Source: Dictyostelium discoideum
Taxonomy: Eukaryota
DNA length: 64,000 nt
NCBI GenBank assembly: GCA_000004695.1
Contig: CM000155.2
Coordinates: forward strand, 2,944,001-3,008,000
Direction: 5' to 3'
Position 1 is the first letter of the stretch; each line of letters starts with the position of its first letter. The position numbers and the translations under genes were made by a program. The notes beneath the pieces are model-generated. The model did no database searches. It had not been told where the DNA came from and saw only the letters and a list, made by a program, of their open reading frames with translations. This document shows positions 1 to 64,000 of this stretch, one piece after another.

Positions 1-498
1 ATTATTACTATTGTTATTATTAATTGCATCTCTATTATCTTTATTTATTACTGTATTTGTTATTTTTGATACACAACGAATTGATTCAGTGTATAATGAT
101 TTACCATCTAATTCCAAGATAATTTTAAATAAATTATTTTCATGTTTAGATGATAAAGTTTGGATTCTTGTTTCTACGGTTACTGTTTGATCTTTGATGT
201 AGATATTGTAATCCAATGGACTGGTTTTTAAAGAGTTTACCTTACTTTCCAAATCATTTTCGTATACTAATTTTAGTGAAACTTTATCTTTGGTAAGGTT
301 TTGGAATACACCTCCATTTGATTTATTTAATTTATTTGAATTTAATTTCTTTGGATCGATTACCAAAAGGAATGGAATATTTTTGGTAACAATGTTTACA
401 CTATTATCAGCTTTTAGTGTATCAACTAATGTGACATTAAATTTGGAATTTTGGAATTTTGTTGTTGTTGTAGTTGTTGTTGTTGTTGTTGTTGACAT
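1..498 (-). CDS. Hypothetical Thr/Asn/Lys-rich protein, 5' part (ATG 498..496; continues past the window start)
   Basis: Minus-strand reading frame open from the ATG at 498 to position 1 with no stop (MSTTTTTTTTTKFQNSKFNVTLVDTLKADNSV...). Codon usage is Dictyostelium-like. The + ORF 290..568 in the track is antisense low complexity. Confidence 0.45.
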   Translation of the reverse strand, partial: MSTTTTTTTTTTTKFQNSKFNVTLVDTLKADNSVNIVTKNIPFLLVIDPKKLNSNKLNKSNGGVFQNLTKDKVSLKLVYENDLESKVNSLKTSPLDYNIYIKDQTVTVETRIQTLSSKHENNLFKIILELDGKSLYTESIRCVSKITNTVINKDNRDAINNNNSNN

Positions 499-566
499 TT
501 TATATTTTATTAATATTAATTTATATATATTTTTTTATTATTATTATTATTATAAAATATTAAATT

Positions 567-608
<42 letters not shown>

Positions 609-609
609 A

Positions 610-654
<45 letters not shown>

Positions 655-1489
655 GATTAATAAATTTATTTAATTAAATAATATTGTTGTTTTTAAAAAA
701 ATATTGTTTAAAAATATATATATATATATTTTATTTAAAAAAAGAAAAAAAAAAAAAAACTTTTATAGTAATATTAGTGTTAAGTGATATTATAAAACTA
801 ATGGACAAAATGTTATTTGTTTAATGTTGTGTTTATTGGGGTGTGGAAAAAATTTCAATAAAAAAAAAAAAAAAAATTTATCAGCCAAAAAAAAAAAAAT
901 TAAAAAAAAATTAAAAAAAATTAAAAAAAAATTAAAAAAAATTAGAAAAAATTTTTTGGTTGTTGAATTTTCTATTGTGGAAAAAAAAAAAAAAAAGAAA
1001 GAAAAAACAAAGAAAAAAATGAAAAATTAAAAAATTAAAAAAATAAAAAAATAAAAAAAGAAGATTTGTTAAAACTTAAAAAAATAAAAATAATTTTCTA
1101 AACGATTAAAAAAAAGTGGGAAAAAAGTCAAAAAAAATATATTTTATATATTTAAATATGATGACTTATACAAAATACATGTACAAAAATCTGAAAAAAT
1201 AAAAATATATCTAAATATAATTTATTATTTATTTTTTTTTTTTTTTTATTTATTTTTTTTTTATTTCATTTTTTTTTTGAATTGATTAAACTCTTCTTTA
1301 ACTAATTTAAAAGAGTTTTTTTTTTTTTTTTTTATTTTCGCGTTTAAAATACATGTAATTATTTTTTTTTTTTTTTTTCTTTTTTTTAATTTTTTTTTTT
1401 TTCGCCTTTAAAATTTTTTATTTTTTTTTATAATTTTTTCATTTTTCAATTTTTTTTTTTCATAAACAAACAAATAAACATATAATAAA

Positions 1490-1935
1490 ATGTCAAGTGG
1501 TATTGGTGCTTGGGGTGGATCTGGTACATGTTATCCAATTTTTTCAGATTTTTGTACATGTATTTTTGATAAACCATTAGAATTATGTGAACCATACAGA
1601 AAAGATTATTTAGAATGTCTCCATAATGTTAAAGAAGTATATATCATTATCATCATTATCAACCAATCAATCAACCACTGATAGCAATAAAATTACCATA
1701 AATCAACTTGTGAATTCACCCCCCCAAAAAAAAAAAAAAAAAAAAAAAAAACCCACCATCAACAAAGTGATACTAATTTTTCTTTCTTTTTTTTTTTTCC
1801 CCTTAAATAAAAATATAGTATAAGAGTCAATCATCAGAAAATTACCATAAAGGTGGTGAGGAAAGAATTAACAAAGTTAGAGAAGCAATTAAAAGAGCTC
1901 AAGAATATGATCCAAAAAAAGGAAAATCTGAATAA
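1490..1935 (+). CDS. Small CHCH (twin Cx9C) protein, possibly NDUFS5-like complex I subunit; 2 exons 1490..1636 and 1819..1935
   Basis: Exon 1 ends ...LECLHNVKE with a GTATAT donor. The acceptor is aaatatag. Exon 2 is in frame and ends at TAA 1933-1935. Cys spacing is CEPYRKDYLEC (Cx9C), and YLECLH resembles WIECAH of NDUFS5. Confidence 0.45.
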
Positions 1936-2442
1936 ATTCAATTTTTTTTTTAATAGTAATAAATAATAATAATTAATAACTAATAATAATAATAATAATA
2001 ATATAATTTAGTGATAATACGATAAAACCCAAACAACAAAAAAAAAAAAAAAAAAGAACAAACTAGCATCACCCTTTTTTTTATAGTGCTAGAATATTAC
2101 ATGTAAAAAAAAAAAAGAAAAAAATAATAAAAAAAAATAATAAAAAAAAATATATATAATTTAAAAATAATATACTATTTTAATATAATTAATTTGAATC
2201 AAATTTATGAGAATTTTTGTTAACTTTTATTTATTTATTTATTTACACCAATAATCATAATAACAATAATAATAATAATAATAATAGACCATTTTTGGTT
2301 TTTGTACTTTTATTTATTATATACAATTAAATTCTTTACTTTGTTTTTTTTTTTTTTTTTTCATTATTTTTTTTCTTCTATAGTTATTAATTATGATACA
2401 AGTTAAATATGTGTATATATTTTAATTCTTTTTCACTAAAAA

Positions 2443-2748
2443 TTAGCCAAATGGGATAGTAATTGAAATATCATCACCAAATGCACCCCATTTATTTCTA
2501 TTTACTAAATAAATACCCATCCAACCCATGAAAATGGTTGAATATCCTAAAAATCCAATTAATGAGAATTTTAAATCTAAATAAATATAAAAAAAAAAAA
2601 AAAAAAAAAGATAAATTAGTTAATTAATATTTAAAATTTTTAATTTAATAATAATAATAAAATTATACATACACCATTTTACTTTATCATTCAAAGAATT
2701 TCTATATGGTATAAAATATAAAATGTTAATTAACCAAACCCAGGTAAG
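2443..2748 (-). CDS. 3'-terminal exons of a membrane protein gene (exon ..2748-2673, intron, exon 2576-2443); upstream part lost in the N gap
   Basis: Minus strand reads ...LTWVWLINILYFIPYRNSLNDKVKW, then a GTATGT donor, ~96-bp intron, TTTAG acceptor, then YLKFSLIGFLGYSTIFMGWMGIYLVNRNKWGAFGDDISITIPFG, stop. Hydrophobic helices present. Splice phases are consistent. Confidence 0.4.
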
Positions 2749-2848
2749 NNNNNNNNNNNNNNNNNNNNNNNNNNNNNNNNNNNNNNNNNNNNNNNNNNNN
2801 NNNNNNNNNNNNNNNNNNNNNNNNNNNNNNNNNNNNNNNNNNNNNNNN
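2749..2848. other. Assembly gap (100 N)
   Basis: Run of N. Confidence 1.
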
Positions 2849-3689
2849 CACTCGTTCAGATTTATCAAGAAGAAATCCAAACAATTCTCATGTCCTTGCC
2901 GCAAGATTGGATGACTATGGTAGATACCATTATCAACAAGAACCATTATATCAAGATAAAATGGCTAAAGAAGCCTTCAAATTGGCTAAAGCTGAAAAGA
3001 AGAATGAATACGTTGCCAATAAAGCAGTACTTCAAAAAGAAGGTCTCATTAGAGCTGTTGAAAGAAATGATAAACTTAATAAAACTCAAATTGCACCTGA
3101 AAGACCAATTTTCAAGAATGATACTATGGTTATTGAAGAACCAGTGCTTACAAATACAATTGTTTACGAAACAGTTCCAACTACTTCAACTTCACAAATT
3201 TTAATTCCACAAGAAACAATCATTACTGAAAATAAAACATTTGAACAACCAACTTTAGAGAAACAAACAACTACAACAACCACCACTACTACAACATCAT
3301 CATCATCTGAAGGTAGCTCAAATGTTGCCCCTCCACAAGAAACTTTTGTTCCACAATTAGAAAAGGATGAAGCTCCAATTTATAGAGAAGAAGTTGTTTT
3401 GGTTCCACACATTGAAGAGGATACTTTTGATTCTGGTAATCAACAATTAAGTTATTCTGAAATTACTCAAGTTCCAGTTCAAATGACAAGTAGTGAATTT
3501 GGTGGTGGTGGTGGCAACAATAGTGGTTCTTCAGGTAGAAAAGGTAAAAAAGGTAAAAAACAACAATATCGTAAAGAAATCATTACAAAACAATCAACTG
3601 ATGGTGGTAAATCTTGGACAAATGATTCAAACTTGGCTGGTGATAATGTTGAATTTATTCAAGAACAAACAACAATTAGAAATCAATAA
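2849..3689 (+). CDS. Hypothetical protein, 3' portion (frame open from the gap edge; ORF track 2907..3689 begins with a TTG artefact)
   Basis: Frame is open from 2849 (TRSDLSRRNPNNSHVLAARLDDYGRYHYQQEPLYQDKMAKEAFKLAKAEKK...) to TAA at 3689. There is a Thr-rich tract and a GGGGGNNSGSSGRKGKKGKK tract. No recognisable domain. Confidence 0.5.
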
Positions 3690-4129
3690 ATTATTATTTA
3701 ATAAAAATATTTAATAAAATTTTATTAATATTTTTTTAATTTAATAATTTTTTTATTTATTTTTATCATCTTTATTATTATTAAAAAAAAAAAATATCAA
3801 TAAAATAGTCAAAAGAAAATTGATATTTAAAAAAAATAAAAATAATCATTAATTTATATTATAACGAATTTATTAACTAATATCAATAATTCGTTTTAAT
3901 ATTAAAAATAAAAAATAAAAAAATATAAAAAAAAATTTAATTATTATAATAAAAAAAAAATTAATAAAGCTTGTATAATTTTAATAATTTGTAATTAATT
4001 TATTTATATTTAAAGTAGGTTATTGTTTATATAATTACTAGTTAACGGATATTAATTTTGTTTAATCTATTTGAATCTACTATACTATATCCATTTTGAT
4101 TTCTTATAAATCAAATAAAATAATTACTA

Positions 4130-4796
4130 AAAAAAAAAAGTAAAAAATCAGGTGAAAAAAAAAGAAAAAAAAAAAAAAAACCCATTTTTATCTAACCAAA
4201 ACCATTTCATTACAAGTCAAATTTGATAATCTTTTAAATATGACAATATTATTTTATTTGAAAAAAAAAAAAAAAAAAAAAAAAAATTCACCCAAAATCG
4301 AATTAAAAAAAAAAAAAAAAAAAATTCAAACCAAATACCAAAGATTTCCCACCCCTAATTCTTAAAAAAAAAAAAAAAATTTAAAAAAAATTTTAAAAAT
4401 AAAAAACCCCTTTTAACATAAGGAATTTAAAATATTTAAATAAAAAAAACTTCCCCAAACTTATAACCCCCAATTTGCTCGACAATAATTAATTAATTAA
4501 TTAATTAAAATTTTTTTTTTTAATTTTTTTTTTTTTAATAATTAAAAAATAAAAAAAAAAAAACCCTTTTTTTTTTTTTTTTTTTTTTTTTGAAGGGAAA
4601 AATTAAAAATGAAAATTTAAAAATCCCGGGAAAAAATTTAAAAAAAAAAAAAAAATTTCCTTCCAAAAAAAAAAAATTAAAAATAAAAAATTCTGGGGGG
4701 GGGGAAAAAAAAAAACCCCCAAATTTTAAAAAAAAAAAGGGCCCCAAAATTTTAAAAAAAAAAAAAATTTTTTTTTTTTTTAAAAAAACCATAAAT
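4130..4796. repeat. Homopolymer-rich low-complexity block (A/T/C/G runs) abutting a gap; probable low-quality or unplaced sequence
   Basis: Strings such as cccggg, gggggggg, aaaaacccc that are atypical even for Dictyostelium intergenic DNA. Lies directly 5' of gap 4797-4896 and the TRE ORF. Confidence 0.5.
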
Positions 4797-4896
4797 NNNN
4801 NNNNNNNNNNNNNNNNNNNNNNNNNNNNNNNNNNNNNNNNNNNNNNNNNNNNNNNNNNNNNNNNNNNNNNNNNNNNNNNNNNNNNNNNNNNNNNNN
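4797..4896. other. Assembly gap (100 N)
   Basis: Run of N. Confidence 1.
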
Positions 4897-6768
4897 CAAA
4901 AATTGAAATTAATGGTAGTACTACTATACCCTTTGAGATCAAAAGAGGAGTTAAACAAGGAGATCCACTATCACCCACCCTGTTCGTCCTTGTAATAGAG
5001 GCTTTAGCTAGAAAAATTTTACAAGATGACCGAATTACTGGCCTTCCTCTAAACAACAGCAACCACAGAGAGAAATTCCAAAGCTTTGCAGACGACTCGG
5101 CTTCAATGGTCCCAGACTCTCAACAACTTGAATTAGTACTACAACACTTCAATTCGTTTTGCAAAGCCACTTCCTCAAAACTAAACATCGACAAATCTTC
5201 ATCAATTCTTATAGGCAACCCAGACAATACCAACCAAAGAATTCCAATATCTACAAATCCAGAAAGATACTTGGGATACTTCTTCACAGGCAAAGGGATA
5301 ACAAGAAAAATGCCAGAAATATTAAACACAATAAGATCATCCTTAGTACTATGGAAAACCACTGACTCAACAATCAAAACCAAAACCAACATCCTCAAAG
5401 CATTCGCACTCTCTAAATTAACCTACTATTCATATGTAGAGAAATTTAAGGAAGAGGAATTAAACCAAATCAATAAATTAGTCGAATGGTTTTTATCGGC
5501 ACCAAACAACAAAAATGCTAGTGGATTTCAAGTTATTAATTTAATGAGAACCAAAAGAGCAAGATACCCACTAAAAGTAGGAGGCTGGAACATTTGGAAT
5601 ATAGAATTGAGACAACTGGCGCAGAAACTTTGGATCATAAACCAATTCATCCTAGCACTAGAAACCAAACAAACAAACTCATCTCATTACAAAAGCTGGG
5701 AATATCAGATCCAAAAAAACAAATTCACATCCAGATACCTAAAAGAAAACTTAGACGAATGGAACAAAATAAGAATAAAAAAAGCAATCTTCAACAATAA
5801 TCTCACATCCATAAAAAACGAAAATGGACAACCACTTTCACTGGCAGAATGGTATACCACAATTCAAGACCAAAATCCAACCATCCCTAAAACGGAATTC
5901 CAATCATCTCTAAACTTAAGAGGCTACAGCTATAATCAACTCTTCAACAACATACTGAAGATAAAAGACCATAAAACAAGAGACACAATGTTTAGATTCC
6001 ATGCCAGATGCCTTCCAATAAACTACCTTCACAACAAACAATGCCCACTCTGCAAAGAAGATATGAGCAAAGACCCATACGGTCACCTGTTCTTCTCATG
6101 CAAGAAAACAAAACAATTCATAAAAATAAATAAACTCAAAAATTTCATCTATATTACCACAGGCAAAGGTAAAAACTGGCACCATACAAGAATTAGGCAA
6201 AATAACAATTTCATTAATAGAATAACTCCAAAATTATCACCGACAGCCAAAAAAGATCAAGAAGTGAATGCAGATTACGCCAACCACAGATTCCACAAAG
6301 AATACTTTGAATGGAACTATAAAGCAATAGACTATGATCTAACCAGATCATTCGCATATAGAAACCTAATGGCCCTTATCCTCCACAACATTTGGATTTG
6401 GATTTGCAATCAAATATACAGTGAAGATCCTTTAACAGATGAATCACTATCATACAGCTCCCTTCTAAAGAAATGGCACAAATTGGCCACTCTAGAATAC
6501 ATCAAAAAAGCAAAAGATCTGAAAAACTTATCAGCAAAAGACCATAATAACTTCAAAGATCCTAAGATCCTTCTCACTTCAACGATCAAGCTAAGAAAAA
6601 CAAAAGCTAATTACTATTGTATTCCAGAATCATCTCTCCCAAATATTATATCTTTTGATCAATTCATATGATTAAAATAACCCTTCAGCTTAAATGATAA
6701 GCCTTTAAATAAATATTAAATAAAACTCGTATTAACACAGATGGACATATATCAATCTTGTTAATCCA

Positions 6769-6800
<32 letters not shown>
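4897..6800 (+). mobile_element. Non-LTR (LINE-like, tRNA-gene-associated TRE-type) retrotransposon, 3' portion with ORF2 RT/C-terminal region and poly(A) tail
   Basis: ORF 4897..6671 has RT motifs (GVKQGDPLSPTLF, FADD as the YxDD-type motif), a C-terminal Cys-rich CPLCKEDMSKDPYGHLFFSC motif, and a 3' UTR ending in a 27-nt A run at 6774-6800. The same sequence recurs as a rearranged fragment at 9821-10382. Confidence 0.85.
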
Positions 6801-7995
6801 TTGTATTAATAATTTCCAAGCCCTTAGAGATTTACCAATTTGATTTATTTTAAATGAATTAACAGGAAAGTGAATCGATGAAAACTCTCCAGGTGTTTCA
6901 TTTTGAGAAATCATTTAATTTAAAAAAAAAAAAAAATATAATTGTTGGGCTTGTTTTCATTCTTTTTAAAAATATCATTATTACTAAAATCACCCATAAA
7001 TACACCATATAAACCTTATTTTCTTTTAAATTTATATCGAGTTATCAATAATTGATCATTTTTTTAACGAGATCCATTTAGGTATGTTATTTTTAGAATT
7101 TTAAAAATTATTTTTTTTTAAAAAAAAAAAACCAAAACAATCATAATTTAATATTAAAACTTATAAATAAAAACACTAAAAACACAAAAATTATGAATAA
7201 AAATAAAAATAGAAAAAAACAAATATAGATTTAAAATTCCAGTAACCATGGTAATTTATTAACCCGGATTAAAATATTATAATTGGGGATATTACATTTG
7301 GAAAATCTAAAAATTAATACCATTTTGAAAATTTACAAAAAAAAAAAAATAAAAATAGAATTAATCCCTGGTATTAATAAATAATAAAAAATTAAAAAAT
7401 AAAAATAAAAAATAATATTTTTTTAAAATAATGGGGATCATTATTTTTTTAATAAAAAAAAAGTGATTACCAATTTTAAAGAAAGAAACCAGGTTAAATA
7501 AATAATTAGTTTTTTTATTATCAAAGTTGAAAAATCTAAAATGACATTGAAAAGATATTATGATCTGGCCTATCACTTTTAATAATTTACTAAAATAGAA
7601 GATATTTTTTAACATGCGGCATAGGTTATTATAAAATTACAAAATGTCAGTAGTGGGCACAAAAATGAATAAAATTTAAATAAAATTTAAATAAAATTAA
7701 AATAAAAAAAATTAAAAAAATCTTGAAAAAAAAAAAAAAGATATTTTTCAAAAATTATAGGAATAATGGCTTTTCAAAAATAATTAATATGGTTAAAATA
7801 TCTAATTTTTCATTTTTTTTTTATTTTTTATTTTTTTTTATTTTTATTTTTTTTTTTAGATTAAAAAATATCTGATTTTATTAATTTTGATTATTTTTAT
7901 TTTTATCCTGGTATTTCTTTTTTTTTTAAAATAAAAACAAAATTTTTTTTTTTTTTTATTTTTTAATATTATATTTATTTTTGTATTTGTAAAAA

Positions 7996-9079
7996 ATGAG
8001 ATTATTTCTTTTATTAATTACTTTTATTGCATTATTTGGTGCTATTAATGCATTTTCAGGTGTTGATATTTCACAAGGAAGTTCTGTAGGTGATTTCCAA
8101 TGTATGCTAAATCAAGGTTTTGAATTTGCAATCATTAGGTAATTATACAATTTATTAAAAAAAAATAAAACTTGTTTTAAAATATTTAAATATATTAATT
8201 TATAATTCAAAATTATAGAGGTTATATGGAAACTGGTCAAGTTGATCCAGAAGTTGTAAACAGTATTGCATGTGCACGTGAAGCTGGTGTCGAATATGTT
8301 GATACTTATCTTTTCCCATGTAAGAATGAAATTATTTTAATTTTAAACTTTATTTAAATGTGAATAATAAATTTATTTACAATTATTTTTTTAAAACATT
8401 TTCAGGTTTTAATTGTGGTAACCCACAAGATCAAGGTCCAGCTTTAGTATGTTTTGATTTTTTTATAATAATAATTATTTTATTTAGAAATATATATATA
8501 TTAAAAACCAATTCTAATATATAATTTAAAATTATTAATAGGTTAACTACTTAAGTGGATACAATGCTAACTATGGTATGGTATGGTTAGATATCGAATC
8601 ATCAGATTGGAGTGGTGATCAATCAGTATGTATCAATAATAGTAAACTTTAGAGTCTTTCATTTTTTTATTTAAACTACTAATATTAAAAATTTAATTTA
8701 AATAGGCAAATGTTGCATTTTTTGAAGGCTTAATTTCAGGTTTACAAAGTGTTGGTGCTCATATTGGTGTATACACCTCAGCTTCACAATGGATTCCAAT
8801 CATGGGTGGTTATACTGGTGGTTCCGAATTCCCACTTTGGGTAAGTTGTTTTTTTTTTTTTTTTAATTTTTTATTATTTTATTATAGATTTTATAGTATT
8901 ATTCGATATTAATAAAAACTCTTTCATTCAACAACAACAACAACAATTAGTATGCCAATTGGGATGGAGTACAAAGTTTTGATGATTTTTCAGCATTTGG
9001 TGGTTGGAGCACTCCAGCAATTAAACAATATAATGATGGTGGTAGCAACTGTGGTGTTGGTTATGATTTTAATTGGTGA
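7996..9079 (+). CDS. GH25 (Entamoeba/Chalaropsis-type) lysozyme with signal peptide; 6 exons: 7996..8138, 8219..8319, 8406..8446, 8542..8625, 8706..8840, 8951..9079
   Basis: MRLFLLLITFIALFGAINA signal peptide, then GVDISQGSSVGDFQCMLNQGFEFAIIRGYMETGQVD...VWLDIESSDW...GVYTSASQWIPIMGG...PLWYANWDG...GGWSTPAIKQYN, which fits the GH25 pattern. All junctions are GT..AG. Summed exon length is 633 nt (210 aa + stop) and in frame. Confidence 0.8.
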
Positions 9080-9775
9080 GTATTGAAAAAAAAAAAAAAA
9101 GATAAAAAAAAGATTAAAAATTTAAACAAATACTAACCATTTTATTATTCTAATTTGAAAACCAGGTATCCAAATTAATATTTTAATTTATATTTAATCA
9201 GATTGGTTAAAAATTTAAAATAAATATGTTAAATGGTTTTTATACAAGCATAAATATATTTTTTTATGTTTTAAATATCCTATTTTTAAAAAAAGATAAA
9301 TTGGTGGAATTATTATTGAACTTTTTTTTTTTTGTTGTTGTTGAGTAGTTTATGTTAACCTCATGATCCTTCTTTATATTTGGTGGGATTATAGGTTTAA
9401 TTCTTTTTTTTTTTTTTTTTTTTTTTATATTTGATCATTTTAATAAAAAAAAATTAATGCATTAATCAAATGATTTTTTTTTAAAGTTGATTGCAAATCC
9501 ATATCCATATCTGGTGAAATATCATTACTATCAAGTTTTTATATGAGAAATGTGATAATCTATAGCCTTGTAACACCATATGAAGTGAGGTTTATGAAAT
9601 CTTATATGAATGTAGTCAATGTTGATTTCATGGTCTTTCTTCATATTAGGAGGTATAATTGGTGTGATTTTGTTTGTTGTTTGTTGTTTATGATTGTTCC
9701 GCCTGTTAATTTGAAGATGAATCCTGTTAATTTGGTATTGTTAATATATGATTTGGGAGCACTTGTTCTGAAATA

Positions 9776-9777
<2 letters not shown>

Positions 9778-9823
<46 letters not shown>

Positions 9824-10418
9824 TGGATTAACAAGATTGATATATGTCCATCTGTGTTAATACGAGTTTTATTTAATATTTATTTAAAGGCTTATCATTT
9901 AAGCTGAAGGGTTATTTTAATCATATGAATTGATCAAAAGATATAATATTTGGGAGAGATGATTCTGGAATACAATAGTAATTAGCTGTTGTTTTTCTTA
10001 TCTTGATCGTTGAAGTGAGAAGGATCTTAGGATCTTTGAAGTTATTATGGTCTTTTGCTGATAAGTTTTTCAGATCTTTTGCTTTTTTGATGTATTCTAG
10101 AGTGGCCAATTTGTGCCATTTCTTTAGAAGGGAGCTGTATGATAGTGATTCATCTGTTAAAGGATCTTCACTGTATATTCAGAATTCCAATATCTACAAA
10201 TCCAGAAAGATACTTGGGATACTTCTTCACAGGCAAAGGGATAACAAGAAAAATACCAGAAATATTAAACACAATAAGATCATCCTTAGTACTATGGAAA
10301 ACCACTGACTCAACAATCAAAACCAAAACCAACATCCTCAAAGCATTCGCACTCTCTAAATTAACCTACTATTCATATGTAGTATATTGTATTTCAGAAC
10401 GGAAAAATATAACTTTGC
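9778..10418 (-). mobile_element. Rearranged 5'-truncated TRE retrotransposon fragment (inverted 3' end with poly(A) joined to a forward internal segment), inserted downstream of tRNA-Lys
   Basis: 9778-9818 is a 41-nt T run, which is poly(A) on the minus strand. 9821-10178 is the reverse complement of element positions 6415-6773. 10180-10382 is in forward orientation and matches 5222-5440. 10383-10400 is an inverted copy of the left-flank target GTTCTGAAATACAATATA. The second duplicate copy lacks all of this. Confidence 0.8.
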
Positions 10419-10488
10419 AGGTTAGTTTTCTTAATTTTATTATTTGTATGGTAAAGTCATTTGGGTCCTTTTACAATATCTTCATAGC

Positions 10489-10500
10489 CGGAGTCGAACA
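10489..10500 (-). promoter_or_regulatory. Downstream B-box-like element (ex-B box) of tRNA-Lys copy 1
   Basis: Minus-strand TGTTCGACTCC lies ~35 bp 3' of the tRNA end and matches the GGTTCGANTCC B-box consensus, as described for Dictyostelium tRNA genes. Confidence 0.6.
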
Positions 10501-10532
10501 TGCGATCTCAACTATACTCAGTAAAAATAATT

Positions 10533-10605
10533 CGCCCAACGGGGGGCTCGAACCCCCGACCACCAGATTAAGAGTCTGGCGCTCTACCGACTGAGCTAGC
10601 CGGGC
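10533..10605 (-). tRNA. tRNA-Lys (anticodon CUU)
   Basis: Minus strand reads GCCCGGCTAGCTCAGTCGGTAGAGCGCCAGACTCTTAATCTGGTGGTCGGGGGTTCGAGCCCCCCGTTGGGCG. This gives a cloverleaf with A box TAGCTCAGTCGG, a CTT anticodon loop, B box GGTTCGAGCC, and a T run just 3' of the gene. It is near-identical to metazoan tRNA-Lys-CTT. Confidence 0.92.
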
Positions 10606-11898
10606 ATTTTTATGAATTTTCAATTAAAATACTGGTATACGTAATAAATTTACTCCAATTGAAAAAAGATGAGTTTACAGGTGAAGCAATTTATTTTATC
10701 CAAAAAAAAAAGGTCAAATAATTATCAATTTAATACACAAAAAATAAATAGTTTATTGTTGTCTCTTTCTTTTGAAATTAATAAAATATTTTAATTTAAG
10801 AGTTTTTATTTCAGATTTTTTGTTCAATTGCACAGAACAGAGATTTAAAATTGTGGTGTGGCAAATAAAAAAAAAAATTATGAGAAAATAGATTATAATA
10901 GCTTTTATTAAATTACACTTATTTATACATTGATATTTAAATAGAAAATCGATTTAATTTTAATTTTATGAGAATAATAATTTCAAATAACTAATCCTCC
11001 ATTTGGTTTTTGAAAAACTTCTAAATGTACAGAGTTTGAAGTGGGCTGAGTATTTAAATTTACAACACTTTTTGATTGATCTTTTTTTGTATTGATAAAA
11101 CTTGTTGTTTTAACTGATTTATTTTTTGCCAAACAATCTAACAAATTTTTAAATCAATATGTTAGAAAATAAATAAAATAAATTTTTGAAAAAAATAACT
11201 TAATTAGTTTACACACATACCGTAAATCATTTTTTAATAAATTTTTTAAATAAATAAAAAAATAAATAAATTATATAAATAAAATAAAATATAATAAAAT
11301 AAAATAAATAATTAAAAAACTAGTTTAATAAATAAATATTTTTTAAAAAATAGATTAAAAAAATTGTAAATAAATTTTTAAAAAATGAATAAAAAAAAAA
11401 AACAGAAAATTGAATTTAAATATTTTATTCTTTTATTTTTGTATTTTTTTAATTTTATAATTTTTTTTAATTGTTTATTTTATAAAATAATGAAAATATT
11501 AATTTAATATCCATATTTGTACTTTAAGATTATTATTTATAAATCTTGTGATTTTGTTTATTTAAATAATTATTTCAAAGAATTATAATATGAGTTTTTA
11601 AAATTAAGGCAATTATAGTACACTTTTACATATAATTATACAATAAATATTTTAATTTTTTATTTTAAAAAAAAAAAATATTTAAAAATAAATTAAAAAA
11701 AAAAAATAACCACTCTTACTATTTGTTTTTATTATAATAATAATCGAATTTTATTAATTTTGTTTTTATTTTAATATTTTGCTCTATATTGAATTTCAAA
11801 TTCCATACGTCCTTCATTGTTTTTTTTTTTTTACACAGAATAATAACTGATTAAGATTTTTTTTGTTTATTATTTTTAAAAAAAAAAAAAAGAAACAA

Positions 11899-11998
11899 NN
11901 NNNNNNNNNNNNNNNNNNNNNNNNNNNNNNNNNNNNNNNNNNNNNNNNNNNNNNNNNNNNNNNNNNNNNNNNNNNNNNNNNNNNNNNNNNNNNNNNNN
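11899..11998. other. Assembly gap (100 N) between the two tandem duplicate copies
   Basis: Run of N. Confidence 1.
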
Positions 11999-12043
11999 AT
12001 ATTAATAAAAACTCTTTCATTCAACAACAACAACAACAATTAG

Positions 12044-12172
12044 TATGCCAATTGGGATGGAGTACAAAGTTTTGATGATTTTTCAGCATTTGGTGGTTGG
12101 AGCACTCCAGCAATTAAACAATATAATGATGGTGGTAGCAACTGTGGTGTTGGTTATGATTTTAATTGGTGA
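12044..12172 (+). pseudogene. Duplicated terminal exon (exon 6) of the GH25 lysozyme gene, with no upstream exons in this copy
   Basis: Identical acceptor context and coding sequence YANWDGVQSFDDFSAFGGWSTPAIKQYNDGGSNCGVGYDFNW, then stop. Exons 1-5 are absent before it (the gap precedes it). Confidence 0.6.
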
Positions 12173-12952
12173 GTATTGAAAAAAAAAAAAAAAGATAAAA
12201 AAAAGATTAAAAATTTAAACAAATACTAACCATTTTATTATTCTAATTTGAAAACCAGGTATCCAAATTAATATTTTAATTTATATTTAATCAGATTGGT
12301 TAAAAATTTAAAATAAATATGTTAAATGGTTTTTATACAAGCATAAATATATTTTTTTATGTTTTAAATATCCTATTTTTAAAAAAAGATAAATTGGTGG
12401 AATTATTATTGAACTTTTTTTTTTTTGTTGTTGTTGAGTAGTTTATGTTAACCTCATGATCCTTCTTTATATTTGGTGGGATTATAGGTTTAATTCTTTT
12501 TTTTTTTTTTTTTTTTTTTATATTTGATCATTTTAATAAAAAAAAATTAATGCATTAATCAAATGATTTTTTTTTAAAGTTGATTGCAAATCCATATCCA
12601 TATCTGGTGAAATATCATTACTATCAAGTTTTTATATGAGAAATGTGATAATCTATAGCCTTGTAACACCATATGAAGTGAGGTTTATGAAATCTTATAT
12701 GAATGTAGTCAATGTTGATTTCATGGTCTTTCTTCATATTAGGAGGTATAATTGGTGTGATTTTGTTTGTTGTTTGTTGTTTATGATTGTTCCGCCTGTT
12801 AATTTGAAGATGAATCCTGTTAATTTGGTATTGTTAATATATGATTTGGGAGCACTTGTTCTGAAATACAATATACTTTGCAGGTTAGTTTTCTTAATTT
12901 TATTATTTGTATGGTAAAGTCATTTGGGTCCTTTTACAATATCTTCATAGCC

Positions 12953-12963
12953 GGAGTCGAACA
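12953..12963 (-). promoter_or_regulatory. ex-B box of tRNA-Lys copy 2
   Basis: Same TGTTCGACTCC element as in copy 1. Confidence 0.6.
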
Positions 12964-12995
12964 TGCGATCTCAACTATACTCAGTAAAAATAATT

Positions 12996-13068
12996 CGCCC
13001 AACGGGGGGCTCGAACCCCCGACCACCAGATTAAGAGTCTGGCGCTCTACCGACTGAGCTAGCCGGGC
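12996..13068 (-). tRNA. tRNA-Lys (anticodon CUU), duplicate copy
   Basis: Sequence identical to 10533-10605. Confidence 0.92.
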
Positions 13069-14399
13069 ATTTTTATGAATTTTCAATTAAAATACTGGTA
13101 TACGTAATAAATTTACTCCAATTGAAAAAAGATGAGTTTACAGGTGAAGCAATTTATTTTATCCAAAAAAAAAAGGTCAAATAATTATCAATTTAATACA
13201 CAAAAAATAAATAGTTTATTGTTGTCTCTTTCTTTTGAAATTAATAAAATATTTTAATTTAAGAGTTTTTATTTCAGATTTTTTGTTCAATTGCACAGAA
13301 CAGAGATTTAAAATTGTGGTGTGGCAAATAAAAAAAAAAATTATGAGAAAATAGATTATAATAGCTTTTATTAAATTACACTTATTTATACATTGATATT
13401 TAAATAGAAAATCGATTTAATTTTAATTTTATGAGAATAATAATTTCAAATAACTAATCCTCCATTTGGTTTTTGAAAAACTTCTAAATGTACAGAGTTT
13501 GAAGTGGGCTGAGTATTTAAATTTACAACACTTTTTGATTGATCTTTTTTTGTATTGATAAAACTTGTTGTTTTAACTGATTTATTTTTTGCCAAACAAT
13601 CTAACAAATTTTTAAATCAATATGTTAGAAAATAAATAAAATAAATTTTTGAAAAAAATAACTTAATTAGTTTACACACATACCGTAAATCATTTTTTAA
13701 TAAATTTTTTAAATAAATAAAAAAATAAATAAATTATATAAATAAAATAAAATATAATAAAATAAAATAAATAATTAAAAAACTAGTTTAATAAATAAAT
13801 ATTTTTTAAAAAATAGATTAAAAAAATTGTAAATAAATTTTTAAAAAATGAATAAAAAAAAAAAACAGAAAATTGAATTTAAATATTTTATTCTTTTATT
13901 TTTGTATTTTTTTAATTTTATAATTTTTTTTAATTGTTTATTTTATAAAATAATGAAAATATTAATTTAATATCCATATTTGTACTTTAAGATTATTATT
14001 TATAAATCTTGTGATTTTGTTTATTTAAATAATTATTTCAAAGAATTATAATATGAGTTTTTAAAATTAAGGCAATTATAGTACACTTTTACATATAATT
14101 ATACAATAAATATTTTAATTTTTTATTTTAAAAAAAAAAAATATTTAAAAATAAATTAAAAAAAAAAAATAACCACTCTTACTATTTGTTTTTATTATAA
14201 TAATAATCGAATTTTATTAATTTTGTTTTTATTTTAATATTTTGCTCTATATTGAATTTCAAATTCCATACGTCCTTCATTGTTTTTTTTTTTTTACACA
14301 GAATAATAACTGATTAAGATTTTTTTTGTTTATTATTTTTAAAAAAAAAAAAAAGAAACAAGTGGAGATTAAATATATTTTGTGTATTAACACTTTTAA

Positions 14400-14490
14400 G
14401 TATCATTTTTAAAAAAAAAAAAAAAAAAAAAATTGTAAAAAAAAAAAGAATTTATTTTGTTTAGAAAAACTTTTTTTTGTTTAATTATTA

Positions 14491-14523
<33 letters not shown>

Positions 14524-15521
14524 TTAAATAATAAAAAGTGGTATTTAATAATATAACAATATCAAAAGGGAAAAAAAAAAAGAAAAAAAAAAATAAAAAA
14601 AAAAAAGGAATGACAAAAAAAAAAAAAATTGGTATATTTATTTTGAAAAATTAATTTAAATCTTGCAATTACTTATCTTGATAATCAAATAAAAAAAAAG
14701 AAATTGTACAAATTAATAATGGCAATCTAACTAATAAATAAAATTCCACCCCCCCCCCTCTCTCTCCTTACAAAAGGATGAATCAGGTTGAAGGGGGTAT
14801 TATTTTTATATACATTTTTTTTAACAATCAATGTACATATAAAAAAAAAAAAAAAAATTATTATTTTCATTTTCCAATTCTTAATTTTTTGTATTGAAAC
14901 AAATTAAAAATAAATTTTGAAAAATTGAATTACTGAATTAGCTTACTTTTTTTGGTGTTTACCACAAAAAAAAAAAAAAAAAAAAAAAATGAAAATTAAT
15001 TTTTTTTTTTGAATTTTTTTATATGACAATTATAATAATAAGTATTAATCATGAAAAAAAACACAACCTAAAATTAAAAAGGGGGTTCGGGTTTATTTTC
15101 ACAGCTTGGTACAGATTTAAAAAAAGGAAAATAAAAAAAAAAACAAAATAAAAAACCCCCCCTTCCAAAAAAATATTACCCCCCAAAAAACAACATATTT
15201 AAAAAATTTATGGTTTTAAAAATCATTAATTTTAATAATTTTTTTTTATCCATTTTTTATTAATTTTTTTTTTTAAAAAAAAAAAATATTTTTAAATTCC
15301 CTTTAAACAAGGAATAAAAAATCAAATCAAAAAAAAAAAATTTACCTACAACTTTTTAGGGAAAGTTTTTTTATAGAAATTAAATTTTTATAAAAAAAAA
15401 AAAATTAGGAAAATTAAGAATTTAAAAATAAAATACCATTTCAAAAAAATATTTTTAACTTTTTAATTATAAAAAAATATCAAAAAATGAATTTAATTGG
15501 AAAGTTTAATTACATTTTTTA

Positions 15522-15571
<50 letters not shown>

Positions 15572-15600
15572 ATATACTAACTTTTGTTTTTTAATTTTTT
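14400..15600. repeat. Homopolymer-rich low-complexity block with isolated C/G runs
   Basis: poly(A)/poly(T) runs interspersed with cccccccctctctctcc, gggggttcgggtt and similar. No coding potential. Confidence 0.5.
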
Positions 15601-15995
15601 TTTAAAAAAAAAGACTCTTTCAAAGATCTTAGTTTATCAAACGAAAATAAACAATTTTTAAATGTTAGAAATAATTCAAATAATGGATTTCACAATAATT
15701 TTACTTTAATAAAAAATCAAAACAATTCAGTTATTAGTAATAATCCAGTTATTGTTGTTTCTTTTATAAAATAATATTAAAATCAAGTAAAAAAAAAATA
15801 ATATATATGGAAATAGAAATGATTTTTAAAAAAAAATAATAATAATCAATATATATAGAAATAGAAATAATTAAAAAAAAAAAAAAAAAAAATAATGACA
15901 ATCCGAATCTAAAAAAAAAATGTTGTAAAAATAAAAATTAATTTATTTATTTATTTAAAAAATATAAACTTTTAATTAATTAATTAATTAATTAA

Positions 15996-16783
15996 TTATA
16001 AATATGGTTTTAATAAAATTAAATCTAATTGTGAAATTAAGTTATTTAAATTTTTTGGAGGTATACCTTTAAAATTATAACGAATTAATTTATCTTGATT
16101 TGATTGTAATCTTGATTTTATTCTTTTTACAATTTCTAAATTATGATGAATTGCATTTAAATTAATATCTATTGGATCATTTCTATTGTCTAATAGATAT
16201 AAGAATATTTCATCTCTTTTATGACGCAATGCTTGAATTGGTACTAATGATGAAATTGGATAAATATTCAACTCTGTTAAATATTGAACCAATGCTAAAC
16301 TATCACTTGTTACAGCATTCTCCATAATGAAATTATTATCAATTAATTTATTTAACCCTCCATCTACACCATTTTGATGAATAAATTTCATAAATTCTAA
16401 ATCACCCCTATTAGCAATGAATTCACCAACTAATTTATCATTCCAAAGGAAATTCTCTTTAAAATTATAATAAAGATATTTAAATAATTCAAAATTTTCA
16501 CATGCTAATCTAATACCATATTTATATAAAAAATCATTATTATTATTATTATTATTTGAATTATTACTATTTTTATTTATTGCTGTTGAATTTCTAATAA
16601 TCTTTTTTACAAATTCAAATTCTTTATATTTTAAAATATATTGAAATCCAATTCTAACTTTATCTTTTTCTTTTAAATTTTCTTTTATTCCTTTTTTATA
16701 TAAAAAATTAAAAATAAATAATTTTTTAATATCTTTGTCTTCCAATTCATTTAAATTATTTAAATTTAAAATTTTTAAAGTTG
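15996..16783 (-). CDS. Hypothetical protein with ankyrin-repeat-like segments; N-terminus may lie in the gap 16784-16883
   Basis: ORF 15996..16745, with the frame open up to the gap edge. Motifs GDLEFMKFIHQNGVDGG and ENAVTSDSLALVQYLTE resemble ankyrin repeats. Contains a poly-N tract. Confidence 0.5.
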
Positions 16784-16883
16784 NNNNNNNNNNNNNNNNN
16801 NNNNNNNNNNNNNNNNNNNNNNNNNNNNNNNNNNNNNNNNNNNNNNNNNNNNNNNNNNNNNNNNNNNNNNNNNNNNNNNNNNN
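16784..16883. other. Assembly gap (100 N)
   Basis: Run of N. Confidence 1.
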
Positions 16884-16924
<41 letters not shown>

Positions 16925-17149
16925 TAAATATTTTTTTGGTAAATTAAAAATAAATAAATAAATAAAATAAAAAATATTATTAAAAAAATAAAATATATCC
17001 ATTTATATTATTATTTTTATTTTTAATAAAAGTTTTTTGTTTTTCCAATATTTATTTATTATATTATATTATTATTATTATAAATATTTTTTTATTTTTA
17101 TTATTATTATTAATATTTTTTTATTTTTATAATTTTTATTATTAGGTGG

Positions 17150-17939
17150 TTAATCAAAAGAAACATAATATTTTTTAATTTCATAAGAAATTTCAGTTTC
17201 AGCCAAATAGAAAGGACTTGTTTTCAAATTTTTAAAATATTTTAGAATGATTTGGGTGAATTGTTTATAGCAATTGAATAGTTTATCAAGAATCATTTGA
17301 AAGATTTTCATACCATTTTTAAAGTTTGGAAATTGTTGAGTGACTATTACATTCATTTCTTCGATACCAGATCTCCAATTTTGATAAAATTGTTTCAATA
17401 TTTCTTCAAGTATTTCTTTCTTCAATTGTGGATGGTTAATTTCTTCCAACGTATATAAACCAATCAATGGATACAAATCTCTAACAGTTGTAATAACATT
17501 TTTAAAATATACAAATGAAACCAATTGTTCTAAACAATATTGTTCAGCTTCTTTTTCAAATAATAAAATCCAATAATCTTTATCTTCATTACCGCTACCA
17601 ATAAATTCATTTTCATTATTATTATTATTATCATTATTATTTTCATCATTTTTATTACTATTATTACCATTAATTTTATTATTATTATTATTATTATTTA
17701 CAATATTATTATTACTATTTAATTTATCAGTTAAAATTGTTAAAATTAAATCAAAATTATTTAATCTAAAAATTAATTTTGAAAGATGATTTGATTTTAA
17801 ATCATCAGATAGTCTATTAATTAATTTATACATTTCAACTCTCATTATTGCTAAATTTTCATTAATTATTGAATGTGATTCTTTAATATTAAATAATAAA
17901 TGATCATTATCCGTATTAATTAAATCATTATTATTATTG

Positions 17940-17980
<41 letters not shown>

Positions 17981-19780
17981 ATTATTAAAATTATATAAAA
18001 CTGAAAATGAACCAATTAATTCACTATATCTTCTAACAACATAATGAGGTCTATTTTCTTCAATTGGTGATAAATCTTTAACATTTGCATCTCTAATAGA
18101 TTGAATATTCTCTTCGAATAATATTGTTAATCTTGATAGAGTTGAATTAATAATGAATTGAAATAATCTATCAGTACAATCTGATTTGAATTGAATTTTA
18201 CTTCTATATTTACTAGTGATTGATAATATTAATAACAAAGCCACTATATCATAAGTTGATGCTAAATAACCATTTAAATTCTCCATAAATAATGATTCTG
18301 ATTTACAAAATAAAAAAGTAGAACTATCTTTATTTGATAGGAAATAATCCTTTAGAAACATATTTTCATATGATACTAAATCAATGATAAAGAATAACAA
18401 TGATCTGAATATAACTTCATAGGAATATTTTATAGAGTCAGAGGCAGAGGAAGATTCGAAATTGATAGATTGGGGTTTTAATGGTGGAGTTTCGAGTTCA
18501 TTTAAAATCTGATACCTAGTTTCAATGGTGTAAATGGATGATTTACACTTTAATTTATTACTTTTACTCGAGAAGAATCCCCTGGTTTTACTCTCGTGCA
18601 TACCAATTAAATCATTTCTTGATGTTGGTTCCATTTGAAGTTTCTCCAAGAATGTTATATAACTTCTATAATAGGATGAATAGATTCTTTCAGCAATCTC
18701 TTTATATTGATCGAATAGAATTCTAGCAACACGTCTAGTATGTTTATAGAGGAATATAAATGCTTGTCTGTATAGGGTGAATTCTTGTTGTTTCGATTGC
18801 AACGATTGTATATCCTTGATTTGGTTGAATTGTACCATGAAAAACCTATGAATCTTATCCAAAACCACGTTCAACAGTTTCAGTGTCACCTCTTCAATTT
18901 CACCCGTTGCAAAGACTCCATCGATCTTTTGTGACGATATGTGGCCTATCTTCTTACTGAATATTGAAAGATATTGAAGATACTGATCGTTAACCTCACC
19001 TTGTGTCAATAGGTGTATCAAATCATCCGATATCGAAACCTCCTCTATAATCTTATCCAATCGTTCCACCACCTTCTTCCTATTGACACATTTGGAATTC
19101 TGTGTAATCGATAACTCTTGTAAATTTCTCATTTCTTTTGAAATGTTTGTTAATTCACCTTGAAATTTACTTAACATATCTTCGAAACCACTCAATAGAT
19201 CAGTACTCTCTGTTATGGTTTTATAAAGTATTGCAAATGTTTCCCTCTCATTAACATAATCTGGTATAATATCTTGATAAAGTTCATTCATCTCCTTATC
19301 ACATCTCTCTAACGATTCACCAACTTCTTTTGAAAATTTACTTAAATCAATACCCTTATCCAAACAATTTGCTATAACTTGCTCATCCTTTGCATAGCGT
19401 TCAATTTGATTTTCAAAATCTTCCATACCCTCTCCCATTATATTGATTGTTGTTAAATCTAAATCAAATTTAAATTCCATATTGTCATCTTTTTCAATTT
19501 GTTCTTTATTATTTGTATTGTTACTATTATTTTGATTTTTAGATTTTTTTGAAATTTCTATTGATTGTAAACTATTTGATAATGAATTTGTATCATCATC
19601 ACTTATAAATTCATTATTTGTTGTTACTGCTTCATCTTCTTCGTGATGACGAAATCCTTTACTTGTACCATTTAATTCTTTATCAAATACTTCATCAAGA
19701 TTTGAACCTGTATTTTTATTATTTTTTAAATTATTATTATTATTATTTGTATTATTATTATTATTACTATTATTATTCAT
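17150..19780 (-). CDS. vps52: Vps52 (GARP complex subunit), single exon, 876 aa
   Basis: IYSSYYRSYITFLEKLQMEPTSRNDLIGMHESKTRGFFSSK and the N-terminal coiled-coil region align with metazoan VPS52 (IYLSYYRSYLGRLMKVQ...KKGFFSKPS). Poly-N tracts are typical of Dictyostelium. Confidence 0.85.
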
Positions 19781-20406
19781 ATTTTATATTTTTCACACTG
19801 AGTTGAAAATGTGAATTGCAAAAAATAAAAAAAATAAAAAAAAAAATAAAAAATTAAAAAATAAAAAAATAAAAAAAAAATCCAACAAAATTTTATTTTT
19901 TTATTATTAATAAAATATTTTCTATTTTTTCCATAAATTAATTTAAAATGAAAAAAAGTATTTAAATGAAAAAATAGAAAATATTTAATTAATAATAAAA
20001 AAATTATTCCCCTTACTTTTGGAGTTTATTTTTTTTTTTTTCCTTTTAAAGTAATCTATCAAAAATTTTATTATTAACCATAGTGATTTAAATTTTAAAT
20101 ACAACCTAAACAATATCTCCTAAATGGTGTGTATCTCCTTTCAATTTTTTTTTTTTTTTTTTGTTTATTTAACATTATTTTAAATAATTTCTTTGAATAA
20201 ATTCATCAAAATTTTGTGAGTTTGGAAAAAAAAAAAAAAAAATAAAAATAAAATAAAAAAAAAAAATAAAAAATAAAAAAAAAAGTGTGTTCATAAAATT
20301 TAATTTAAAAAAAAAAAAACAAATTTCAAAAAAAAAAAAAAAAAAAAAAAAACAACACACATAACACAAAAATACAAATAATTTTAAAAATATATATAAT
20401 ATAATA

Positions 20407-21415
20407 ATGAGTGATCATAGTGAAGCCATTGCAACATTTCAATCAATTACAGGTGCATCAAAAGAAGAATCTACATTTTATTTAGAGAGTCATGATTGGG
20501 ATTTAGAAGTAAGATTTTATTATTCTTAATTTTTTATCACTTTTTTATTTTTTTTTTTTTTTTTTATCCTAAATTATTTATTTTTTTTTTTTTTTAAAAA
20601 AATTAAAGAAAGCAGCACAAACTTTTACAACATTACAAGAAGAAGAAAATCAAAGAAATGATCAACCACAAATTGAAGAAGATTATGAAGATGAGGAAGA
20701 GGAAGATGATCATAGAGATCCAATGCCAGCATCAAGACCAGTATATAGTAAACCAGTTGCAAAAACTGTTAGTAAGAAAGCACCAGCAGGTGGTAGAGTA
20801 GGTGGTATTAGAACATTATCAGATTTCAATAATGATGATCATGATGATCATGATCATAGTGATGGTGATGATGATGAAGATGACAGATCTCAACAATATT
20901 TCACTGGTGGTGAAAAGAGTGGTTTGGTGGTTGAAAGTGCACCAAAGAAAGGTAAAAACGGTGGTAGTGGTGATATTGTAAACGATGTATTCGATAGTGC
21001 CAAAAGACATGGTGCTGTTGCATCCAATGAAAAGAAAGTTGAAAAACCAGATTCATTCGATAGTGTTGGTTATCAATTGGGTGCCACTGATCAAGGTAAT
21101 CGTAATGTAAGCAAACCAAAGGAAAAAGATCCAAATTCTCAAGTCGTAGAAGTTAAAGTCACCTTTTGGAATCAAGGTTTCACCATTGATGATGGTCCAC
21201 TTCGTAAGTATGATAATCCAGAGAATAAAGAATTACTCGATGATATTCAAAGGGGTATTGTACCACGTGAACTTCAAAAAAAAGCAACCACTCCAAATGG
21301 TTTATCTGTAACTTTGATAAATAATCATAATCAAGATTATGTTGAACCAGCAAAACCAAAATATGTTGCATTCTCTGGTGGTGGTCAAACTTTAGGTAGT
21401 TCTTCCACCTCAACA

Positions 21416-21447
<32 letters not shown>

Positions 21448-21754
21448 CAATAGAGCAACCACTACTTCAACTACTACAACTTCAACACCAAATGTATCAT
21501 CAATCAATGTAGATCAATCACAACCAACAACAACAGTTCAAATTCGTTTAGCAAATGGTTCAAGACTTTCAACAACCTTTAATCACTCTCATACCCTTCA
21601 AGATGTTATTAATTATATCAATAGCTCAAGTGGTTCAAATCAATCTTTTGATCTTTTAACTGGTTTCCCTCAAAAACCAGTCACAAACCCAACTTCAACA
21701 ACTTTAAAAGATGCTGGTTTATTAAATGCTTTATTAATTCAAAAATTAAAATAA
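20407..21754 (+). CDS. nsfl1c: p47/NSFL1C (Shp1) homolog with UBA-like, SEP and UBX domains; 2 exons 20407..20508 and 20609..21754
   Basis: Exon 1 is MSDHSEAIATFQSITGASKEESTFYLESHDWDLE (UBA-like) with a GTAAGA donor, and the acceptor is aattaaag. The SEP domain is VTFWNQGFTIDDGPLRKYDNPENKELLDDIQRGIVPREL. The UBX domain is TTVQIRLANGSRLSTTFNHSHTLQDVINYI...LTGFPQKP. Confidence 0.85.
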
Positions 21755-21852
21755 ATAATATTAAAATAATATGAAATAAATAAAAATAATAATAATAATG
21801 ATAATGATAATAATTGAATCCAGTTTTTAGTTGTTTGGTAATTATTTGTTTT

Positions 21853-22947
21853 TTATTCATCTTTTGATTTGTTTTTTTCTTTTTTATCTTTTTTTACTTT
21901 CTTTTTATCATCTTTAGAGGATGATTCACTCTTTTCTTTTTTATCCTTTTTATCTTTTTTATCTTTCTTTTCTACTTTTTCTTCATTATCTTTTGAAGAT
22001 TTACTCTTTTTCTTTTCTTTTTTATCTTTTTTTACTTTCTTTTCATCATCATCATCATTGTCATCGTCATCTGAATTTGATTTTCTTTTTTCTTTTTTAT
22101 CTTTTTTTTCTTTCTTTTCTTTCTTTTCTTTTTTATCTTTATTATCTTTTTTAACATGTTCCATTTCATTTTGATCATTATCTTTATAATTAATATTTTC
22201 ATTTTCATTTTCTAATCTTTGTTTTTTAGTATTTCTTAATTCATCTTTTTCTTCAACTAATTTTCTTTTAAAATCTTCATATTTTTGACCACCATCACCT
22301 TTTAATAATGATGGATCATAACGACCTTCATCTTGAGCTTTTAATCTTTCTAATTTACCAATTGGTGCATATTTTCTAAGAGTTCTACCTTTACATGCTT
22401 CAAATTCTTCTTGAAGTCTTTTAGAAGAATCAAAATTTAATTTTGATTTTAATTTATCATTTTCTCTTTTAATTGATTCTAATCTTTCTGTCTCTTCTTC
22501 TTTATTTCTTTTTTCAGTTTCTTCAATACTTTCTAAAGTTTCACTCTCTAATATAAATGATGATTTCTTAAATTGACCAAATACTAATGTTTTATTTTCT
22601 TCTTCTTTTTTATTTACTTCTTTTGTAATTTCATTCATAATTTTATCTTTTTTATTATTTTTACTTTTAATTCCACCTTTACATGATAAATTATTATCAT
22701 TATCATTATTATTATTGTTTTTGTTTTTATTATTATTAACTTTATCATTTTCATTATCAGTATCATCATCACTTTTTTTACTATTATTTACATCTGATCT
22801 TGATTCAAAAAGTTCATTTTGTTCTTCTGATCCTATTTTTTTATTATCCCAAACTCTATCCCACCAATTATTATCATGTTGAAATCCTGTACTACCAACC
22901 TATAAAATAAATAAAAAAATAAAAAAAAAGAATATTGTTAATAAAAC

Positions 22948-22978
<31 letters not shown>

Positions 22979-23115
22979 AATTTACTTACACCAAATGTAT
23001 TTTTTTTCTTATCAATATGAATTGCTTTTGTTATACCATCTCTATTTTTACCTAAACCATCTCCTCTTTTCCAACCAGTTTTACCCATCCATTCTTCGTA
23101 TTTTGAAAAATCCAT
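21853..23115 (-). CDS. G-patch domain protein, GPATCH4-like; 2 exons 23115..22990 and 22899..21853
   Basis: Exon 1 is MDFSKYEEWMGKTGWKRGDGLGKNRDGITKAIHIDKKKNTFG (G-patch) with a GTAAGT donor. A TATAG acceptor then gives VGSTGFQHDNNWWDRVW. Later FEACKGRTLRKYAPIGKLERLKAQDEG matches GPATCH4 ACEGRTAHKAARLG..KLARLEAQE. The C-terminus is KKEKK-rich. Confidence 0.7.
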
Positions 23116-23907
23116 TTTATTTTTAATATTATAGCAAAATGTTTTAAAAAAAAATTACAAAATATGAAAAGTTTGAAATTATAATTGTGATGGAATAAAT
23201 TTTTTTTTTTTTTTTTGAAAGGGACTTTTGTCGTTTTTTTTTTTTTTGTCGACAAAAATAAATTAAATTATTTTTTTTATTTTTTTTTTTAAACACAAGA
23301 AATTTTGTTAATATGTTTTTTTCTTCAATTATTAAAATTAATTTTAATTAAAAAAAAAAAAAAAATAAATAAATAAATAAAATCCAAGTTTTAAAAATAG
23401 AAAAAAAAAAAAAGAATGATAATAAAAAACCAAAGTTGGTAAATCTTAATTATTTATTCGGATAATTGCTATAAAAAAAAATAATGATATAAAATATGGT
23501 TTAATTAAATAAAAATAAATTTAAAAATAAATATTATTTATTTATTTTTATTTAATTATTTCTTTTGGTAGAAAAAAAAAAAAAGAAAAAAGAAAAAAAA
23601 AAAAAAAAAAAAAAAGAAAAAAAAGAAAAATAAAATTTTAATTAAATTGAATAAAATAATAAAATATATAAATATAATTAAAAAAATTATAGTAATCTTA
23701 CTTTAATATTAATTTCAAAGATTTTTTTTATTTTTATTTTTTTTATTTTTTTTTTTTTTTTCCAACGTTAATCAAAATATTGTATGAGCGCCGCACAAAA
23801 TTTCAAAATTTTTTTTTTTTTTTCTCTCGTGCCTAATTTTTCGTTATTTTCAAAATTGTTTTTTTTTTCTTTTTTCGCGTTTAGTTTTACACAGATACAT
23901 TATCACC

Positions 23908-24721
23908 ATGGCAGGAAAAAAAGGTATGGTGTTATCTCTATCACATTTTATTTTAAATATATCATATATCTTTCAATTCCATCATCAATCTTTATCAATC
24001 ATTGAGTGTTGATAATAAATAAATTATAAAATTTAAATAATAGATAGGAGAGATAGATGATATATACAATTTTATAAAAATGAGAATATAAACTAATATT
24101 TATTATTATTATACTATAATCTGGAACCTATAGTCAAATCTAACACACCAAAACAAGACTTATCTGTCTCTAAATCAAAGCTCACCAGCATTAAAGCCCC
24201 AGCTGCTGCCATCAAAGCTAAAGCTGCCGCTTCTGCTGTCAAAAAGGGTGTCTCAAACAAATCTACCCGTAAGGTCAGAACCTCTGTCATCTTCAGGTAT
24301 GTATAATATTTATAGGGAATAACACAACAGGAAGAAGCAGGTAAAATAAAACAACAGCAAACTAATAGGTTATTTTATATAATTTTATAGACGTCCAGTT
24401 ACTTTAAACAACCCAAAGAAACCAGCTTACCCAAGAAGATCAGTCAACAAAATCACCAAAATGGATCAATTCAGAATCTTAAAAGCACCATTAACCACTG
24501 AATCTGCCACCCAAAAAATCGAAGGTAGCAACACCATCACTTTTATGGTTGATATGTTTGCCAACAAATCACAAGTTGCTGATGCCGTCGCTAAAATGTA
24601 TGATGTCAAAGTCAAGAGAGTTAACACTTTAATTACCCCACGTGGTGAAAAGAAAGCTTTTGTCACTTTATCACCAGAATTCGAAGCTGCTGATGTTGCC
24701 AACAAAATCGGTTTAATCTAA
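23908..24721 (+). CDS. rpl23a: 60S ribosomal protein L23a (uL23); 3 exons 23908..23923, 24134..24296, 24391..24721
   Basis: C-terminal KAPLTTESATQKIEGSNTITFMVDMFANKSQVADAVAKMYDVKVKRVNTLITPRGEKKAFVTLSPEFEAADVANKIGLI is near-identical to eukaryotic RPL23A. Micro-exon 1 is MAGKK(G) with a GTATGG donor. Phases are consistent and total length is 510 nt. Confidence 0.9.
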
Positions 24722-24919
24722 ACAATTCTCCCTTATATAATAAAAAAAAGCTTTTCAAAAAAAAAAAAAAAAAAAAAAACCATATATTCATGTGTATACA
24801 TATTCACAATATTTAATATTTTTATTTTTCAATATTTTATTGATTACCAATTTGTTTTATTTATTTAATTTTAAAAATTTTATTTATTTATTATTATTTA
24901 ATATTGAAAATTTTATTTA

Positions 24920-26687
24920 TTATTTAATATCTAATGTTAATAACCAATCTTTACAATCTTGTTCGGTTTTAGATGGATTTTCTAATTGCCATTCTAAAAT
25001 TAATTGTATGACAGGAGCCAACCAAGTACCTGGTTTTCTATTTAATAAATCTTGGACTTGTTTACCATTTAATAATCTTTTTATATTCCAAATACCAATT
25101 AAATCATGTTCTTTGATTTCACCTACAAATTTGTGGAAAATAGTGTATTTTTCATTTTCAGGTTTGTCGTATCTACTAAAAAGTGTTTGAAGTTTGTTGG
25201 GTCTATATTGTATTTTAATAAATGAAATAATTATTACAACGATCCAAAGTTGAGCAGATTTATGAATGATTAAACCAATTTCTTTACGATTGAATATACC
25301 AGCTGATACAAATTTAATTATATGTTCCATAAGTTGTTCTGAACATTCCAATATTAATGATACATCATCATAATCTTTATTTGAAAATTTAATATACTCT
25401 ATGAACATGTAATGAATGATCGACATTTCTTTATTCTTTTTATTTGCATTCTTAAATTTGATACCATAAAATGGTATCATTAAAGCAGAGAGAATCAATT
25501 GTCTCTTTGTATCAATCTCTTCATATTGTTTGCCCATCCCAATCCAAGAGTCTGCAATTTCACAATATTTTTCCGAATCTTTATTGGAATTCTTTAATTG
25601 TTCAATATAGGTTTCATCTAAACCAACAGTTGGTAAACTAAATAAACAATCAAATAAACCAAACTTATTGATTAATTCAATCGATAAATATGGTTCCTCT
25701 GCTGATAACATTCCATCAAATTCTTTTGCAATTCTTTCATGGGAAATCTTTGATTTAATTGCATCCTTTACAACTGGATCACTACCTGCTTTAAATAATT
25801 CTTCATCAATCTTAAAATTTAATCTACTTGCGAACCTAATCGATCTAAATACTCTTAGAGGATCATCTAAAAATGTTGTCAATGATGGTAATGGTGTTCT
25901 AATTATGCCATCCCTTAAATCATTAATACCTTGTCCTGTAAAATCTTCAATTCTATTCTCATTAATATTAAAAAATAATGAATTAATTGTTAAATCTCTT
26001 CTTAATGCATCTTGAAGTGGTGTACCAATTGACTTTTTTTTTTTTTTTTTAAATTAAAAAAAAATTAGTAAACTCTATTTTTTTTTTTTTTTAAAATTTA
26101 AATACTAATAATAATAAACTTACGATTACAGGTATTCTTGAAGTATCAGTATAACTTTCAGAACGTAAATTTACAAAATCAATCCACATATCAAATACTT
26201 TTACAGTCGCAGTTTCTAAATGTTTTGATTGTTCAGGATTTGATTGAATTACACCAATACGATGAGTTTGGTGATGTTTACTTGAGAGATGCTTATTTAC
26301 TAATTCTGCAAATGCTTCACCCATCATATTATCTAAGGTGATATCGATATCATTTGAATCATCGCCTCTTAATTTATCACGTACCCAACCACCTGCAACG
26401 CGTAGTGTTGTGCCACAACCACTATCTCGAATTACATGCATTAACTCTTTAAATAATTGGATTTCGCATTCTGTTAATCTAATATCCACCGATTCTGATT
26501 CTCTTTCATTTGAATAGTAAATTGAAACTTTAATATTTTCATGTGGTTGGTCTTTTTTTAAACTTGTTGGAGTTGATGTTTGCATTGGTGATAATTTCTC
26601 TTTTTCATTATTTGTTTGTTTATGAAAATATAATCTATCATAACCATCTTGACTTTTCTCTATCTTTGAAATTGGACGAGTATACAT
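24920..26687 (-). CDS. CCA-adding tRNA nucleotidyltransferase; 2 exons 26687..26124 and 26032..24920
   Basis: Exon 1 carries GCGTTLRVAGGWVRDKLRGDDSNDIDITLD (polymerase-beta-type nucleotidyltransferase head). Exon 2 carries GTPLQDALRRDLTINSLFFN...DDPLRVFRSIRFASRL. Donor is GTAAGT at 26123 and the acceptor is AG at 26034-26033. Total 558 aa. Confidence 0.85.
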
Positions 26688-27362
26688 CCTTTATTTAATT
26701 CTTCTTCTTTTTATTTCTATTTTTTTTTTTTTTTTTTATATAAATAAAATTTTTCATGAATAATAAAAAAAAAACTTTTTTTTTTTTTGAGATATTTTTT
26801 TTTTTTTTTTTTTTTTAAAAAAAAAATTTCTGGTATTTTTAATTGATTTTTTACTATTCCTTGTTTTTTTATCTAAATTTTAGTTACCAAAAATAATAGA
26901 AATAATAATTAAAATTTCCCAATGGATTTGAATCTAAAAAATTAAAAATGAAAAAAAAAAAAAATAATAAAAAAAATAAAAAATAAAACAAAATTTTTTA
27001 AATAGAATTTTTAAAGAAAAATAAAATAATTTTTTAAAAAAAAAAAAAAAAAAAACTATAATTCCAAAACAGAATTAGATGAACATGCTAGAATAATTAT
27101 TTTTATTTTTTATACTTGGATAATTTTTAATCCAACGAGAGCTAATAAATAAAATCCAAATCATTTTTAATTTATTTATATATTTGTTATTATTTTTTTT
27201 TTTTTTTCAATTTTTTTTTTTTTTTTTCACCATCGCTCAAATTTAAAATTTATTATTTATTATTTATTATTTTTTTATTATAGATTTAGTACATTAAATT
27301 CACAAGATAAATTATTAAGATATAATAGAGAATCAGATTATATTGCAAAACAATGTCAAGAA

Positions 27363-28025
27363 TTAATTAAAGCAACCTTTGTTCAAACCATTACCAACAC
27401 CTTTGAATTGTAAGAATAAACCTGGAATCATTTCTTCTTCTGATTTTTGATTATCATCTGCTTCACCATTTTTTCTATCTGCTTCTTTTTCAGCTTTTCT
27501 CTTTTTATCAACCTTCTTTGACCTCAAAAAAATTAATATGACGCCCGCAGGAAAAGTCAAAATTTTGACTTTTTCCCAAGACAAAACAATAAACAAAATA
27601 ATTAAGGAATTTGCAACAGAGTGCTTTAACGTTATAATTTGAAAAAAAAAAAAAAAATAAAAAATAAAAAAAAAAAAAAAATGAAAAAAGCTTTTTTTTA
27701 TTTTCATTTCTCAAAATAAGGTTTATTTAGACTAAATTATTATTACTATTTAAATTAAAATAAATTCGTGAAGTAGCTATTTTTATAAATTTATTTATTA
27801 GGTTTTTTTTTTTTTTAACAATTTAAAATAAAGTATTGTCTAGTTGAACTTTCTAGTTGAACTTTCAGAAAGTTCTTTTTGTTCCTTTTCCAACTTTCTA
27901 CGATGATTTTCTTAACTAATCTTAATTTTTCTTTGTTGATTTTATTCACTGCCTTTCTCTTTTGGTTTGTTGATATTGGTTACAGGAGCTACAAATAATT
28001 TTACCCTTTACGGGTGAACGATTCT
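27363..28025 (-). CDS. Speculative two-exon micro-gene for a 61-aa Lys/Glu-rich protein (exon 1 ~28025..27998 MRESFTRKG, exon 2 ~27521..27363)
   Basis: The 3' ORF ends ...KKRKAEKEADRKNGEADDNQKSEEEMIPGLFLQFKGVGNGLNKGCFN, stop. The upstream ATGCGAGAATCGTTCACCCGTAAAGG|GTAAAA and the acceptor TTTTTTGAG|G splice in frame. The purine-rich minus strand at 27840-28060 fits a 5' UTR. No homolog recognised. Confidence 0.3.
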
Positions 28026-28338
28026 CGCATTTAATACAATCTCCCTGAAAATAATAAATATTGGATATCTTTCAAATCAACTTCCAAAAAAATAAAAAAA
28101 TATAAAAACAAAAAAAAAAAAGAAAAATGATTTAAATTTACCTCTAAAAAAAGTTTTTTTTTGAATTTTTTATTTAATTTTTATTTTTTTTTTTTAATTT
28201 TCAATTTTTTTTTTTTTTATTTTTTTTTTATTTTATTTTTTTCTATAATCCAAATTATCACTTCCTATTTATATTATTTTTATAATATATTCATTGATAC
28301 ATATTTTTTAATTTTTTTTTTTTTTCTTTTACTTTTAA

Positions 28339-28386
<48 letters not shown>

Positions 28387-28529
28387 GAAAAAAAAAAACA
28401 TTAATAAAACTTAATAACAATAAATAGTTTACAGATATTTTAAATATTATATATATACATATATGCAAAATTTTTAAATTGTATCAATATTTTGATAAAT
28501 ACAAATAAAAGTTTTATAGAAGATTAGAA

Positions 28530-31733
<3,204 letters not shown>

Positions 31734-31895
31734 AAAAATAAAAAATAAAAAAATAAATAATTTATCAAAAAAAAAAAAAAAAAAAAAAATCAAGCGAAAT
31801 CAAAACACCACATTTTGTTTTTACCAAAAAAAAAAAAAAATCTATCGAGATTAATCACCATTTTCATTTAAATTTCAAAAATATCTTATTTTTTG

Positions 31896-31933
<38 letters not shown>

Positions 31934-32000
31934 AAATAATAAAAAAATAATTAAAAAAAAATTGAAAATAAAAAAAAAAGCAGCAAACAACCATTTGCTT

Positions 32001-32033
<33 letters not shown>

Positions 32034-32273
32034 CGATTACCCAACATTACCATATAAAAATAAATTTTTATTTTTCATATATTCATATATTTTAAAAAAA
32101 TAAATTAAAAAATAATAAAAATAATAAAAATAAAAAAAAAAAAGTTAAAAATAAAAAAATAAAAATAAAAAAATAAAATTAATTTAAAATAAAAAAAAAA
32201 ACAATAAATCAGCAAAAACCACCCACTCAAAATCAATCCCCACCATCAAGGTTTATTTTCAAATTTTTTTTTA

Positions 32274-32310
<37 letters not shown>

Positions 32311-32340
32311 AAATTTTTTTTTTTTTTTTCTTTTCTCCAA

Positions 32341-33487
32341 ATGTCAAATAACAGTAATAATAACATCAAAACATATTATATAATTGGAATAATAACTTTA
32401 ATATTTATAGTGTCAGCAGTTATAAAGAATCAATTATCGTCATCAAATCAAGAACAACAAGAAGAAGAAGAAGAAACAGATAGCATGGGAAAATCAAAAG
32501 GAAGAGGTAATAAAAAAGGAAAGAAACCAGAAAAGATACAGGAGAAAAAATTAGATAATCATTTAAAAAATCTTGAAAAGGTAAAATTACAAGAAGATTT
32601 TAAACTTCAACAAGATGAAAAACAACAACTAAAAAAAGAAGAAACAATACTTGTGGAAAAACAAGAAATAGTTGTGGATGAGTTGAAAAATAAAAAGGAT
32701 GAAGAAAAACAACAACAACAACAAGAAGAAGATCAACAACAACAACAACAACAACAACAAGAGGAAGAAGAAGAAGAAGAGGAACAACAGGAAATAGAAG
32801 AGGATGAAGAAGAAGAAGAAGGACAAGAGCAGGAGGAAGAAGAAGAACAACAGGAAATAGAAGAGGGTGAAGAGGAACAACAAGAAGAAGAGCAAGAAGA
32901 AGAGCAATTTAGTATGTTTGGTGTTTCAATTGAAAGATTAATGGATTTCCAACGTCAAGAGGACGAAAATGAGGGAAGTGATGAAGTTGAGGAATCTTCA
33001 AAAGTTCCAATAGTTTTAAGTTTCATGTTAGATAGAATAAAAAATTTAAATGGTAAATTATAAAAATATTAATAACAAAAATAATAATAATTGCAATAAT
33101 AATAATAATAATAATAATAATAACTCTTTTAACATATATTTTTTTTATTTACATTTATTTTTAAAGGATTTAAAACAGAAGGATTATTTAGAGTTAATGG
33201 TAATTTAAAATTAGTTGAACAGTTAGCAACGGAAGGATTTGACCCATTCAGTGATGATTTAGATCCAAATGTTAATACATGGGCATCATTATTAAAGAAA
33301 TGGATAAGAGATTTACCAGAACCATTAATACCACATGAATTAAATCCAATAATTTTAGATTTTTGTACAAATAATAATATTAATAATACCTGTAATAATA
33401 ATAATGATAATAATAATAATAATAATTTTAATGTTTGTGCTAGTACTAATAATTTAGGAAATGTTTTAAATCTTAGTACTAACATAT

Positions 33488-33551
<64 letters not shown>

Positions 33552-34017
33552 TAACAATAATAATAATAATGAAAGTATTGAAAAGAAAATAACAAATATT
33601 ATAAATATGATTAAATCAGATGATCATAGAAATGTATTATATAAAATTGGTGAGTTTTTTGGAGAGATGTTACAAGAAGAAACAGTTTTAATCACAAAAA
33701 TTAATGTTGAAAGTTTATCAAAGATATTAACACCATCACTATTTAAACCAAATAATATTATTGATGATTTTTCAAACGGTTCTTTAAATGGTAGTGGTAA
33801 TCAAATACCGAAATATCTTACAACTTTAGATTTACCTTCAATACTCTTAAAACAAAAAAAAGAAATTGCTTTTGTTTCTTGTTTATTAAATTATTTTAAA
33901 GATGAATATTCAAAAAAATTACAAGAACAAAATGATCAAGAAGAAGATAATCAAGAGGAAGAAAAAGATAATCAAGAAGAAGATGAGGATGAAGAAGATA
34001 AAGACCAGGAAGAATAA
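32341..34017 (+). CDS. RhoGAP domain protein with an N-terminal TM segment and a Glu/Gln-rich region; 2 exons 32341..33052 and 33167..34017
   Basis: ATG at 32341 (MSNNSNNNIKTYYIIGIITLIFIVSAVI). Exon 2 begins GFKTEGLFRVNGNLKLVEQL...LLKKWIRDLPEPLIP, which is the RhoGAP arginine-finger region. Donor is G|GTAAAT and the acceptor is TTAAAG. Confidence 0.8.
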
Positions 34018-34117
34018 TTGGTAAAATAAAAATAAATACAAAAAACAAAAAATAGAATTCTATAAATAAAAAAAAAAAAAAACAAGGTTTATATATATAT
34101 TAAATAATGTTTTCTTT

Positions 34118-34150
<33 letters not shown>

Positions 34151-34199
34151 AATTTATTTACAATTTTTTTTGTTTTCTTTTCTTTTTTTTTTATTATTA

Positions 34200-35726
34200 T
34201 TAAGAAGTTGCAGTTGTTAAAATTAATGGTATTGATTTCTTTTTTGATCTTTTTTTTTCACTTTCAGATGAATGTGATGATGATGATCTTCTTTTTGAAT
34301 CAGATTTTTGTAATTCTTCTTGTCTTTTTCTTTCTTTTAAGATTTTATATGCTTCTAAATTTGCAAAAGGTTTCTTTGATTCTGGATCAATATATTTTGC
34401 AGGTAGTCCAGTAATTACACATAATTCAATGTTTTTCTTTATTTCATTTTCACTATTTTCAGTCCTATTTGTATCACCTTTATCTTTTTGTTCAACTATT
34501 GGTTCTTGTGTTGATGTTGTTGTAGGATTTGTTTCTGTTGTTACTGTTGCAGTTGTGGTAGGATTTGTTGTTGCAGTTGTTGCTGCTGTAGTAGTAGTAG
34601 TAGTAGTTGAAGTTATATCTACAATTGGTGGTGGATCCAATGATTTTCTTGATGCTCTTACTTTTTTCTTTTTTTCATTACCACTACTAGTAATATTATT
34701 TATTTGTGGTTGATTTGTTAAACAATAAGGTAATATTGAATCAGTGAATGTAATAGTTGTTTGTTCAGGTGTAGATCTATAAATAATTCTTGGACCTGTT
34801 AAGATTGCTTTTTTTGGATGGAAAACCTTTTTTTTATCCTCTTCTTGTTGTAATAGATGATTTAATGATTCAGTGTTATAAATTTCAGTTTCTTTGCATT
34901 CCTCTAAAAGTTCCTCTTGTGTTAAGCCATAGGTACTAATGGTATCCAATTTACTTAAACCTTCACCATCAATTGATGGTGTTGATGGTGTTGATGAAAT
35001 TTCATCATTTTTATCACTTTTACTATTTTTACCACCTTTTCTTGTTGTTGTTGTTTCTGTTGTTTTTATTGATTCTGAATTTCTTGTTGATCTTCTTGAT
35101 CTAGTAGTTGCTGTTGTTGTTGTTGTTGTCGTTGAAGTTGATTCATCTTCTTCATCATCATCATCAACTTTTAGTTTTTTATTTTTTGTTAAAGTTTGTG
35201 GTTGTGATTTTTGTAATTGTTCAATTGCAGAAGATCTTTGTGAGCTTCTTCTAGTTGAAGGTGAGGTTGGTTCTGAATTTGGTGTTTTTGGTGGTGATGG
35301 TTCTTTTCTTTTCCTTTTATTCGGTGTATTATCATTTGTTGTTGTTGTTGAAGTATTATTATCTAAATGTTTCTCTAACTCTGTTTCCATAGTTGATTTA
35401 CTATCAGTATCAGATGATGACTTTTTTCTCCTTGATGATATAGATTTTTTTGATTTTGGGTCTTTATATGATTTAGATGATTTCTTTTTTGTGGATTTGG
35501 TTTCAGTTTCATCATCACCTCCACCTTCTTCTTCCTCTTCATCTGATGCTGCATCTGAATCGACTATATCCTCTTCTTCTTCCTCCTCATCACTATTTAC
35601 AATATAATCTGGATCTTCTTTTTCATTATCACTCTCTTTTAATAATTGTTGCCATAATTCTTCATCTGCTGTTGATAACTCTGTTGTTCTCTTACCTCTA
35701 GTTGATCTTGATGGTAATATTGTCAT
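34200..35726 (-). CDS. YL1/Vps72 homolog (SWR1/SRCAP-complex subunit), 508 aa
   Basis: N-terminal MTILPSRSTRGKRTT, central LTQEELLEECKETEIYNTESLNHLLQQEEDKKKVFHPKKAILTGPRIIYRS (YL1 ERPLTQEELLREAKITEELNLRSL...PIITYHS), and YL1_C-like CVITGLPAKYIDPESKKPFANLEAYKILKE. Confidence 0.8.
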   Translation of the reverse strand: MTILPSRSTRGKRTTELSTADEELWQQLLKESDNEKEDPDYIVNSDEEEEEEDIVDSDAASDEEEEEGGGDDETETKSTKKKSSKSYKDPKSKKSISSRRKKSSSDTDSKSTMETELEKHLDNNTSTTTTNDNTPNKRKRKEPSPPKTPNSEPTSPSTRRSSQRSSAIEQLQKSQPQTLTKNKKLKVDDDDEEDESTSTTTTTTTATTRSRRSTRNSESIKTTETTTTRKGGKNSKSDKNDEISSTPSTPSIDGEGLSKLDTISTYGLTQEELLEECKETEIYNTESLNHLLQQEEDKKKVFHPKKAILTGPRIIYRSTPEQTTITFTDSILPYCLTNQPQINNITSSGNEKKKKVRASRKSLDPPPIVDITSTTTTTTTAATTATTNPTTTATVTTETNPTTTSTQEPIVEQKDKGDTNRTENSENEIKKNIELCVITGLPAKYIDPESKKPFANLEAYKILKERKRQEELQKSDSKRRSSSSHSSESEKKRSKKKSIPLILTTATS

Positions 35727-35745
35727 TACATAAATTTATTAAAAA

Positions 35746-35781
<36 letters not shown>

Positions 35782-36011
35782 TAAATAGTTATTGAGGGGG
35801 TGTGTGAACTGGTTAAATGAATTAATAAAAAATAAAAATTAAAAATAATGAATTTTTTTTTTTTTTTTTCAAAACAAAAAATAAAAAATAAAATTTATTA
35901 TTGACAAAACACTCAAATTTAGAAAAAAAAAAACATTTTCATTTTTTTATTTTATTTTATTTTTTTTTAAAAATCTATTTTAAAATTTATTCCCGCTTAT
36001 TTTTCTCCAAA

Positions 36012-36052
<41 letters not shown>

Positions 36053-36191
36053 ATGTGAATAGTTATACAAAAAAAAAACATCACAAAACACCCAAATTTG
36101 GAAATAGTAATATATATAAGTTTTAGTTTTTTTTTTTTTTTTTACTAAGATTAAAATAAAACTTCATCACAAACATATTACAACTTAAATA

Positions 36192-36473
36192 ATGAAAGAA
36201 AGAACTTCTGTTGAGTGCCCACATTTAGATCTTTCTGTTGAAGAAGCTGAGGAAAATAGTAGTAAATACCTGTGGCTATTAACAGATCCAGATGAATTTC
36301 CAATGTTTAAACCCAGTGTATGTACGGCCGACTGTAAAGAAAAAATGGTAAAAATAATTGACATTATCCTTTTTAAACATTATAAATTCTCAAGAGATTA
36401 CTTTGAAGATTGCAAAATGGTTTTTGGTCAAGGAGCAGATGGTATGAGCCTCGGTGAATATATCATGTATTGA
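36192..36473 (+). CDS. Hypothetical Cys-containing protein (93 aa as annotated); the frame appears broken at its 3' end
   Basis: MKERTSVECPHLDLSVEEAEENSSKYLWLLTDPDEFPMFKPSVCTADCKEK... A coding-like open frame (CIEENDFNERTELLTNLQYINGKIVRLCDVLLF) continues in the +1 frame right after the stop. Confidence 0.4.
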   Translation: MKERTSVECPHLDLSVEEAEENSSKYLWLLTDPDEFPMFKPSVCTADCKEKMVKIIDIILFKHYKFSRDYFEDCKMVFGQGADGMSLGEYIMY

Positions 36474-36584
36474 AGAAAATGATTTTAATGAAAGAACTGA
36501 ATTATTAACAAATCTTCAGTATATAAATGGAAAAATTGTTAGATTATGTGATGTTTTGTTATTTTGATTTTAATATTTTCATTT

Positions 36585-37198
36585 TTAAAGTATTTTGATC
36601 GTTTGCAGAGAATCAATAAAATCTATTAATAGATTTGATAATTCATAATTTGACCGATCTATTGATATAACAACTATATCATTTAATAATTTTGAATTTA
36701 ATAATGATGATGATTGATTTGATTTGGTTTGAATTTTTAATAAATATTGACTATTTTGATCGGATGATATTATGTTTTTGAGTGTAACCTTTTTCAGATG
36801 CAATACAAAGACAATTATAAAGATAATTGATTGTATTATCATTTAGATTTGCAATAAAATAATTGATAAATAATTCAAGGTAATAACTTGATGATAAACT
36901 ATATAAACAATATTCTTTTGTAAAAATTGAAAAATAATCAGGATTATTAAAAAACTCCTGGTAATTTATCAAAAAGACAAATAATATCATCAACTCTATC
37001 TAAATTGTAATGAAAAACTGATAATATTCTAATTGTAATTGTAAAATTGAATGATTCTGTTTCACCAATAATAAAAAATCCAACATCTTCACTTTTTTTA
37101 GGTGATAAAAGATTTGTTGCGGTTGCCAATATAGTGGTGAGTTCAGTATATTTCCAACTTTGATTTTGATCATTAAATAATAAAGATTCATGTACCAA
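36585..37198 (-). pseudogene. Gene disrupted by two single-nucleotide homopolymer frameshifts (or sequencing errors); three consecutive overlapping ORFs in different frames
   Basis: The frame shifts at GGAGTTTTTTAATAATCC (T6 run, ~36948) and at CTCAAAAACAT (A5 run, ~36835). Removing one base from each run gives one continuous ~200-aa reading ...[24 protein letters not shown]...[22 protein letters not shown]... No intron signals are present. Confidence 0.5.
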
Positions 37199-37804
37199 GA
37201 TATGTTATAAATAATTTAAACTATAATAGTTATCGTCCTAATAAACGTATATTTAATAAAAGTATAGTTTAACAAATCATTAGGAAGTAAGTTCTCTTTT
37301 AAATAAATTAATTTTTTCAAAAATAAATAAATAAAAAATAAATGATTTTTACTAATTTTTTTTTTTTTTTTATATTATACCATGTTTTGTTGGATCTGTT
37401 GCAGTAGATAGATCATTAAAAATATTATTTGATTCCACATGTGAAACTCATGCAATAGTGAGATTGAAATTGCAGGAGCATTAAAAAGAACTCATTGGGT
37501 TTATTTATTTATTTTTAGTTTTATTTTTATTTTTCTCAATAAAATTAGTATTCGTTGTTTGGTGGTTTTGGGAATAAAAAAAAAATAAAAAAAATAAAAA
37601 TAAAATATTAAAAACACCCTTTTTTTATTTTTTATTTATTTTTTTTTTTTTTAATTTAAATTTTTTTTACCCTCATTAAAAATAAAAAAAAAAAAAAAAA
37701 TTTGCATGTTTGGTTTTTTTTTTTTTTTGAAACCACTTGAATAAAAATCTTAACATAATAAAAATATATAGTGTTTTGATAGAAAAAAATCAAAAAACCA
37801 TACT

Positions 37805-39837
37805 ATGGAGACGGTATCATTAGTACCGTTGGAAGGTCTTGATGATTTAAGTGCACAATCAGCAGCAATCAAAAAGATTGAACAAAATTTCTCAAATATA
37901 GATAGTTTAGCATCAGTAACAAATCATAAAATATCATTAATTCAACAAAAGAAAACAATAGAAGCTCAAATTAAAAATGAAGTACATGTATGTACTAATT
38001 TAAATAAACAATTAATTAATTTTTATTTATTAATTTTAATTTTATTATAATTTATTACATATGACTAGTCAGAATTAGAAAAATCAAAAAAAGGTTTAGA
38101 AACATTATATAAATCATATAATAGAATTAATAGAATGGATGAATCATTTTCAGATACAGTTGAATTATGTAGTGAAACATCGAATTTGATTGGACATTAT
38201 CAATTAATTAAAAAAGTGAATACGGTTAGAGTGAATTTAATTAATATTTTAAAAGAAGTTGATAGATTATTAACAATACCAGAGAAAGCAGCAGAGATTG
38301 AGCAATTGTTAAGCGATGATTTAAATCTCTTAGAGATTCATAGTAAACTTAGAGAATTGGAAAGATTACATCAAAAAGCATTGAAACAATTTGAATCCAA
38401 TTTCGAAGAATTAGAAGCTATCAAAGAGATGTTTTCATCAGTACCTGAATTAAGTCACAGATTTGAAAATAAAATTTGGAATATCGTTAGTAATTCAATC
38501 GATATCGCTCAAATCAAACCTGCAGTATTAGTAAAAGTTGCTCAAATTATTGAACGTGAAAAATTACATGAACAAAAACAAAAAGAAAAGAAATCTCAAA
38601 ATTCTTTAATTTCAAGTGAAGGTATACATGATGATGATGATGATGATGATGATACTGAGGTTAATTTAAATAATTCAAATAAACAACAAAATAATGAAAA
38701 TGAAAATAGTAGTAGTAATAATAATAATAATTATGATATTAATAATGAAGATGAGGGATATGATAGAAATCGTAGTAATTATGGTGATAGATTTTTAGAA
38801 GTTTTAATTCAATCGATTTCAGGTAAATTTGAACCAATGTTTTTAAATTCACATAATGATTTAGTTCAAACATTAAAAGATGTAAATAAAATGGTTGATG
38901 AGTTGTTTATAGTTATGGATATTGTCCAAGAGTGTTACCCACCTTCATATGATTTATTCAATTTTTATGTTGATCAATATCATACTAAATTTTATTCATT
39001 ATTTGGTAGTTTTTCAAATTTAATGGAATCATCACATGTGAATAATAATTATCAAGTGGTTGTAACAAAGAATATACCATCTGCACATATTTTAATGTTG
39101 GTTGAATGGGTTGTAAAGAATTATAGTAGAGATTTGTCACGTTTGGGTATTCAGGATATTTCACCACCATTATTGGATTCATTAGATCCGTTAATTAAAA
39201 TTTATAAAATGCATATCAAACAATTGATGAGAGAATGGTGTGATAATATCATAAATAATGATAACCAAAATAAACCAGAGGTTGTGGATGGCCAATATTG
39301 CTCATTGGCACCCATTCAATTATTCGAGTCGGTCGCATCACAATTGGATATTGCTGCCGCTACAAAGTGCCAGAAATTGGTGGTGGGTGTGATGGAGGAG
39401 GTTGTGTCGGCTTTAATGTATTTCCAAGTCCAATCAATCACTTTATTACAAGAACGTAATCATGAGATTAAATTGGAGAATGTGATAGCCTATGTAAATA
39501 ATAACAGTAAATGCTATGACCATACCCAAACGATCGTTGATAAAGTTTCAAATATTTTAGATTCTGAACATATGGGTTATTTAGATTTCGATCCTGTACT
39601 AGAGGGTTTTTTAAATGTTTCAAAAGTTGCAACTCAAGCAATCTCTTCTGTGATCTTTCGTGATCTTGATGAATGTATTCATAAATTTTATACAGTTGAA
39701 TGGTATCAAGAGGATTTAATGCAACCAATCATTAATACATTTGAAGATTATGTTACAAATGATATTCAAAAATATATTTTAGAAAATTATTTAAAAAGAT
39801 TAGCTTTATTATTATTAGATACATTAATTGAACAGTA

Positions 39838-39871
<34 letters not shown>

Positions 39872-40324
39872 AATAATAAATAATAAATACTAATTAGTGC
39901 ATTTTAAAATTAAAATTTTAGATTATTAGCTCAATTAATTGGTGGTAAAAATAAATTTAATGAAAATACTTATAAAATATTAAGTAATGATTGTGATAAA
40001 TTATTAGATTTCTTTAAAAAATATCTTAGATTATCAGTTGTAACAGCAAAAGTTCAAATTTTGGAAGATTTTAAACAAATGATTACTTCTTCAATTGATA
40101 TGGTACCAGTTTATTTCCGTTCTGTAATTAATTTCCATAAAGATATAAATGAAAGAGTGGTTGAATTAGTACTCTATCAAAGAACTGATATTAGTAAATC
40201 TGAAATCACTGAAGTTTTAGGCCAAATTAAAACAATCGTTGAAACTGTTCATACTGATCCCACCAATCCTCCAACTGGTATATTCTCTCGTATGAATATT
40301 TACCAACGTGGTTGGTTTAGTTAA
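37805..40324 (+). CDS. exoc3: Exocyst complex component Sec6/EXOC3; 3 exons 37805..~37987, 38069..39834, 39922..40324 (783 aa)
   Basis: [30 protein letters not shown] matches EXOC3 [46 protein letters not shown] matches LMVQCFPPHYEIF. Donors are GTATGT and CA|GTAAGT, and acceptors are CTAG and TTTTAG. Summed exons are 2352 nt and in frame. Confidence 0.85.
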
Positions 40325-40390
40325 AATAAATAAAATAAAATAAAATAAATAAATATAATAAAATAAATATAATAAAATAAATAAAATAAG

Positions 40391-40452
<62 letters not shown>
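40391..40452. repeat. (AAAT)n tetranucleotide microsatellite
   Basis: ~15 tandem AAAT/TAAA units in the 3' flank of exoc3. Confidence 0.9.
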
Positions 40453-40454
<2 letters not shown>

Positions 40455-40589
40455 AACGTTATTATTTTTTTTATTTTTTTTTTCTTAAATTTTTATAACT
40501 GAATTTTTTTTTTTTTTTTTTTTTGTCAATCAAAATATGAATATTTTTTTTTTTAATTTTATTTTTGATTTTATTTTTTTTTTTAAAAA

Positions 40590-41081
40590 ATGCAAGAAAA
40601 ACTACCATTTATTTTACGTGATCCAATACCAGGTGATATGGGTATGGTTGTTTATCAAAATGCTGTTTTTTATTCAAAAGAGTTTGGTTGGGATTCACGT
40701 TTTGAAGCTTTAGTTGCCAAAGTTGTTTCAGAGTATATAACAAATTTTGATGAAAAATATGAAAAATGTTGGATAGCAGAAAAAGATGGTAAAATGGTTG
40801 GTTCGATTTTTGTTGTTAAACAGGATGAAAATACAGCAAAACTTAGAATGTTATATGTTGATTCATCAGCTCGTTGTTTGGGAATTGCAAATAAATTAGT
40901 TGATGAATCTATAAAATTTTCAGAGTCAGTAGGTTATAAAAGAATCATTCTTTGGACAAATAGTATTTTAGTTGATGCAGCTAGAATTTATATAAAATTT
41001 GGTTTTAAACTTGAAAATGAAGAAAAACACACAATGTTTGGACCTGAACTCACTGGTCAAACTTATTCAAAAGATTTGTAA
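40590..41081 (+). CDS. GNAT-family N-acetyltransferase, intronless, 163 aa
   Basis: GNAT motifs: acetyl-CoA-binding-type RMLYVDSSARCLGIANKLVDESIKFSESVGYKRIILWTNSILVDAARIYIKFGFK. No introns. The overall architecture resembles bacterial small GNATs. Confidence 0.8.
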   Translation: MQEKLPFILRDPIPGDMGMVVYQNAVFYSKEFGWDSRFEALVAKVVSEYITNFDEKYEKCWIAEKDGKMVGSIFVVKQDENTAKLRMLYVDSSARCLGIANKLVDESIKFSESVGYKRIILWTNSILVDAARIYIKFGFKLENEEKHTMFGPELTGQTYSKDL

Positions 41082-41395
41082 TATAAAATATTATTATTAT
41101 TATTATTTTAAAATAATAATAGAGAATATTAAAAAAGGACCAGTGGAAAAAGAAAGACAAGAAAGAATTTTATTTGGTACCGTACAAAGAAAATAAAAGG
41201 AAGCACAACACATTTGAATAATATTTGTAAAATAAAATATAAAGATAATTTTTTAATTTAAAATCCCTATGGTTCTTTACTAAATTTTCTTCATAATCCC
41301 ATATTCCATTTTTATTATTCAATTGAGAATTATAATTTATCCGAGATTTATATTTCCAGCTTATGTCAGTATTTAAAAAAGAAATTCATATAAAT

Positions 41396-41468
41396 GCCCG
41401 GCTAGCTCAGTCGGTAGAGCGCCAGACTCTTAATCTGGTGGTCGGGGGTTCGAGCCCCCCGTTGGGCG
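41396..41468 (+). tRNA. tRNA-Lys (anticodon CUU), third copy
   Basis: Same 73-nt sequence as the two minus-strand copies. Followed by AAATTTTT. Confidence 0.92.
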
Positions 41469-41500
41469 AAATTTTTAACTCGATTCCTACAAGGATCGCA

Positions 41501-41510
41501 AGTTCGATTC
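41501..41510 (+). promoter_or_regulatory. ex-B box-like element downstream of tRNA-Lys
   Basis: AGTTCGATTC lies ~33 bp 3' of the tRNA and resembles B-box GGTTCGANTCC. Confidence 0.5.
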
Positions 41511-41514
41511 TATA

Positions 41515-42170
41515 TAAATTTTCAGATTTGGGTTATAAAAATAATTGTATATGGAGATTAAAAAAATCCTCAATCCTCTCAAGCATAATGCTTAAGAAAA
41601 TAGACTTCCTACTTAACGATTATTCAAGGGAGCTGTCATCCAACCATAACTCTATTTCCTTCTCTCAACTCAACAGCTTACTAAACAAAATAAAACAACT
41701 ATACACAGAATTTCAAAAACAAAATGACTACAACAATAAGGCAAACATCAAAAATCTAATCTCCCTACTAGAGACAGAATTTAAAGACCAAGCCTTCGCA
41801 ACCCTTTCAGCAATAAATGAATCTAAAAAAAGAGAAGAACAACTTAAACAAGAATTGAACAACTATTGCGAAGAAACCTCACTCAAGTACATCTCCGCGA
41901 GAATCAAGAAAAGACACAATGATTTCACCATCAACGCAGTAAAAGATGCACAAGGTAGAACAATCAACAAACAGGAATTGATCGAAGAAGATTACGTAAA
42001 ATATTACTCAAATCTTTATGACTACAAAGAAGATGACGCACCATCTCATTATGAAATGTTGGAAAATTGGACAGTGACCAGGGACTCAACATGGGACAAC
42101 CTTGAAAATGAATTCACAACCCAAGGAGATCCCTAGAAGTAATAAAACCAATTGGAACCCCACACCAAAT
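41515..42170 (+). mobile_element. Start of a TRE-type non-LTR retrotransposon immediately downstream of tRNA-Lys (ORF ~41585..42136, then truncated by gap)
   Basis: The ORF (real ATG ~41585, MLKKIDFLLNDYSR...) contains a LINE-like segment ...RTINKQELIEEDYVKYYSNLYDYKEDD. Track ORF 41363.. reads through the tRNA, so its N-terminus is an artefact. Same position (downstream of tRNA-Lys, same orientation) as the fragment at 9778-10418. Confidence 0.65.
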
Positions 42171-42270
42171 NNNNNNNNNNNNNNNNNNNNNNNNNNNNNN
42201 NNNNNNNNNNNNNNNNNNNNNNNNNNNNNNNNNNNNNNNNNNNNNNNNNNNNNNNNNNNNNNNNNNNNNN
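42171..42270. other. Assembly gap (100 N)
   Basis: Run of N. Confidence 1.
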
Positions 42271-42301
<31 letters not shown>

Positions 42302-42786
42302 AAAATAAAATAAAGAAATAAAAAGAAAATATATAACGTAGCTACTTAAAAATTTTTATAAGAGAAAAAAAAGTTAATGTGAAAGAATTTTTAATTGTGT
42401 GAGCAAAAAAAAAAAACAAAAATTTTTTAAAAAAAAAAAATTGAAAAAAAAAAATTTTTTTAAAAAAAAAAAAAAAAAAAAAAATAAAAAAAAAAAAAAA
42501 ATAAAAAAAAAGTTTTTCAAGTTTTTATTAATTCTCTCTTTTAATTTTTTTAATATATATAGTTTGTTTAATTTTATTATTTAAATTTAAAATTTAAACA
42601 TTGTTTTTTTAAATTTTTATTTTTTAATTTTAATTTTTTTTTTTCAAAAATATTTCCAAACATTTCACAAATTTGGAAAAAAAAAAAAAAAAGTCCAAAA
42701 TCCAAAAAAAAAAAAAAACTTCCAAAACTAAGAACCCTGTAAGTTCCCCCATAGTATCTACCTATATACATTAAAAATTAGAATAT

Positions 42787-42788
<2 letters not shown>

Positions 42789-42880
<92 letters not shown>

Positions 42881-42892
42881 TTAATAATAAAA
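42789..42892. repeat. (AAT)n microsatellite, ~33 units, intergenic
   Basis: Uninterrupted AAT repeats. Confidence 0.9.
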
Positions 42893-43128
42893 TTTTTTAT
42901 TATTTTTTAAAATATTATAATTAATAATGCATACCTGAAAAAACCCCAAATAATTTTTCTCTAAAGTGTGGGGGGGGGGATTATTCCCCTGATTAAGGGA
43001 TTAAGGTTAAGGGTCGGAGGAGAGATAGGGGGAGATTATTGGTCAAGATTTGGTTCTTTTAAGGTTTTTTTCTTTTTGAAATCTCCAAAACAAGATTTTT
43101 TTTTTTTTTTTTCTTCTATTTTCCATTT

Positions 43129-43161
<33 letters not shown>

Positions 43162-43428
43162 GATGGTTTTGAGAGGAAAAATACCAATTGGTGATTTAAA
43201 TTAAAATTATTACTTATTTCCTATTTTATTTTCAGGTAAATTGGAAAGTTTAATTTGACTTTTTTTTTTTTTTTTTATTTTCTTTTCTGTTTCTCTGAAA
43301 AAAAAAAAAGAAAAAAAAAAAAAAAAAGAAAAAATTGGAGGCCCAGTTTATTTACAGTCAAGTGAGTAACAGTACAATGACTATCACCAATTCCATCTGT
43401 GGAAGTAATATATTAATCATGTTATTGG

Positions 43429-43554
43429 CGATGAAAGATACACCACTCTGAAAGAGTACTCAACTCCTGGCGATGAAAGATACACCACTCTGGAAGAGTA
43501 CTCAACTCCTGGCGATGAAAGATACACCACTCTGAAAGAGTACTCAACTCCTGC
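43429..43554. repeat. 42-bp x 3 tandem repeat (CGATGAAAGATACACCACTCTGAAAGAGTACTCAACTCCTGG)
   Basis: Three near-identical units (one A/G difference). The + frame reads GDERYTTLKEYSTP x3 and is open on both strands. Local GC is higher than the surroundings. Confidence 0.85.
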
Positions 43555-43785
43555 AAATCTATTGATTTTATACTCAGATTGCACAAGAAAAACAAACGTA
43601 CTATGTTCACCAAATTCAACATATGTCTCCCAAATTAATTTCTAACCAAAAAAAAAAAAAAAAAAAAAAATAATAAAAATTATTATACCTTCTTTTAAAA
43701 ATTAAAATAAAAAAAAAAATTCGGTGCCCGTCTTAATGATTTGATTGGTTGATATCTGGATTTAAAAGTTCCAATATCTAAATAT

Positions 43786-43820
<35 letters not shown>

Positions 43821-43956
43821 TAAAAGTTATTACCAAATAAAATTATAAAAAAAAAATAAAAAAGATATTTCTTATAATTACATACTGAATTTAATTATAC
43901 AATACTTAACAAATATTGTTTAATATTATTTAAAAGTTTTGTTTTAAATCTTCCAT

Positions 43957-43995
<39 letters not shown>

Positions 43996-44493
43996 GGCTA
44001 ATGAAAAATTTTTCGAATAATTGACCTATTCCTGGATAACTCGATCTTTTTCAAAATAACTTTATTTATTCAGAATTAATTCAATTATTCACTGATAGGT
44101 CCAATACCAAATAAAATTATTTTTTTAAAAAAAAAAAAGTTAATATCAAATAAAATTATTTAATTTTAAATAAAAAAAAAAGTTTAATCTAAATTATATT
44201 GCATTAATTCAATCATTCACTGAAAGGTCCACTATTTTAATTATAAAAAAAATAAATAATATAAATAATCAATAAAAAATAAAAAAAATTTTAATGTTAG
44301 AATTAAATCAAATTAAAATTTTTTTTTTTTTTTTTTTTATATTATTGATTATTTATGTTTTGTTTTTACAATATTATCTATTTACCATTTTTGGTGATTT
44401 TTGGCAATAATAAGTTTTTTTCAACTTCACAATTATCGCATGTCCCTTTTTTGTGCTTTCCAAACAAAAAGTTGTGTCTAAAATTTTTATTTG

Positions 44494-44540
<47 letters not shown>

Positions 44541-44654
44541 AAAAAAATTTTTTTTTTTTTTTTTTTAATTTATTATTAAATTTTCTTTTTTTGATTTCTA
44601 TAAAATTTATAAATTTTTTTTTTTTTTTTTTTTAATATAAACTTTTTTAATTAA

Positions 44655-45405
44655 ATGTACGGATACGGATATACACCAGCAGTTGTAGCACCAACAGTCA
44701 TGTCATTCTCATTTGTCCCACCTCAAGCATTCCAACAATGTTGGTTTTACTCATTATACACTCAAATTCAACAAGCTCAATTATATGAAATGCAATCTTG
44801 GTTTATGAGAGTTGATGCAAATCGTAGCGGAACAATTAGCAGTGGTGAATTACAATATTTAAATATTGGTGGCACTCCTCTTGGTATTGAAACAGCTGTA
44901 AGTAATAATAATAATAATATATTAAAATAAAAAAGTATAAATTAATTAATAACCAACTTTTTCTTTTCTTTTTTTTTCTTTTTTTTCTTTTTTTTCTTTT
45001 TTTTCTTTTTTTTATAATTTTTATAATTAGACTAAATTAATTAAAGTTTTTGATCATAATAAAAATGGTCAAATTGATTTCTATGAATATGCAGCACTTC
45101 ATCAATTTATCAATAACCTTTACAGATGTTTTGTTGCCAATGATCGTAATTTCAGTGGTACCATTGATGCAAATGAAATTTATAATGCACTCATTACAAG
45201 TGGATTCCAATTACCATTCCCAACTGTTAACTACCTTTTCTTAAAGTTATCCCCAAGTGGTTATGGCCTTTTATTCACTCAATTCTTAAATTTATGTGCA
45301 ACCGTCGCTTTAACTCGTTCATTATTTGAATGGAATGATCCAATGAGAACTGGTGTAGTCCATTTAAATTTAGCTCAACTTTATGATATCATTGCTTTAG
45401 TTTAA
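44655..45405 (+). CDS. Penta-EF-hand (ALG-2/peflin-like) calcium-binding protein; 2 exons 44655..44897 and 45031..45405 (205 aa)
   Basis: Gly/Tyr/Pro-rich N-tail, then [19 protein letters not shown] (EF-hand), [28 protein letters not shown]. Donor is GCT|GTAAGT and the acceptor is TAATTAG. Exon 2 is 375 nt and in frame to TAA 45403-45405. Confidence 0.85.
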
Positions 45406-45502
45406 ATAATTAATAATAATAAATAAAATGTTGTTGTAATCATAAATAAATAAATAAATATTTTTAAATTTCTAATTTTCAATTATTATTTATTTGTTTT
45501 TT

Positions 45503-46067
45503 TTATTTTTTCATTAAACTTGGAATAATTGGTGATTTATAACCATTTTTAGAAAATGTAATTGGATAAAATGATTCTTCTAATTTATTTGAACCATATA
45601 TTTTATAACGACCAAAATGGAAATGTGGTTTTAAATTTGGATTAAATTCACTATCACCTGGGATGAAATGAATTGCAACTACCATACGACCTTTAAATGA
45701 TGATGGATTTGTATTTGAACCATGCCATAATTTACCATGGTGAATTGAACAACCACCTGCTTTAACAGTAACATAGTGAATTGGTAAATTATCAGTGGAT
45801 TCAATATCATTAAATTTTGCAGCATTTTGTAAACCTCTTAAATAATTCTTTGGATTATGAAATTCTTCATTTGAATTACTATCATTAATATCTGCTGGTA
45901 AATCTTTCCATTTATGACTACCCTCCACAAATTCAACTGTACCATTCTCTTTACTAACATCTGTCAATGCAATCCAAACTGTTATTACTTTTTTTGTAGC
46001 ACATTCAAAATATGGTAAATCTTTTATAATATTATAAAAATGTGTGAGTGTTTGTAAGATAAATTTT

Positions 46068-46104
<37 letters not shown>

Positions 46105-46542
46105 AAACATATAAATATTTATTTTTAAAAAAAAATTACCTTGGTGCATTCCAATTGGTTTTCCATTAACTGGTTTCCAAAAGATATCATCTTGTGCGAT
46201 ACGAACTGAGTCAGAACCCAATAACTCGCAAGCTAATTTTCCAATATTTTCATTAAGTACTAGTTGGGCTAATATTGAATCTGATTTCCAGCTATTTACC
46301 AACTCTCTTGTTAAGTCATTTGGTGAGAAATTTGGTCTCCATGTTACATCATCTGGTGTAATAGATTTATCAAAAATACCATTAAAACAATTTTCTGAAT
46401 GATTTTTTATTTTTTCAATATCTGATTGATTTGGTATAATATTATCTAGAACTAAAAATCCATTCTTTTCAAATGATTCTTTATCTTGTTTAGTTATATC
46501 CCTTACACTAATTTTTATTAATTCATTTTCATTTTCGTTCAT
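45503..46542 (-). CDS. Phytanoyl-CoA dioxygenase (PhyH) family Fe(II)/2-oxoglutarate oxygenase; 2 exons 46542..46140 and 46020..45503 (306 aa)
   Basis: Exon 1 ...GMHQ(G) with donor GTAATT. Exon 2 is DLPYFECATKKVITVWIALTDVSKENGTVEFVEGSHKW...HYVTVKAGGCSIHHGKLWHGS, giving His..Asp..His iron ligands in PhyH context. The real ATG is at 46542; the track start at 46560 is a TTG artefact. Confidence 0.8.
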
Positions 46543-46986
46543 TTTTTTTTTTTTTAACAATGTGTTTTGTGTGTGAAAATATGTTATATAATAATAATAA
46601 TAATAATTGTTTTTTTTTTTTTTTTTTTAATTTTTTTTCTCAAAAATTGATTTAAAATAAAAAATAAAAAATAAAAAAAAAATAATATAATATGTGTGTT
46701 TTATTTGAATTTTTTTATTTTTTTTATTTTTAATTTTACCCCACTTTGGTCATTAATATTAATTATTCCTATATATTAAAAATATTTATAATATTTATAA
46801 TAATTTTTTTTTTGTTTTTAATTTTAATTATTTCTATTCAAAAATTAATTTTATAAATATTCTTACATTTTGACAAAATTATAATAAAAATGTAAATATT
46901 TCAAAGATAAAATTCTTAAAGAGATTTTAAAAAAAAAAAAAATAATAATAAATTAAATTAAATAATTTTATCTATAATTATAATTT

Positions 46987-49900
46987 TTATTTATTATTAT
47001 TATTTTTATCGATTTTTGATTTTAAAACATCAATATAATTATTATAAGACTTCATCATTAAATCCTGTATCTTTTGATCAGCATCCAATCTTTGATTCTG
47101 AAGTTGTTCAATTTGCTGTAATAAATTATTTGAGGAAAATGGTTCATTACTACTACTACTATTATTATTATTATTATTATTAAAATAAAATGGTGAAGAT
47201 CTAATTGGTGTTGAATTTGCCGATCTTGATCTTGTTGTAGTATATTGGTGTTGTTGTTGTTGTTGTTGTTGTTGATGTAAATAATCTGATGATGAAAATG
47301 GTATTGATTGTTGATTATTATTATAATAACTTTGATATCTAATACTTGAAGTTGAAGAAGGATATTGGTAATAGGTATTATAATTATCATTTAATCTTAC
47401 TGGTGTTAATCTATTAGTATTAAATGCTATTGGTTGTTGCTGTTGTTGTTGTTGTTGTTGTTGGTATGGTGGTAATAAAACTGTAGTTGGTTTAATTGGT
47501 GTTGTTTTCTTTAAAAAGTTTTCAATTTCATTTAAATCTTTTTCATTTTCTTTTAATATTTTATCAATTTCATCATCATCATGATCATCGTCATCTTTCT
47601 CTCCATCTTTACTTCTTAATAATACTCTTTTCTTTGATGCAGATGATGTATTTTGTTGTTTTTGTTGTTGTTTTTTAGTATTTGAAGAGGTAGTAGTACT
47701 AGTAGTAGTAGTAGTATTATTATTATTATTTGAATTATAAAATAATCGTGGCTCAAATTCATCATCATGATTATCAAATAATTCATCATTTGTATATCTA
47801 CTATAACCACTATTAACAGTTGTTGTATTTGAAGTACCTGAAGAATATCTTCCATTTGGTGTAAAAGATTGTTTCTTTCTCTTTGAAGATGGTGGATTTG
47901 ATATTAATTTTGGTGGTGATGGAGGTGGTGAAATATTTACATTATTACTATTACTATTATTATTATTGATATTATTACTGTTATTATTACTGTTATTATT
48001 ATTATTTGATAATTGTTGTTGTAATTGTAATAATTGTTTTTGTAAATATTCTTTTTCATTTGTAATTTGTGTAATTGAATTTTGTAAATTTAGCATTGTT
48101 AATTCTTGTTGATGTTGTTGTTGTTGTTGTTGATTTTGATCATATTGTTGTTGATTTTGATGTTGTTCATCAATTAAAACAACATTTTGATGTTGTTGTT
48201 GTTGGTCAATATTTAAATTAATTTTATTTAATTTATTAATTAAATCTAAATTTTCAAATTGAATTAATTCTAATTGATGTTTATGATCTTCATTTGATTG
48301 ATAAAGATTATCATATTCTTGTTTAATATTTGAAAGTAATGATTCAGTCCTTTGTTTCTCTAAATCAATATAATTTTGTTTCTCTTTAATTAAATCCATT
48401 AAATATTGTTGATGTTTTTCAACTTTATCCAATTGTTTATCAACCTCTACTAGTATGGATTGAATATCTTCCTTTAGATAACGATCTTGATATTCTCTAT
48501 CCTTTTCAACGATATCTAAATATTCATTGACTTGTTTCATCTTTTCAGTATACTGATCACGAGATCTAGTTAAATCATCGAATAAACTCTTATTCTCAAT
48601 ACCAAGTATATCCAACTCTTGATTCTTTATTTGTACAACCTCTTTAATCTCTTTAACTTTAACTCTACTCTTTTCTTCAACAATTAATTCATTAATTATT
48701 GTCTCTAACCATGTTAAATTCTTTTGTAAATTTAAAATATTTTCATTACTATCATCATTATTATCATCTTGATTTTCATCTTGATTTTCATCATTATCAT
48801 TATCATTAATTTTTTGTTCTTTTAATAATTGATTTAATTTCATTTGAACGAAATCAGTATTTTTAGTATTAATAATATTTGAAGATAATAAAGAATTTAG
48901 TAGTGAATGAATATCATTATTAATAGTATGAATGAATTGTGATAGATGAGAATTTGATTGTTTCAATTCAATCAATTGATCATTGTATAGATTTGATTGT
49001 GATTGTGATTGACTATTCAATTGTTCAAGATTACTAATTTCTTGACGATAAGTTTCAAGTAACTGTTCAAATTGTTGTTGTTGTTCACTATATTGTTGTT
49101 GTTGTTCAATAGATAATTGTAATTGATGTTGTTCGAATTCCATCTGATATTGAGTTTTAATTTGTTGATTATATTTCTCAATCTCTTTTTCAATCTCTTT
49201 TTCAAATTGTTTCTCAAATTTCAATTTTAATTCCTTTTCTAATGATTCTAAATCTTTCTTTTCATTTGATAAATTTGATCGTAATTGATTTCTCTCTTTT
49301 TCAAATTCAATTTCAAATTCTTTTTCAATTATTAATTTTTGATTCTCCAATTCTTTTTCAAAATCTTGTCTTTGTCTCTCCAATTCAATTTCAAATTCTT
49401 GTCTTTGTTGATCAAATTGTAATTTAAAGTCTTGTTCAAATTCTTGTTGATAAATTTCAAATTCTTCTTTTGTAATAAATTCTTCTTTTTCTTCTTCTTC
49501 CTCTTCCTCTTCTTGTTCTGATTCACTTGAATTTAATATTATTGAATCTTGATCATCACCACTATGTAATATAATTGAATCATTATCATCTTCATTTGTA
49601 TTTGAACTATTATTAGTATTAGTATTATTATCATCATTTAATATAATTTCATCATCTAATTCAATGATTGAATTTCTAATATTATCTTTTTCTTCATCAT
49701 CTTCATCAGGGTGATATTGAACACTATCATTATCAGAATTATCAATACTTTCTTCACCATGATCATCTTCTGATTCACTTGAATTAATTATCACTTCATC
49801 ATCTAATTCACCAAATTCATCACAAAATTCTTCATCTTCTTCTTCTTCTTCTTCTTCTTCATCTTCATCTTCATCTTCTTGGTTATTATTATTGTTAATT

Positions 49901-52717
49901 GAATTGTTTGCTGTAGTTGTAGTTGTAGTTGTTGTTGATGTTGTATTTTTATTATTATTATTAGTATTAGTATTATTTGTTGTTGTTGTTGAATTATCAG
50001 ATTTTGAATTTTCAAATAATTGATTACTATTTATATTATAATCAGGTTGAATTGGTGAAGAAATATTATCTTTAATGAATTGATATTGTTCATCATTTAA
50101 AGATAAAGTTTTAGTATGAATACCATCATTTGAATAGATTACATTTTGATTGAAATGAACTTGTTTCTTTTTTAATGATGATAATCTTTGATCTGGATCA
50201 TAATCTGAATTGATAGATAATGAATCTTTACTAATACCAATTTCATTTAACATTTGCTTATAGTGTGGTGAAATATCGTATAATTGAACCAAAACATCTT
50301 TAGCAATACAAAGATCTCTTTTAATCTGTTGGAAATTCTCTAAAATAGATTCATAATCTTTAATAACAATCTCTTGTCTATCTCTATCATCAATTAAACT
50401 TTGATTTGAATTCATCACTGTAACATATTCAAATTGTAATTTTCTCATATCTGCAATCTCTTTTAATTTTCTTTCATACCTTTTCTTTAATTCTTCATAT
50501 GAAATATCATTTTCATTTGGACTTGAATAAATTGATTGTTGTTGAGTTTGTTGTTGTTGTTGTTGTTGAGTTTGTTGAGTTTGTTGTTGTTTTTGTTTAG
50601 ATTCACCATTTGAAATTATACCACTACCATCAGAATTTAAAGATAAATTATTATCAGTTATATTTTGAATGATCATATCCAATGAAGAAGATGATGAATT
50701 CTCTCTATGATGAGTTTTTCTTTTAATTGGACTACCAGTTATAGAAGAAGAGGTTGCATTACTTAATGCAGTGGCTTGTTGTTGTTGTAATTGTTGTAAT
50801 TGAGTGATTTGTAATTGTAATTCTTTAATTTGATGTTGTAAATCATTAATTTTCTCAATCTTTTCATCATTCTCTTTAATTAATAATTGAATTTCATTTG
50901 AAAATTGTTGATTCTCTTGTTTCGATAATTCTAATAATTCATTAACCATATCTAATTCTTCATTATTATTATTATTATTATTAGTGGTAGTGGTAGTAGT
51001 AGTAGTATTAATTTGTTTATCAATTAATTCTTGTTCTTTTTGTTTCAATTGTTGATTTAATTGTTTAATTTGTTCTAATAGTTGATTAATTGTTGATTGT
51101 TTTAATTGTAAATCATTCATTGATTCTTTATATTGTTGATCTAATGATTGATATAGATTCATAATTTCATCAGTTTGATTGAATGATTGTTGATATTCTT
51201 CCAATTGTAATTGATATTTATTTATGGTTTCTTTATTTTCTAGTTTCGATTGTTGATATTCATTTTCAAGTTTTTCAAGTTCACCTTTAATTTCAATTTC
51301 CTTTTGTTCATATTGATTATAATTCTCACAAAGTTCATTATAATTTGTTAACAACTCTTGATAACTTGATGATAATTGATTGATTTGATTTGATTTCTTT
51401 GTATTATCAACTTCTTGTTTCTTTAATTCTTGAATTGTTTCATCCAATTTCTTTAAATTCTCTTTTTCAATTAATTTCAATTCATTAATTTGTTGATTGA
51501 ATTTATTATTAATTTCTTCTAGTTCTTTAATTTTATTAATTTGTTGTTGTTCATTATTACTATTATTATTATTATTTTGTTGTTGCTCTTGTTTTAATTG
51601 TTCATTTTCAGATTTAATTTGTTGATATAATTTTTCAAATTCTTTAAAGTCTGAAGTTAAAGATTCCAATTCCTCAATTTGAGTATTTTGTTCCTTTATG
51701 ATTTGTTCAGATTCAAATAATTGTGAATTTAATACTTCAATTTCATTTGATAATTGATCGATTTGTTCTTGATTCTTTGAAATACTTTCATTATGAATGA
51801 TTTGTAATTCTTGAAGTTTTTGTTTAATTAAAGTTTTTTTTTTTTTTAATAATTCATTCGACTCAACCAATTCAATAGTATAATTTCTTTCTTTTTCTAA
51901 ATGTTCTTCTAATTGTTTAATTTGAATTAATTGTTTATTATATTCAATTTCAAAATTATTATTATTTTCATCTAATTTTTCATTTTCTTTATTATTATTA
52001 TTATTATTATTATTATCAATATTTAATGATTTTAATTCTAAATTATCTTTTTCTAATAAATCAATTTTATTTTGTTTATTATTTAATTCTTCTTCGAAAT
52101 GTTGTTTTGTATAATTTAATTGTTTTTCTAATCTTTCATTCTTTGTTTTGTATTCTATTGATTTGGATTTCTCTTCTTTTAATTCCTCTATTAATTTGGT
52201 TTTACTTTGATTTAATTCCATTATTGTTTCAAAATTACTCTATTAAAAAAAATAAAATAAAAAATAAAAAATAAAATAAAATAAAATAAAATAAAATAAT
52301 AATGATGATGATGATGATGATTTTATTAATAAAATGAATCAAAATTTCAAAAATGTGTATGTATTGAATATTATGAAAATATTTACTTGATTTTGTTTTA
52401 ATTCTTTTTCTGTTAAATTTTTAATTTCATTTTCTAATTTTTTATTATTCTCAAGTAAAATTTGATATTCGCTAGTTATATTTGTAGTTGTTGTAGTTGT
52501 AGTAATTGTTGATGATGATGAAGATGATTCAATATTATTATTATTATCATTATTTAATTTTTTATTTAATTCTAAAATTGTTTCATTTGCAATTTCAACA
52601 TCGATTTTTTCTTTATCTAATTTTAATTTTAATATTTCAATTTCTTCTTCTAAATCTTTAATTAAACTATTATTTTTATTATTATTACTATTATTACTAT
52701 TTATATTATTATTATCA

Positions 52718-52748
<31 letters not shown>

Positions 52749-53461
52749 CATCATCATTGCCTTGTTCTAATTGTTGAATTTTATTTTTTAATAAATCATT
52801 TTCAATCTTTAATTCATTTTCAATTAATTTAAAATCATCCAATAATGAATTGGATTCTTTTAATTTTTGTTCCAATGTTAATATTTTAACTAACATTGAA
52901 TCATTATCTTTAATATTCCTATTGTTTATATCATCCTCCTCTTCTTCCCCTTCCCCTATTATACCATTCCCATTCCCATTACTATTACTATTATTATTAT
53001 TATCGCTATGTAATGAACCATTAATACCATTTATAATTGGTGATGATGATGATGATGTCATTGATGGTGAATTTTGTTGTTGTTGGTGTTGTTGCTTTTT
53101 TATTAAATTTACAATATCTTCATTTTCTTTTAATTTTAATAATGTTTCATTTAATCGATTTGTATTTGATTCTTGAGAATCTTCTATTCTAGATTTCTCT
53201 TCCTCTAAAATTGATACTCGAGATGCTAAAATACCATTTTGTTTACGTTCTTCTACTAATTTCTTTTGAGTTTGTATTATACCCTTTTGCATATCCTCTA
53301 CATGTTTTTTTGAATCTTCTTTCTCTTTCATCATCTGTTTCACCGTTTCAATAAGTTGAGAGTTTTTCTCTCTCTCTGCATTAAAAAAATCAATGGTTTT
53401 TTGATGTAATTCCTTTTCTTTAGAAATCTCTTCTAATAAATAAATTTTCTCTTCTGCTGAT

Positions 53462-53466
<5 letters not shown>
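46987..53466 (-). CDS. Very large coiled-coil protein with poly-N/poly-Q tracts (2110 aa); 2 exons 53466..52387 and 52239..46987
   Basis: Track ORFs 52339..53466 and 46987..52221 join through a 147-bp intron (donor CAA|GTAAAT, acceptor TTAATAG), in frame as ...KQNQ|SNFETIMELNQ.... The sequence has heptad-like E/K/Q/L-rich segments throughout and no catalytic domain. Confidence 0.7.
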
Positions 53467-53501
<35 letters not shown>

Positions 53502-54069
53502 AAAAAAATTATTATTATATTTATTATTATTATTATTATAATTTTTTAAAAATTATAAAATATTTATTAAATTATTATTATTATTATTAATTAATAATTT
53601 ATTATAAATTTTGATATTTAATTTAATTTTATTTAAATTTTTAAAAATTAAACCATTGATTTTAAAAATAAGAAAATAAAATTATATATAAATAAATATA
53701 TATATATATAAAAATGTGTAAAAACAATAAATGAATATTTATTTTTTAAAAAAAAAAAAAAAAAATATTATGTATTTTATTTTATATCTTTTTTTTTTTT
53801 TTTTACTTATAAAAGATGATTTCCCATCTAACGGTCAAAAAAAAAAAAATTTGAAAAAAAAAAAAAAATAAAAAAAAAAAAAATTAAAAAAAAAAGAAAA
53901 AGAAAAAAAAAAAAATTAAAAAAAAAAATAATGGAAATTGACACACTATTAACTCAAAAATTTATTTTTTTTTTTTTTTATTATTTTTTTTTTTTTTTTT
54001 TTTTTCATTTCCAATCCAAATCACCACCATTCACGATAAATAATATATATATAAAAAAAAAATAAAAAA

Positions 54070-54890
54070 ATGAGAAGACAAACAGGTAGACAATTAGAAA
54101 ATGAATATTTAGATGAACAAGGTAAAGTAAGATTCAAAAAAAAAAAAAAAAAAACAAAAAAAAAAACAAAAAAAAAAAACAAAAAAAAAAAAAAAAAAAA
54201 AAAAATTCCAAAGAAAACCCTTGCTGTAACCTAATTTATTAATATTCATACTTTTCTAACTTTTTTTTTTCAAATAATAGAGCAAAAAGATGTAATAAAT
54301 AATTTATTAACAAATGATAAATCAACAAGTTTATTTTATAGGGTAATTATTATTTTTATTATTTTTATTATTTTTATTATTATTAAATTAGGAAGAAAAT
54401 AATTTTACTAATTTTTTTTTTTTTTTTTAAATTTTATTTTATAACTAATTAATTAAAAAAGAAATGTATTAGTATGGTTGGATTTTTTTGTGGAGTTTTA
54501 AAATTATTATGCGCAATATTACCATTTAATGTATTACCATTTGAACATTTAGCACATAGTACATTGAAGGGATCAGGTGTTTCAAGTTTTTTCATTGCTT
54601 GGTTGGAGTGGATTTCAGCATCAGCTTATATTGCAGGTGGTATTGGAATGTATCCCGATTTTGTTAAAGGTTTTATAAGAAAATGGATTATGTTTGCATG
54701 TATCGGTTTCACATCTTTCACCTCATTTGTTGTCTTAATTTTGAGTGGTAGTATTTTTGCCACCCTTTGGATCACTGGTGTCAATTGTATTTATCTTTTT
54801 GCTTGCCTTTATGTTTTCTCTATAACCTCAAATAGTCAAAGAGAAATTATTAATCTTCAAAAATTCCAATATCCTCATAAAAAAGCCTAA
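54070..54890 (+). CDS. Small multi-pass membrane protein (~180 aa); 3 exons 54070..54121, 54281..54342, 54462..54890
   Basis: MRRQTGRQLENEYLDEQ(G) with a GTAAAG donor. A branch-like TTCTAAC sits before the AATAG acceptor. EQKDVINNLLTNDKSTSLFYR with a GTAATT donor, then KCISMVGFFCGVLKLLCAILPF... with 4 hydrophobic helices. Phases are consistent (543 nt). Confidence 0.55.
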
Positions 54891-55304
54891 ATAGGAATTA
54901 AAAAAAAATAAAAATAAAAATAAAATAAAAAATAAAATGTTTAAAAAATAGATTTTTTATTAATTTTAATAATTAAAAAAATAAATAAATAAATAATTAA
55001 AAAAAACAAATAAATAAAAAAAAAAAAAAAAAAAAATTGATTGTTTAAAAAACACTTATCTGGAAAAAAAAAAAAAAAAAAAATAATAATAATAAAATAA
55101 ATTTTAAAAAAAAAAATTAAAAACCGACAAAATCAATTAATAATCTATTTTTAAAGCCTTTAGAGATAATTATGGCTTAAAATGTATTATTAAAAAAAAT
55201 TTATTTGAAAAATTTGATTTTTTTTTTTTTTTTTTTTATTTTTTATTTTTTTTTTTTTTGAATTTTTTTTTGAATTTTTTTTTTTTTGAATTTTTTTTTT
55301 TTTT

Positions 55305-55335
<31 letters not shown>

Positions 55336-55935
55336 CTTATCTCCATAGTGCAACATTGTATTTTTATATATAAAAAAAAAAAAAAATTAAAAAAATTAAA
55401 AAAAAGTAATGTAATATCGCAAATTAATACATTTTCATATAATAGAATCAATAAAACTTTTATTGTTTTTATAATTTTATTTTTTTTTTTTTATTTTTTT
55501 TATTTATTTTTTCTCCTATTTCCCACACTAATAAAAGAATAGAATTAAAACATATAAAATATATAAAACAAATAATTTTTAAATTACATAAATAAACATA
55601 ATTATAAATAATTAAGGTATAATTTTTAAAATAAAAAACACAGTTTGATATTTTTTTTTATTTATTTAAATAAAAAAAAAATAAAAAAAAAACAAAATAA
55701 TAATATACATAAAAAAAAAAAAAAGATTCCCACACAGAAAAAAAAAAAAAATATCTTTGTTTTTTTTTTTTTTTTTTTAATTTTTTTTTTTTTTCCAAAT
55801 TTTTTTCCCCCCTAACATTAAAAGTATTAATAATAGTATTAAATAAAATAGAATAGAATAAAGGTGAATTAAAATAAATAACATTAATACATTTCGTCGT
55901 GGGTGTTGTGTGTTTTTTGTTTTGTTTTTTTATTG

Positions 55936-55966
<31 letters not shown>

Positions 55967-56124
55967 TGCTTTTTTTTTAATTTCGATATTTTATTGTCTG
56001 TGGGTGTTATGGTTTTATTTTTTAAAAAAATAAAAAAATAAAATTTTTTATTTTATTTTATTCTATAAACTTTATTTTATCCACACACATTTTATACCTT
56101 TAAACCTCTTATAATTAACTAACA

Positions 56125-56158
<34 letters not shown>

Positions 56159-56313
56159 TTAAAACAATTATAGCTTTTAGGAATAAAGAAAAACAAACAA
56201 TTGTGTATAAATATTTTTTAGTTTTTTTTTTTTTTATTCAACAAATTCTCAACAATCTCTTAATACGAAGATCATATTTAAATTATACAAAAACAATTAC
56301 ATATATATAAAGA

Positions 56314-57296
56314 ATGTCAGCAGCAGAAGTTATTAAATTAGTCGTTATTGGTGATGGTGCTGTAGGGTATGCCATTCAAAATTATTAAACAAAACAAAAA
56401 AACAAAGCAAATGAATATTTTCTAACCAAACTTTTTTTTTTTTTATTAAAAATAGTAAAACTTGTTTATTGATTAGTTATGCAAACAATCGTTTCCCAGA
56501 AGATTATATTCCAACTGTATTCGATAATTATGTTGTAAATCTTACAGCAGGTGATAGAAACATAGAACTCGGACTTTGGGATACTGCAGGTCAAGAAGAG
56601 TACGATAAATTAAGACCATTAAGTTATGCAAATGCAAATGTATTTTTAATTTGCTTCTCAATTACCAATCCAGTTTCATTTGAAAATGTTTACACAAAAG
56701 TATTTATCATCAACAACAACAACAACAACAATAATAACAATAATAATAATAATAACAACAAATATATAGGATTTGGTTTTCGTAGCAGTTAGATAATTTT
56801 GGTTGGTGTTTTCAGGTAGCAGTTTTTAGTTTAGAAATTAAATCAAAAAAAAAAAAAGAAAATGAAAAGAAAATACCACCAAAAAAAAAACAAAAAACTT
56901 CAACCACGATAAACCAATTTCCTACACTTCTTTTTTGATTAAAAGTTGGGTACTAACTTTTTTTTTTTTTTTATTTTTTTTTTTTTATTATTATTTTATT
57001 ATTAAAATTTTTAGTGGTACCCAGAAGTTATGCATTTTTGCCCAGAAGTTCCACAAATTTTAGTTGGTACTAAATTAGATACACGTGACGATAGAGGTGT
57101 TTTAGATAAACTTCAACAAACTGGTCATAAACCAATTACAACCGAACAAGGTAACGATTTAGCCAGAAGAATTAAAGCCATTAAATATATGGAATGTTCT
57201 GCCAAAACCTCACAAAATCTCAAACAAGTCTTTGATGAAGCCATTAAATCTGTTTTGTTTATCAAAAAAAAGAAATCCAAGTGTATTGTTATGTAA
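56314..57296 (+). CDS. Rac-family Rho GTPase (192 aa, CAAX end CIVM; possibly racC); 3 exons 56314..56366, 56456..56699, 57015..57296
   Basis: [18 protein letters not shown]|[25 protein letters not shown]...[17 protein letters not shown]...|WYPEV...LVGTKLD...CSAKT...KSKCIVM. Donors are GG|GTATGC and AAA|GTATTT, and acceptors are AATAG and TTTTAG. A TTCTAAC branch motif is present. Confidence 0.9.
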
Positions 57297-58116
57297 ACCC
57301 CGCTCTTCTTTTTTTTTTTTATCTATTGTTCTAATGTCATCATCTTCTTTTATCTTCAAAATAAAATAATCACCTTTTTTTTTTCCTTTTTTTAATTGGA
57401 AAAAAAAAGAAAAAAAAAAAGGAAATATAAAAAAAAAAAAAAAAAACAAAAAAAAAAATAAAAAATAAAAAACCCAAAATAATTATTTAATAACTAAAAA
57501 AAAAAAAACAAATAAAAAAAAAACCCTATATAATTATTTAATATCTAAAAAAAAAAAAAATTAAGAAAATCCTAAATAATTATTAGAATACTAAAAATAA
57601 AAAAAAAAAAACTTTATAATTATTTCCTAAATATTTTTTTTCTGTTTTTTTCTGTTTTTTTTTTTTTTTAATACCCAACATCCAAATTTTCGTTTTTTGA
57701 TCTTAAAACAGTCTCAAGCTTTGAGAAAAGGCAAATTAGGAAGCCACCATCAAAAAAACCAAAAAAAAACCAAAAAAAGTGCCTTTTTATTTGGTTTTGT
57801 ATTTTTATTTTTCATTTTATTTTTATTTTTTTTTTATTTTTTTTTTATTTTTATTTTTTTTACAAATTTTATTAATAAAATATTTTTTTTATTTATTTTT
57901 ATTTTATTTTTTTTTTTTGTATTTAATTTAATTTTTTTTTTTTTTTTATTACTATTTTTTTTTTTAAATGAAAAATCATTTTTCTTAGATTTATTATTGG
58001 ACATTTTTTTTTTTTTTTTTTTTTATTTTATTTTTTTTCATTTATAAATATTTATATAAATATATATCATATTATCTTGTACCTTTTTTATTTTATTAAA
58101 AAAAAAAAAAAAAAAA

Positions 58117-61542
<3,426 letters not shown>

Positions 61543-61942
61543 TGTTTAAAAAATAACAATAATAATAATAAAAAATAATAATAATAAAAAATAATAATAA
61601 TAATAGTAATAAAATAAATTAAATAAAATTAATCATATCCATAAATTTATTCTTTATTTAATTTTTTCATTTTTTGGGAATATATAATTTTTTTTTTCTT
61701 TTCAAAACAAATACAATTATTTTTATAATAAATCTTTAATAATAAGGAAAATTAAATTTATATTGGTTGTTAAAATGAAATATTATTCATTATTTTGGTT
61801 AACTTGTTTTCAATAATATTAATAAAAAAATATATATAACCACAATAGCCTATTTTTTATATTTTTCTTCATTATCTAGGTATTTGTTCAAACATTAATA
61901 AATTATTGGCATTAATTACAAATCTTGGTATTTAAAAAATTT

Positions 61943-61985
<43 letters not shown>

Positions 61986-62119
61986 ATTATAATAAATAAT
62001 AAATAAAAAAATGGTATAAAAACAAACTTTTTTTTTTTTTTAAAATCATTATCAAATACATTATAAAAATAAATATAAAAGTTATCTTTTTTCAAAATAA
62101 TTTAAAATTGGAATAAAAA

Positions 62120-62433
62120 ATGAACAAGGTATAATAATAATTTGAAAAAAACAAAAAAAATTAATTATTTATTAATTATTAATTTTTTTAATATAATAAA
62201 AGTTATTAAATTTATTAGGATTCTTAGTCGTATTAGTTTTTTGTGTTTTTACTGGTTCAAATGCTGAAGGTTTGGGTTCTTGTTCAAGTTGGCATGTAGC
62301 AAGATCTGGCTATACCTGTTGGGATATGGCATCTACATGTGGTGTTTCACTTCAACAATTCATGGGCACTAATAGCTTGTCCTCATATGATTGTGACTAC
62401 ATCCAAATTGGTAGAAAATATTGTTGTAATTAA
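62120..62433 (+). CDS. Small secreted cysteine-rich peptide, paralog A (79 aa; exons 62120..62128 and 62203..62433)
   Basis: MNK|LLNLLGFLVVLVFCVFTGSNA signal peptide, then EGLGSCSSWHVARSGYTCWDMASTCGVSLQQFMGTNSLSSYDCDYIQIGRKYCCN (6 Cys). 74-bp intron with GTATAA donor and AAAAG acceptor. Confidence 0.6.
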
Positions 62434-63120
62434 TTTGGTATTTGAAAAAAATAGAAATATAATATTATCATATTATAACTATTATTATTAAATAAATATT
62501 ATTTTTAAGAATTTTTCTATCTATTAATTTTAAAAATTTTAATTTTATTTTTTTTACCCTTTGTTAAATAATATATAATAAATTATGTTTTATATAATTA
62601 GTTGTGAATTTTTTTATATAATTTGAAAAAAAAACTTTAAAGTTTTAAGTGGTTCCTTTTTTTTTTTTTATTAAAATAAAATAATTATTAAACATCTAGT
62701 TGAAAAATAAATGATAGTATTAAAAAGATAAAATTAGAATAAATTAAATTATTTACAAAAATAGTAAATAAAATCTTTATTTATTAGGAAATACCATTTC
62801 AAACAATAGCTACTATTATATTAGTGGTATTAAAATTTGTGGTAATTTTATTTTCCCAAATAACCAAAAAAAAAAAAAAATAATAACCACACCCATAATT
62901 AAATATATATATTTTTTTCTTAACTATCTGGGGATTTTAATTTTCTTTTTTTTTTTATTTGTATTTCAAAACTACCATTTAAAATATAATAAAAAAAAAA
63001 AAAAAAAGAAAAAAAATAGTATAAATAAAAAATTATAAAAAAAAAAAAAAAAATAAATCATTTTCCAAATTAAAATTCAATTTTAACATTTTTAATAAAT
63101 CAATAAAATTCTTTCCAATA

Positions 63121-63427
63121 ATGTGCAAGGTATAGTACTCTTTTAATATTTGTATATTAATATATATTATTAACTATAATTATTTTCCTGAAACAGTTAT
63201 TAAACTTATTAGGATTAGTAGTTGTTTTCCTTTTATGTGTTTTCACTGGTTCAAATGCTGAAGGTATGGGTTCTTGTTCAAGTTGGCATGTAGCAAGATC
63301 TGGTTATACCTGTTGGGATATGGCATCTACATGTGGTGTTTCACTTCAACAATTCATGGCAACAAATGGCTTAAGTTCAAATGACTGTAATTACATCCAA
63401 ATTGGTAGAAAATATTGTTGTAATTAA
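63121..63427 (+). CDS. Small secreted cysteine-rich peptide, paralog B (79 aa; exons 63121..63129 and 63197..63427)
   Basis: MCK|LLNLLGLVVVFLLCVFTGSNA, then EGMGSCSSWHVARSGYTCWDMASTCGVSLQQFMATNGLSSNDCNYIQIGRKYCCN. ~90% identical to paralog A, with the same exon structure, 1 kb downstream. Confidence 0.6.
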
Positions 63428-64000
63428 ATCAAAGTTTGAAATATTTATCATAAATCAATCATTAATTTATCATAATACCAATTTAAATTTTTCCATAAAC
63501 TGTTTTAAATAAATATTTTTCAAATTTTTTTATCTAATTCCCAATTTTTTTTATTATAGATTAATCTGTTTATTATTTATTTCTTTTAATGGATAGTTTA
63601 TTTATGAATTAATTTTGAAAGTAGGGATATTACTCAATTTTGATCTCAATTATCAAAAAAGAATTATAATTTTAAAATATAGTGTTATAAATTTTATTTT
63701 TATTTTTTTTTTTTTTTTATAAATTCAGTTTTAAAGGAGAATATGTTTGAAAGTAGTAGTGAATATGAATAAAATAAACTTTTTTAAGTTAATTTTCTCA
63801 ATTTTATTATTTCTCTAAGGAAATTGTTTTAGATCTTTTTAATTGCCCAAATCTTTTGAGTTTATTTTAAAATTTTTGGCTTCTTTTTTTATTCTTGAAG
63901 GGCTTTTAAGTATCACTTACTAACTTTGAGTGGTTTGATTGGTTTGGTTCGTATGATTCGGGCACGACCCTAGGTGGGTGGCGTTGATGATTGATACTGA

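What the first reader, a model, noticed from the sequence alone, without database searches (positions are those of the whole stretch)
8906..14357. Tandem ~3-kb duplication forming a filled-site/empty-site pair for a TRE retrotransposon insertion
Two collinear copies, each with tRNA-Lys(CUU) and lysozyme exon 6, differ only in that copy 1 carries ~640 bp of TRE-derived sequence at a point where copy 2 reads GTTCTGAAATACAATATACTTTGCAGG uninterrupted. So either the insertion post-dates the duplication or the assembly has merged two alleles or repeats. A 100-N gap sits exactly at the copy boundary, so the copy number is uncertain. This gives an unusually direct look at the pre-insertion target next to a tRNA gene.
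Basis: seen in the sequence. Interest (0 to 1): 0.6.

Follow-up and report, generated by a model that had tools for sequence, protein, structure and literature searches.

The report
Unmerged contig overlap, not duplication
The apparent 3-kb tandem duplication in this Dictyostelium discoideum AX4 sequence is an assembly artefact: two contigs of one single-copy locus were left unmerged because one of them carries a 634-bp tRNA-targeted retrotransposon (TRE3-type) insertion that the other, and an independent long-read assembly of the sister lab strain, lack.

Summary
8906-11898 and 11999-14361 are collinear and 100% identical over 872 + 1487 bp. They differ only by 634 bp (9778-10411) versus ATAT, and they meet exactly at a 100-N run.

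The tandem-duplication reading is wrong. The window is D. discoideum AX4 chromosome 6. A gap-free de novo Nanopore contig with no substitutions against AX4 (AX2-214 by elimination) has one copy of the segment, one tRNA-Lys(CUU) and the empty site. The two AX4 contigs map onto it with a 2,363-bp overlap. Four wild strains are also single-copy.

The extra 634 bp has TRE3 hallmarks. A 41-nt poly(A) abuts the target, the insert lies 121 bp downstream of the tRNA in the tRNA's orientation, and it comes from a different family copy than the neighbouring element. Its tRNA-proximal end is abnormal: an inverted internal ORF2 fragment, an exact 20-nt inverted copy of the target, and no clean target-site duplication. 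It is either a subclonal or lineage-specific, twin-priming-like TRE3 insertion in the sequenced DNA, or a clone rearrangement.

The "empty" site lies inside an older TRE3 remnant. The whole block 4897-16783 is also misplaced in the scaffold. Interest is low.

The parts
4897..11898 (.). AX4 contig X1, bounded by N runs 4797-4896 and 11899-11998. It carries the filled allele.
   Evidence: N runs; 4897-9777 = L002 6902-11782 (2 mismatches, both within 25 bp of the contig end) and 10406-11898 = L002 11782-13273.
11899..11998 (.). 100-N scaffold gap placed between two contigs that in fact overlap.
   Evidence: That 100 N means 'gap of unknown size' is my own knowledge of the database convention.
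11999..16783 (.). AX4 contig X2. It carries the empty allele.
   Evidence: 11999-16783 = L002 10911-15689 in one continuous alignment; all 38 differences lie in 15082-15532.
8906..11898 (.). 'Copy 1': the part of X1 that overlaps X2 (L002 10911-13273) plus the 634-bp insert.
11999..14361 (.). 'Copy 2': the part of X2 that overlaps X1. It matches the single-copy sequence of AX2 exactly, including the empty site.
   Evidence: L002 11760-11800 is identical to window 12848-12888.
9778..10411 (-). 634-bp TRE3-derived insert, present only in X1.
9778..9818 (-). Poly(A) tail of the insert (41 T on the + strand), joined directly to target base 9777.
   Evidence: The neighbouring element E has only 27 A.
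9819..10179 (-). Sense 3' end of TRE3: ORF2 C-terminus (aa 1137-1221 of P0122) plus the 3' UTR. With the tail it corresponds to E 6413-6800.
10181..10382 (+). Internal TRE3 ORF2 fragment (E 5238-5439; aa 745-811 of P0122), inverted relative to the poly(A)-bearing piece. One orphan C (10180) lies between the pieces, and 973 nt of the element are missing between them.
10381..10400 (.). Exact 20-nt inverted copy of the target (AGTATATTGTATTTCAGAAC = reverse complement of 12858-12877). It spans the insertion point and overlaps the TRE fragment by 2 nt (AG).
10401..10411 (.). GGAAAAATATA: a degenerate direct copy of the target (GAAATACAATATA with indels). A possible remnant of a target-site duplication.
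Evidence: forward-target alignment.
12858..12877 (.). Uninterrupted target ('empty site'). The insertion point lies between 12870 and 12875.
10532..10606 (-). tRNA-Lys(CUU). The same single gene appears again at 12995-13069.
   Evidence: exactly one minus-strand tRNA-Lys downstream of the lysozyme gene in L001-L005.
10490..10499 (-). External B-box-like motif GTTCGACTCC downstream of the tRNA (again at 12953-12962).
   Evidence: The role of external B boxes in TRE3 targeting is from PMC5911963.
12577..12933 (-). Older degenerate TRE3-like ORF2 remnants. aa 1060-1137 at 12812-12577 (= 9719-9484 in X1) and aa 1184-1213 at 12933-12844. The second remnant contains the 'empty' site.
   Evidence: tblastn (E = 1e-16 and 4e-3 / 6e-4).
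7996..9178 (+). GH25 lysozyme gene with 7 exons. It equals AX4 'Probable GH family 25 lysozyme 4' (Q54BQ8). Exons 6-7 are repeated artefactually at 12044-12168 and 12259-12271.
4897..6800 (+). 3' part of element E, a 5'-truncated TRE3-type element. Its 5' part is at about 41550-42170, following tRNA-Lys(+) at 41395-41469.

Best explanation
The locus is single-copy. In the AX4 reference, two Sanger-era contigs (X1 = 4897-11898 and X2 = 11999-16783) cover the same stretch of chromosome 6: the end of the GH25 lysozyme gene, old TRE3 debris, tRNA-Lys(CUU) and 1.3 kb beyond it. They overlap by 2,363 bp. They disagree by a 634-bp indel, so they were not merged. They were laid end to end with a 100-N spacer, which creates a false tandem repeat whose boundaries are simply the contig ends. 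This part is shown.

The indel itself is most likely a real TRE3 retrotransposition product that was present in only part of the sequenced AX4 DNA, or that arose in the AX3/AX4 line after the split from NC4. This part is inferred, probability about 0.6-0.7. The proposed steps are:
1. The + strand is nicked after 9777.
2. A poly(A)-primed cDNA of the last ~350 nt plus tail is made.
3. A second, internally primed cDNA (element positions 5439 to 5238) is made in the opposite orientation, as in L1 twin priming.
4. That second cDNA starts from a 3' end that had first copied 20 nt of the target in inverted orientation.
5. The two cDNA ends are joined with one extra nucleotide.
For: (1). On the gap-free 2.2-Mb contig L002, X1 maps to 6902-11782 and 11782-13273, and X2 maps to 10911-15689. 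The end of 'copy 1' (…GAAACAA, 11898) is followed in L002 by GTGGAGATT, which is what follows 'copy 2' at 14362. The start of 'copy 2' (ATATTAATAAAAAC) is preceded in L002 by …AGTATTATTCG, which is what precedes copy 1 at 8906.

(2). L002 differs from the window only at contig ends, in homopolymer lengths and in one stretch (15082-15532), and nowhere else. It is therefore the same lab lineage. Of the three D. discoideum assemblies in PMC12745789, the paper says CR116C and OT3A are diverged from AX4, which leaves AX2-214. That assembly was de novo from Nanopore plus Illumina reads.

(3). L001 and L003-L005 each have one minus-strand tRNA-Lys and one copy of segments A and B.

(4) The two copies show 0 differences in 2,359 bp, and no junction sequence exists, only Ns.

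(5) Searches show independent signs of scaffolding trouble here: block 4897-16783 is out of order relative to five assemblies.

(6) Several features point to a genuine TPRT event:
- An A41 tail is joined directly to the target.
- The insert lies 121 bp from the tRNA 3' end, within the 40-150 bp window reported in PMC5911963.
- It has the same orientation as the tRNA.
- It lies downstream of an external B-box-like motif.
- Two of its three differences from the adjacent copy E are variants found in other genomic copies (P0112, P0113), so it is not built from reads of E.
- About 20% of L1 insertions show 5' inversions of this architecture (PMC12016303).
- By my estimate, a random chimeric junction would fall in such a window in the right orientation about 0.07% of the time (418 tRNA genes x 111 bp / 34 Mb / 2).
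Against: No AX4 reads were available, so AX4 copy number is inferred from a sister lab strain (AX2) and from wild strains, not measured. An AX4-specific duplication younger than the NC4 split is not formally excluded.

Against the insert being genuine:
- It appears in only one contig and is absent from AX2.
- It has no clean target-site duplication.
- It carries an inverted 20-nt target copy, which canonical twin priming does not predict.
- 973 nt separate the two element pieces, a larger gap than is typical for L1.
- Coverage in these small contigs looks thin.
- AT-rich Dictyostelium inserts are prone to rearrangement in E. coli (my own knowledge).

Searches for independent data holding either allele found nothing.
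Confidence: 0.93

Rival explanations
1. A real tandem duplication specific to AX4 (or AX3/AX4) arose after the split from the AX2 lineage. A TRE3 element then inserted into the left copy, and the duplication junction happens to lie in the unsequenced gap.
For: The assembly as given shows two copies in tandem. Duplications are common in lab stocks and some end near tRNA/TRE3 clusters, but those reported are 15 kb or larger (PMC2643946). A contig break inside a true tandem repeat would look the same in the sequence alone.
Against: AX2 has no substitutions against AX4 here and is single-copy and empty, as are four wild strains. This reading needs two rare events (duplication, then insertion) within a few decades of culture. 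There is zero divergence and no junction sequence. The surrounding scaffold is demonstrably misordered.
Confidence: 0.04
2. The locus is single-copy and empty in all AX4 cells. The 634-bp insert in X1 is a cloning or assembly chimera, such as a rearranged or co-ligated plasmid insert or a mis-join of TRE3 reads, and not a retrotransposition event in Dictyostelium.
For: The insert is composite: two TRE3 pieces in opposite orientation, an orphan base, an inverted 20-nt target copy, and a degenerate flank with three indels. It is absent from AX2 and from the other AX4 contig. The same contigs show low-quality stretches.
Against: Both outer junctions are locus-specific. The poly(A)-target junction sits at the canonical TRE3 distance and orientation relative to the tRNA (PMC5911963), which ligation chimeras would hit only by rare chance. 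The internal junction is not at a shared repeat where an assembler would mis-join. The TRE pieces carry family variants and a tail length different from the nearby copy.
Confidence: 0.3
3. X1 and X2 come from two dispersed copies of a segment of 9 kb or more in AX4 (a non-tandem segmental duplication), one filled and one empty. This could also explain why the block sits in an unexpected place.
For: Block 4897-16783 is not where five other assemblies have it.
Against: X1 starts inside TRE element E exactly where contig Y (…42170) breaks off, 507 bp apart on AX2. This fits one locus broken at a repeat. No second copy of any other part of the block is present. X1 and X2 together tile the AX2 sequence once.
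Confidence: 0.03

Closest known systems
False duplications from unmerged contig ends in draft or scaffolded assemblies (haplotig-like redundancy at gaps)
   Same: The identical sequence appears on both sides of an N gap. The repeat boundaries coincide exactly with the contig ends. The two versions differ by one structural variant that blocked merging. An independent long-read assembly collapses them to one copy.
   Different: The organism is haploid, so the two versions are not haplotypes. They must reflect heterogeneity among the sequenced cells or DNA preparations, or a clone artefact.
TRE3 (tRNA-gene-targeted non-LTR retroelements of D. discoideum that integrate 3' of tRNA genes)
   Same: Both the insert and element E lie downstream of a tRNA-Lys gene (121 bp and 80 bp) in the tRNA's orientation. 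Both end in poly(A), are 5'-truncated, and encode RT plus a C-terminal Cys/His motif.
   Different: The subfamily (A-D) could not be assigned. The insert has a 5' inversion and an inverted target copy, which the TRE papers I read do not describe.
L1 5' inversion by twin priming (Ostertag & Kazazian 2001; reviewed in PMC12016303)
   Same: There is a poly(A)-primed sense 3' segment plus an inverted segment from further upstream in the element. The pieces are joined with minimal filler, and there is a 2-nt microhomology at the internal priming site.
   Different: The primer of the inverted cDNA carries +-strand target sequence (a 20-nt inverted target copy) instead of the expected opposite-strand overhang. 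There is a 973-nt gap between the two cDNAs. The target-site duplication is degenerate.

Membership tests
Tandem segmental duplication | Two copies are present in the genome, not only in one assembly. | tested here: not met
   There is a single copy in AX2 (no substitutions against AX4) and in four other strains. AX4 itself was not measurable without reads.
Tandem segmental duplication | A sequenced junction joins the end of copy 1 to the start of copy 2. | tested here: not met
   The junction consists only of 100 N (11899-11998). Both copies stop exactly at the contig ends.
Tandem segmental duplication | The outer boundaries are independent of contig boundaries. | tested here: not met
   The start of copy 2 is the start of contig X2 and the end of copy 1 is the end of contig X1. 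8906 and 14361 are just the projections of those ends onto the other contig.
TRE3 non-LTR retrotransposon | Integration 40-150 bp (about 100 bp) downstream of a tRNA gene (PMC5911963, PMC5006619). | tested here: met
   The insert boundary at 10411 is 121 bp from the tRNA 3' end at 10532. E starts about 80 bp after tRNA-Lys(+) in L002.
TRE3 non-LTR retrotransposon | Same transcriptional orientation as the tRNA gene (PMC5911963). | tested here: met
   The poly(A)-bearing piece and the tRNA are both on the minus strand. E and tRNA-Lys(+) are both on the plus strand. The inverted internal piece is the exception.
TRE3 non-LTR retrotransposon | Ends in a poly(A)/oligo(A) tail. | tested here: met
   A41 for the insert and A27 for E.
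TRE3 non-LTR retrotransposon | ORF2 with APE, RT and zinc-finger domains. | tested here: inconclusive
   RVT_1 is found (E = 2e-10 in the E fragment; 1.9e-33 in the full-length family member P0122). The C-terminal CPLCKEDMSKDPYGHLFFSC Cys/His motif is seen directly. No APE domain was detected by Pfam in P0122.
TRE3 non-LTR retrotransposon | ORF2 clusters phylogenetically with reference TRE3-A/B/C/D sequences. | not testable with these tools
   No named TRE3 reference sequences were reachable. Database names are 'hypothetical protein', and the supplement search found nothing.
Twin-priming (5'-inverted) non-LTR insertion | A sense 3' segment with poly(A) plus an inverted segment from upstream in the element. 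| tested here: met
   Element positions 6413-6800 are sense and 5238-5439 are inverted.
Twin-priming (5'-inverted) non-LTR insertion | A direct target-site duplication flanks the whole insertion. | tested here: inconclusive
   Only a degenerate direct copy is present (GGAAAAATATA versus GAAATACAATATA). An exact inverted 20-nt target copy is found instead.

The most novel reading that the evidence does not exclude
Contig X1 preserves a very recent TRE3 retrotransposition, after the NC4 split and possibly subclonal in the culture used for the genome project, while contig X2 preserves the matching pre-insertion allele. That would be sequence-level evidence that TRE3 elements are still mobile in lab strains. 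It would also show that an amoebozoan L1-like element can make twin-priming-type 5' inversions, here with an unusual snap-back copy of 20 nt of target DNA before the reverse transcriptase switched to an internal site of the element RNA.
Probability: 0.5. Interest if true: 0.35.

Novelty: not a real feature. Interest (0 to 1): 0.12.

Why it matters
The main value is as a correction. Anyone using this part of the AX4 chromosome 6 reference would count one tRNA-Lys(CUU) gene, one set of lysozyme exons 6-7 and about 2.4 kb of sequence twice. They would also place a roughly 12-kb block about 25 kb from where long-read assemblies put it.

The biology underneath is ordinary for Dictyostelium. A tRNA gene's downstream flank has been hit repeatedly by TRE3 elements, and occupancy differs between strains. 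The one mildly interesting residue is the 634-bp allele. If real, it is a fresh TRE3 event with an L1-like 5' inversion, and it can be checked cheaply by PCR.

Tried and rejected
1. **Hairpin or palindrome at the tRNA-proximal junction.** DNA folding of 10376-10425 gave -2.0 kcal/mol and z = -0.21, which is not significant. I dropped the idea that the junction as sequenced is a stable palindrome. A perfect palindrome degraded by base-calling errors remains speculation.

2. **Independent evidence for either allele in public read assemblies.** Exact look-ups of ORFs spanning the filled junction (10139-10594) and the empty site (12636-12917) found nothing. The empty-site ORF certainly exists in AX2, so this test was uninformative. 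A similarity search with the 93-aa empty-site ORF also found nothing.

3. **Naming the TRE3 subfamily.** Protein database names were all 'hypothetical' or 'reverse transcriptase domain-containing', and a supplement search of PMC5006619 found nothing.

4. **AX4 genome paper.** PMC1352341, which might describe assembly and gap conventions, is not held.

5. **Mapping L002's accession to a strain name.** No supplement text is held, so the identity as AX2-214 rests on elimination.

6. **Placing the window's right-hand block (42271-64000) on the AX2 contig.** Both gene look-ups failed.

7. **Insert assembled from reads of the neighbouring element E.** Rejected, because the insert has 3 substitutions against E, two of which match other genomic copies, and a different tail length.

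8. **Nucleotide-level BLAST for old TRE remnants.** It was swamped by poly(A) hits, so protein-level tblastn was used instead.

Full report
**1. What is in the sequence**

The window is 22% GC and intron-bearing. It has five runs of exactly 100 N: 2749-2848, 4797-4896, 11899-11998, 16784-16883 and 42171-42270.

Segment 8906-9777 is identical to 11999-12870 (872 bp). Segment 10412-11898 is identical to 12875-14361 (1,487 bp). Between them, copy 1 has 634 bp (9778-10411) and copy 2 has ATAT. Copy 1 ends at the last base before the N run, and copy 2 begins at the first base after it.

ARAGORN finds tRNA-Lys(CTT) on the minus strand at 10532-10606 and 12995-13069, and a third on the plus strand at 41395-41469.

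A seven-exon GH25 lysozyme gene (7996-9178) ends inside copy 1. Its exons 6 and 7 recur in copy 2 (Pfam Glyco_hydro_25).

**2. Where the window comes from**

The spliced lysozyme protein is residue-for-residue D. discoideum AX4 'Probable GH family 25 lysozyme 4' (Q54BQ8 / XP_629111.1), on a record of 3,602,379 bp. That is the length of AX4 chromosome 6 (PMC2643946).

**3. Independent assemblies show one copy**

The 90% cluster of the lysozyme contains orthologues from new long-read assemblies. I fetched five loci with 10-kb flanks. None contains any N.

Each locus has exactly one minus-strand tRNA-Lys downstream of the lysozyme gene and one plus-strand tRNA-Lys upstream.

L002 (GCA_054883475.1, a 2.2-Mb contig) matches as follows:
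- Window 4897-9777 aligns to L002 6902-11782, with 2 mismatches, both within 25 bp of the contig end.
- Window 10406-11898 aligns to L002 11782-13273.
- Window 11999-16783 aligns as one block to L002 10911-15689.

So the two AX4 contigs tile a single sequence with a 2,363-bp overlap. L002 reads GGGAGCACTTGTTCTGAAATACAATATACTTTGCAGGTTAG, which is the empty configuration. …GAAACAA is followed directly by GTGGAGATT, so no second copy follows.

All differences between the window and L002 are at contig ends, in homopolymer lengths, or in one stretch at 15082-15532. Everywhere else there are no substitutions. L002 is therefore the same laboratory lineage.

The assemblies come from Holland et al. 2025 (PMC12745789). 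They are de novo Nanopore plus Illumina assemblies that include AX2-214. That paper says the other D. discoideum isolates are diverged from AX4, so L002 is AX2-214 by elimination.

The wild strains L001 and L003-L005 also carry segments A and B once.

Conclusion: the 'tandem duplication' is an unmerged contig overlap. In sequence alone, a contig break inside a true tandem repeat would look the same. The outside assemblies are what decide it.

**4. The 634-bp difference**

Elsewhere in the window, 4897-6800 is the 3' part of a non-LTR element, which I call E. It has an RT tail (RVT_1), the motif CPLCKEDMSKDPYGHLFFSC, a stop codon, a 3' UTR and A27.

Read on the minus strand, which is the tRNA's strand, the insert has these parts in order:
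- A degenerate direct target copy (10411-10401).
- An exact 20-nt inverted copy of the target (10400-10381, the reverse complement of 12858-12877). It spans the insertion point and shares AG with the next piece.
- An inverted ORF2 fragment (E 5439 to 5238).
- One orphan base.
- The sense 3' end (E 6413 to the tail).
- A41.
- The target, continuing at 9777.

Between the two element pieces, 973 nt are absent.

The insert differs from E at three positions. 5312 G>A gives ITRKIPEIL, as in copy P0113. 6604 A>C gives RKTTANYY, as in P0112 and P0113. 6591 C>A is private to the insert. Its tail is also 14 nt longer. So the insert derives from another family member, not from reads of E.

**5. Is it TRE3, and is it real?**

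The literature criteria for TRE3 are integration 40-150 bp downstream of a tRNA gene, in the same orientation, often keyed to an external B box, with a poly(A) tail and an APE-RT-ZF ORF2 (PMC5911963, PMC5006619).

The insert boundary is 121 bp from the tRNA 3' end. The poly(A)-bearing piece has the tRNA's orientation. A GTTCGACTCC motif lies at 10490-10499.

E starts about 80 bp after the plus-strand tRNA-Lys, past a GTTCGATTC motif.

RT is confirmed, but an APE domain was not detected by Pfam in the full-length relative P0122. The subfamily could not be named.

The canonical left junction argues for a true target-primed reverse transcription event. The opposite-orientation upstream fragment is the architecture attributed to twin priming in about 20% of L1 insertions (PMC12016303). 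The inverted target copy, the large internal gap and the missing clean target-site duplication are not canonical.

The allele is absent from AX2 and from contig X2. I rate a genuine insertion (subclonal or AX3/AX4-specific) at about 0.6-0.7 and a clone or assembly rearrangement at about 0.3. Attempts to find either allele in other public data failed.

**6. The 'empty site' is not virgin target**

tblastn with TRE3 ORF2 shows degenerate remnants on the minus strand. One is at 12812-12577 (aa 1060-1137, 46-64% identity). Another is at 12933-12844 (aa 1184-1213), and this one contains the site.

L001, L003 and L004 carry different remnants at the same tRNA, and L005 has none. Downstream of the other tRNA-Lys, AX2/AX4 carry E, L004 carries a different TRE-like insertion about 140 bp from the tRNA, and the other strains lack both.

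Natural filled/empty comparisons for TRE3 are therefore already available between strains.

**7. Context: the scaffold is misordered here**

On the AX2 contig the order is as follows:
- W, which is not in the window.
- Window 16884-42164.
- 507 bp of TRE3 ORF2 that is missing from the window.
- Window 4897-16783.
- Z, which is not in the window.

L003-L005 agree with this order for the parts they cover. Element E is thus split between the contig ending at 42170 and the contig starting at 4897. Block 4897-16783 belongs in the 42171-42270 gap. All three discordant junctions in the window are N runs.

**8. Verdict**

The duplication is not a real feature (confidence 0.93). The underlying biology is a known kind: TRE3 insertions recurring downstream of a tRNA gene. 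The residual interest lies only in the possibility that X1 captured a fresh, 5'-inverted TRE3 event. Interest 0.12.

Noticed in passing
window 4897-16783 versus 42171-42270; L002 1-15689; L006: Block 4897-16783 (two contigs) is out of place. In AX2, and collinearly in three wild strains, it follows window 42164 after 507 bp. The sequences that flank the Y+X region in AX2 (L006 12898-22631 and L002 15690-21084) are absent from the 64-kb window. All three discordant joins in the window are 100-N runs.
   Followed up: partly
window 41395-42170 and 4897-6800: One 5'-truncated TRE3-type element of about 3.0 kb (L002 5783-8805), lying 80 bp downstream of tRNA-Lys(+), is split between two contigs of the scaffold. 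507 bp of its ORF2 are missing from the window.
   Followed up: yes
window 15082-15532; also 4100-4796 and 42121-42170: These stretches have odd C/G substitutions inside A/T runs. 15082-15532 has 32 substitutions and a 6-nt indel against AX2, with none elsewhere in that contig. This looks like low-quality single-read sequence retained in the reference. 4100-4796 looks similar but has no AX2 counterpart among the loci I fetched.
   Followed up: partly
L001 (D. cf. discoideum) 229-3489 and 16906-20644 versus window 10870-16783 and 37675-41109: In L001, the segment between the two convergent tRNA-Lys(CUU) genes (lysozyme included) is inverted relative to both flanks, compared with AX4/AX2 and L003-L005. 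The breakpoints fall within a few hundred bp upstream of each tRNA gene. L001 also carries a DDE_1/HTH_Tnp_Tc5 transposase gene nearby (4456-6329).
   Followed up: no
L004 8517-8851; L001 14889-15436; L003 11785-11919; L004 11768-11914; nothing in L005: TRE3-like occupancy downstream of both tRNA-Lys genes differs from strain to strain, with different fragments at different distances. This points to repeated independent hits on the same two tRNA genes.
   Followed up: partly
window 6801-6950 (L002 8806-8955): Immediately after the tail of element E lies a 150-bp sequence ending in A15, followed by ATATAATTGT, which resembles the sequence just before E's 5' end. It is probably an older, very short TRE 3' fragment that E landed next to.
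   Followed up: no
window 29495-33612 and 52590-52754; 62198-62447 versus 63192-63441: There is a large family of 9-15-nt-periodic direct repeats inside long ORFs (probably homopolymeric or simple amino-acid tracts). There is also an 88%-identical 250-bp direct repeat about 1 kb apart near the right end of the window.
   Followed up: no
window 9166-9178; P0001 and P0105-P0110: The new long-read annotations model the lysozyme as 210 aa, whereas the AX4 model, and my splice model with a 13-bp terminal exon, give 213 aa. This is probably a difference in calling the last micro-exon.
   Followed up: no

Follow-up and report, generated by a model that had tools for sequence, protein, structure and literature searches.

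How does one retrotransposon insertion come to carry its own front part in reverse, together with an inverted copy of the DNA that it entered? The question is posed by a 629-bp insert, found within positions 9778-10418 of the 64,000-nucleotide stretch of Dictyostelium discoideum DNA analyzed here (contig CM000155.2, forward-strand positions 2,944,001 to 3,008,000; hereafter the window, with a G+C content of ~20%). The insert is a fragment of the retrotransposon TRE3 whose front part is flipped, and a tRNA-Lys gene lies upstream of its insertion point. An original prediction, made from the sequence letters, saw here the kind of inversion that twin priming produces in L1 elements, accompanied by an inverted rather than direct duplication of the target site. 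Below, we describe the insert and its empty counterpart, consider which element was inserted and where it may have come from, weigh the possible routes to the final sequence, and set the locus against known systems.

The insert and its empty site

All element coordinates of the insert refer to the neighboring TRE3 copy at 4897-6800, used throughout as the reference ("ref"; Table 1). On the + strand, the directly observed order comprises unique flank, T41, antisense ref 6413-6773, a single C, sense ref 5238-5439, an inverted 18-mer, GGAAA(A), and the right flank. Alignment to the reference in both orientations bears out the predicted mutual inversion of the two element segments, and the 3′ segment does end in a 41-nt poly(A) with a clean junction (T41 at 9778-9818). 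Both segments are present, but their limits shift slightly, from 6415-6773 to 6413-6773 and from 5222-5440 to 5238-5439. The 3′ segment aligns over 361 nt with 2 mismatches (9988 and 10001) and matches residues 566-650 of the TRE3 ORF2 protein P0001 in tblastn at 98.8% identity; the internal segment aligns over 202 nt with 1 mismatch (10255) and matches residues 174-240 of the same protein at 98.5% identity. The 973 nt of ref 5440-6412 are absent between the two, and the inversion junction (6413/5238) exhibits no microhomology. To the right, the filled allele continues as AATATA-A-CTTTGCAGG... on to tRNA-Lys(CTT). The filled allele can be recognized by two junction 20-mers, CACTGTATATTCAGAATTCC across the 6413/5238 junction and GTAGTATATTGTATTTCAGAACGG, the first of which has no second occurrence in the window and the six loci scanned. 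A chimeric 151-aa open reading frame formed by the insert has no database record.

Table 1. Features of the insert, its surroundings and the empty allele, in window coordinates.
Feature	Position	Strand	Remarks
Reference TRE3 copy	4897..6800	+	ORF2 RT + CCHC region, 3′ UTR, A27 tail
Left flank segment 'a', GTTCTGAAATACA	9765..9777	+	Matches 12858-12870 of the empty allele exactly; left 13 nt of the target sequence that recurs inverted
Poly(A) tail, 41 nt (T41 on + strand)	9778..9818	-	Missing from empty allele
TRE3 3′ end: ORF2 end + 3′ UTR	9819..10179	- (sense)	Reverse complement of ref 6413-6773
Lone unmatched base, C (+) / G (-)	10180	.	Untemplated; inversion junction; differs from ref 6412 and ref 5237
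Internal ORF2 segment, inverted relative to 3′ part	10181..10382	+ (sense)	Ref 5238-5439
Inverted target copy TATATTGTATTTCAGAAC, 18 nt	10383..10400	+	Reverse complement of 12858-12875, 18/18
Filler GGAAA(A), 5-6 nt	10401..10406	.	Source of at least 8 nt not found
Right flank restart: ATATA (= 12871-12875) + extra A (10412)	10407..10412	+	From allele comparison
External B-box-like (exB-like) motif ATGTTCGACTCCGG	10488..10501	-	Downstream of tRNA gene; GTTCGA at 12962 in empty copy
tRNA-Lys(CTT), targeting landmark	10532..10606	-	Insertion 124 bp downstream of its 3′ end
100-N gap	11899..11998	.	Between contigs overlapping by ~2.36 kb (8906-11898 and 11999-14361)
Empty allele GTTCTGAAATACA^ATATAC	12858..12876	+	Putative first-strand nick between 12870 and 12871

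The empty site is equally a matter of direct observation, and it is found within the window itself. A self-comparison aligns 8906-9777 with 11999-12870 (872 bp, 100% identity) and 10406-11898 with 12870-14361 (1493 bp, 99.93% identity, one gap), and the second copy lacks the insert, reading ...GCACTT GTTCTGAAATACA^ATATA CTTTGCAGG. Is this a genuine tandem duplication of a tRNA-Lys unit? We reject this possibility, as the identity spans exactly from one gap-edge base to the other and an independent assembly carries a single copy. The apparent duplication is a pair of overlapping contigs that stayed unmerged across the 100-N gap because one contains the 629-bp insert and the other does not, and the tRNA genes at 10532 and 12995 are one gene. 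As a practical upshot, the reference scaffold carries a false tandem duplication that includes a duplicated tRNA-Lys gene. The first reading of the sequence had missed both the contig overlap and the absence of the insert from the overlapping contig and the independent assembly.

Using the GH25 lysozyme gene (~7993-9080, + strand) as an anchor, we fetched the locus from other assemblies. In GCA_054883475.1 (locus L003), window segments 4897-9777, 10406-11898, and 11999-16783 map to one continuous stretch with one tRNA-Lys(-) and the exact empty-site 27-mer at 11770-11796; there, the locus is single-copy and empty. This assembly is essentially isogenic with the window, the differences being confined to low-complexity A/T runs (15082-15532) and the contig start. 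The wild strains (L004 and L005), at ~86%, are too diverged to serve as empty sites for either the insert or the reference TRE3 copy. The site hence occurs both filled and empty in AX4 data, with the filled allele limited to one contig of the scaffold. Elsewhere, the scaffold has low-quality contig ends and a block order unlike that of the independent assembly.

The element, its target, and its source

The inserted element is TRE3, an identification based on position, orientation, and ORF2 homology. Although the 5′ part of the reference copy is concealed by a gap at 4797-4896, its open frame contains a Pfam RVT_1 domain (E = 2e-10) and its translation a CPLC...H...C motif, a C-terminal zinc knuckle (CCHC). 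The reference ORF2 matches Dictyostelium RT proteins and is 99% identical to D. discoideum AX4 DDB_G0285835, to which both insert segments are 98.5-98.8% identical. The tail, too, takes the form expected of TRE3, the A41 at 9778-9818 directly abutting unique flank with a clean junction.

TRE3 inserts 40-150 bp downstream of tRNA genes and in the same orientation, with the exB box participating in targeting (PMC5911963; also PMC5006619). The insert obeys this rule in both respects: it lies 124 bp downstream of tRNA-Lys with its poly(A)-bearing part on the same strand as tRNA-Lys(CTT), and its insertion point is ~91 bp beyond the exB-like box. The same rule is obeyed by the reference copy, which in L003 follows a tRNA-Lys(+) at a distance of 79 bp, and by a fragment at 41552-42124. 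Element identity and position are both directly observed. The region as a whole is a pile-up of TRE3-like fragments; it also contains a 249-aa open reading frame (15996-16745) with no database homologue.

Could the neighboring copy itself have served as the source? The insert differs from it at three positions; at the amino acid level, two of these differences are seen again in further TRE3 ORF2 proteins, P0002 having both and P0001 one. The source is therefore more plausibly another member of the TRE3 family, and the copy at 4897-6800 is an unlikely donor.

Origin of the inverted segments

On balance, we lean toward reading this locus as the scar of a single aberrant target-primed reverse transcription (TPRT) of TRE3 in D. 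discoideum AX4, an event recent enough for filled and empty alleles to coexist in the sequenced DNA. At the junction between poly(A) and flank, TPRT started normally, from the + strand 3′ OH at 12870. The inverted segment does not represent a separate insertion, as it comes without its own 3′ end and the empty allele contains neither segment. Its simplest source is a second cDNA, running from 5439 to 5238, that started from a second primer.

What, then, was the second primer? The DNA next to the inverted segment offers the main clue. The 18-mer TATATTGTATTTCAGAAC (10383-10400) is the exact reverse complement of GTTCTGAAATACAATATA, and the expectation that the target copy at the 5′ junction would be inverted rather than direct holds: it is the reverse complement of 12858-12875, and comparison of the filled allele with the two empty alleles reveals no direct target-site duplication (TSD). 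The 13 nt that would have made up a TSD are repeated at the 5′ junction, but solely as an inverted copy. The 18-mer had been described as a copy of the flank followed by filler; both the inverted 18-mer and the GGAAA(A) are indeed there, but only 13 of the 18 nt (GTTCTGAAATACA, 9765-9777) belong to the adjacent left flank, and the other 5 (ATATA) match the DNA right of the nick. In the empty allele (12858-12875; L003 11770-11796), the corresponding target is contiguous and straddles the insertion point. Two further nucleotides (AG, 10381-10382) could lengthen the match, amounting to microhomology with the element.

The copy occurs only once in the window, and its match to the target exceeds chance: among 5000 shuffles and up to 5000 random 30-mers from the window, reverse-complement matches reached at most 12 nt, versus the 18 observed. 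Nor does it derive from a similar stretch of the element itself (ref ~6607-6624), which is identical at only 14 of 18 positions, versus 18 of 18 for the target. For the GGAAA(A) filler, neither the element nor the DNA up to 500 bp from the target contains a match of 8 nt or more. To its right, the A at 10412 is missing from both empty alleles and constitutes the single gap in the 1493-bp right-flank alignment; it sits precisely at the outer boundary of the 5-nt arm whose inverted duplicate forms part of the 18-mer. The arms themselves measure 5-6 nt, TATAT(T)/(A)ATATA, with 5-6 nt of filler at the tip.

Since the 18-mer spans the nick, its source must have been a minus strand running unbroken past the nick in the + strand, whether that strand was copied or was itself incorporated, and the 3′ overhang of the reciprocal end fits exactly as such a source. 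What adjoins the inverted cDNA at its 5′ end is complementary to the 13-nt overhang that would be expected, with 5 nt of duplex in addition. As an inverted copy of the intact target, the 18-mer points to a remodeling of the opposite, reciprocal DNA end instead of priming by an ordinary 3′ overhang. Simple self-priming by the folded-back overhang, through AC/GT or AAA/TTT pairing, was worked through by hand and set aside, as the predicted products differ from those observed.

One course of events, with its order, hairpin, and priming steps read back from the final sequence, would run as follows. First, the + strand is nicked between 12870 and 12871 (ATACA^ATATA), and the 3′ OH at 12870, now A9777 at the end of the left flank segment, would prime on the poly(A) tail, the first cDNA reaching element position 6413. 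Second, a cut in the minus strand may follow at a distance of 13 nt, a stagger of the size usual for a TSD, leaving the reciprocal, tRNA-side end with a 3′ overhang ...TATAT-TGTATTTCAGAAC-3′. Third, rather than priming directly, this overhang could be joined to the 5′ end of its partner strand through ~6 nt of filler (GGAAAA), generating a small hairpin. Nicking of the hairpin stem 5 nt in, where the extra A now stands, and fill-in of the opened hairpin would then create a new minus-strand 3′ end, ...TTTTCC-GTTCTGAAATACAATATA-3′. Subsequently, this new end may prime internally on the TRE3 RNA at 5439 with 0-2 nt of microhomology, its cDNA extending down to 5238, a step that would constitute twin priming from a remodeled end. 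Finally, the two cDNA ends would be joined with one extra nucleotide and 5440-6412 would be lost.

The + strand to the right of the element reads TATAT-TGTATTTCAGAAC-GGAAAA-ATATA(A)CTTTG, exactly as a hairpin, a 5-nt stem nick, and fill-in predict, and the extra A at 10412 is located at the predicted stem nick. TATAT...ATATA arms around 13 nt and filler would be the geometry of a hairpin opened off-center, and such a geometry would explain why 13 nt, the size of a TSD, are involved, why the inverted arms measure 5 nt, and why the extra A stands where it does.

Several observations weigh against this reading. There is one instance only, and its filled allele stands in one contig and is missing from the overlapping contig and the independent assembly. 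No APE-type endonuclease is known to make or open hairpins, and host nucleases would therefore be needed. The internal gap of 973 nt exceeds what is typical of L1 twin priming, and its junction lacks microhomology. At the internal priming site, microhomology is at most 2 nt, the possible pairing being restricted to CT/AG at 5438-5439. Further, the junction can be parsed differently, with a 12-nt filler (GGAAAAATATAA), which would cancel the argument from the 5-nt arms. We would put only a small chance on the specific proposal that a hairpin-inverted reciprocal end still served as the RT primer for internal (twin) priming, or else that sister-chromatid intermediates were stitched together by template jumping. 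If true, the use of a hairpin-inverted end as an internal primer would be a step so far undocumented for any non-LTR element, and either version, if true, would provide direct evidence of TRE3 mobility in the AX4 culture behind the reference genome.

The sister-chromatid version deserves a closer look, as it is the least unlikely of the alternatives, though unlikely all the same. Here, the polymerase making the first cDNA would switch to a second TPRT intermediate at the same site on the sister chromatid, one whose + strand was nicked 5-7 nt further right, which was primed internally at 5439 and which acted as template only. Upon jumping, the first cDNA would add 1 nt and copy the second cDNA along with 18 nt of its target primer, and the product would finally be end-joined to the right flank with the GGAAAA filler. 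Dictyostelium cells spend most of their cycle in G2, so that a sister target is usually present. A single growing strand would explain why target sequence of + strand sense lies 5′ of the inverted cDNA, and both the single filler nucleotide at 10180 and the CT/AG overlap of 2 nt suit end-to-end template jumping. However, two simultaneous events at one site are needed, followed by clean repair of the donor chromatid, and there is no explanation for A10412 or for a halt of copying at precisely the length of a TSD, 13 nt to the left of the nick.

Alternatively, the filled allele might be an artefact of cloning or assembly, whether from a chimeric clone or from a wrong join made during the old shotgun assembly. 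Its confinement to one contig, which the assembler failed to merge with its neighbor, the empty site in the near-isogenic independent assembly, and the scaffold's other problems with contig-end quality and block order all speak for such an error. Yet a random chimera is not expected to deliver a complete TRE3 3′ end with A41, cleanly joined, 124 bp downstream of a tRNA gene and in the TRE3 orientation; mis-assembly of repeat reads cannot yield an exact 18-nt inverted copy of a unique target plus filler; and the remainder of the contig is error-free when compared with the independent assembly. We consider this improbable.

More improbable still are serial RNA template jumps from one primer, in which reverse transcription would begin on TRE3 sense RNA, copied from poly(A) to 6413, then move to a TRE transcript in antisense, yielding sense 5238-5439, and on to a local + sense transcript of the target, yielding the 18-mer, before ligation. 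Chimeric retrocopies from RT template switching are known for L1. The + strand GH25 lysozyme gene (~7993-9080) upstream could read through into the target, and antisense TRE RNA is documented for TRE5-A (PMC4559204). Against this stand the three templates required, two of them hypothetical RNAs (a TRE3 antisense RNA and a ~700-nt read-through past the gene), and the TSD-size 13 nt, the ATATA arms, and the extra A, which are left unexplained.

Lastly, an ordinary 5′-truncated insertion (5238-6773 with a direct TSD) that later underwent inversion and deletion is barely credible: the surrounding pile-up of TRE3-like fragments could recombine, but inverting the TSD together with 5238-5439 would place the target copy inside, next to 6413, whereas it is observed outside, next to the flank, a contradiction in segment order on which we reject the scenario, and flanks 100% and 99.93% identical to the empty allele leave essentially no time for a second event.

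Comparison with known systems

To what extent is the locus new? A twin-priming-like structure of this kind had been thought undescribed for Dictyostelium TREs, and a full-text literature search, with incomplete coverage of older TRE work, found no paper linking twin priming with Dictyostelium TREs; the claim nevertheless needs narrowing, as inverted DNA at the reciprocal end of L1 insertions has been published (bioRxiv 10.1101/2024.12.14.628481). Given these comparable L1 events, the locus adds a further instance, new as to host and element but not as to mechanism. The evidence base is one locus at the assembly level, surveyed in the window and six loci. Nonetheless, filled and empty alleles at base resolution make for an unusually clean natural record of TPRT going wrong. 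The locus also hints that TRE3 was active in laboratory AX4; the mobility experiments in the TRE papers cited here concern TRE5-A only.

First, compared with canonical TRE3 insertions (PMC5911963; PMC5006619), the insert shares ORF2, poly(A), the tRNA-downstream position beyond the B/exB box, orientation, 5′ truncation, and extra nucleotides at the 5′ junction, and differs in that its 5′ segment and target copy are inverted. The neighboring copy at 4897-6800 is canonical, collinear and with a direct TSD of at least 7-8 bp (ATTGTAT). At the 5′ junctions of TRE5-A, nucleotides without a template and irregular target sites are typical (PMC5391098; PMC3159450). Other 5′-inverted TRE3 copies were absent from the tiny sample of L003, L006, and the window fragment at 41552-42124.

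Second, the reciprocal junction has a possible analogue outside retrotransposition. P-nucleotide-type palindromic additions arise by off-center hairpin opening, as at V(D)J coding ends and in hAT excision footprints. The insert resembles these in what may be a short palindromic arm (TATAT...ATATA) beside a break, with filler at the tip. Unlike in those systems, no recombinase or transposase hairpin chemistry is implied; here, a hairpin would arise through fold-back and ligation, or through synthesis, at a retrotransposon-induced break.

Third, in L1, 5′ inversion is attributed to twin priming (the model of Ostertag and Kazazian, 2001, as recounted in PMC3024322). The insert is similar in several respects: the sense 3′ segment with poly(A) sits at the first nick, a segment from further upstream in the RNA of the same element lies on the 5′ side in the opposite orientation, and the intervening element sequence is lost. 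For the inverted cDNA, two 3′ ends primed on one RNA are the simplest source. It departs from classical twin priming in having no direct TSD, and a 973-nt gap (5440-6412) with 1 nt of filler and no microhomology, versus the usual small deletion or duplication, mostly with microhomology. The DNA on its inverted cDNA is also the complement of the expected overhang, which is compatible with twin priming only if the end was remodeled first. Additionally, the host is an amoebozoan and the element, TRE3, targets tRNA genes. The twin-priming signature originally proposed is accordingly upheld in part: an origin from two primers best explains the inverted segment, but the direct TSD and the small-indel or microhomology junction are lacking. 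The insert appears to work like twin priming, and we would not file it as a textbook case.

Finally, the closest parallel concerns the reciprocal end. Some L1 insertions carry genomic DNA at this end that is inverted or duplicated in inverted form, with TSD-like overlaps of 13, 4, and 15 bp; one of them inverts genomic DNA and L1 together, and the same kind of end remodeling, a small hairpin with short homology, has been proposed for them (bioRxiv 10.1101/2024.12.14.628481). The Dictyostelium insert likewise has inverted target DNA at the junction without poly(A) (10383-10400) and a TSD-like overlap of the primary breakpoint, 13 nt in this case (12858-12870). Differences lie in scale, with 18 nt inverted here versus 917 bp and 3,275 bp (the largest unit, genomic DNA plus L1) there; in the combination with an inverted element segment apparently primed from the remodeled end; and in setting, a natural event in the genome assembly of another host and from another element family, versus an induced-L1 clone or a tumor. 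On the features that sequence can test, the insert seems to fit this L1 class. The locus extends both 5′ inversion and reciprocal-end inversion beyond human L1, where they have been documented so far, to an amoebal element that targets tRNA genes, which suggests that the two are general properties of TPRT and host end-processing.

The apparent tandem duplication at the insertion site

Within the window, 8906-11898 and 11999-14361, on either side of the gap 11899-11998, look like a 2.4-kb tandem duplication that would include a second tRNA-Lys(CTT) copy. The independent near-isogenic assembly GCA_054883475.1 holds one copy of this stretch. The apparent duplication is two overlapping contigs that were never merged, and these represent the filled and empty alleles (with and without the new TRE3 insert) of a single locus. 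A distance of ~700 bp separates the insertion site from the end of the GH25 lysozyme gene, which was used as the anchor for locating orthologous loci; its AX4 protein is named "Probable GH family 25 lysozyme 4".

Features and their positions (window coordinates unless another sequence is named)
Feature	Position	Strand	Remark
GH25 lysozyme gene, multi-exon	~7993-9080	+	AX4 protein Q54BQ8 / XP_629111
Octamer AATACA^AT, new insert	9770-9777 (filled) / 12863-12873 (empty)		
Octamer AATACA^AT, reference TRE3 copy	6801-6810, with L003 5770-5785		L003, same locus in GCA_054883475.1
Second tRNA-Lys(CTT) copy	12995-13069		inside apparent duplication
249-aa open frame	15996-16745	-	adjoins gap
Third tRNA-Lys(CTT) gene	41395-41469	+	
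TRE3 fragment	41552-42124		same orientation as third tRNA-Lys(CTT), starts ~83 bp downstream
Block	4897-16783		GCA_054883475.1 contig positions 111080-119867
Block	16884-29796		GCA_054883475.1 contig positions 85337-98233

Scaffold order and sequence quality

Across the gaps 16784-16883 and 4797-4896, scaffold order in the window differs from that in GCA_054883475.1 (loci L001 and L003), where the two tabulated blocks stand in reversed order, ~12.8 kb apart, and the reference TRE3 copy (4897 onward) is not adjoined by window 1-4796. Either the scaffold is misordered or the rearrangement is real. Ahead of the gap 4797-4896, the contig end (4500-4796) contains stuttered homopolymer blocks, for example AAAACCCTTTT...GGGGGGGGGG, and resembles the poor-quality tail of a read. 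Positions that differ from GCA_054883475.1 are likewise concentrated at a contig start (4900, 4919) and in the A/T runs of 15082-15532. For the 249-aa open frame, no homologue was found at E <= 1e-20 in a database of 5.8 billion proteins; a pseudogene, or part of a gene that has escaped annotation, would be possible identities.

Other TRE3 copies

The TRE3 fragment beside the third tRNA-Lys(CTT) gene, cut by the gap 42171-42270, retains ~77% amino-acid identity to TRE3 ORF2. Damage of other kinds is seen in other copies: the AX4 ORF2 protein P0002 (DDB_G0274837) carries an internal deletion in which the equivalents of reference residues ~215-440 are absent, and the copy at another locus, L006 (10246-14813), is split by a 1.5-kb insertion.

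The target site and the sequence at the nick

The new insert is flanked by old, degenerate TRE3-like fragments on the minus strand (9267-9775 and 12577-12933), which share the orientation of the tRNA and are ORF2-like stretches of 48-64% amino-acid identity; its target site lies within a remnant that has 72% DNA identity to reference 6585-6651. Both TRE3 insertions with a readable first-strand nick (n=2) have in common, on the primed strand, the target octamer AATACA^AT at that nick, a match that may hint at a preference of the TRE3 endonuclease or of priming but that could be due to chance in so small a sample.

Follow-up and report, generated by a model that had tools for sequence, protein, structure and literature searches.

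Dictyostelium is a model for interactions between amoebae and bacteria, including the farming of Paraburkholderia symbionts. The 2005 work of Eichinger is said to be one source of genes of bacterial origin in D. discoideum. The accepted list of such genes is a published table of 16, including ppk1, thyA, iptA, pscA, colA, and capA/B (Sucgang 2011 Table 2, PMC3188802); the table contains no GNAT acetyltransferase, and DDB_G0293514, the gene described here, is absent from it. Laterally acquired bacterial GNATs have also been described in Acanthamoeba castellanii, such as ACA1_384820 (PMC7281194). This is the same kind of event as that proposed below, namely the capture of a small bacterial GNAT by a bacterivorous amoebozoan, although the Acanthamoeba protein belongs to a different subfamily, has no Dictyostelium homologue, and is ~30% identical to its closest prokaryotic matches.

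DDB_G0293514 very probably came from proteobacteria and has become a domesticated, functional gene, whose product matches the C-terminal acetyltransferase domain of the bacterial MarR/GNAT proteins. It resembles the 16 genes of the table in being embedded among bacterial sequences and in having a D. purpureum orthologue, and differs from them in carrying a universal Pfam domain rather than one confined to bacteria, and in belonging to a subfamily that one fungal lineage also has. Judged by the criteria of Sucgang 2011, the gene is embedded among bacterial sequences in neighbor-joining (NJ) trees, has the composition of its host, is integrated into a chromosome, and has a D. purpureum orthologue; the criterion of absence from plants, animals, and fungi is broken by one fungal homologue, that of Lachancea dasiensis, among the best 120 named hits per search. 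The universal Pfam domain is probably the reason why the gene was missed by the published list. The initial annotation of this locus had proposed a plausible, unreported case of horizontal transfer, which agrees with the absence of the gene from the 16-gene table and with a search of the literature, in which no searchable paper was found for the gene or protein identifiers of DDB_G0293514. The bacterial origin of this gene is well supported, and the phenomenon of bacterial GNATs in amoebae is already known from Acanthamoeba.

The protein encoded by the open reading frame in the window (the whole 64-kb stretch of DNA that was analysed) is an exact match to XP_629107.1/EAL60692.1/UniProt Q54BP5 of D. 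discoideum AX4, which is annotated as a 'hypothetical protein', and the matching record resides on a 3.6-Mb contig (Table 1). It had been described from the outset as a single-exon GNAT of 163 residues, and the reading frame, the Pfam matches, and the alignment to bacterial homologues, which extends over residues ~6–163 with zero internal gaps, all bear this out. The gene models of D. citrinum (501 bp), D. purpureum (498 bp), and P. violaceum (498 bp) are likewise uninterrupted. Acetyltransf_1 (PF00583) is matched at E=5.5e-14, scoring 52.9 bits where the gathering cutoff is 20.7; Acetyltransf_7 and Acetyltransf_10 are matched as well (PF13508, 49.0 bits against a cutoff of 27; PF13673, 43.1 bits against a cutoff of 23.6). 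The profile, the fold, motif A, and the motif B tyrosine thus all place the protein in the GNAT superfamily (clan Acetyltrans). In a 27-sequence alignment, R95 of motif A is invariant and G98 is kept in at least 90% of sequences; position 100 is Ala in group-4 Dictyostelium and Gly in bacteria, and Ala still fits the motif A consensus. A130, Y134, and G138 of motif B are invariant in the same alignment, and Tyr134 stands where, as we take it, GNATs have their general-acid tyrosine, with the catalytic role that this position would imply. The beta4 segment is characteristic of the subfamily, with W61, A63, and E64 kept in at least 90% of sequences. D. discoideum strains vary at the N-terminus (window positions 40590–40610), where MQEKLPF and MQEKKLPF differ by a Lys indel and the protein length ranges over 162–164 residues; an S111A polymorphism is also found among strains, every copy is intact, and one gene model in another D. 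discoideum assembly has 218 residues.

Table 1. Features of the DDB_G0293514 locus, in window coordinates.
Feature	Position	Strand	Remarks
Exocyst Sec6 gene, upstream of GNAT	37800..40324	+	Pfam Sec6 E=4e-100; intron ~39839-39921
Sec6–GNAT intergenic spacer, 265 bp, stop codon to ATG	40325..40589	+	GC 0.042; putative promoter
GNAT CDS	40590..41081	+	single exon, ATG to TAA, 163 aa
beta4 segment C60-W-I-A-E64	40767..40781	+	alignment; model strand 59-65
Motif A, predicted acetyl-CoA pyrophosphate-binding loop R95-C-L-G98-I-A100	40872..40889	+	consensus Q/R-x-x-G-x-G/A
Motif B helix A130-A-R-I-Y134-I-K-F-G138-F	40977..41006	+	alignment; model helix 128-136
tRNA-Lys(CTT)	41395..41469	+	ARAGORN; 313 bp past GNAT stop codon
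5'-truncated non-LTR retroelement-like ORF fragment	41540..42170	+	GC3 0.395; TRE3-type position

In a word-indexed search, the dictyostelid matches came from other D. discoideum strains (99% identity), D. citrinum (89%), D. purpureum (80%), and P. violaceum (49%), and the remaining matches were bacterial or metagenomic, including Achromobacter xylosoxidans (61%), a MarR-family protein of Pseudomonas asiatica (57%), and Roseateles (54%). Among the best 120 named hits per search, the non-dictyostelid relatives with a named organism are all bacterial except for one yeast protein. Sequence searches with the 163-residue protein, a check that the initial annotation had proposed, place the closest non-dictyostelid relatives in the proteobacteria, with 55–62% identity over 96–100% of the query; the top identities are those of Achromobacter (61%), Paraburkholderia and Trinickia (59–61%), Pollutimonas (58%), Dyella (57%), and Pseudomonas (57%). 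The alternative outcome that it had named, a place within a conserved eukaryotic family such as NAT or SSAT, did not emerge, as the NAA/Nat, SSAT, and GNA1 families are all absent among the best 120 named hits of each of three large searches.

The bacterial family to which these relatives belong is a family of regulator–enzyme fusions. A profile search returned 7998 clusters at E≤1e-20, mostly MarR+GNAT fusions of ~305 residues, against a handful of eukaryotic sequences. The best profile matches bear the NCBI name 'bifunctional helix-turn-helix transcriptional regulator/GNAT family N-acetyltransferase' and N-terminal MarR Pfam domains, and the fusion proteins are found in Paraburkholderia, Trinickia, Burkholderia, Achromobacter, Pollutimonas, Advenella, Janthinobacterium, Pseudoduganella, Dyella, Billgrantia, and Pseudomonas, with 54–61% identity to the amoeba protein; the family is mainly one of Burkholderiales, Pseudomonas, Dyella, and Billgrantia. 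When HMMER was run exhaustively over 1.8 billion representatives of clusters at 50% identity, 3870 matches were obtained; most of the top ones are ~310 residues long and are matched over residues ~150–310, so that the amoeba protein corresponds to the enzyme half of the bacterial fusion. DDB_G0293514 has no 50%-identity representative of its own and is therefore subsumed in a bacterial cluster.

The amoeba protein and the MarR/GNAT fusions are alike in their identity across the full domain, in a length free of insertions and deletions, and in the invariant residues W61, A63, E64, R95, G98, the LWTNS segment (121–125), and Y134, and the identity, the coverage, and the nesting in the NJ tree together place the domain within the bacterial MarR/GNAT clade. 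In contrast, the fusions have an N-terminal MarR winged helix that the amoeba protein lacks, as it starts 5–8 residues before the GNAT domain, and the codon use and amino-acid composition of the amoeba gene are fully eukaryotic and AT-biased. No MarR Pfam match was obtained in the DDB_G0293514 protein, which is a stand-alone derivative and is not itself bifunctional. A MarR-coding remnant was sought in the 265 bp upstream of the gene and none was found, this spacer being non-coding. Stand-alone bacterial GNATs also exist, in some Burkholderiales; examples of such forms are those of Pollutimonas bauzanensis (160 residues) and Achromobacter (172–188 residues). The Achromobacter proteins still begin with the last MarR helix (LSEPAQAQLVNAMNDIQNLLG), and their sequences suggest that these forms were derived from the fusion by truncation, or that their start sites have been mis-called.

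The gene is fully integrated into its present host. The coding sequence has a GC content of 0.29 and a GC3 of 0.12, the GC3 of neighbouring host ORFs being 0.07–0.19 and that of bacterial homologues 0.70–0.77, and the FYMINK fraction of the protein, at 0.36, exceeds the bacterial mean of 0.20. The comparison of GC3 and codon usage with neighbouring genes, which had been put forward as a check on transfer, finds the gene indistinguishable from them; this speaks against contamination and cannot flag an old transfer, as the gene is old and fully adapted to the host, which makes the composition test uninformative. The YL1–Sec6–GNAT–tRNA-Lys block is colinear with D. citrinum, five assemblies of D. 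discoideum or cf. discoideum contain the gene, and a dN/dS of 0.05–0.19 in comparisons between D. discoideum, D. citrinum, and D. purpureum shows that it is maintained by purifying selection. The flanks of the D. purpureum and P. violaceum genes share nothing else with the window, so that, with no synteny in D. purpureum, orthology rests on the tree; an 868-residue gene that precedes the orthologue in D. purpureum was considered as Sec6 and rejected by tblastn and tblastx, leaving the GNAT as the only shared gene. A second, unrelated GNAT of 171 residues lies tail-to-tail with the D. purpureum orthologue at a distance of 104 bp (GL871006.1, L001:6602-7117, minus strand). It matches ArsN1b (E=6.7e-37, NCBIfam, below the curated cutoff) and Pfam Acetyltransf_4, resembles bacterial arsinothricin/phosphinothricin N-acetyltransferases, and has no counterpart in the window or at the D. 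citrinum locus.

Phylogenetic placement was examined in NJ trees of 171 and 274 sequences (100 bootstraps, 163 trimmed columns). The group-4 Dictyostelium sequences are monophyletic in 100% of bootstraps and nest among bacterial sequences, and seventeen derived states are fixed in, and common to, all of them. The acquisition predates the split of D. discoideum and D. purpureum and the radiation of group 4. As no bacterial sister of group 4 is well supported, the donor group, which we infer from the sequences to lie among the proteobacteria, is only loosely defined. After the transfer, the gene would have acquired the base composition of the host, an AT-rich promoter, and the AAAATG start context, and would have remained under purifying selection since.

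The bacterial relatives, the size of their family, the nesting in the tree, and the lack of a conserved eukaryotic GNAT family among the named hits thus support the view of the initial annotation that a bacterial-type GNAT was acquired horizontally. Vertical descent of an ancient eukaryotic GNAT, followed by loss from nearly all other eukaryotes, could draw on the universality of GNATs and on the presence of the subfamily in three eukaryotic lineages, but is very improbable, since the eukaryotic copies are 55–66% identical to proteobacterial proteins and only 47–56% identical to one another, and the yeast protein shares 71% identity with that of Pollutimonas. No eukaryotic clade is supported in the trees; group 4 and P. 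violaceum never pair, and Lachancea joins group 4 at just 44% bootstrap. The alphaproteobacterial Devosia homologues are only 42–43% identical to the amoeba protein, which argues against a mitochondrial route. Contamination or an assembly artefact, for which the five 100-N assembly gaps in the window might be cited, is hardly credible for a coding sequence with 29% GC, a GC3 of 0.12, and a host-like amino-acid bias. The gene lies between Sec6 and a tRNA gene on a chromosome of 3.6 Mb, over 1 kb from any assembly gap, and several assemblies and species have yielded it independently. A transfer in the opposite direction, from amoeba to bacteria, is equally hard to credit; the bacterial family is very large, spans many taxa, and consists mostly of MarR fusions, as fits a bacterial origin.

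Within this bacterial origin of the gene, the number of transfers is less firmly settled. Both P. violaceum and group 4 are dictyostelids, and group 4 has no closer outgroup. A single acquisition in their common ancestor, with fast divergence in both lines thereafter, would account for S92, K146, and S160, which group 4 and P. violaceum have in common and which are rare in bacteria, and the first NJ tree joins group 4 to P. violaceum plus Pseudomonas, with 26% support; moreover, pairwise identities alone cannot tell the two histories apart, nor does the count of signature residues for one as opposed to two dictyostelid acquisitions, at 4 against 3. Such a history nevertheless appears rather unlikely. 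Monophyly of the dictyostelids receives 0–2% NJ bootstrap, and the P. violaceum protein joins the Pseudomonas asiatica MarR-GNAT protein (a pair with 93% support, within a 14-member clade that includes metagenome sequences and has 69%), being 63–66% identical to the P. asiatica and metagenome sequences and 47–51% identical to group 4. A four-cluster distance test places P. violaceum with the bacterial clade in 93–97% of 500 bootstraps and supports dictyostelid monophyly in 1–6%, with Kimura, gamma, and Dayhoff-6 distances alike, the test being a distance-only one on 163 sites with a bacterial cluster chosen after the tree had been seen. The shared Ser and Lys states are of a kind favoured by AT bias, and there is no shared synteny between the P. 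violaceum and D. discoideum loci. On these sequence comparisons, the P. violaceum copy was probably acquired separately from that of group 4.

The third eukaryotic copy is that of the yeast Lachancea dasiensis, a 171-residue member of the subfamily (LT598457.1, L015:6001-6516) encoded within a 1.58-Mb chromosome. It lies between SPG4 and a WD40 gene, is 71% identical to the Pollutimonas protein, and has a GC3 of 0.59, which marks it, by all appearances, as the product of a bacterial transfer of its own and of later date; a search of the literature on horizontal transfer of Lachancea acetyltransferases found nothing specific. The DNA-binding half is missing in all three eukaryotic copies. The chances seem to us evenly balanced that eukaryotes living among soil or plant bacteria took up this MarR-associated GNAT domain independently on three or more occasions, namely in the group-4 ancestor, in P. 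violaceum, and in L. dasiensis, and the attribution of a Pseudomonas-like donor to P. violaceum and of an Alcaligenaceae-like donor to L. dasiensis, which belongs to this repeated-capture reading, could go either way in the same measure.

The surroundings of the gene had also been drawn upon as evidence of transfer. The intron-bearing Sec6 gene upstream places the GNAT in a eukaryotic chromosome. The claim that introns are present in nearly all other genes of the window goes too far, as several long uninterrupted ORFs lie nearby, including those of YL1 (508 residues), Vps52 (876 residues), and a coiled-coil protein (1744 residues), and the D. citrinum YL1 model has no intron either (1434 bp, 477 residues). 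Short Dictyostelium genes are commonly intronless, and the single-exon structure is therefore weak evidence of horizontal transfer. The Sec6–GNAT spacer contains a (TAAA)n microsatellite, with positions 40325–40460 consisting almost wholly of (TAAA)n/(AAATAAAT)n repeats, and the start codon of the GNAT lies in the context AAAAAATG (AAAATG).

The position beside a tRNA-Lys gene and a retroelement site was correctly noted, with the tRNA at 313 bp and a TRE3-type fragment beyond it, but it has no bearing on the acquisition of the gene. TRE3 elements integrate on the downstream side of tRNA genes, at a distance of ~100 bp, and a TRE is present at 61% of the tRNA genes of D. discoideum (PMC5006619). 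A B-box-like sequence, GATCGCAAGTTCGATTC, is found downstream of the tRNA-Lys gene, and the retroelement-like fragment starts ~70–120 bp past the tRNA and ends in a 100-N gap (42171–42270). The fragment is unique within the window and is separated from the GNAT by the tRNA; it has no Pfam match, and its position makes it a putative TRE element. The tRNA-Lys also lies downstream of the GNAT in D. citrinum, a very close relative. No tRNA was found within 6 kb on either side of the D. purpureum gene, nor around that of P. violaceum, in the 6 kb downstream or the 1.3 kb that separate the gene from the contig end upstream. As the tRNA is missing at both of these loci and TRE elements target tRNA genes, the adjacency is incidental, and the retroelement is present because the tRNA is, on the side of the tRNA away from the GNAT.

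Two more tRNA-Lys(CTT) genes in the window, at 10532–10606 and 12995–13069 on the minus strand, are identical to the one at 41395, and the identity of their flanks (120 bp upstream and ~115 bp downstream) points to a local segmental duplication; non-LTR reverse-transcriptase fragments (4590–6671 and 10139–10594) and 100-N gaps (2749, 4797, 11899, and 16784) are found around the duplicated copies. A PhyH (phytanoyl-CoA dioxygenase-like) gene at 45503–46560 on the minus strand comprises two 154-residue ORFs, presumably divided by an intron or a frame change. Finally, ppk1 (DDB_G0293524) was considered as a neighbour in a cluster of transferred genes and rejected, no PP_kinase ORF being present in the 64-kb window; ppk1 is a textbook gene of bacterial origin, its identifier is ten units away from DDB_G0293514, and it may lie nearby on chromosome 6.

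An AlphaFold (AF2) model built from the 27-sequence alignment has a pLDDT of 93.7 and a pTM of 0.88 and shows the standard mixed alpha/beta GNAT fold. Foldseek returned 782 matches in the PDB at E≤0.001, of which the best 50 are all GNAT acetyltransferases, with TM values of 0.64–0.80. SpeG, PaiA, the phosphinothricin acetyltransferases (PAT/BAR), RimI, and HP0935 share the fold of the amoeba protein (TM 0.7–0.8) and its cofactor-binding motifs, whereas their sequence identity to it is just 14–22%, and the best PDB sequence match has E=2e-4. The PDB matches are thus generic to GNATs, and no substrate can be transferred by homology. The sequence motifs and the model suggest that DDB_G0293514 performs acetyl-CoA-dependent N-acetylation, in which the R95-x-x-G98-x-A100 loop would bind acetyl-CoA, the acetyl group would be passed to a primary amine of the acceptor, and Tyr134 would protonate the leaving CoA thiolate.

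Our best guess for the acceptor is a small bacterial metabolite; it may be a metabolite or toxin met during bacterivory, in which case the role of the enzyme would be detoxification. Acetylation of proteins, at lysines or the N-terminus, or of an endogenous metabolite such as a polyamine is somewhat less probable, though a serious contender. Two polyamine acetyltransferases, SpeG and PaiA, are indeed among the fold neighbours, as are RimI and HP0935, the latter a protein acetyltransferase, and the best NCBIfam match is to RimI, a weak one at 33 bits, well below the cutoff. However, the fold matches are generic (14–22% identity), phosphinothricin and antibiotic acetyltransferases match equally well, and the signals for polyamine acetyltransferases are likewise generic (NCBIfam spermidine N1-acetyltransferase, E=0.012; SpeG fold matches at 17–19% identity). 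These matches favour none of the options over the others. As for the bacterial proteins, the GNAT domain could, when fused to a DNA-binding domain, be a ligand sensor instead of a detoxifying enzyme. A conserved operon was sought around the homologues in Pseudomonas and Devosia and none was found. The Pseudomonas neighbourhood contains an AraC regulator, a glyoxalase-family protein, and DUF1348, and that of Devosia an M17 peptidase and a dehydrogenase, so that neighbourhoods that differ between the genera give no hint of function. We know of no member of the bacterial MarR/GNAT family with a defined substrate, and a search of the literature on MarR-GNAT function found no paper defining one.

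The accepted list of 16 bacterial-origin genes in D. discoideum is thus incomplete, and its filter misses genes with universal domains. DDB_G0293514 is a candidate for an enzyme of defence or detoxification, and its nearest relatives are those of Burkholderiales and Pseudomonas, bacteria that amoebae both eat and host. If the repeated capture of the domain is untrue, what remains is an ordinary hypothetical gene that is already annotated. If it is true, it would point to a portable and strongly selectable benefit, such as the inactivation of a common proteobacterial toxin, and would provide a handle on the substrate of a bacterial family with more than 8000 clusters, for which the easily manipulated Dictyostelium would offer a practical route.

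Follow-up and report, generated by a model that had tools for sequence, protein, structure and literature searches.

We found that two tandem genes, A and B, which lie in the 64,000-nucleotide stretch of Dictyostelium discoideum AX4 DNA that we analyzed (the window), encode small proteins whose six-cysteine module is a LysM carbohydrate-binding domain (Pfam PF01476 / CBM50) by profile, fold, and cysteine signature. We propose, with a probability of about 0.7, that A and B are secreted or phagosome-lumen lectins of 6 kDa for GlcNAc-containing cell-wall glycans. The original prediction, made from the DNA sequence, took the pair for a possible family of secreted signaling or antimicrobial 6-Cys peptides. 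We confirmed what it observed, and its interpretation is partly supported. Both the genes and their LysM domain were already known; the prediction had the gene anatomy right, and what it describes is of an ordinary kind.

Genes A and B are both on the + strand, and direct reading and scripted reassembly placed their start codons 1,001 bp apart (Table 1), in agreement with the predicted spacing of ~1 kb between paralogs. Each gene encodes a 79-residue precursor with a 55-residue, six-cysteine mature part. The proteins are 86% identical overall (BLASTP E = 2e-42). By direct count, 50 of 55 residues (91%) are identical in the mature part and 18 of 24 in the signal region. Both regions had been described as near-identical; the signal regions are similar rather than near-identical. 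The mature Cys pattern is C-x11-C-x6-C-x17-C-x9-CC in both genes, as expected for the predicted six-Cys domain of ~55 residues.

Table 1. Features of the tandem genes A and B (positions are counted from the first nucleotide of the window)
Feature	Position	Strand	Description
Possible core promoter, gene A	62015..62022	+	TATAAAAA motif 105 nt upstream of start codon, then T-run; weak candidate
Gene A exon 1	62120..62128	+	9-nt micro-exon ATGAACAAG, Met-Asn-Lys
Gene A intron	62129..62202	+	74 nt, GTATAA...AAAAG
Gene A exon 2	62203..62433	+	231 nt; stop TAA 62431-62433
Gene A exon 2, signal peptide remainder	62203-62265	+	residues 4-24
Gene A exon 2, mature part	62266-62430	+	residues 25-79
Gene A LysM core	62281..62427	+	Cys30 to Cys78, 49 aa, six Cys
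Possible polyadenylation signal, gene A	62491..62496	+	AATAAA, 58 nt past stop codon; candidate
Possible core promoter, gene B	63020..63027	+	TATAAATA motif 101 nt upstream of start codon; weak candidate
Gene B exon 1	63121..63129	+	9-nt micro-exon ATGTGCAAG, Met-Cys-Lys
Gene B intron	63130..63196	+	67 nt, GTATAG...AACAG
Gene B exon 2	63197..63427	+	231 nt; ends in stop TAA
Gene B exon 2, signal peptide remainder	63197-63259	+	
Gene B exon 2, mature part	63260-63424	+	residues 25-79
Gene B LysM core	63275..63421	+	Cys30 to Cys78; Pfam LysM 27.6 bits, signature match
Possible polyadenylation signal, gene B	63508..63513	+	AATAAA, 81 nt past stop codon; candidate

The frame of the mature domain stays open for 23 more codons upstream, through the hydrophobic core of the signal peptide, and this stretch contains no ATG. 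In gene A, an in-frame TAA (62197-62199) directly upstream of the acceptor region closes the frame. Because of this stop codon and the lack of an ATG in the open frame, splicing of the gene A micro-exon is necessary. We found that the product of gene A matches D. discoideum AX4 EAL60660.1 / XP_628992.1 / UniProt Q54BN7 exactly and that the product of gene B matches EAL60661.1 / XP_628993.1 / Q54BN6 exactly. Since the annotated AX4 proteins are identical to them, the spliced two-exon models are right, including the predicted 9-nt first exons (MNK and MCK). Both entries are on a 3,602,379-bp contig and carry the name "peptidoglycan-binding lysin domain." The prediction noted that neither gene was annotated in the ORF track; this is true of a plain ORF listing (just 53-aa ORFs appear there) and untrue of the public AX4 annotation, where both exact models are present. 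Two other readings were considered and rejected. Read without an intron, the open frame of gene A lacks an ATG, and that of gene B would begin at Met27 and drop the hydrophobic leader; an alternative gene A acceptor at 62218/62219 is out of frame.

In a DNA alignment of A and B, exon 2 and the exon 1/donor block (ATG..CAAG/GTATA) match, and the intron and flanks have diverged. The GC content is 34% in the coding sequences, 11 to 13% in the spacers and flanks, and ~22% in the whole window. Together with the poly-Asn/Gln ORFs and the short, AT-rich introns of the window, this composition is that of Dictyostelium. Upstream promoter-like motifs and AATAAA are expected often by chance in DNA this rich in AT (~11% GC). 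A tblastn search found no paralogs in the window besides A and B. There was no Rfam match at 58 to 64 kb, and thus the locus is not an RNA gene.

Elsewhere in the window, two tRNA-Lys(CTT) genes (10532-10606 and 12995-13069, both on the - strand) lie amid near-identical segmental repeats (5238-14361). The repeats pair 10406-11898 with 12870-14361 (99.9%, 1,493 nt), 8906-9777 with 11999-12870 (100%), and 10181-10382 with 5238-5439 (99.5%), and there is an inverted copy of 9792-10204 at 6393-6800 (97.8%). From their sequences, they look like a very recent tandem duplication of ~2.5 to 3 kb and/or fragments of a tRNA-gene-targeting retroelement. A third tRNA-Lys(CTT) gene is on the + strand (41395-41469). 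Two long ORFs on the - strand (46987-53466; 1,744 and 375 aa) may belong to a single gene as separate exons; they abound in Glu, Lys, Gln, and Asn and carry long poly-Q, poly-N, and acidic runs. An exon at 56469-56792 encodes a fragment of a Rho/Rac-type small GTPase (Pfam Ras, E = 2.7e-24), and the continuation of its ORF into a poly-Asn stretch is probably intron read-through. At 63900-64000, the GC content is markedly above that of the surrounding spacer (..GGGCACGACCCTAGGTGGGTGGCG..); this segment has no Rfam match and no copy elsewhere in the window and may represent the beginning of a gene or element that the window end truncates.

We assessed secretion with a signal-peptide rule applied by hand. 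Residues 1 to 24 have the features of a cleavable leader, as had been predicted: Lys as the third residue, a hydrophobic core of 16 residues (mean Kyte-Doolittle hydropathy of 2.9 over residues 4 to 19), and small residues at -3 and -1 of a putative site, ..(G/S)-S-N-A↓E... The motif (S/A/V)-x-A↓E is conserved across the family, and 8 of 9 members begin with MNK. On reading the C-terminus (...GRKYCCN), we found no hydrophobic tail, anchor, or retention motif. The mature products would have 55 residues, a mass of ~6.0 kDa, and pI values of 5.43 (A) and 6.78 (B). Consisting of little more than the domain itself, the members of this family are, to our knowledge, some of the smallest LysM proteins. 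We infer the cleavage of the signal peptide, the disulfide pairing, the ligand, the location, and the biological role of A and B.

The assignment to LysM comes from several kinds of comparison. Pfam PF01476 scored 22.1 bits for A and 27.6 bits for B against a gathering cutoff of 20.9, and the AX4 paralogs P0167 (21.8) and P0169 (22.1) were also above the cutoff. The scores of A and B are barely over the threshold, which several Dictyostelium firmibasis members do not reach. When PDB sequences were searched with a profile built from four mature domains, the matches were the LysM of fern chitinase A (5bum, E = 9e-5; 4pxv, E = 2e-4), with four of the six Cys aligned in 5bum and three in the shorter 4pxv alignment. 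In the AlphaFold model, a strand (residues 32 to 35), two helices (42 to 49 and 53 to 59), and a second strand (75 to 78) form a predicted beta-alpha-alpha-beta fold, the fold of LysM domains, which span ~45 to 50 residues. The model has pLDDT values of 84 to 91 over residues 31 to 79 and a short additional helix (64 to 68) within the alpha2-beta2 loop. The best Foldseek matches were again the fern domains (5ylg/4pxv/5bum; target-normalized TM score of 0.77 to 0.80, 30 to 31% identity), followed by bacterial, plant, and fungal LysM domains. LysM is the sole domain that Pfam detects in both proteins, and they contain no catalytic domain.

These results bear directly on the proposal of a novel secreted signaling or antimicrobial 6-Cys family unrelated to known domains. 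The proposal fits the small size of the proteins, their signal peptides and six Cys, and the tandem duplication of the genes. It is largely refuted by the LysM identity of the module; the genes were also already annotated, and we consider it very improbable. The acidic-to-neutral pI of the mature products argues against a cationic membrane-active peptide, so an antimicrobial peptide of the classical cationic type is unlikely; A and B differ from defensin-like cationic Cys-rich antimicrobial peptides both in charge and in having a LysM fold. A signaling role has small size as its sole support.

The spacing of the cysteines places the module in a known subclass. Akcapinar et al. (2015) defined a "fungal-specific" LysM class by the signature C-x(8,13)-C-x(15,17)-N-x6-C-x(8,10)-C, and the LysM of fern PrChi-A falls in this four-Cys class, with its disulfides shown experimentally (PMC4392113). 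If one additional Cys is permitted, all nine Dictyostelium proteins have the spacing of the class (11, 17, 6, and 9 residues); the strict [^C] form of the signature fails solely through the extra Cys (C49) in the second gap. Relative to the four-Cys class, the extra pair comprises C49 and C78, the latter being the final Cys of the C-terminal CC. By analogy with PrChi-A and Tal6, in which the first Cys of the four pairs with the last and the second with the third, the predicted bridges are C30-C77 and C42-C67, with C49-C78 as a probable third. The class was described as restricted to fungi, and D. discoideum is an amoebozoan. Because amoebozoan members occur, the name "fungal-specific" is too narrow, as the fern case had already shown. 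We also found a 6-Cys version with the same layout in a few metagenomic proteins (P0080/P0156, P0119, and P0144); another, P0109, looks alike on reading its sequence and was not picked up by the pattern search.

One LysM module is enough for binding, because a single 49-residue module of AtlA binds GlcNAc5 with a KD of about 12 μM (Mesnage et al. 2014; PMC4083421). LysM modules bind both chitin and peptidoglycan by recognizing GlcNAc-X-GlcNAc in the same way, and in AtlA the binding groove is flanked by the beta1-alpha1 and alpha2-beta2 loops (PMC4083421). In AtlA, T13, L14, and I39 matter most: mutation of T13 or I39 cut GlcNAc5 affinity 60- to 80-fold, and D12A cost ~6-fold (PMC4083421). We found that AtlA T13, I39, and N32 map to T41, I/V70, and N60, which are kept in the nine Dictyostelium members except that one has Ser for T41, and that the Asn of N-x-L is invariant across the nine. 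The position of AtlA L14 is a disulfide Cys in this family, as it is throughout the Cys-type LysMs. In every member, Tyr replaces the Asp of the canonical GDT (giving GYT), and by analogy with AtlA this replacement may alter binding affinity or specificity.

It has been proposed, in a single study, that chitin is favored when the residue equivalent to PrChi-A Y72 is aromatic and that the nonaromatic N15 at this position in AtlA accommodates MurNAc (PMC4083421). We found W, Y, or F at this position in every Dictyostelium member. Because this aromatic after the second Cys is invariant and the nearest relatives are of the chitinase type, the sequences favor chitin or chito-oligosaccharides over peptidoglycan as the ligand. 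The alternative is that A and B bind peptidoglycan on bacterial prey, marking or holding murein sacculi in phagosomes or scavenging muropeptides alongside lysozymes. The shared GlcNAc-X-GlcNAc recognition, the public name of both proteins, and the mainly bacterial diet of D. discoideum all fit it. So does a LysM gene, DDB0218607, that was reported as 32-fold higher in wild-type V12M2 than in axenic AX2, both grown on bacteria (PMC2443395); this gene is not tied to A/B or their paralogs. Against a peptidoglycan ligand, the closest relatives in both sequence and structure are the chitin-binding LysM domains of chitinases, the residue at the N15/Y72 position is in its chitin-type state, and the Cys-containing LysM class has been characterized on chitin ligands only. 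We therefore regard murein binding as unlikely.

Many small Cys-rich secreted proteins of Dictyostelium are developmental, and this counts toward a further reading in which A and B bind the organism's own glycans, for example, the N-glycan cores of slime-sheath, stalk, or spore-coat glycoproteins, as small developmental components of the extracellular matrix. In fungi, certain LysM proteins bind not only chitin but also the N-linked oligosaccharides on glycoproteins (PMC6449025). An own-glycan role has no support in the sequence, and A and B contain no repeats or matrix-type domains; we consider it improbable. Microbial cell-wall glycans are the targets that we prefer.

At least four family members, each of 79 aa, are annotated in AX4. 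The other two, Q54HI1 (DDB_G0289443) and Q55BK6 (DDB_G0271110), are on contigs of 5.13 and 8.48 Mb, respectively, and from their sizes we read the three contigs as chromosomes 6 (the A/B pair), 5, and 2. We found no experimental work on the four-member AX4 family in the literature by accession, gene ID, or product name. In D. firmibasis, five members are clustered on a single contig under neighboring gene numbers (RB653_008944 and 008946-008949; P0170, P0168, P0002, P0007, and P0003). One contig in D. firmibasis against three in D. discoideum means either that the cluster was dispersed in the latter or that it was assembled in the former. In an exhaustive profile search of 1.84 billion representatives, two proteins scored below 1e-30, both from Dictyostelium; the next-ranked matches were multi-LysM proteins, one of them from a chytrid fungus.

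The 49-aa core from Cys1 to Cys6 has no indels across the nine paralogs and orthologs, and all six Cys are kept in both species. In this core, A and B are 92% identical to each other and 76 to 80% identical to their likely D. firmibasis counterparts, 8947 and 8948, which are 90% identical to each other. These core identities point to either independent recent duplications or concerted evolution. Local duplication had been suggested for the pair, and this is borne out by the five-gene D. firmibasis cluster and by fused A+B models in other D. discoideum assemblies. One of these models, P0005, is a 161-aa mis-fusion of A and B, and thus the tandem pair is present in other strains too.

Two further fused models in other D. 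discoideum assemblies, P0006 and P0171 (140 aa), are at the DDB_G0289443 locus and do not represent A/B. In both, the DDB_G0289443 paralog is fused with another, divergent LysM-like unit (..FTDFIQTFQHYSYSCAEMSYYCRISLKSFL..GRKYCCN) in which the first Cys is missing. Their sequence hints at a further tandem member beside DDB_G0289443 that is absent among the AX4 proteins found.

Such mis-fusions by automated pipelines are what could suggest that A and B are annotation artefacts or decaying, unexpressed copies. For A versus B, we calculated a dS of 0.27 and a dN/dS of 0.29 overall and 0.22 in the mature part, and therefore both copies are under purifying selection. These values, the conservation of six Cys and of core length in nine genes from two species, and the conservation of the exon 1/donor block amid diverged flanks all speak against artefact or decay, which we find hardly credible.

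The LysM of fern chitinase A (Pteris ryukyuensis PrChi-A, 4pxv/5ylg; Equisetum arvense, 5bum) is the best match to the Dictyostelium domain in both sequence and structure. The two have in common four aligned intradomain Cys, the aromatic after the second Cys, and a QIGQ/QIGR strand. The Dictyostelium domain differs in its extra Cys pair (C49 and C78) and in having GYT in place of GDT/GDI. In the ferns, LysM accompanies the catalytic domain of a chitinase as an accessory module, whereas in Dictyostelium it is the whole mature protein. Members of the Akcapinar class, such as Trichoderma Tal6 and the subgroup C chitinases (PMC4392113), have the same four-Cys spacing and conserved Asn as the Dictyostelium proteins, and a disulfide-stabilized intradomain architecture is expected in both. 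In contrast to that class, the Dictyostelium proteins have an amoebozoan host, six Cys rather than four, one domain rather than arrays, and (T/V/A)N-x-L in place of the WNP motif.

Two groups of single-LysM proteins are similar in layout. Single-LysM fungal effectors (Zymoseptoria tritici Mg1LysM, 6q40; Rhizophagus RiSLM) share with the Dictyostelium proteins a signal peptide, a single LysM, the lack of a catalytic domain, and at least two disulfides, those of Dictyostelium being predicted. A and B fit the description of such effectors as secreted, LysM-only proteins, with secretion predicted by the signal-peptide rule. Mg1LysM forms ligand-independent dimers and undergoes chitin-induced polymerization, which is one way in which single-LysM proteins act (PMC7337405). 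The role of the fungal effectors, protecting the producer's own chitin wall or hiding chitin from a host, is unlikely in Dictyostelium because the producer is a wall-less amoeba during feeding. Plant LysMe proteins also have a signal peptide and exactly one LysM (Zhang et al. 2009). They are the smallest LysM proteins of their genomes, at 100 to 120 aa, and are intronless and described as plant specific (PMC2728734), whereas the Dictyostelium proteins have 79 aa, a micro-exon, and a LysM of the Cys-containing type. We concluded that A and B are not to be filed with either group, from which they differ in host, gene structure, LysM subtype, and probable role.

According to the model that we favor, each gene would be transcribed from its own promoter, and removal of an intron of 67 to 74 nt would join the 3-codon first exon to the gene body. 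The mRNA would then be translated into the 79-residue preprotein, of which residues 1 to 24 would serve as an ER signal peptide. Cleavage at the GSNA↓E site would free a 55-residue, ~6-kDa protein that is essentially one LysM module, cross-braced by the predicted disulfides C30-C77, C42-C67, and C49-C78. The mature protein would be exported or sent to the endo/phagosomal lumen. There, it would bind GlcNAc-X-GlcNAc stretches in microbial cell-wall glycans, with two loops flanking the binding groove: beta1-alpha1 (G39-Y40-T41-C42-W43) and alpha2-beta2 (D/N68-Y69-I70). Because there is no second domain, A and B would act through binding alone, by coating, tagging, sequestering, or cross-linking the glycan, possibly with ligand-induced oligomerization.

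The supposed unannotated peptide family is thus two catalogued LysM genes and is not a discovery to carry forward. What the genes do show is that the Cys-containing LysM type described as fungal specific is also present in Amoebozoa. A bolder idea, which we offer tentatively and think unlikely, is that these proteins are an amoebozoan counterpart of the single-LysM effectors: a Dictyostelium-restricted, tandemly expanding set of secreted, triple-disulfide 6-kDa lectins that bind chitin or murein. If this were true, a microbe-eating amoeba might use them to tag or immobilize its prey, whether fungi or bacteria, to blunt competing fungi, or to manage the bacteria that it carries, and the "fungal-specific" Cys-LysM class would be older than the fungi or would have been horizontally acquired.
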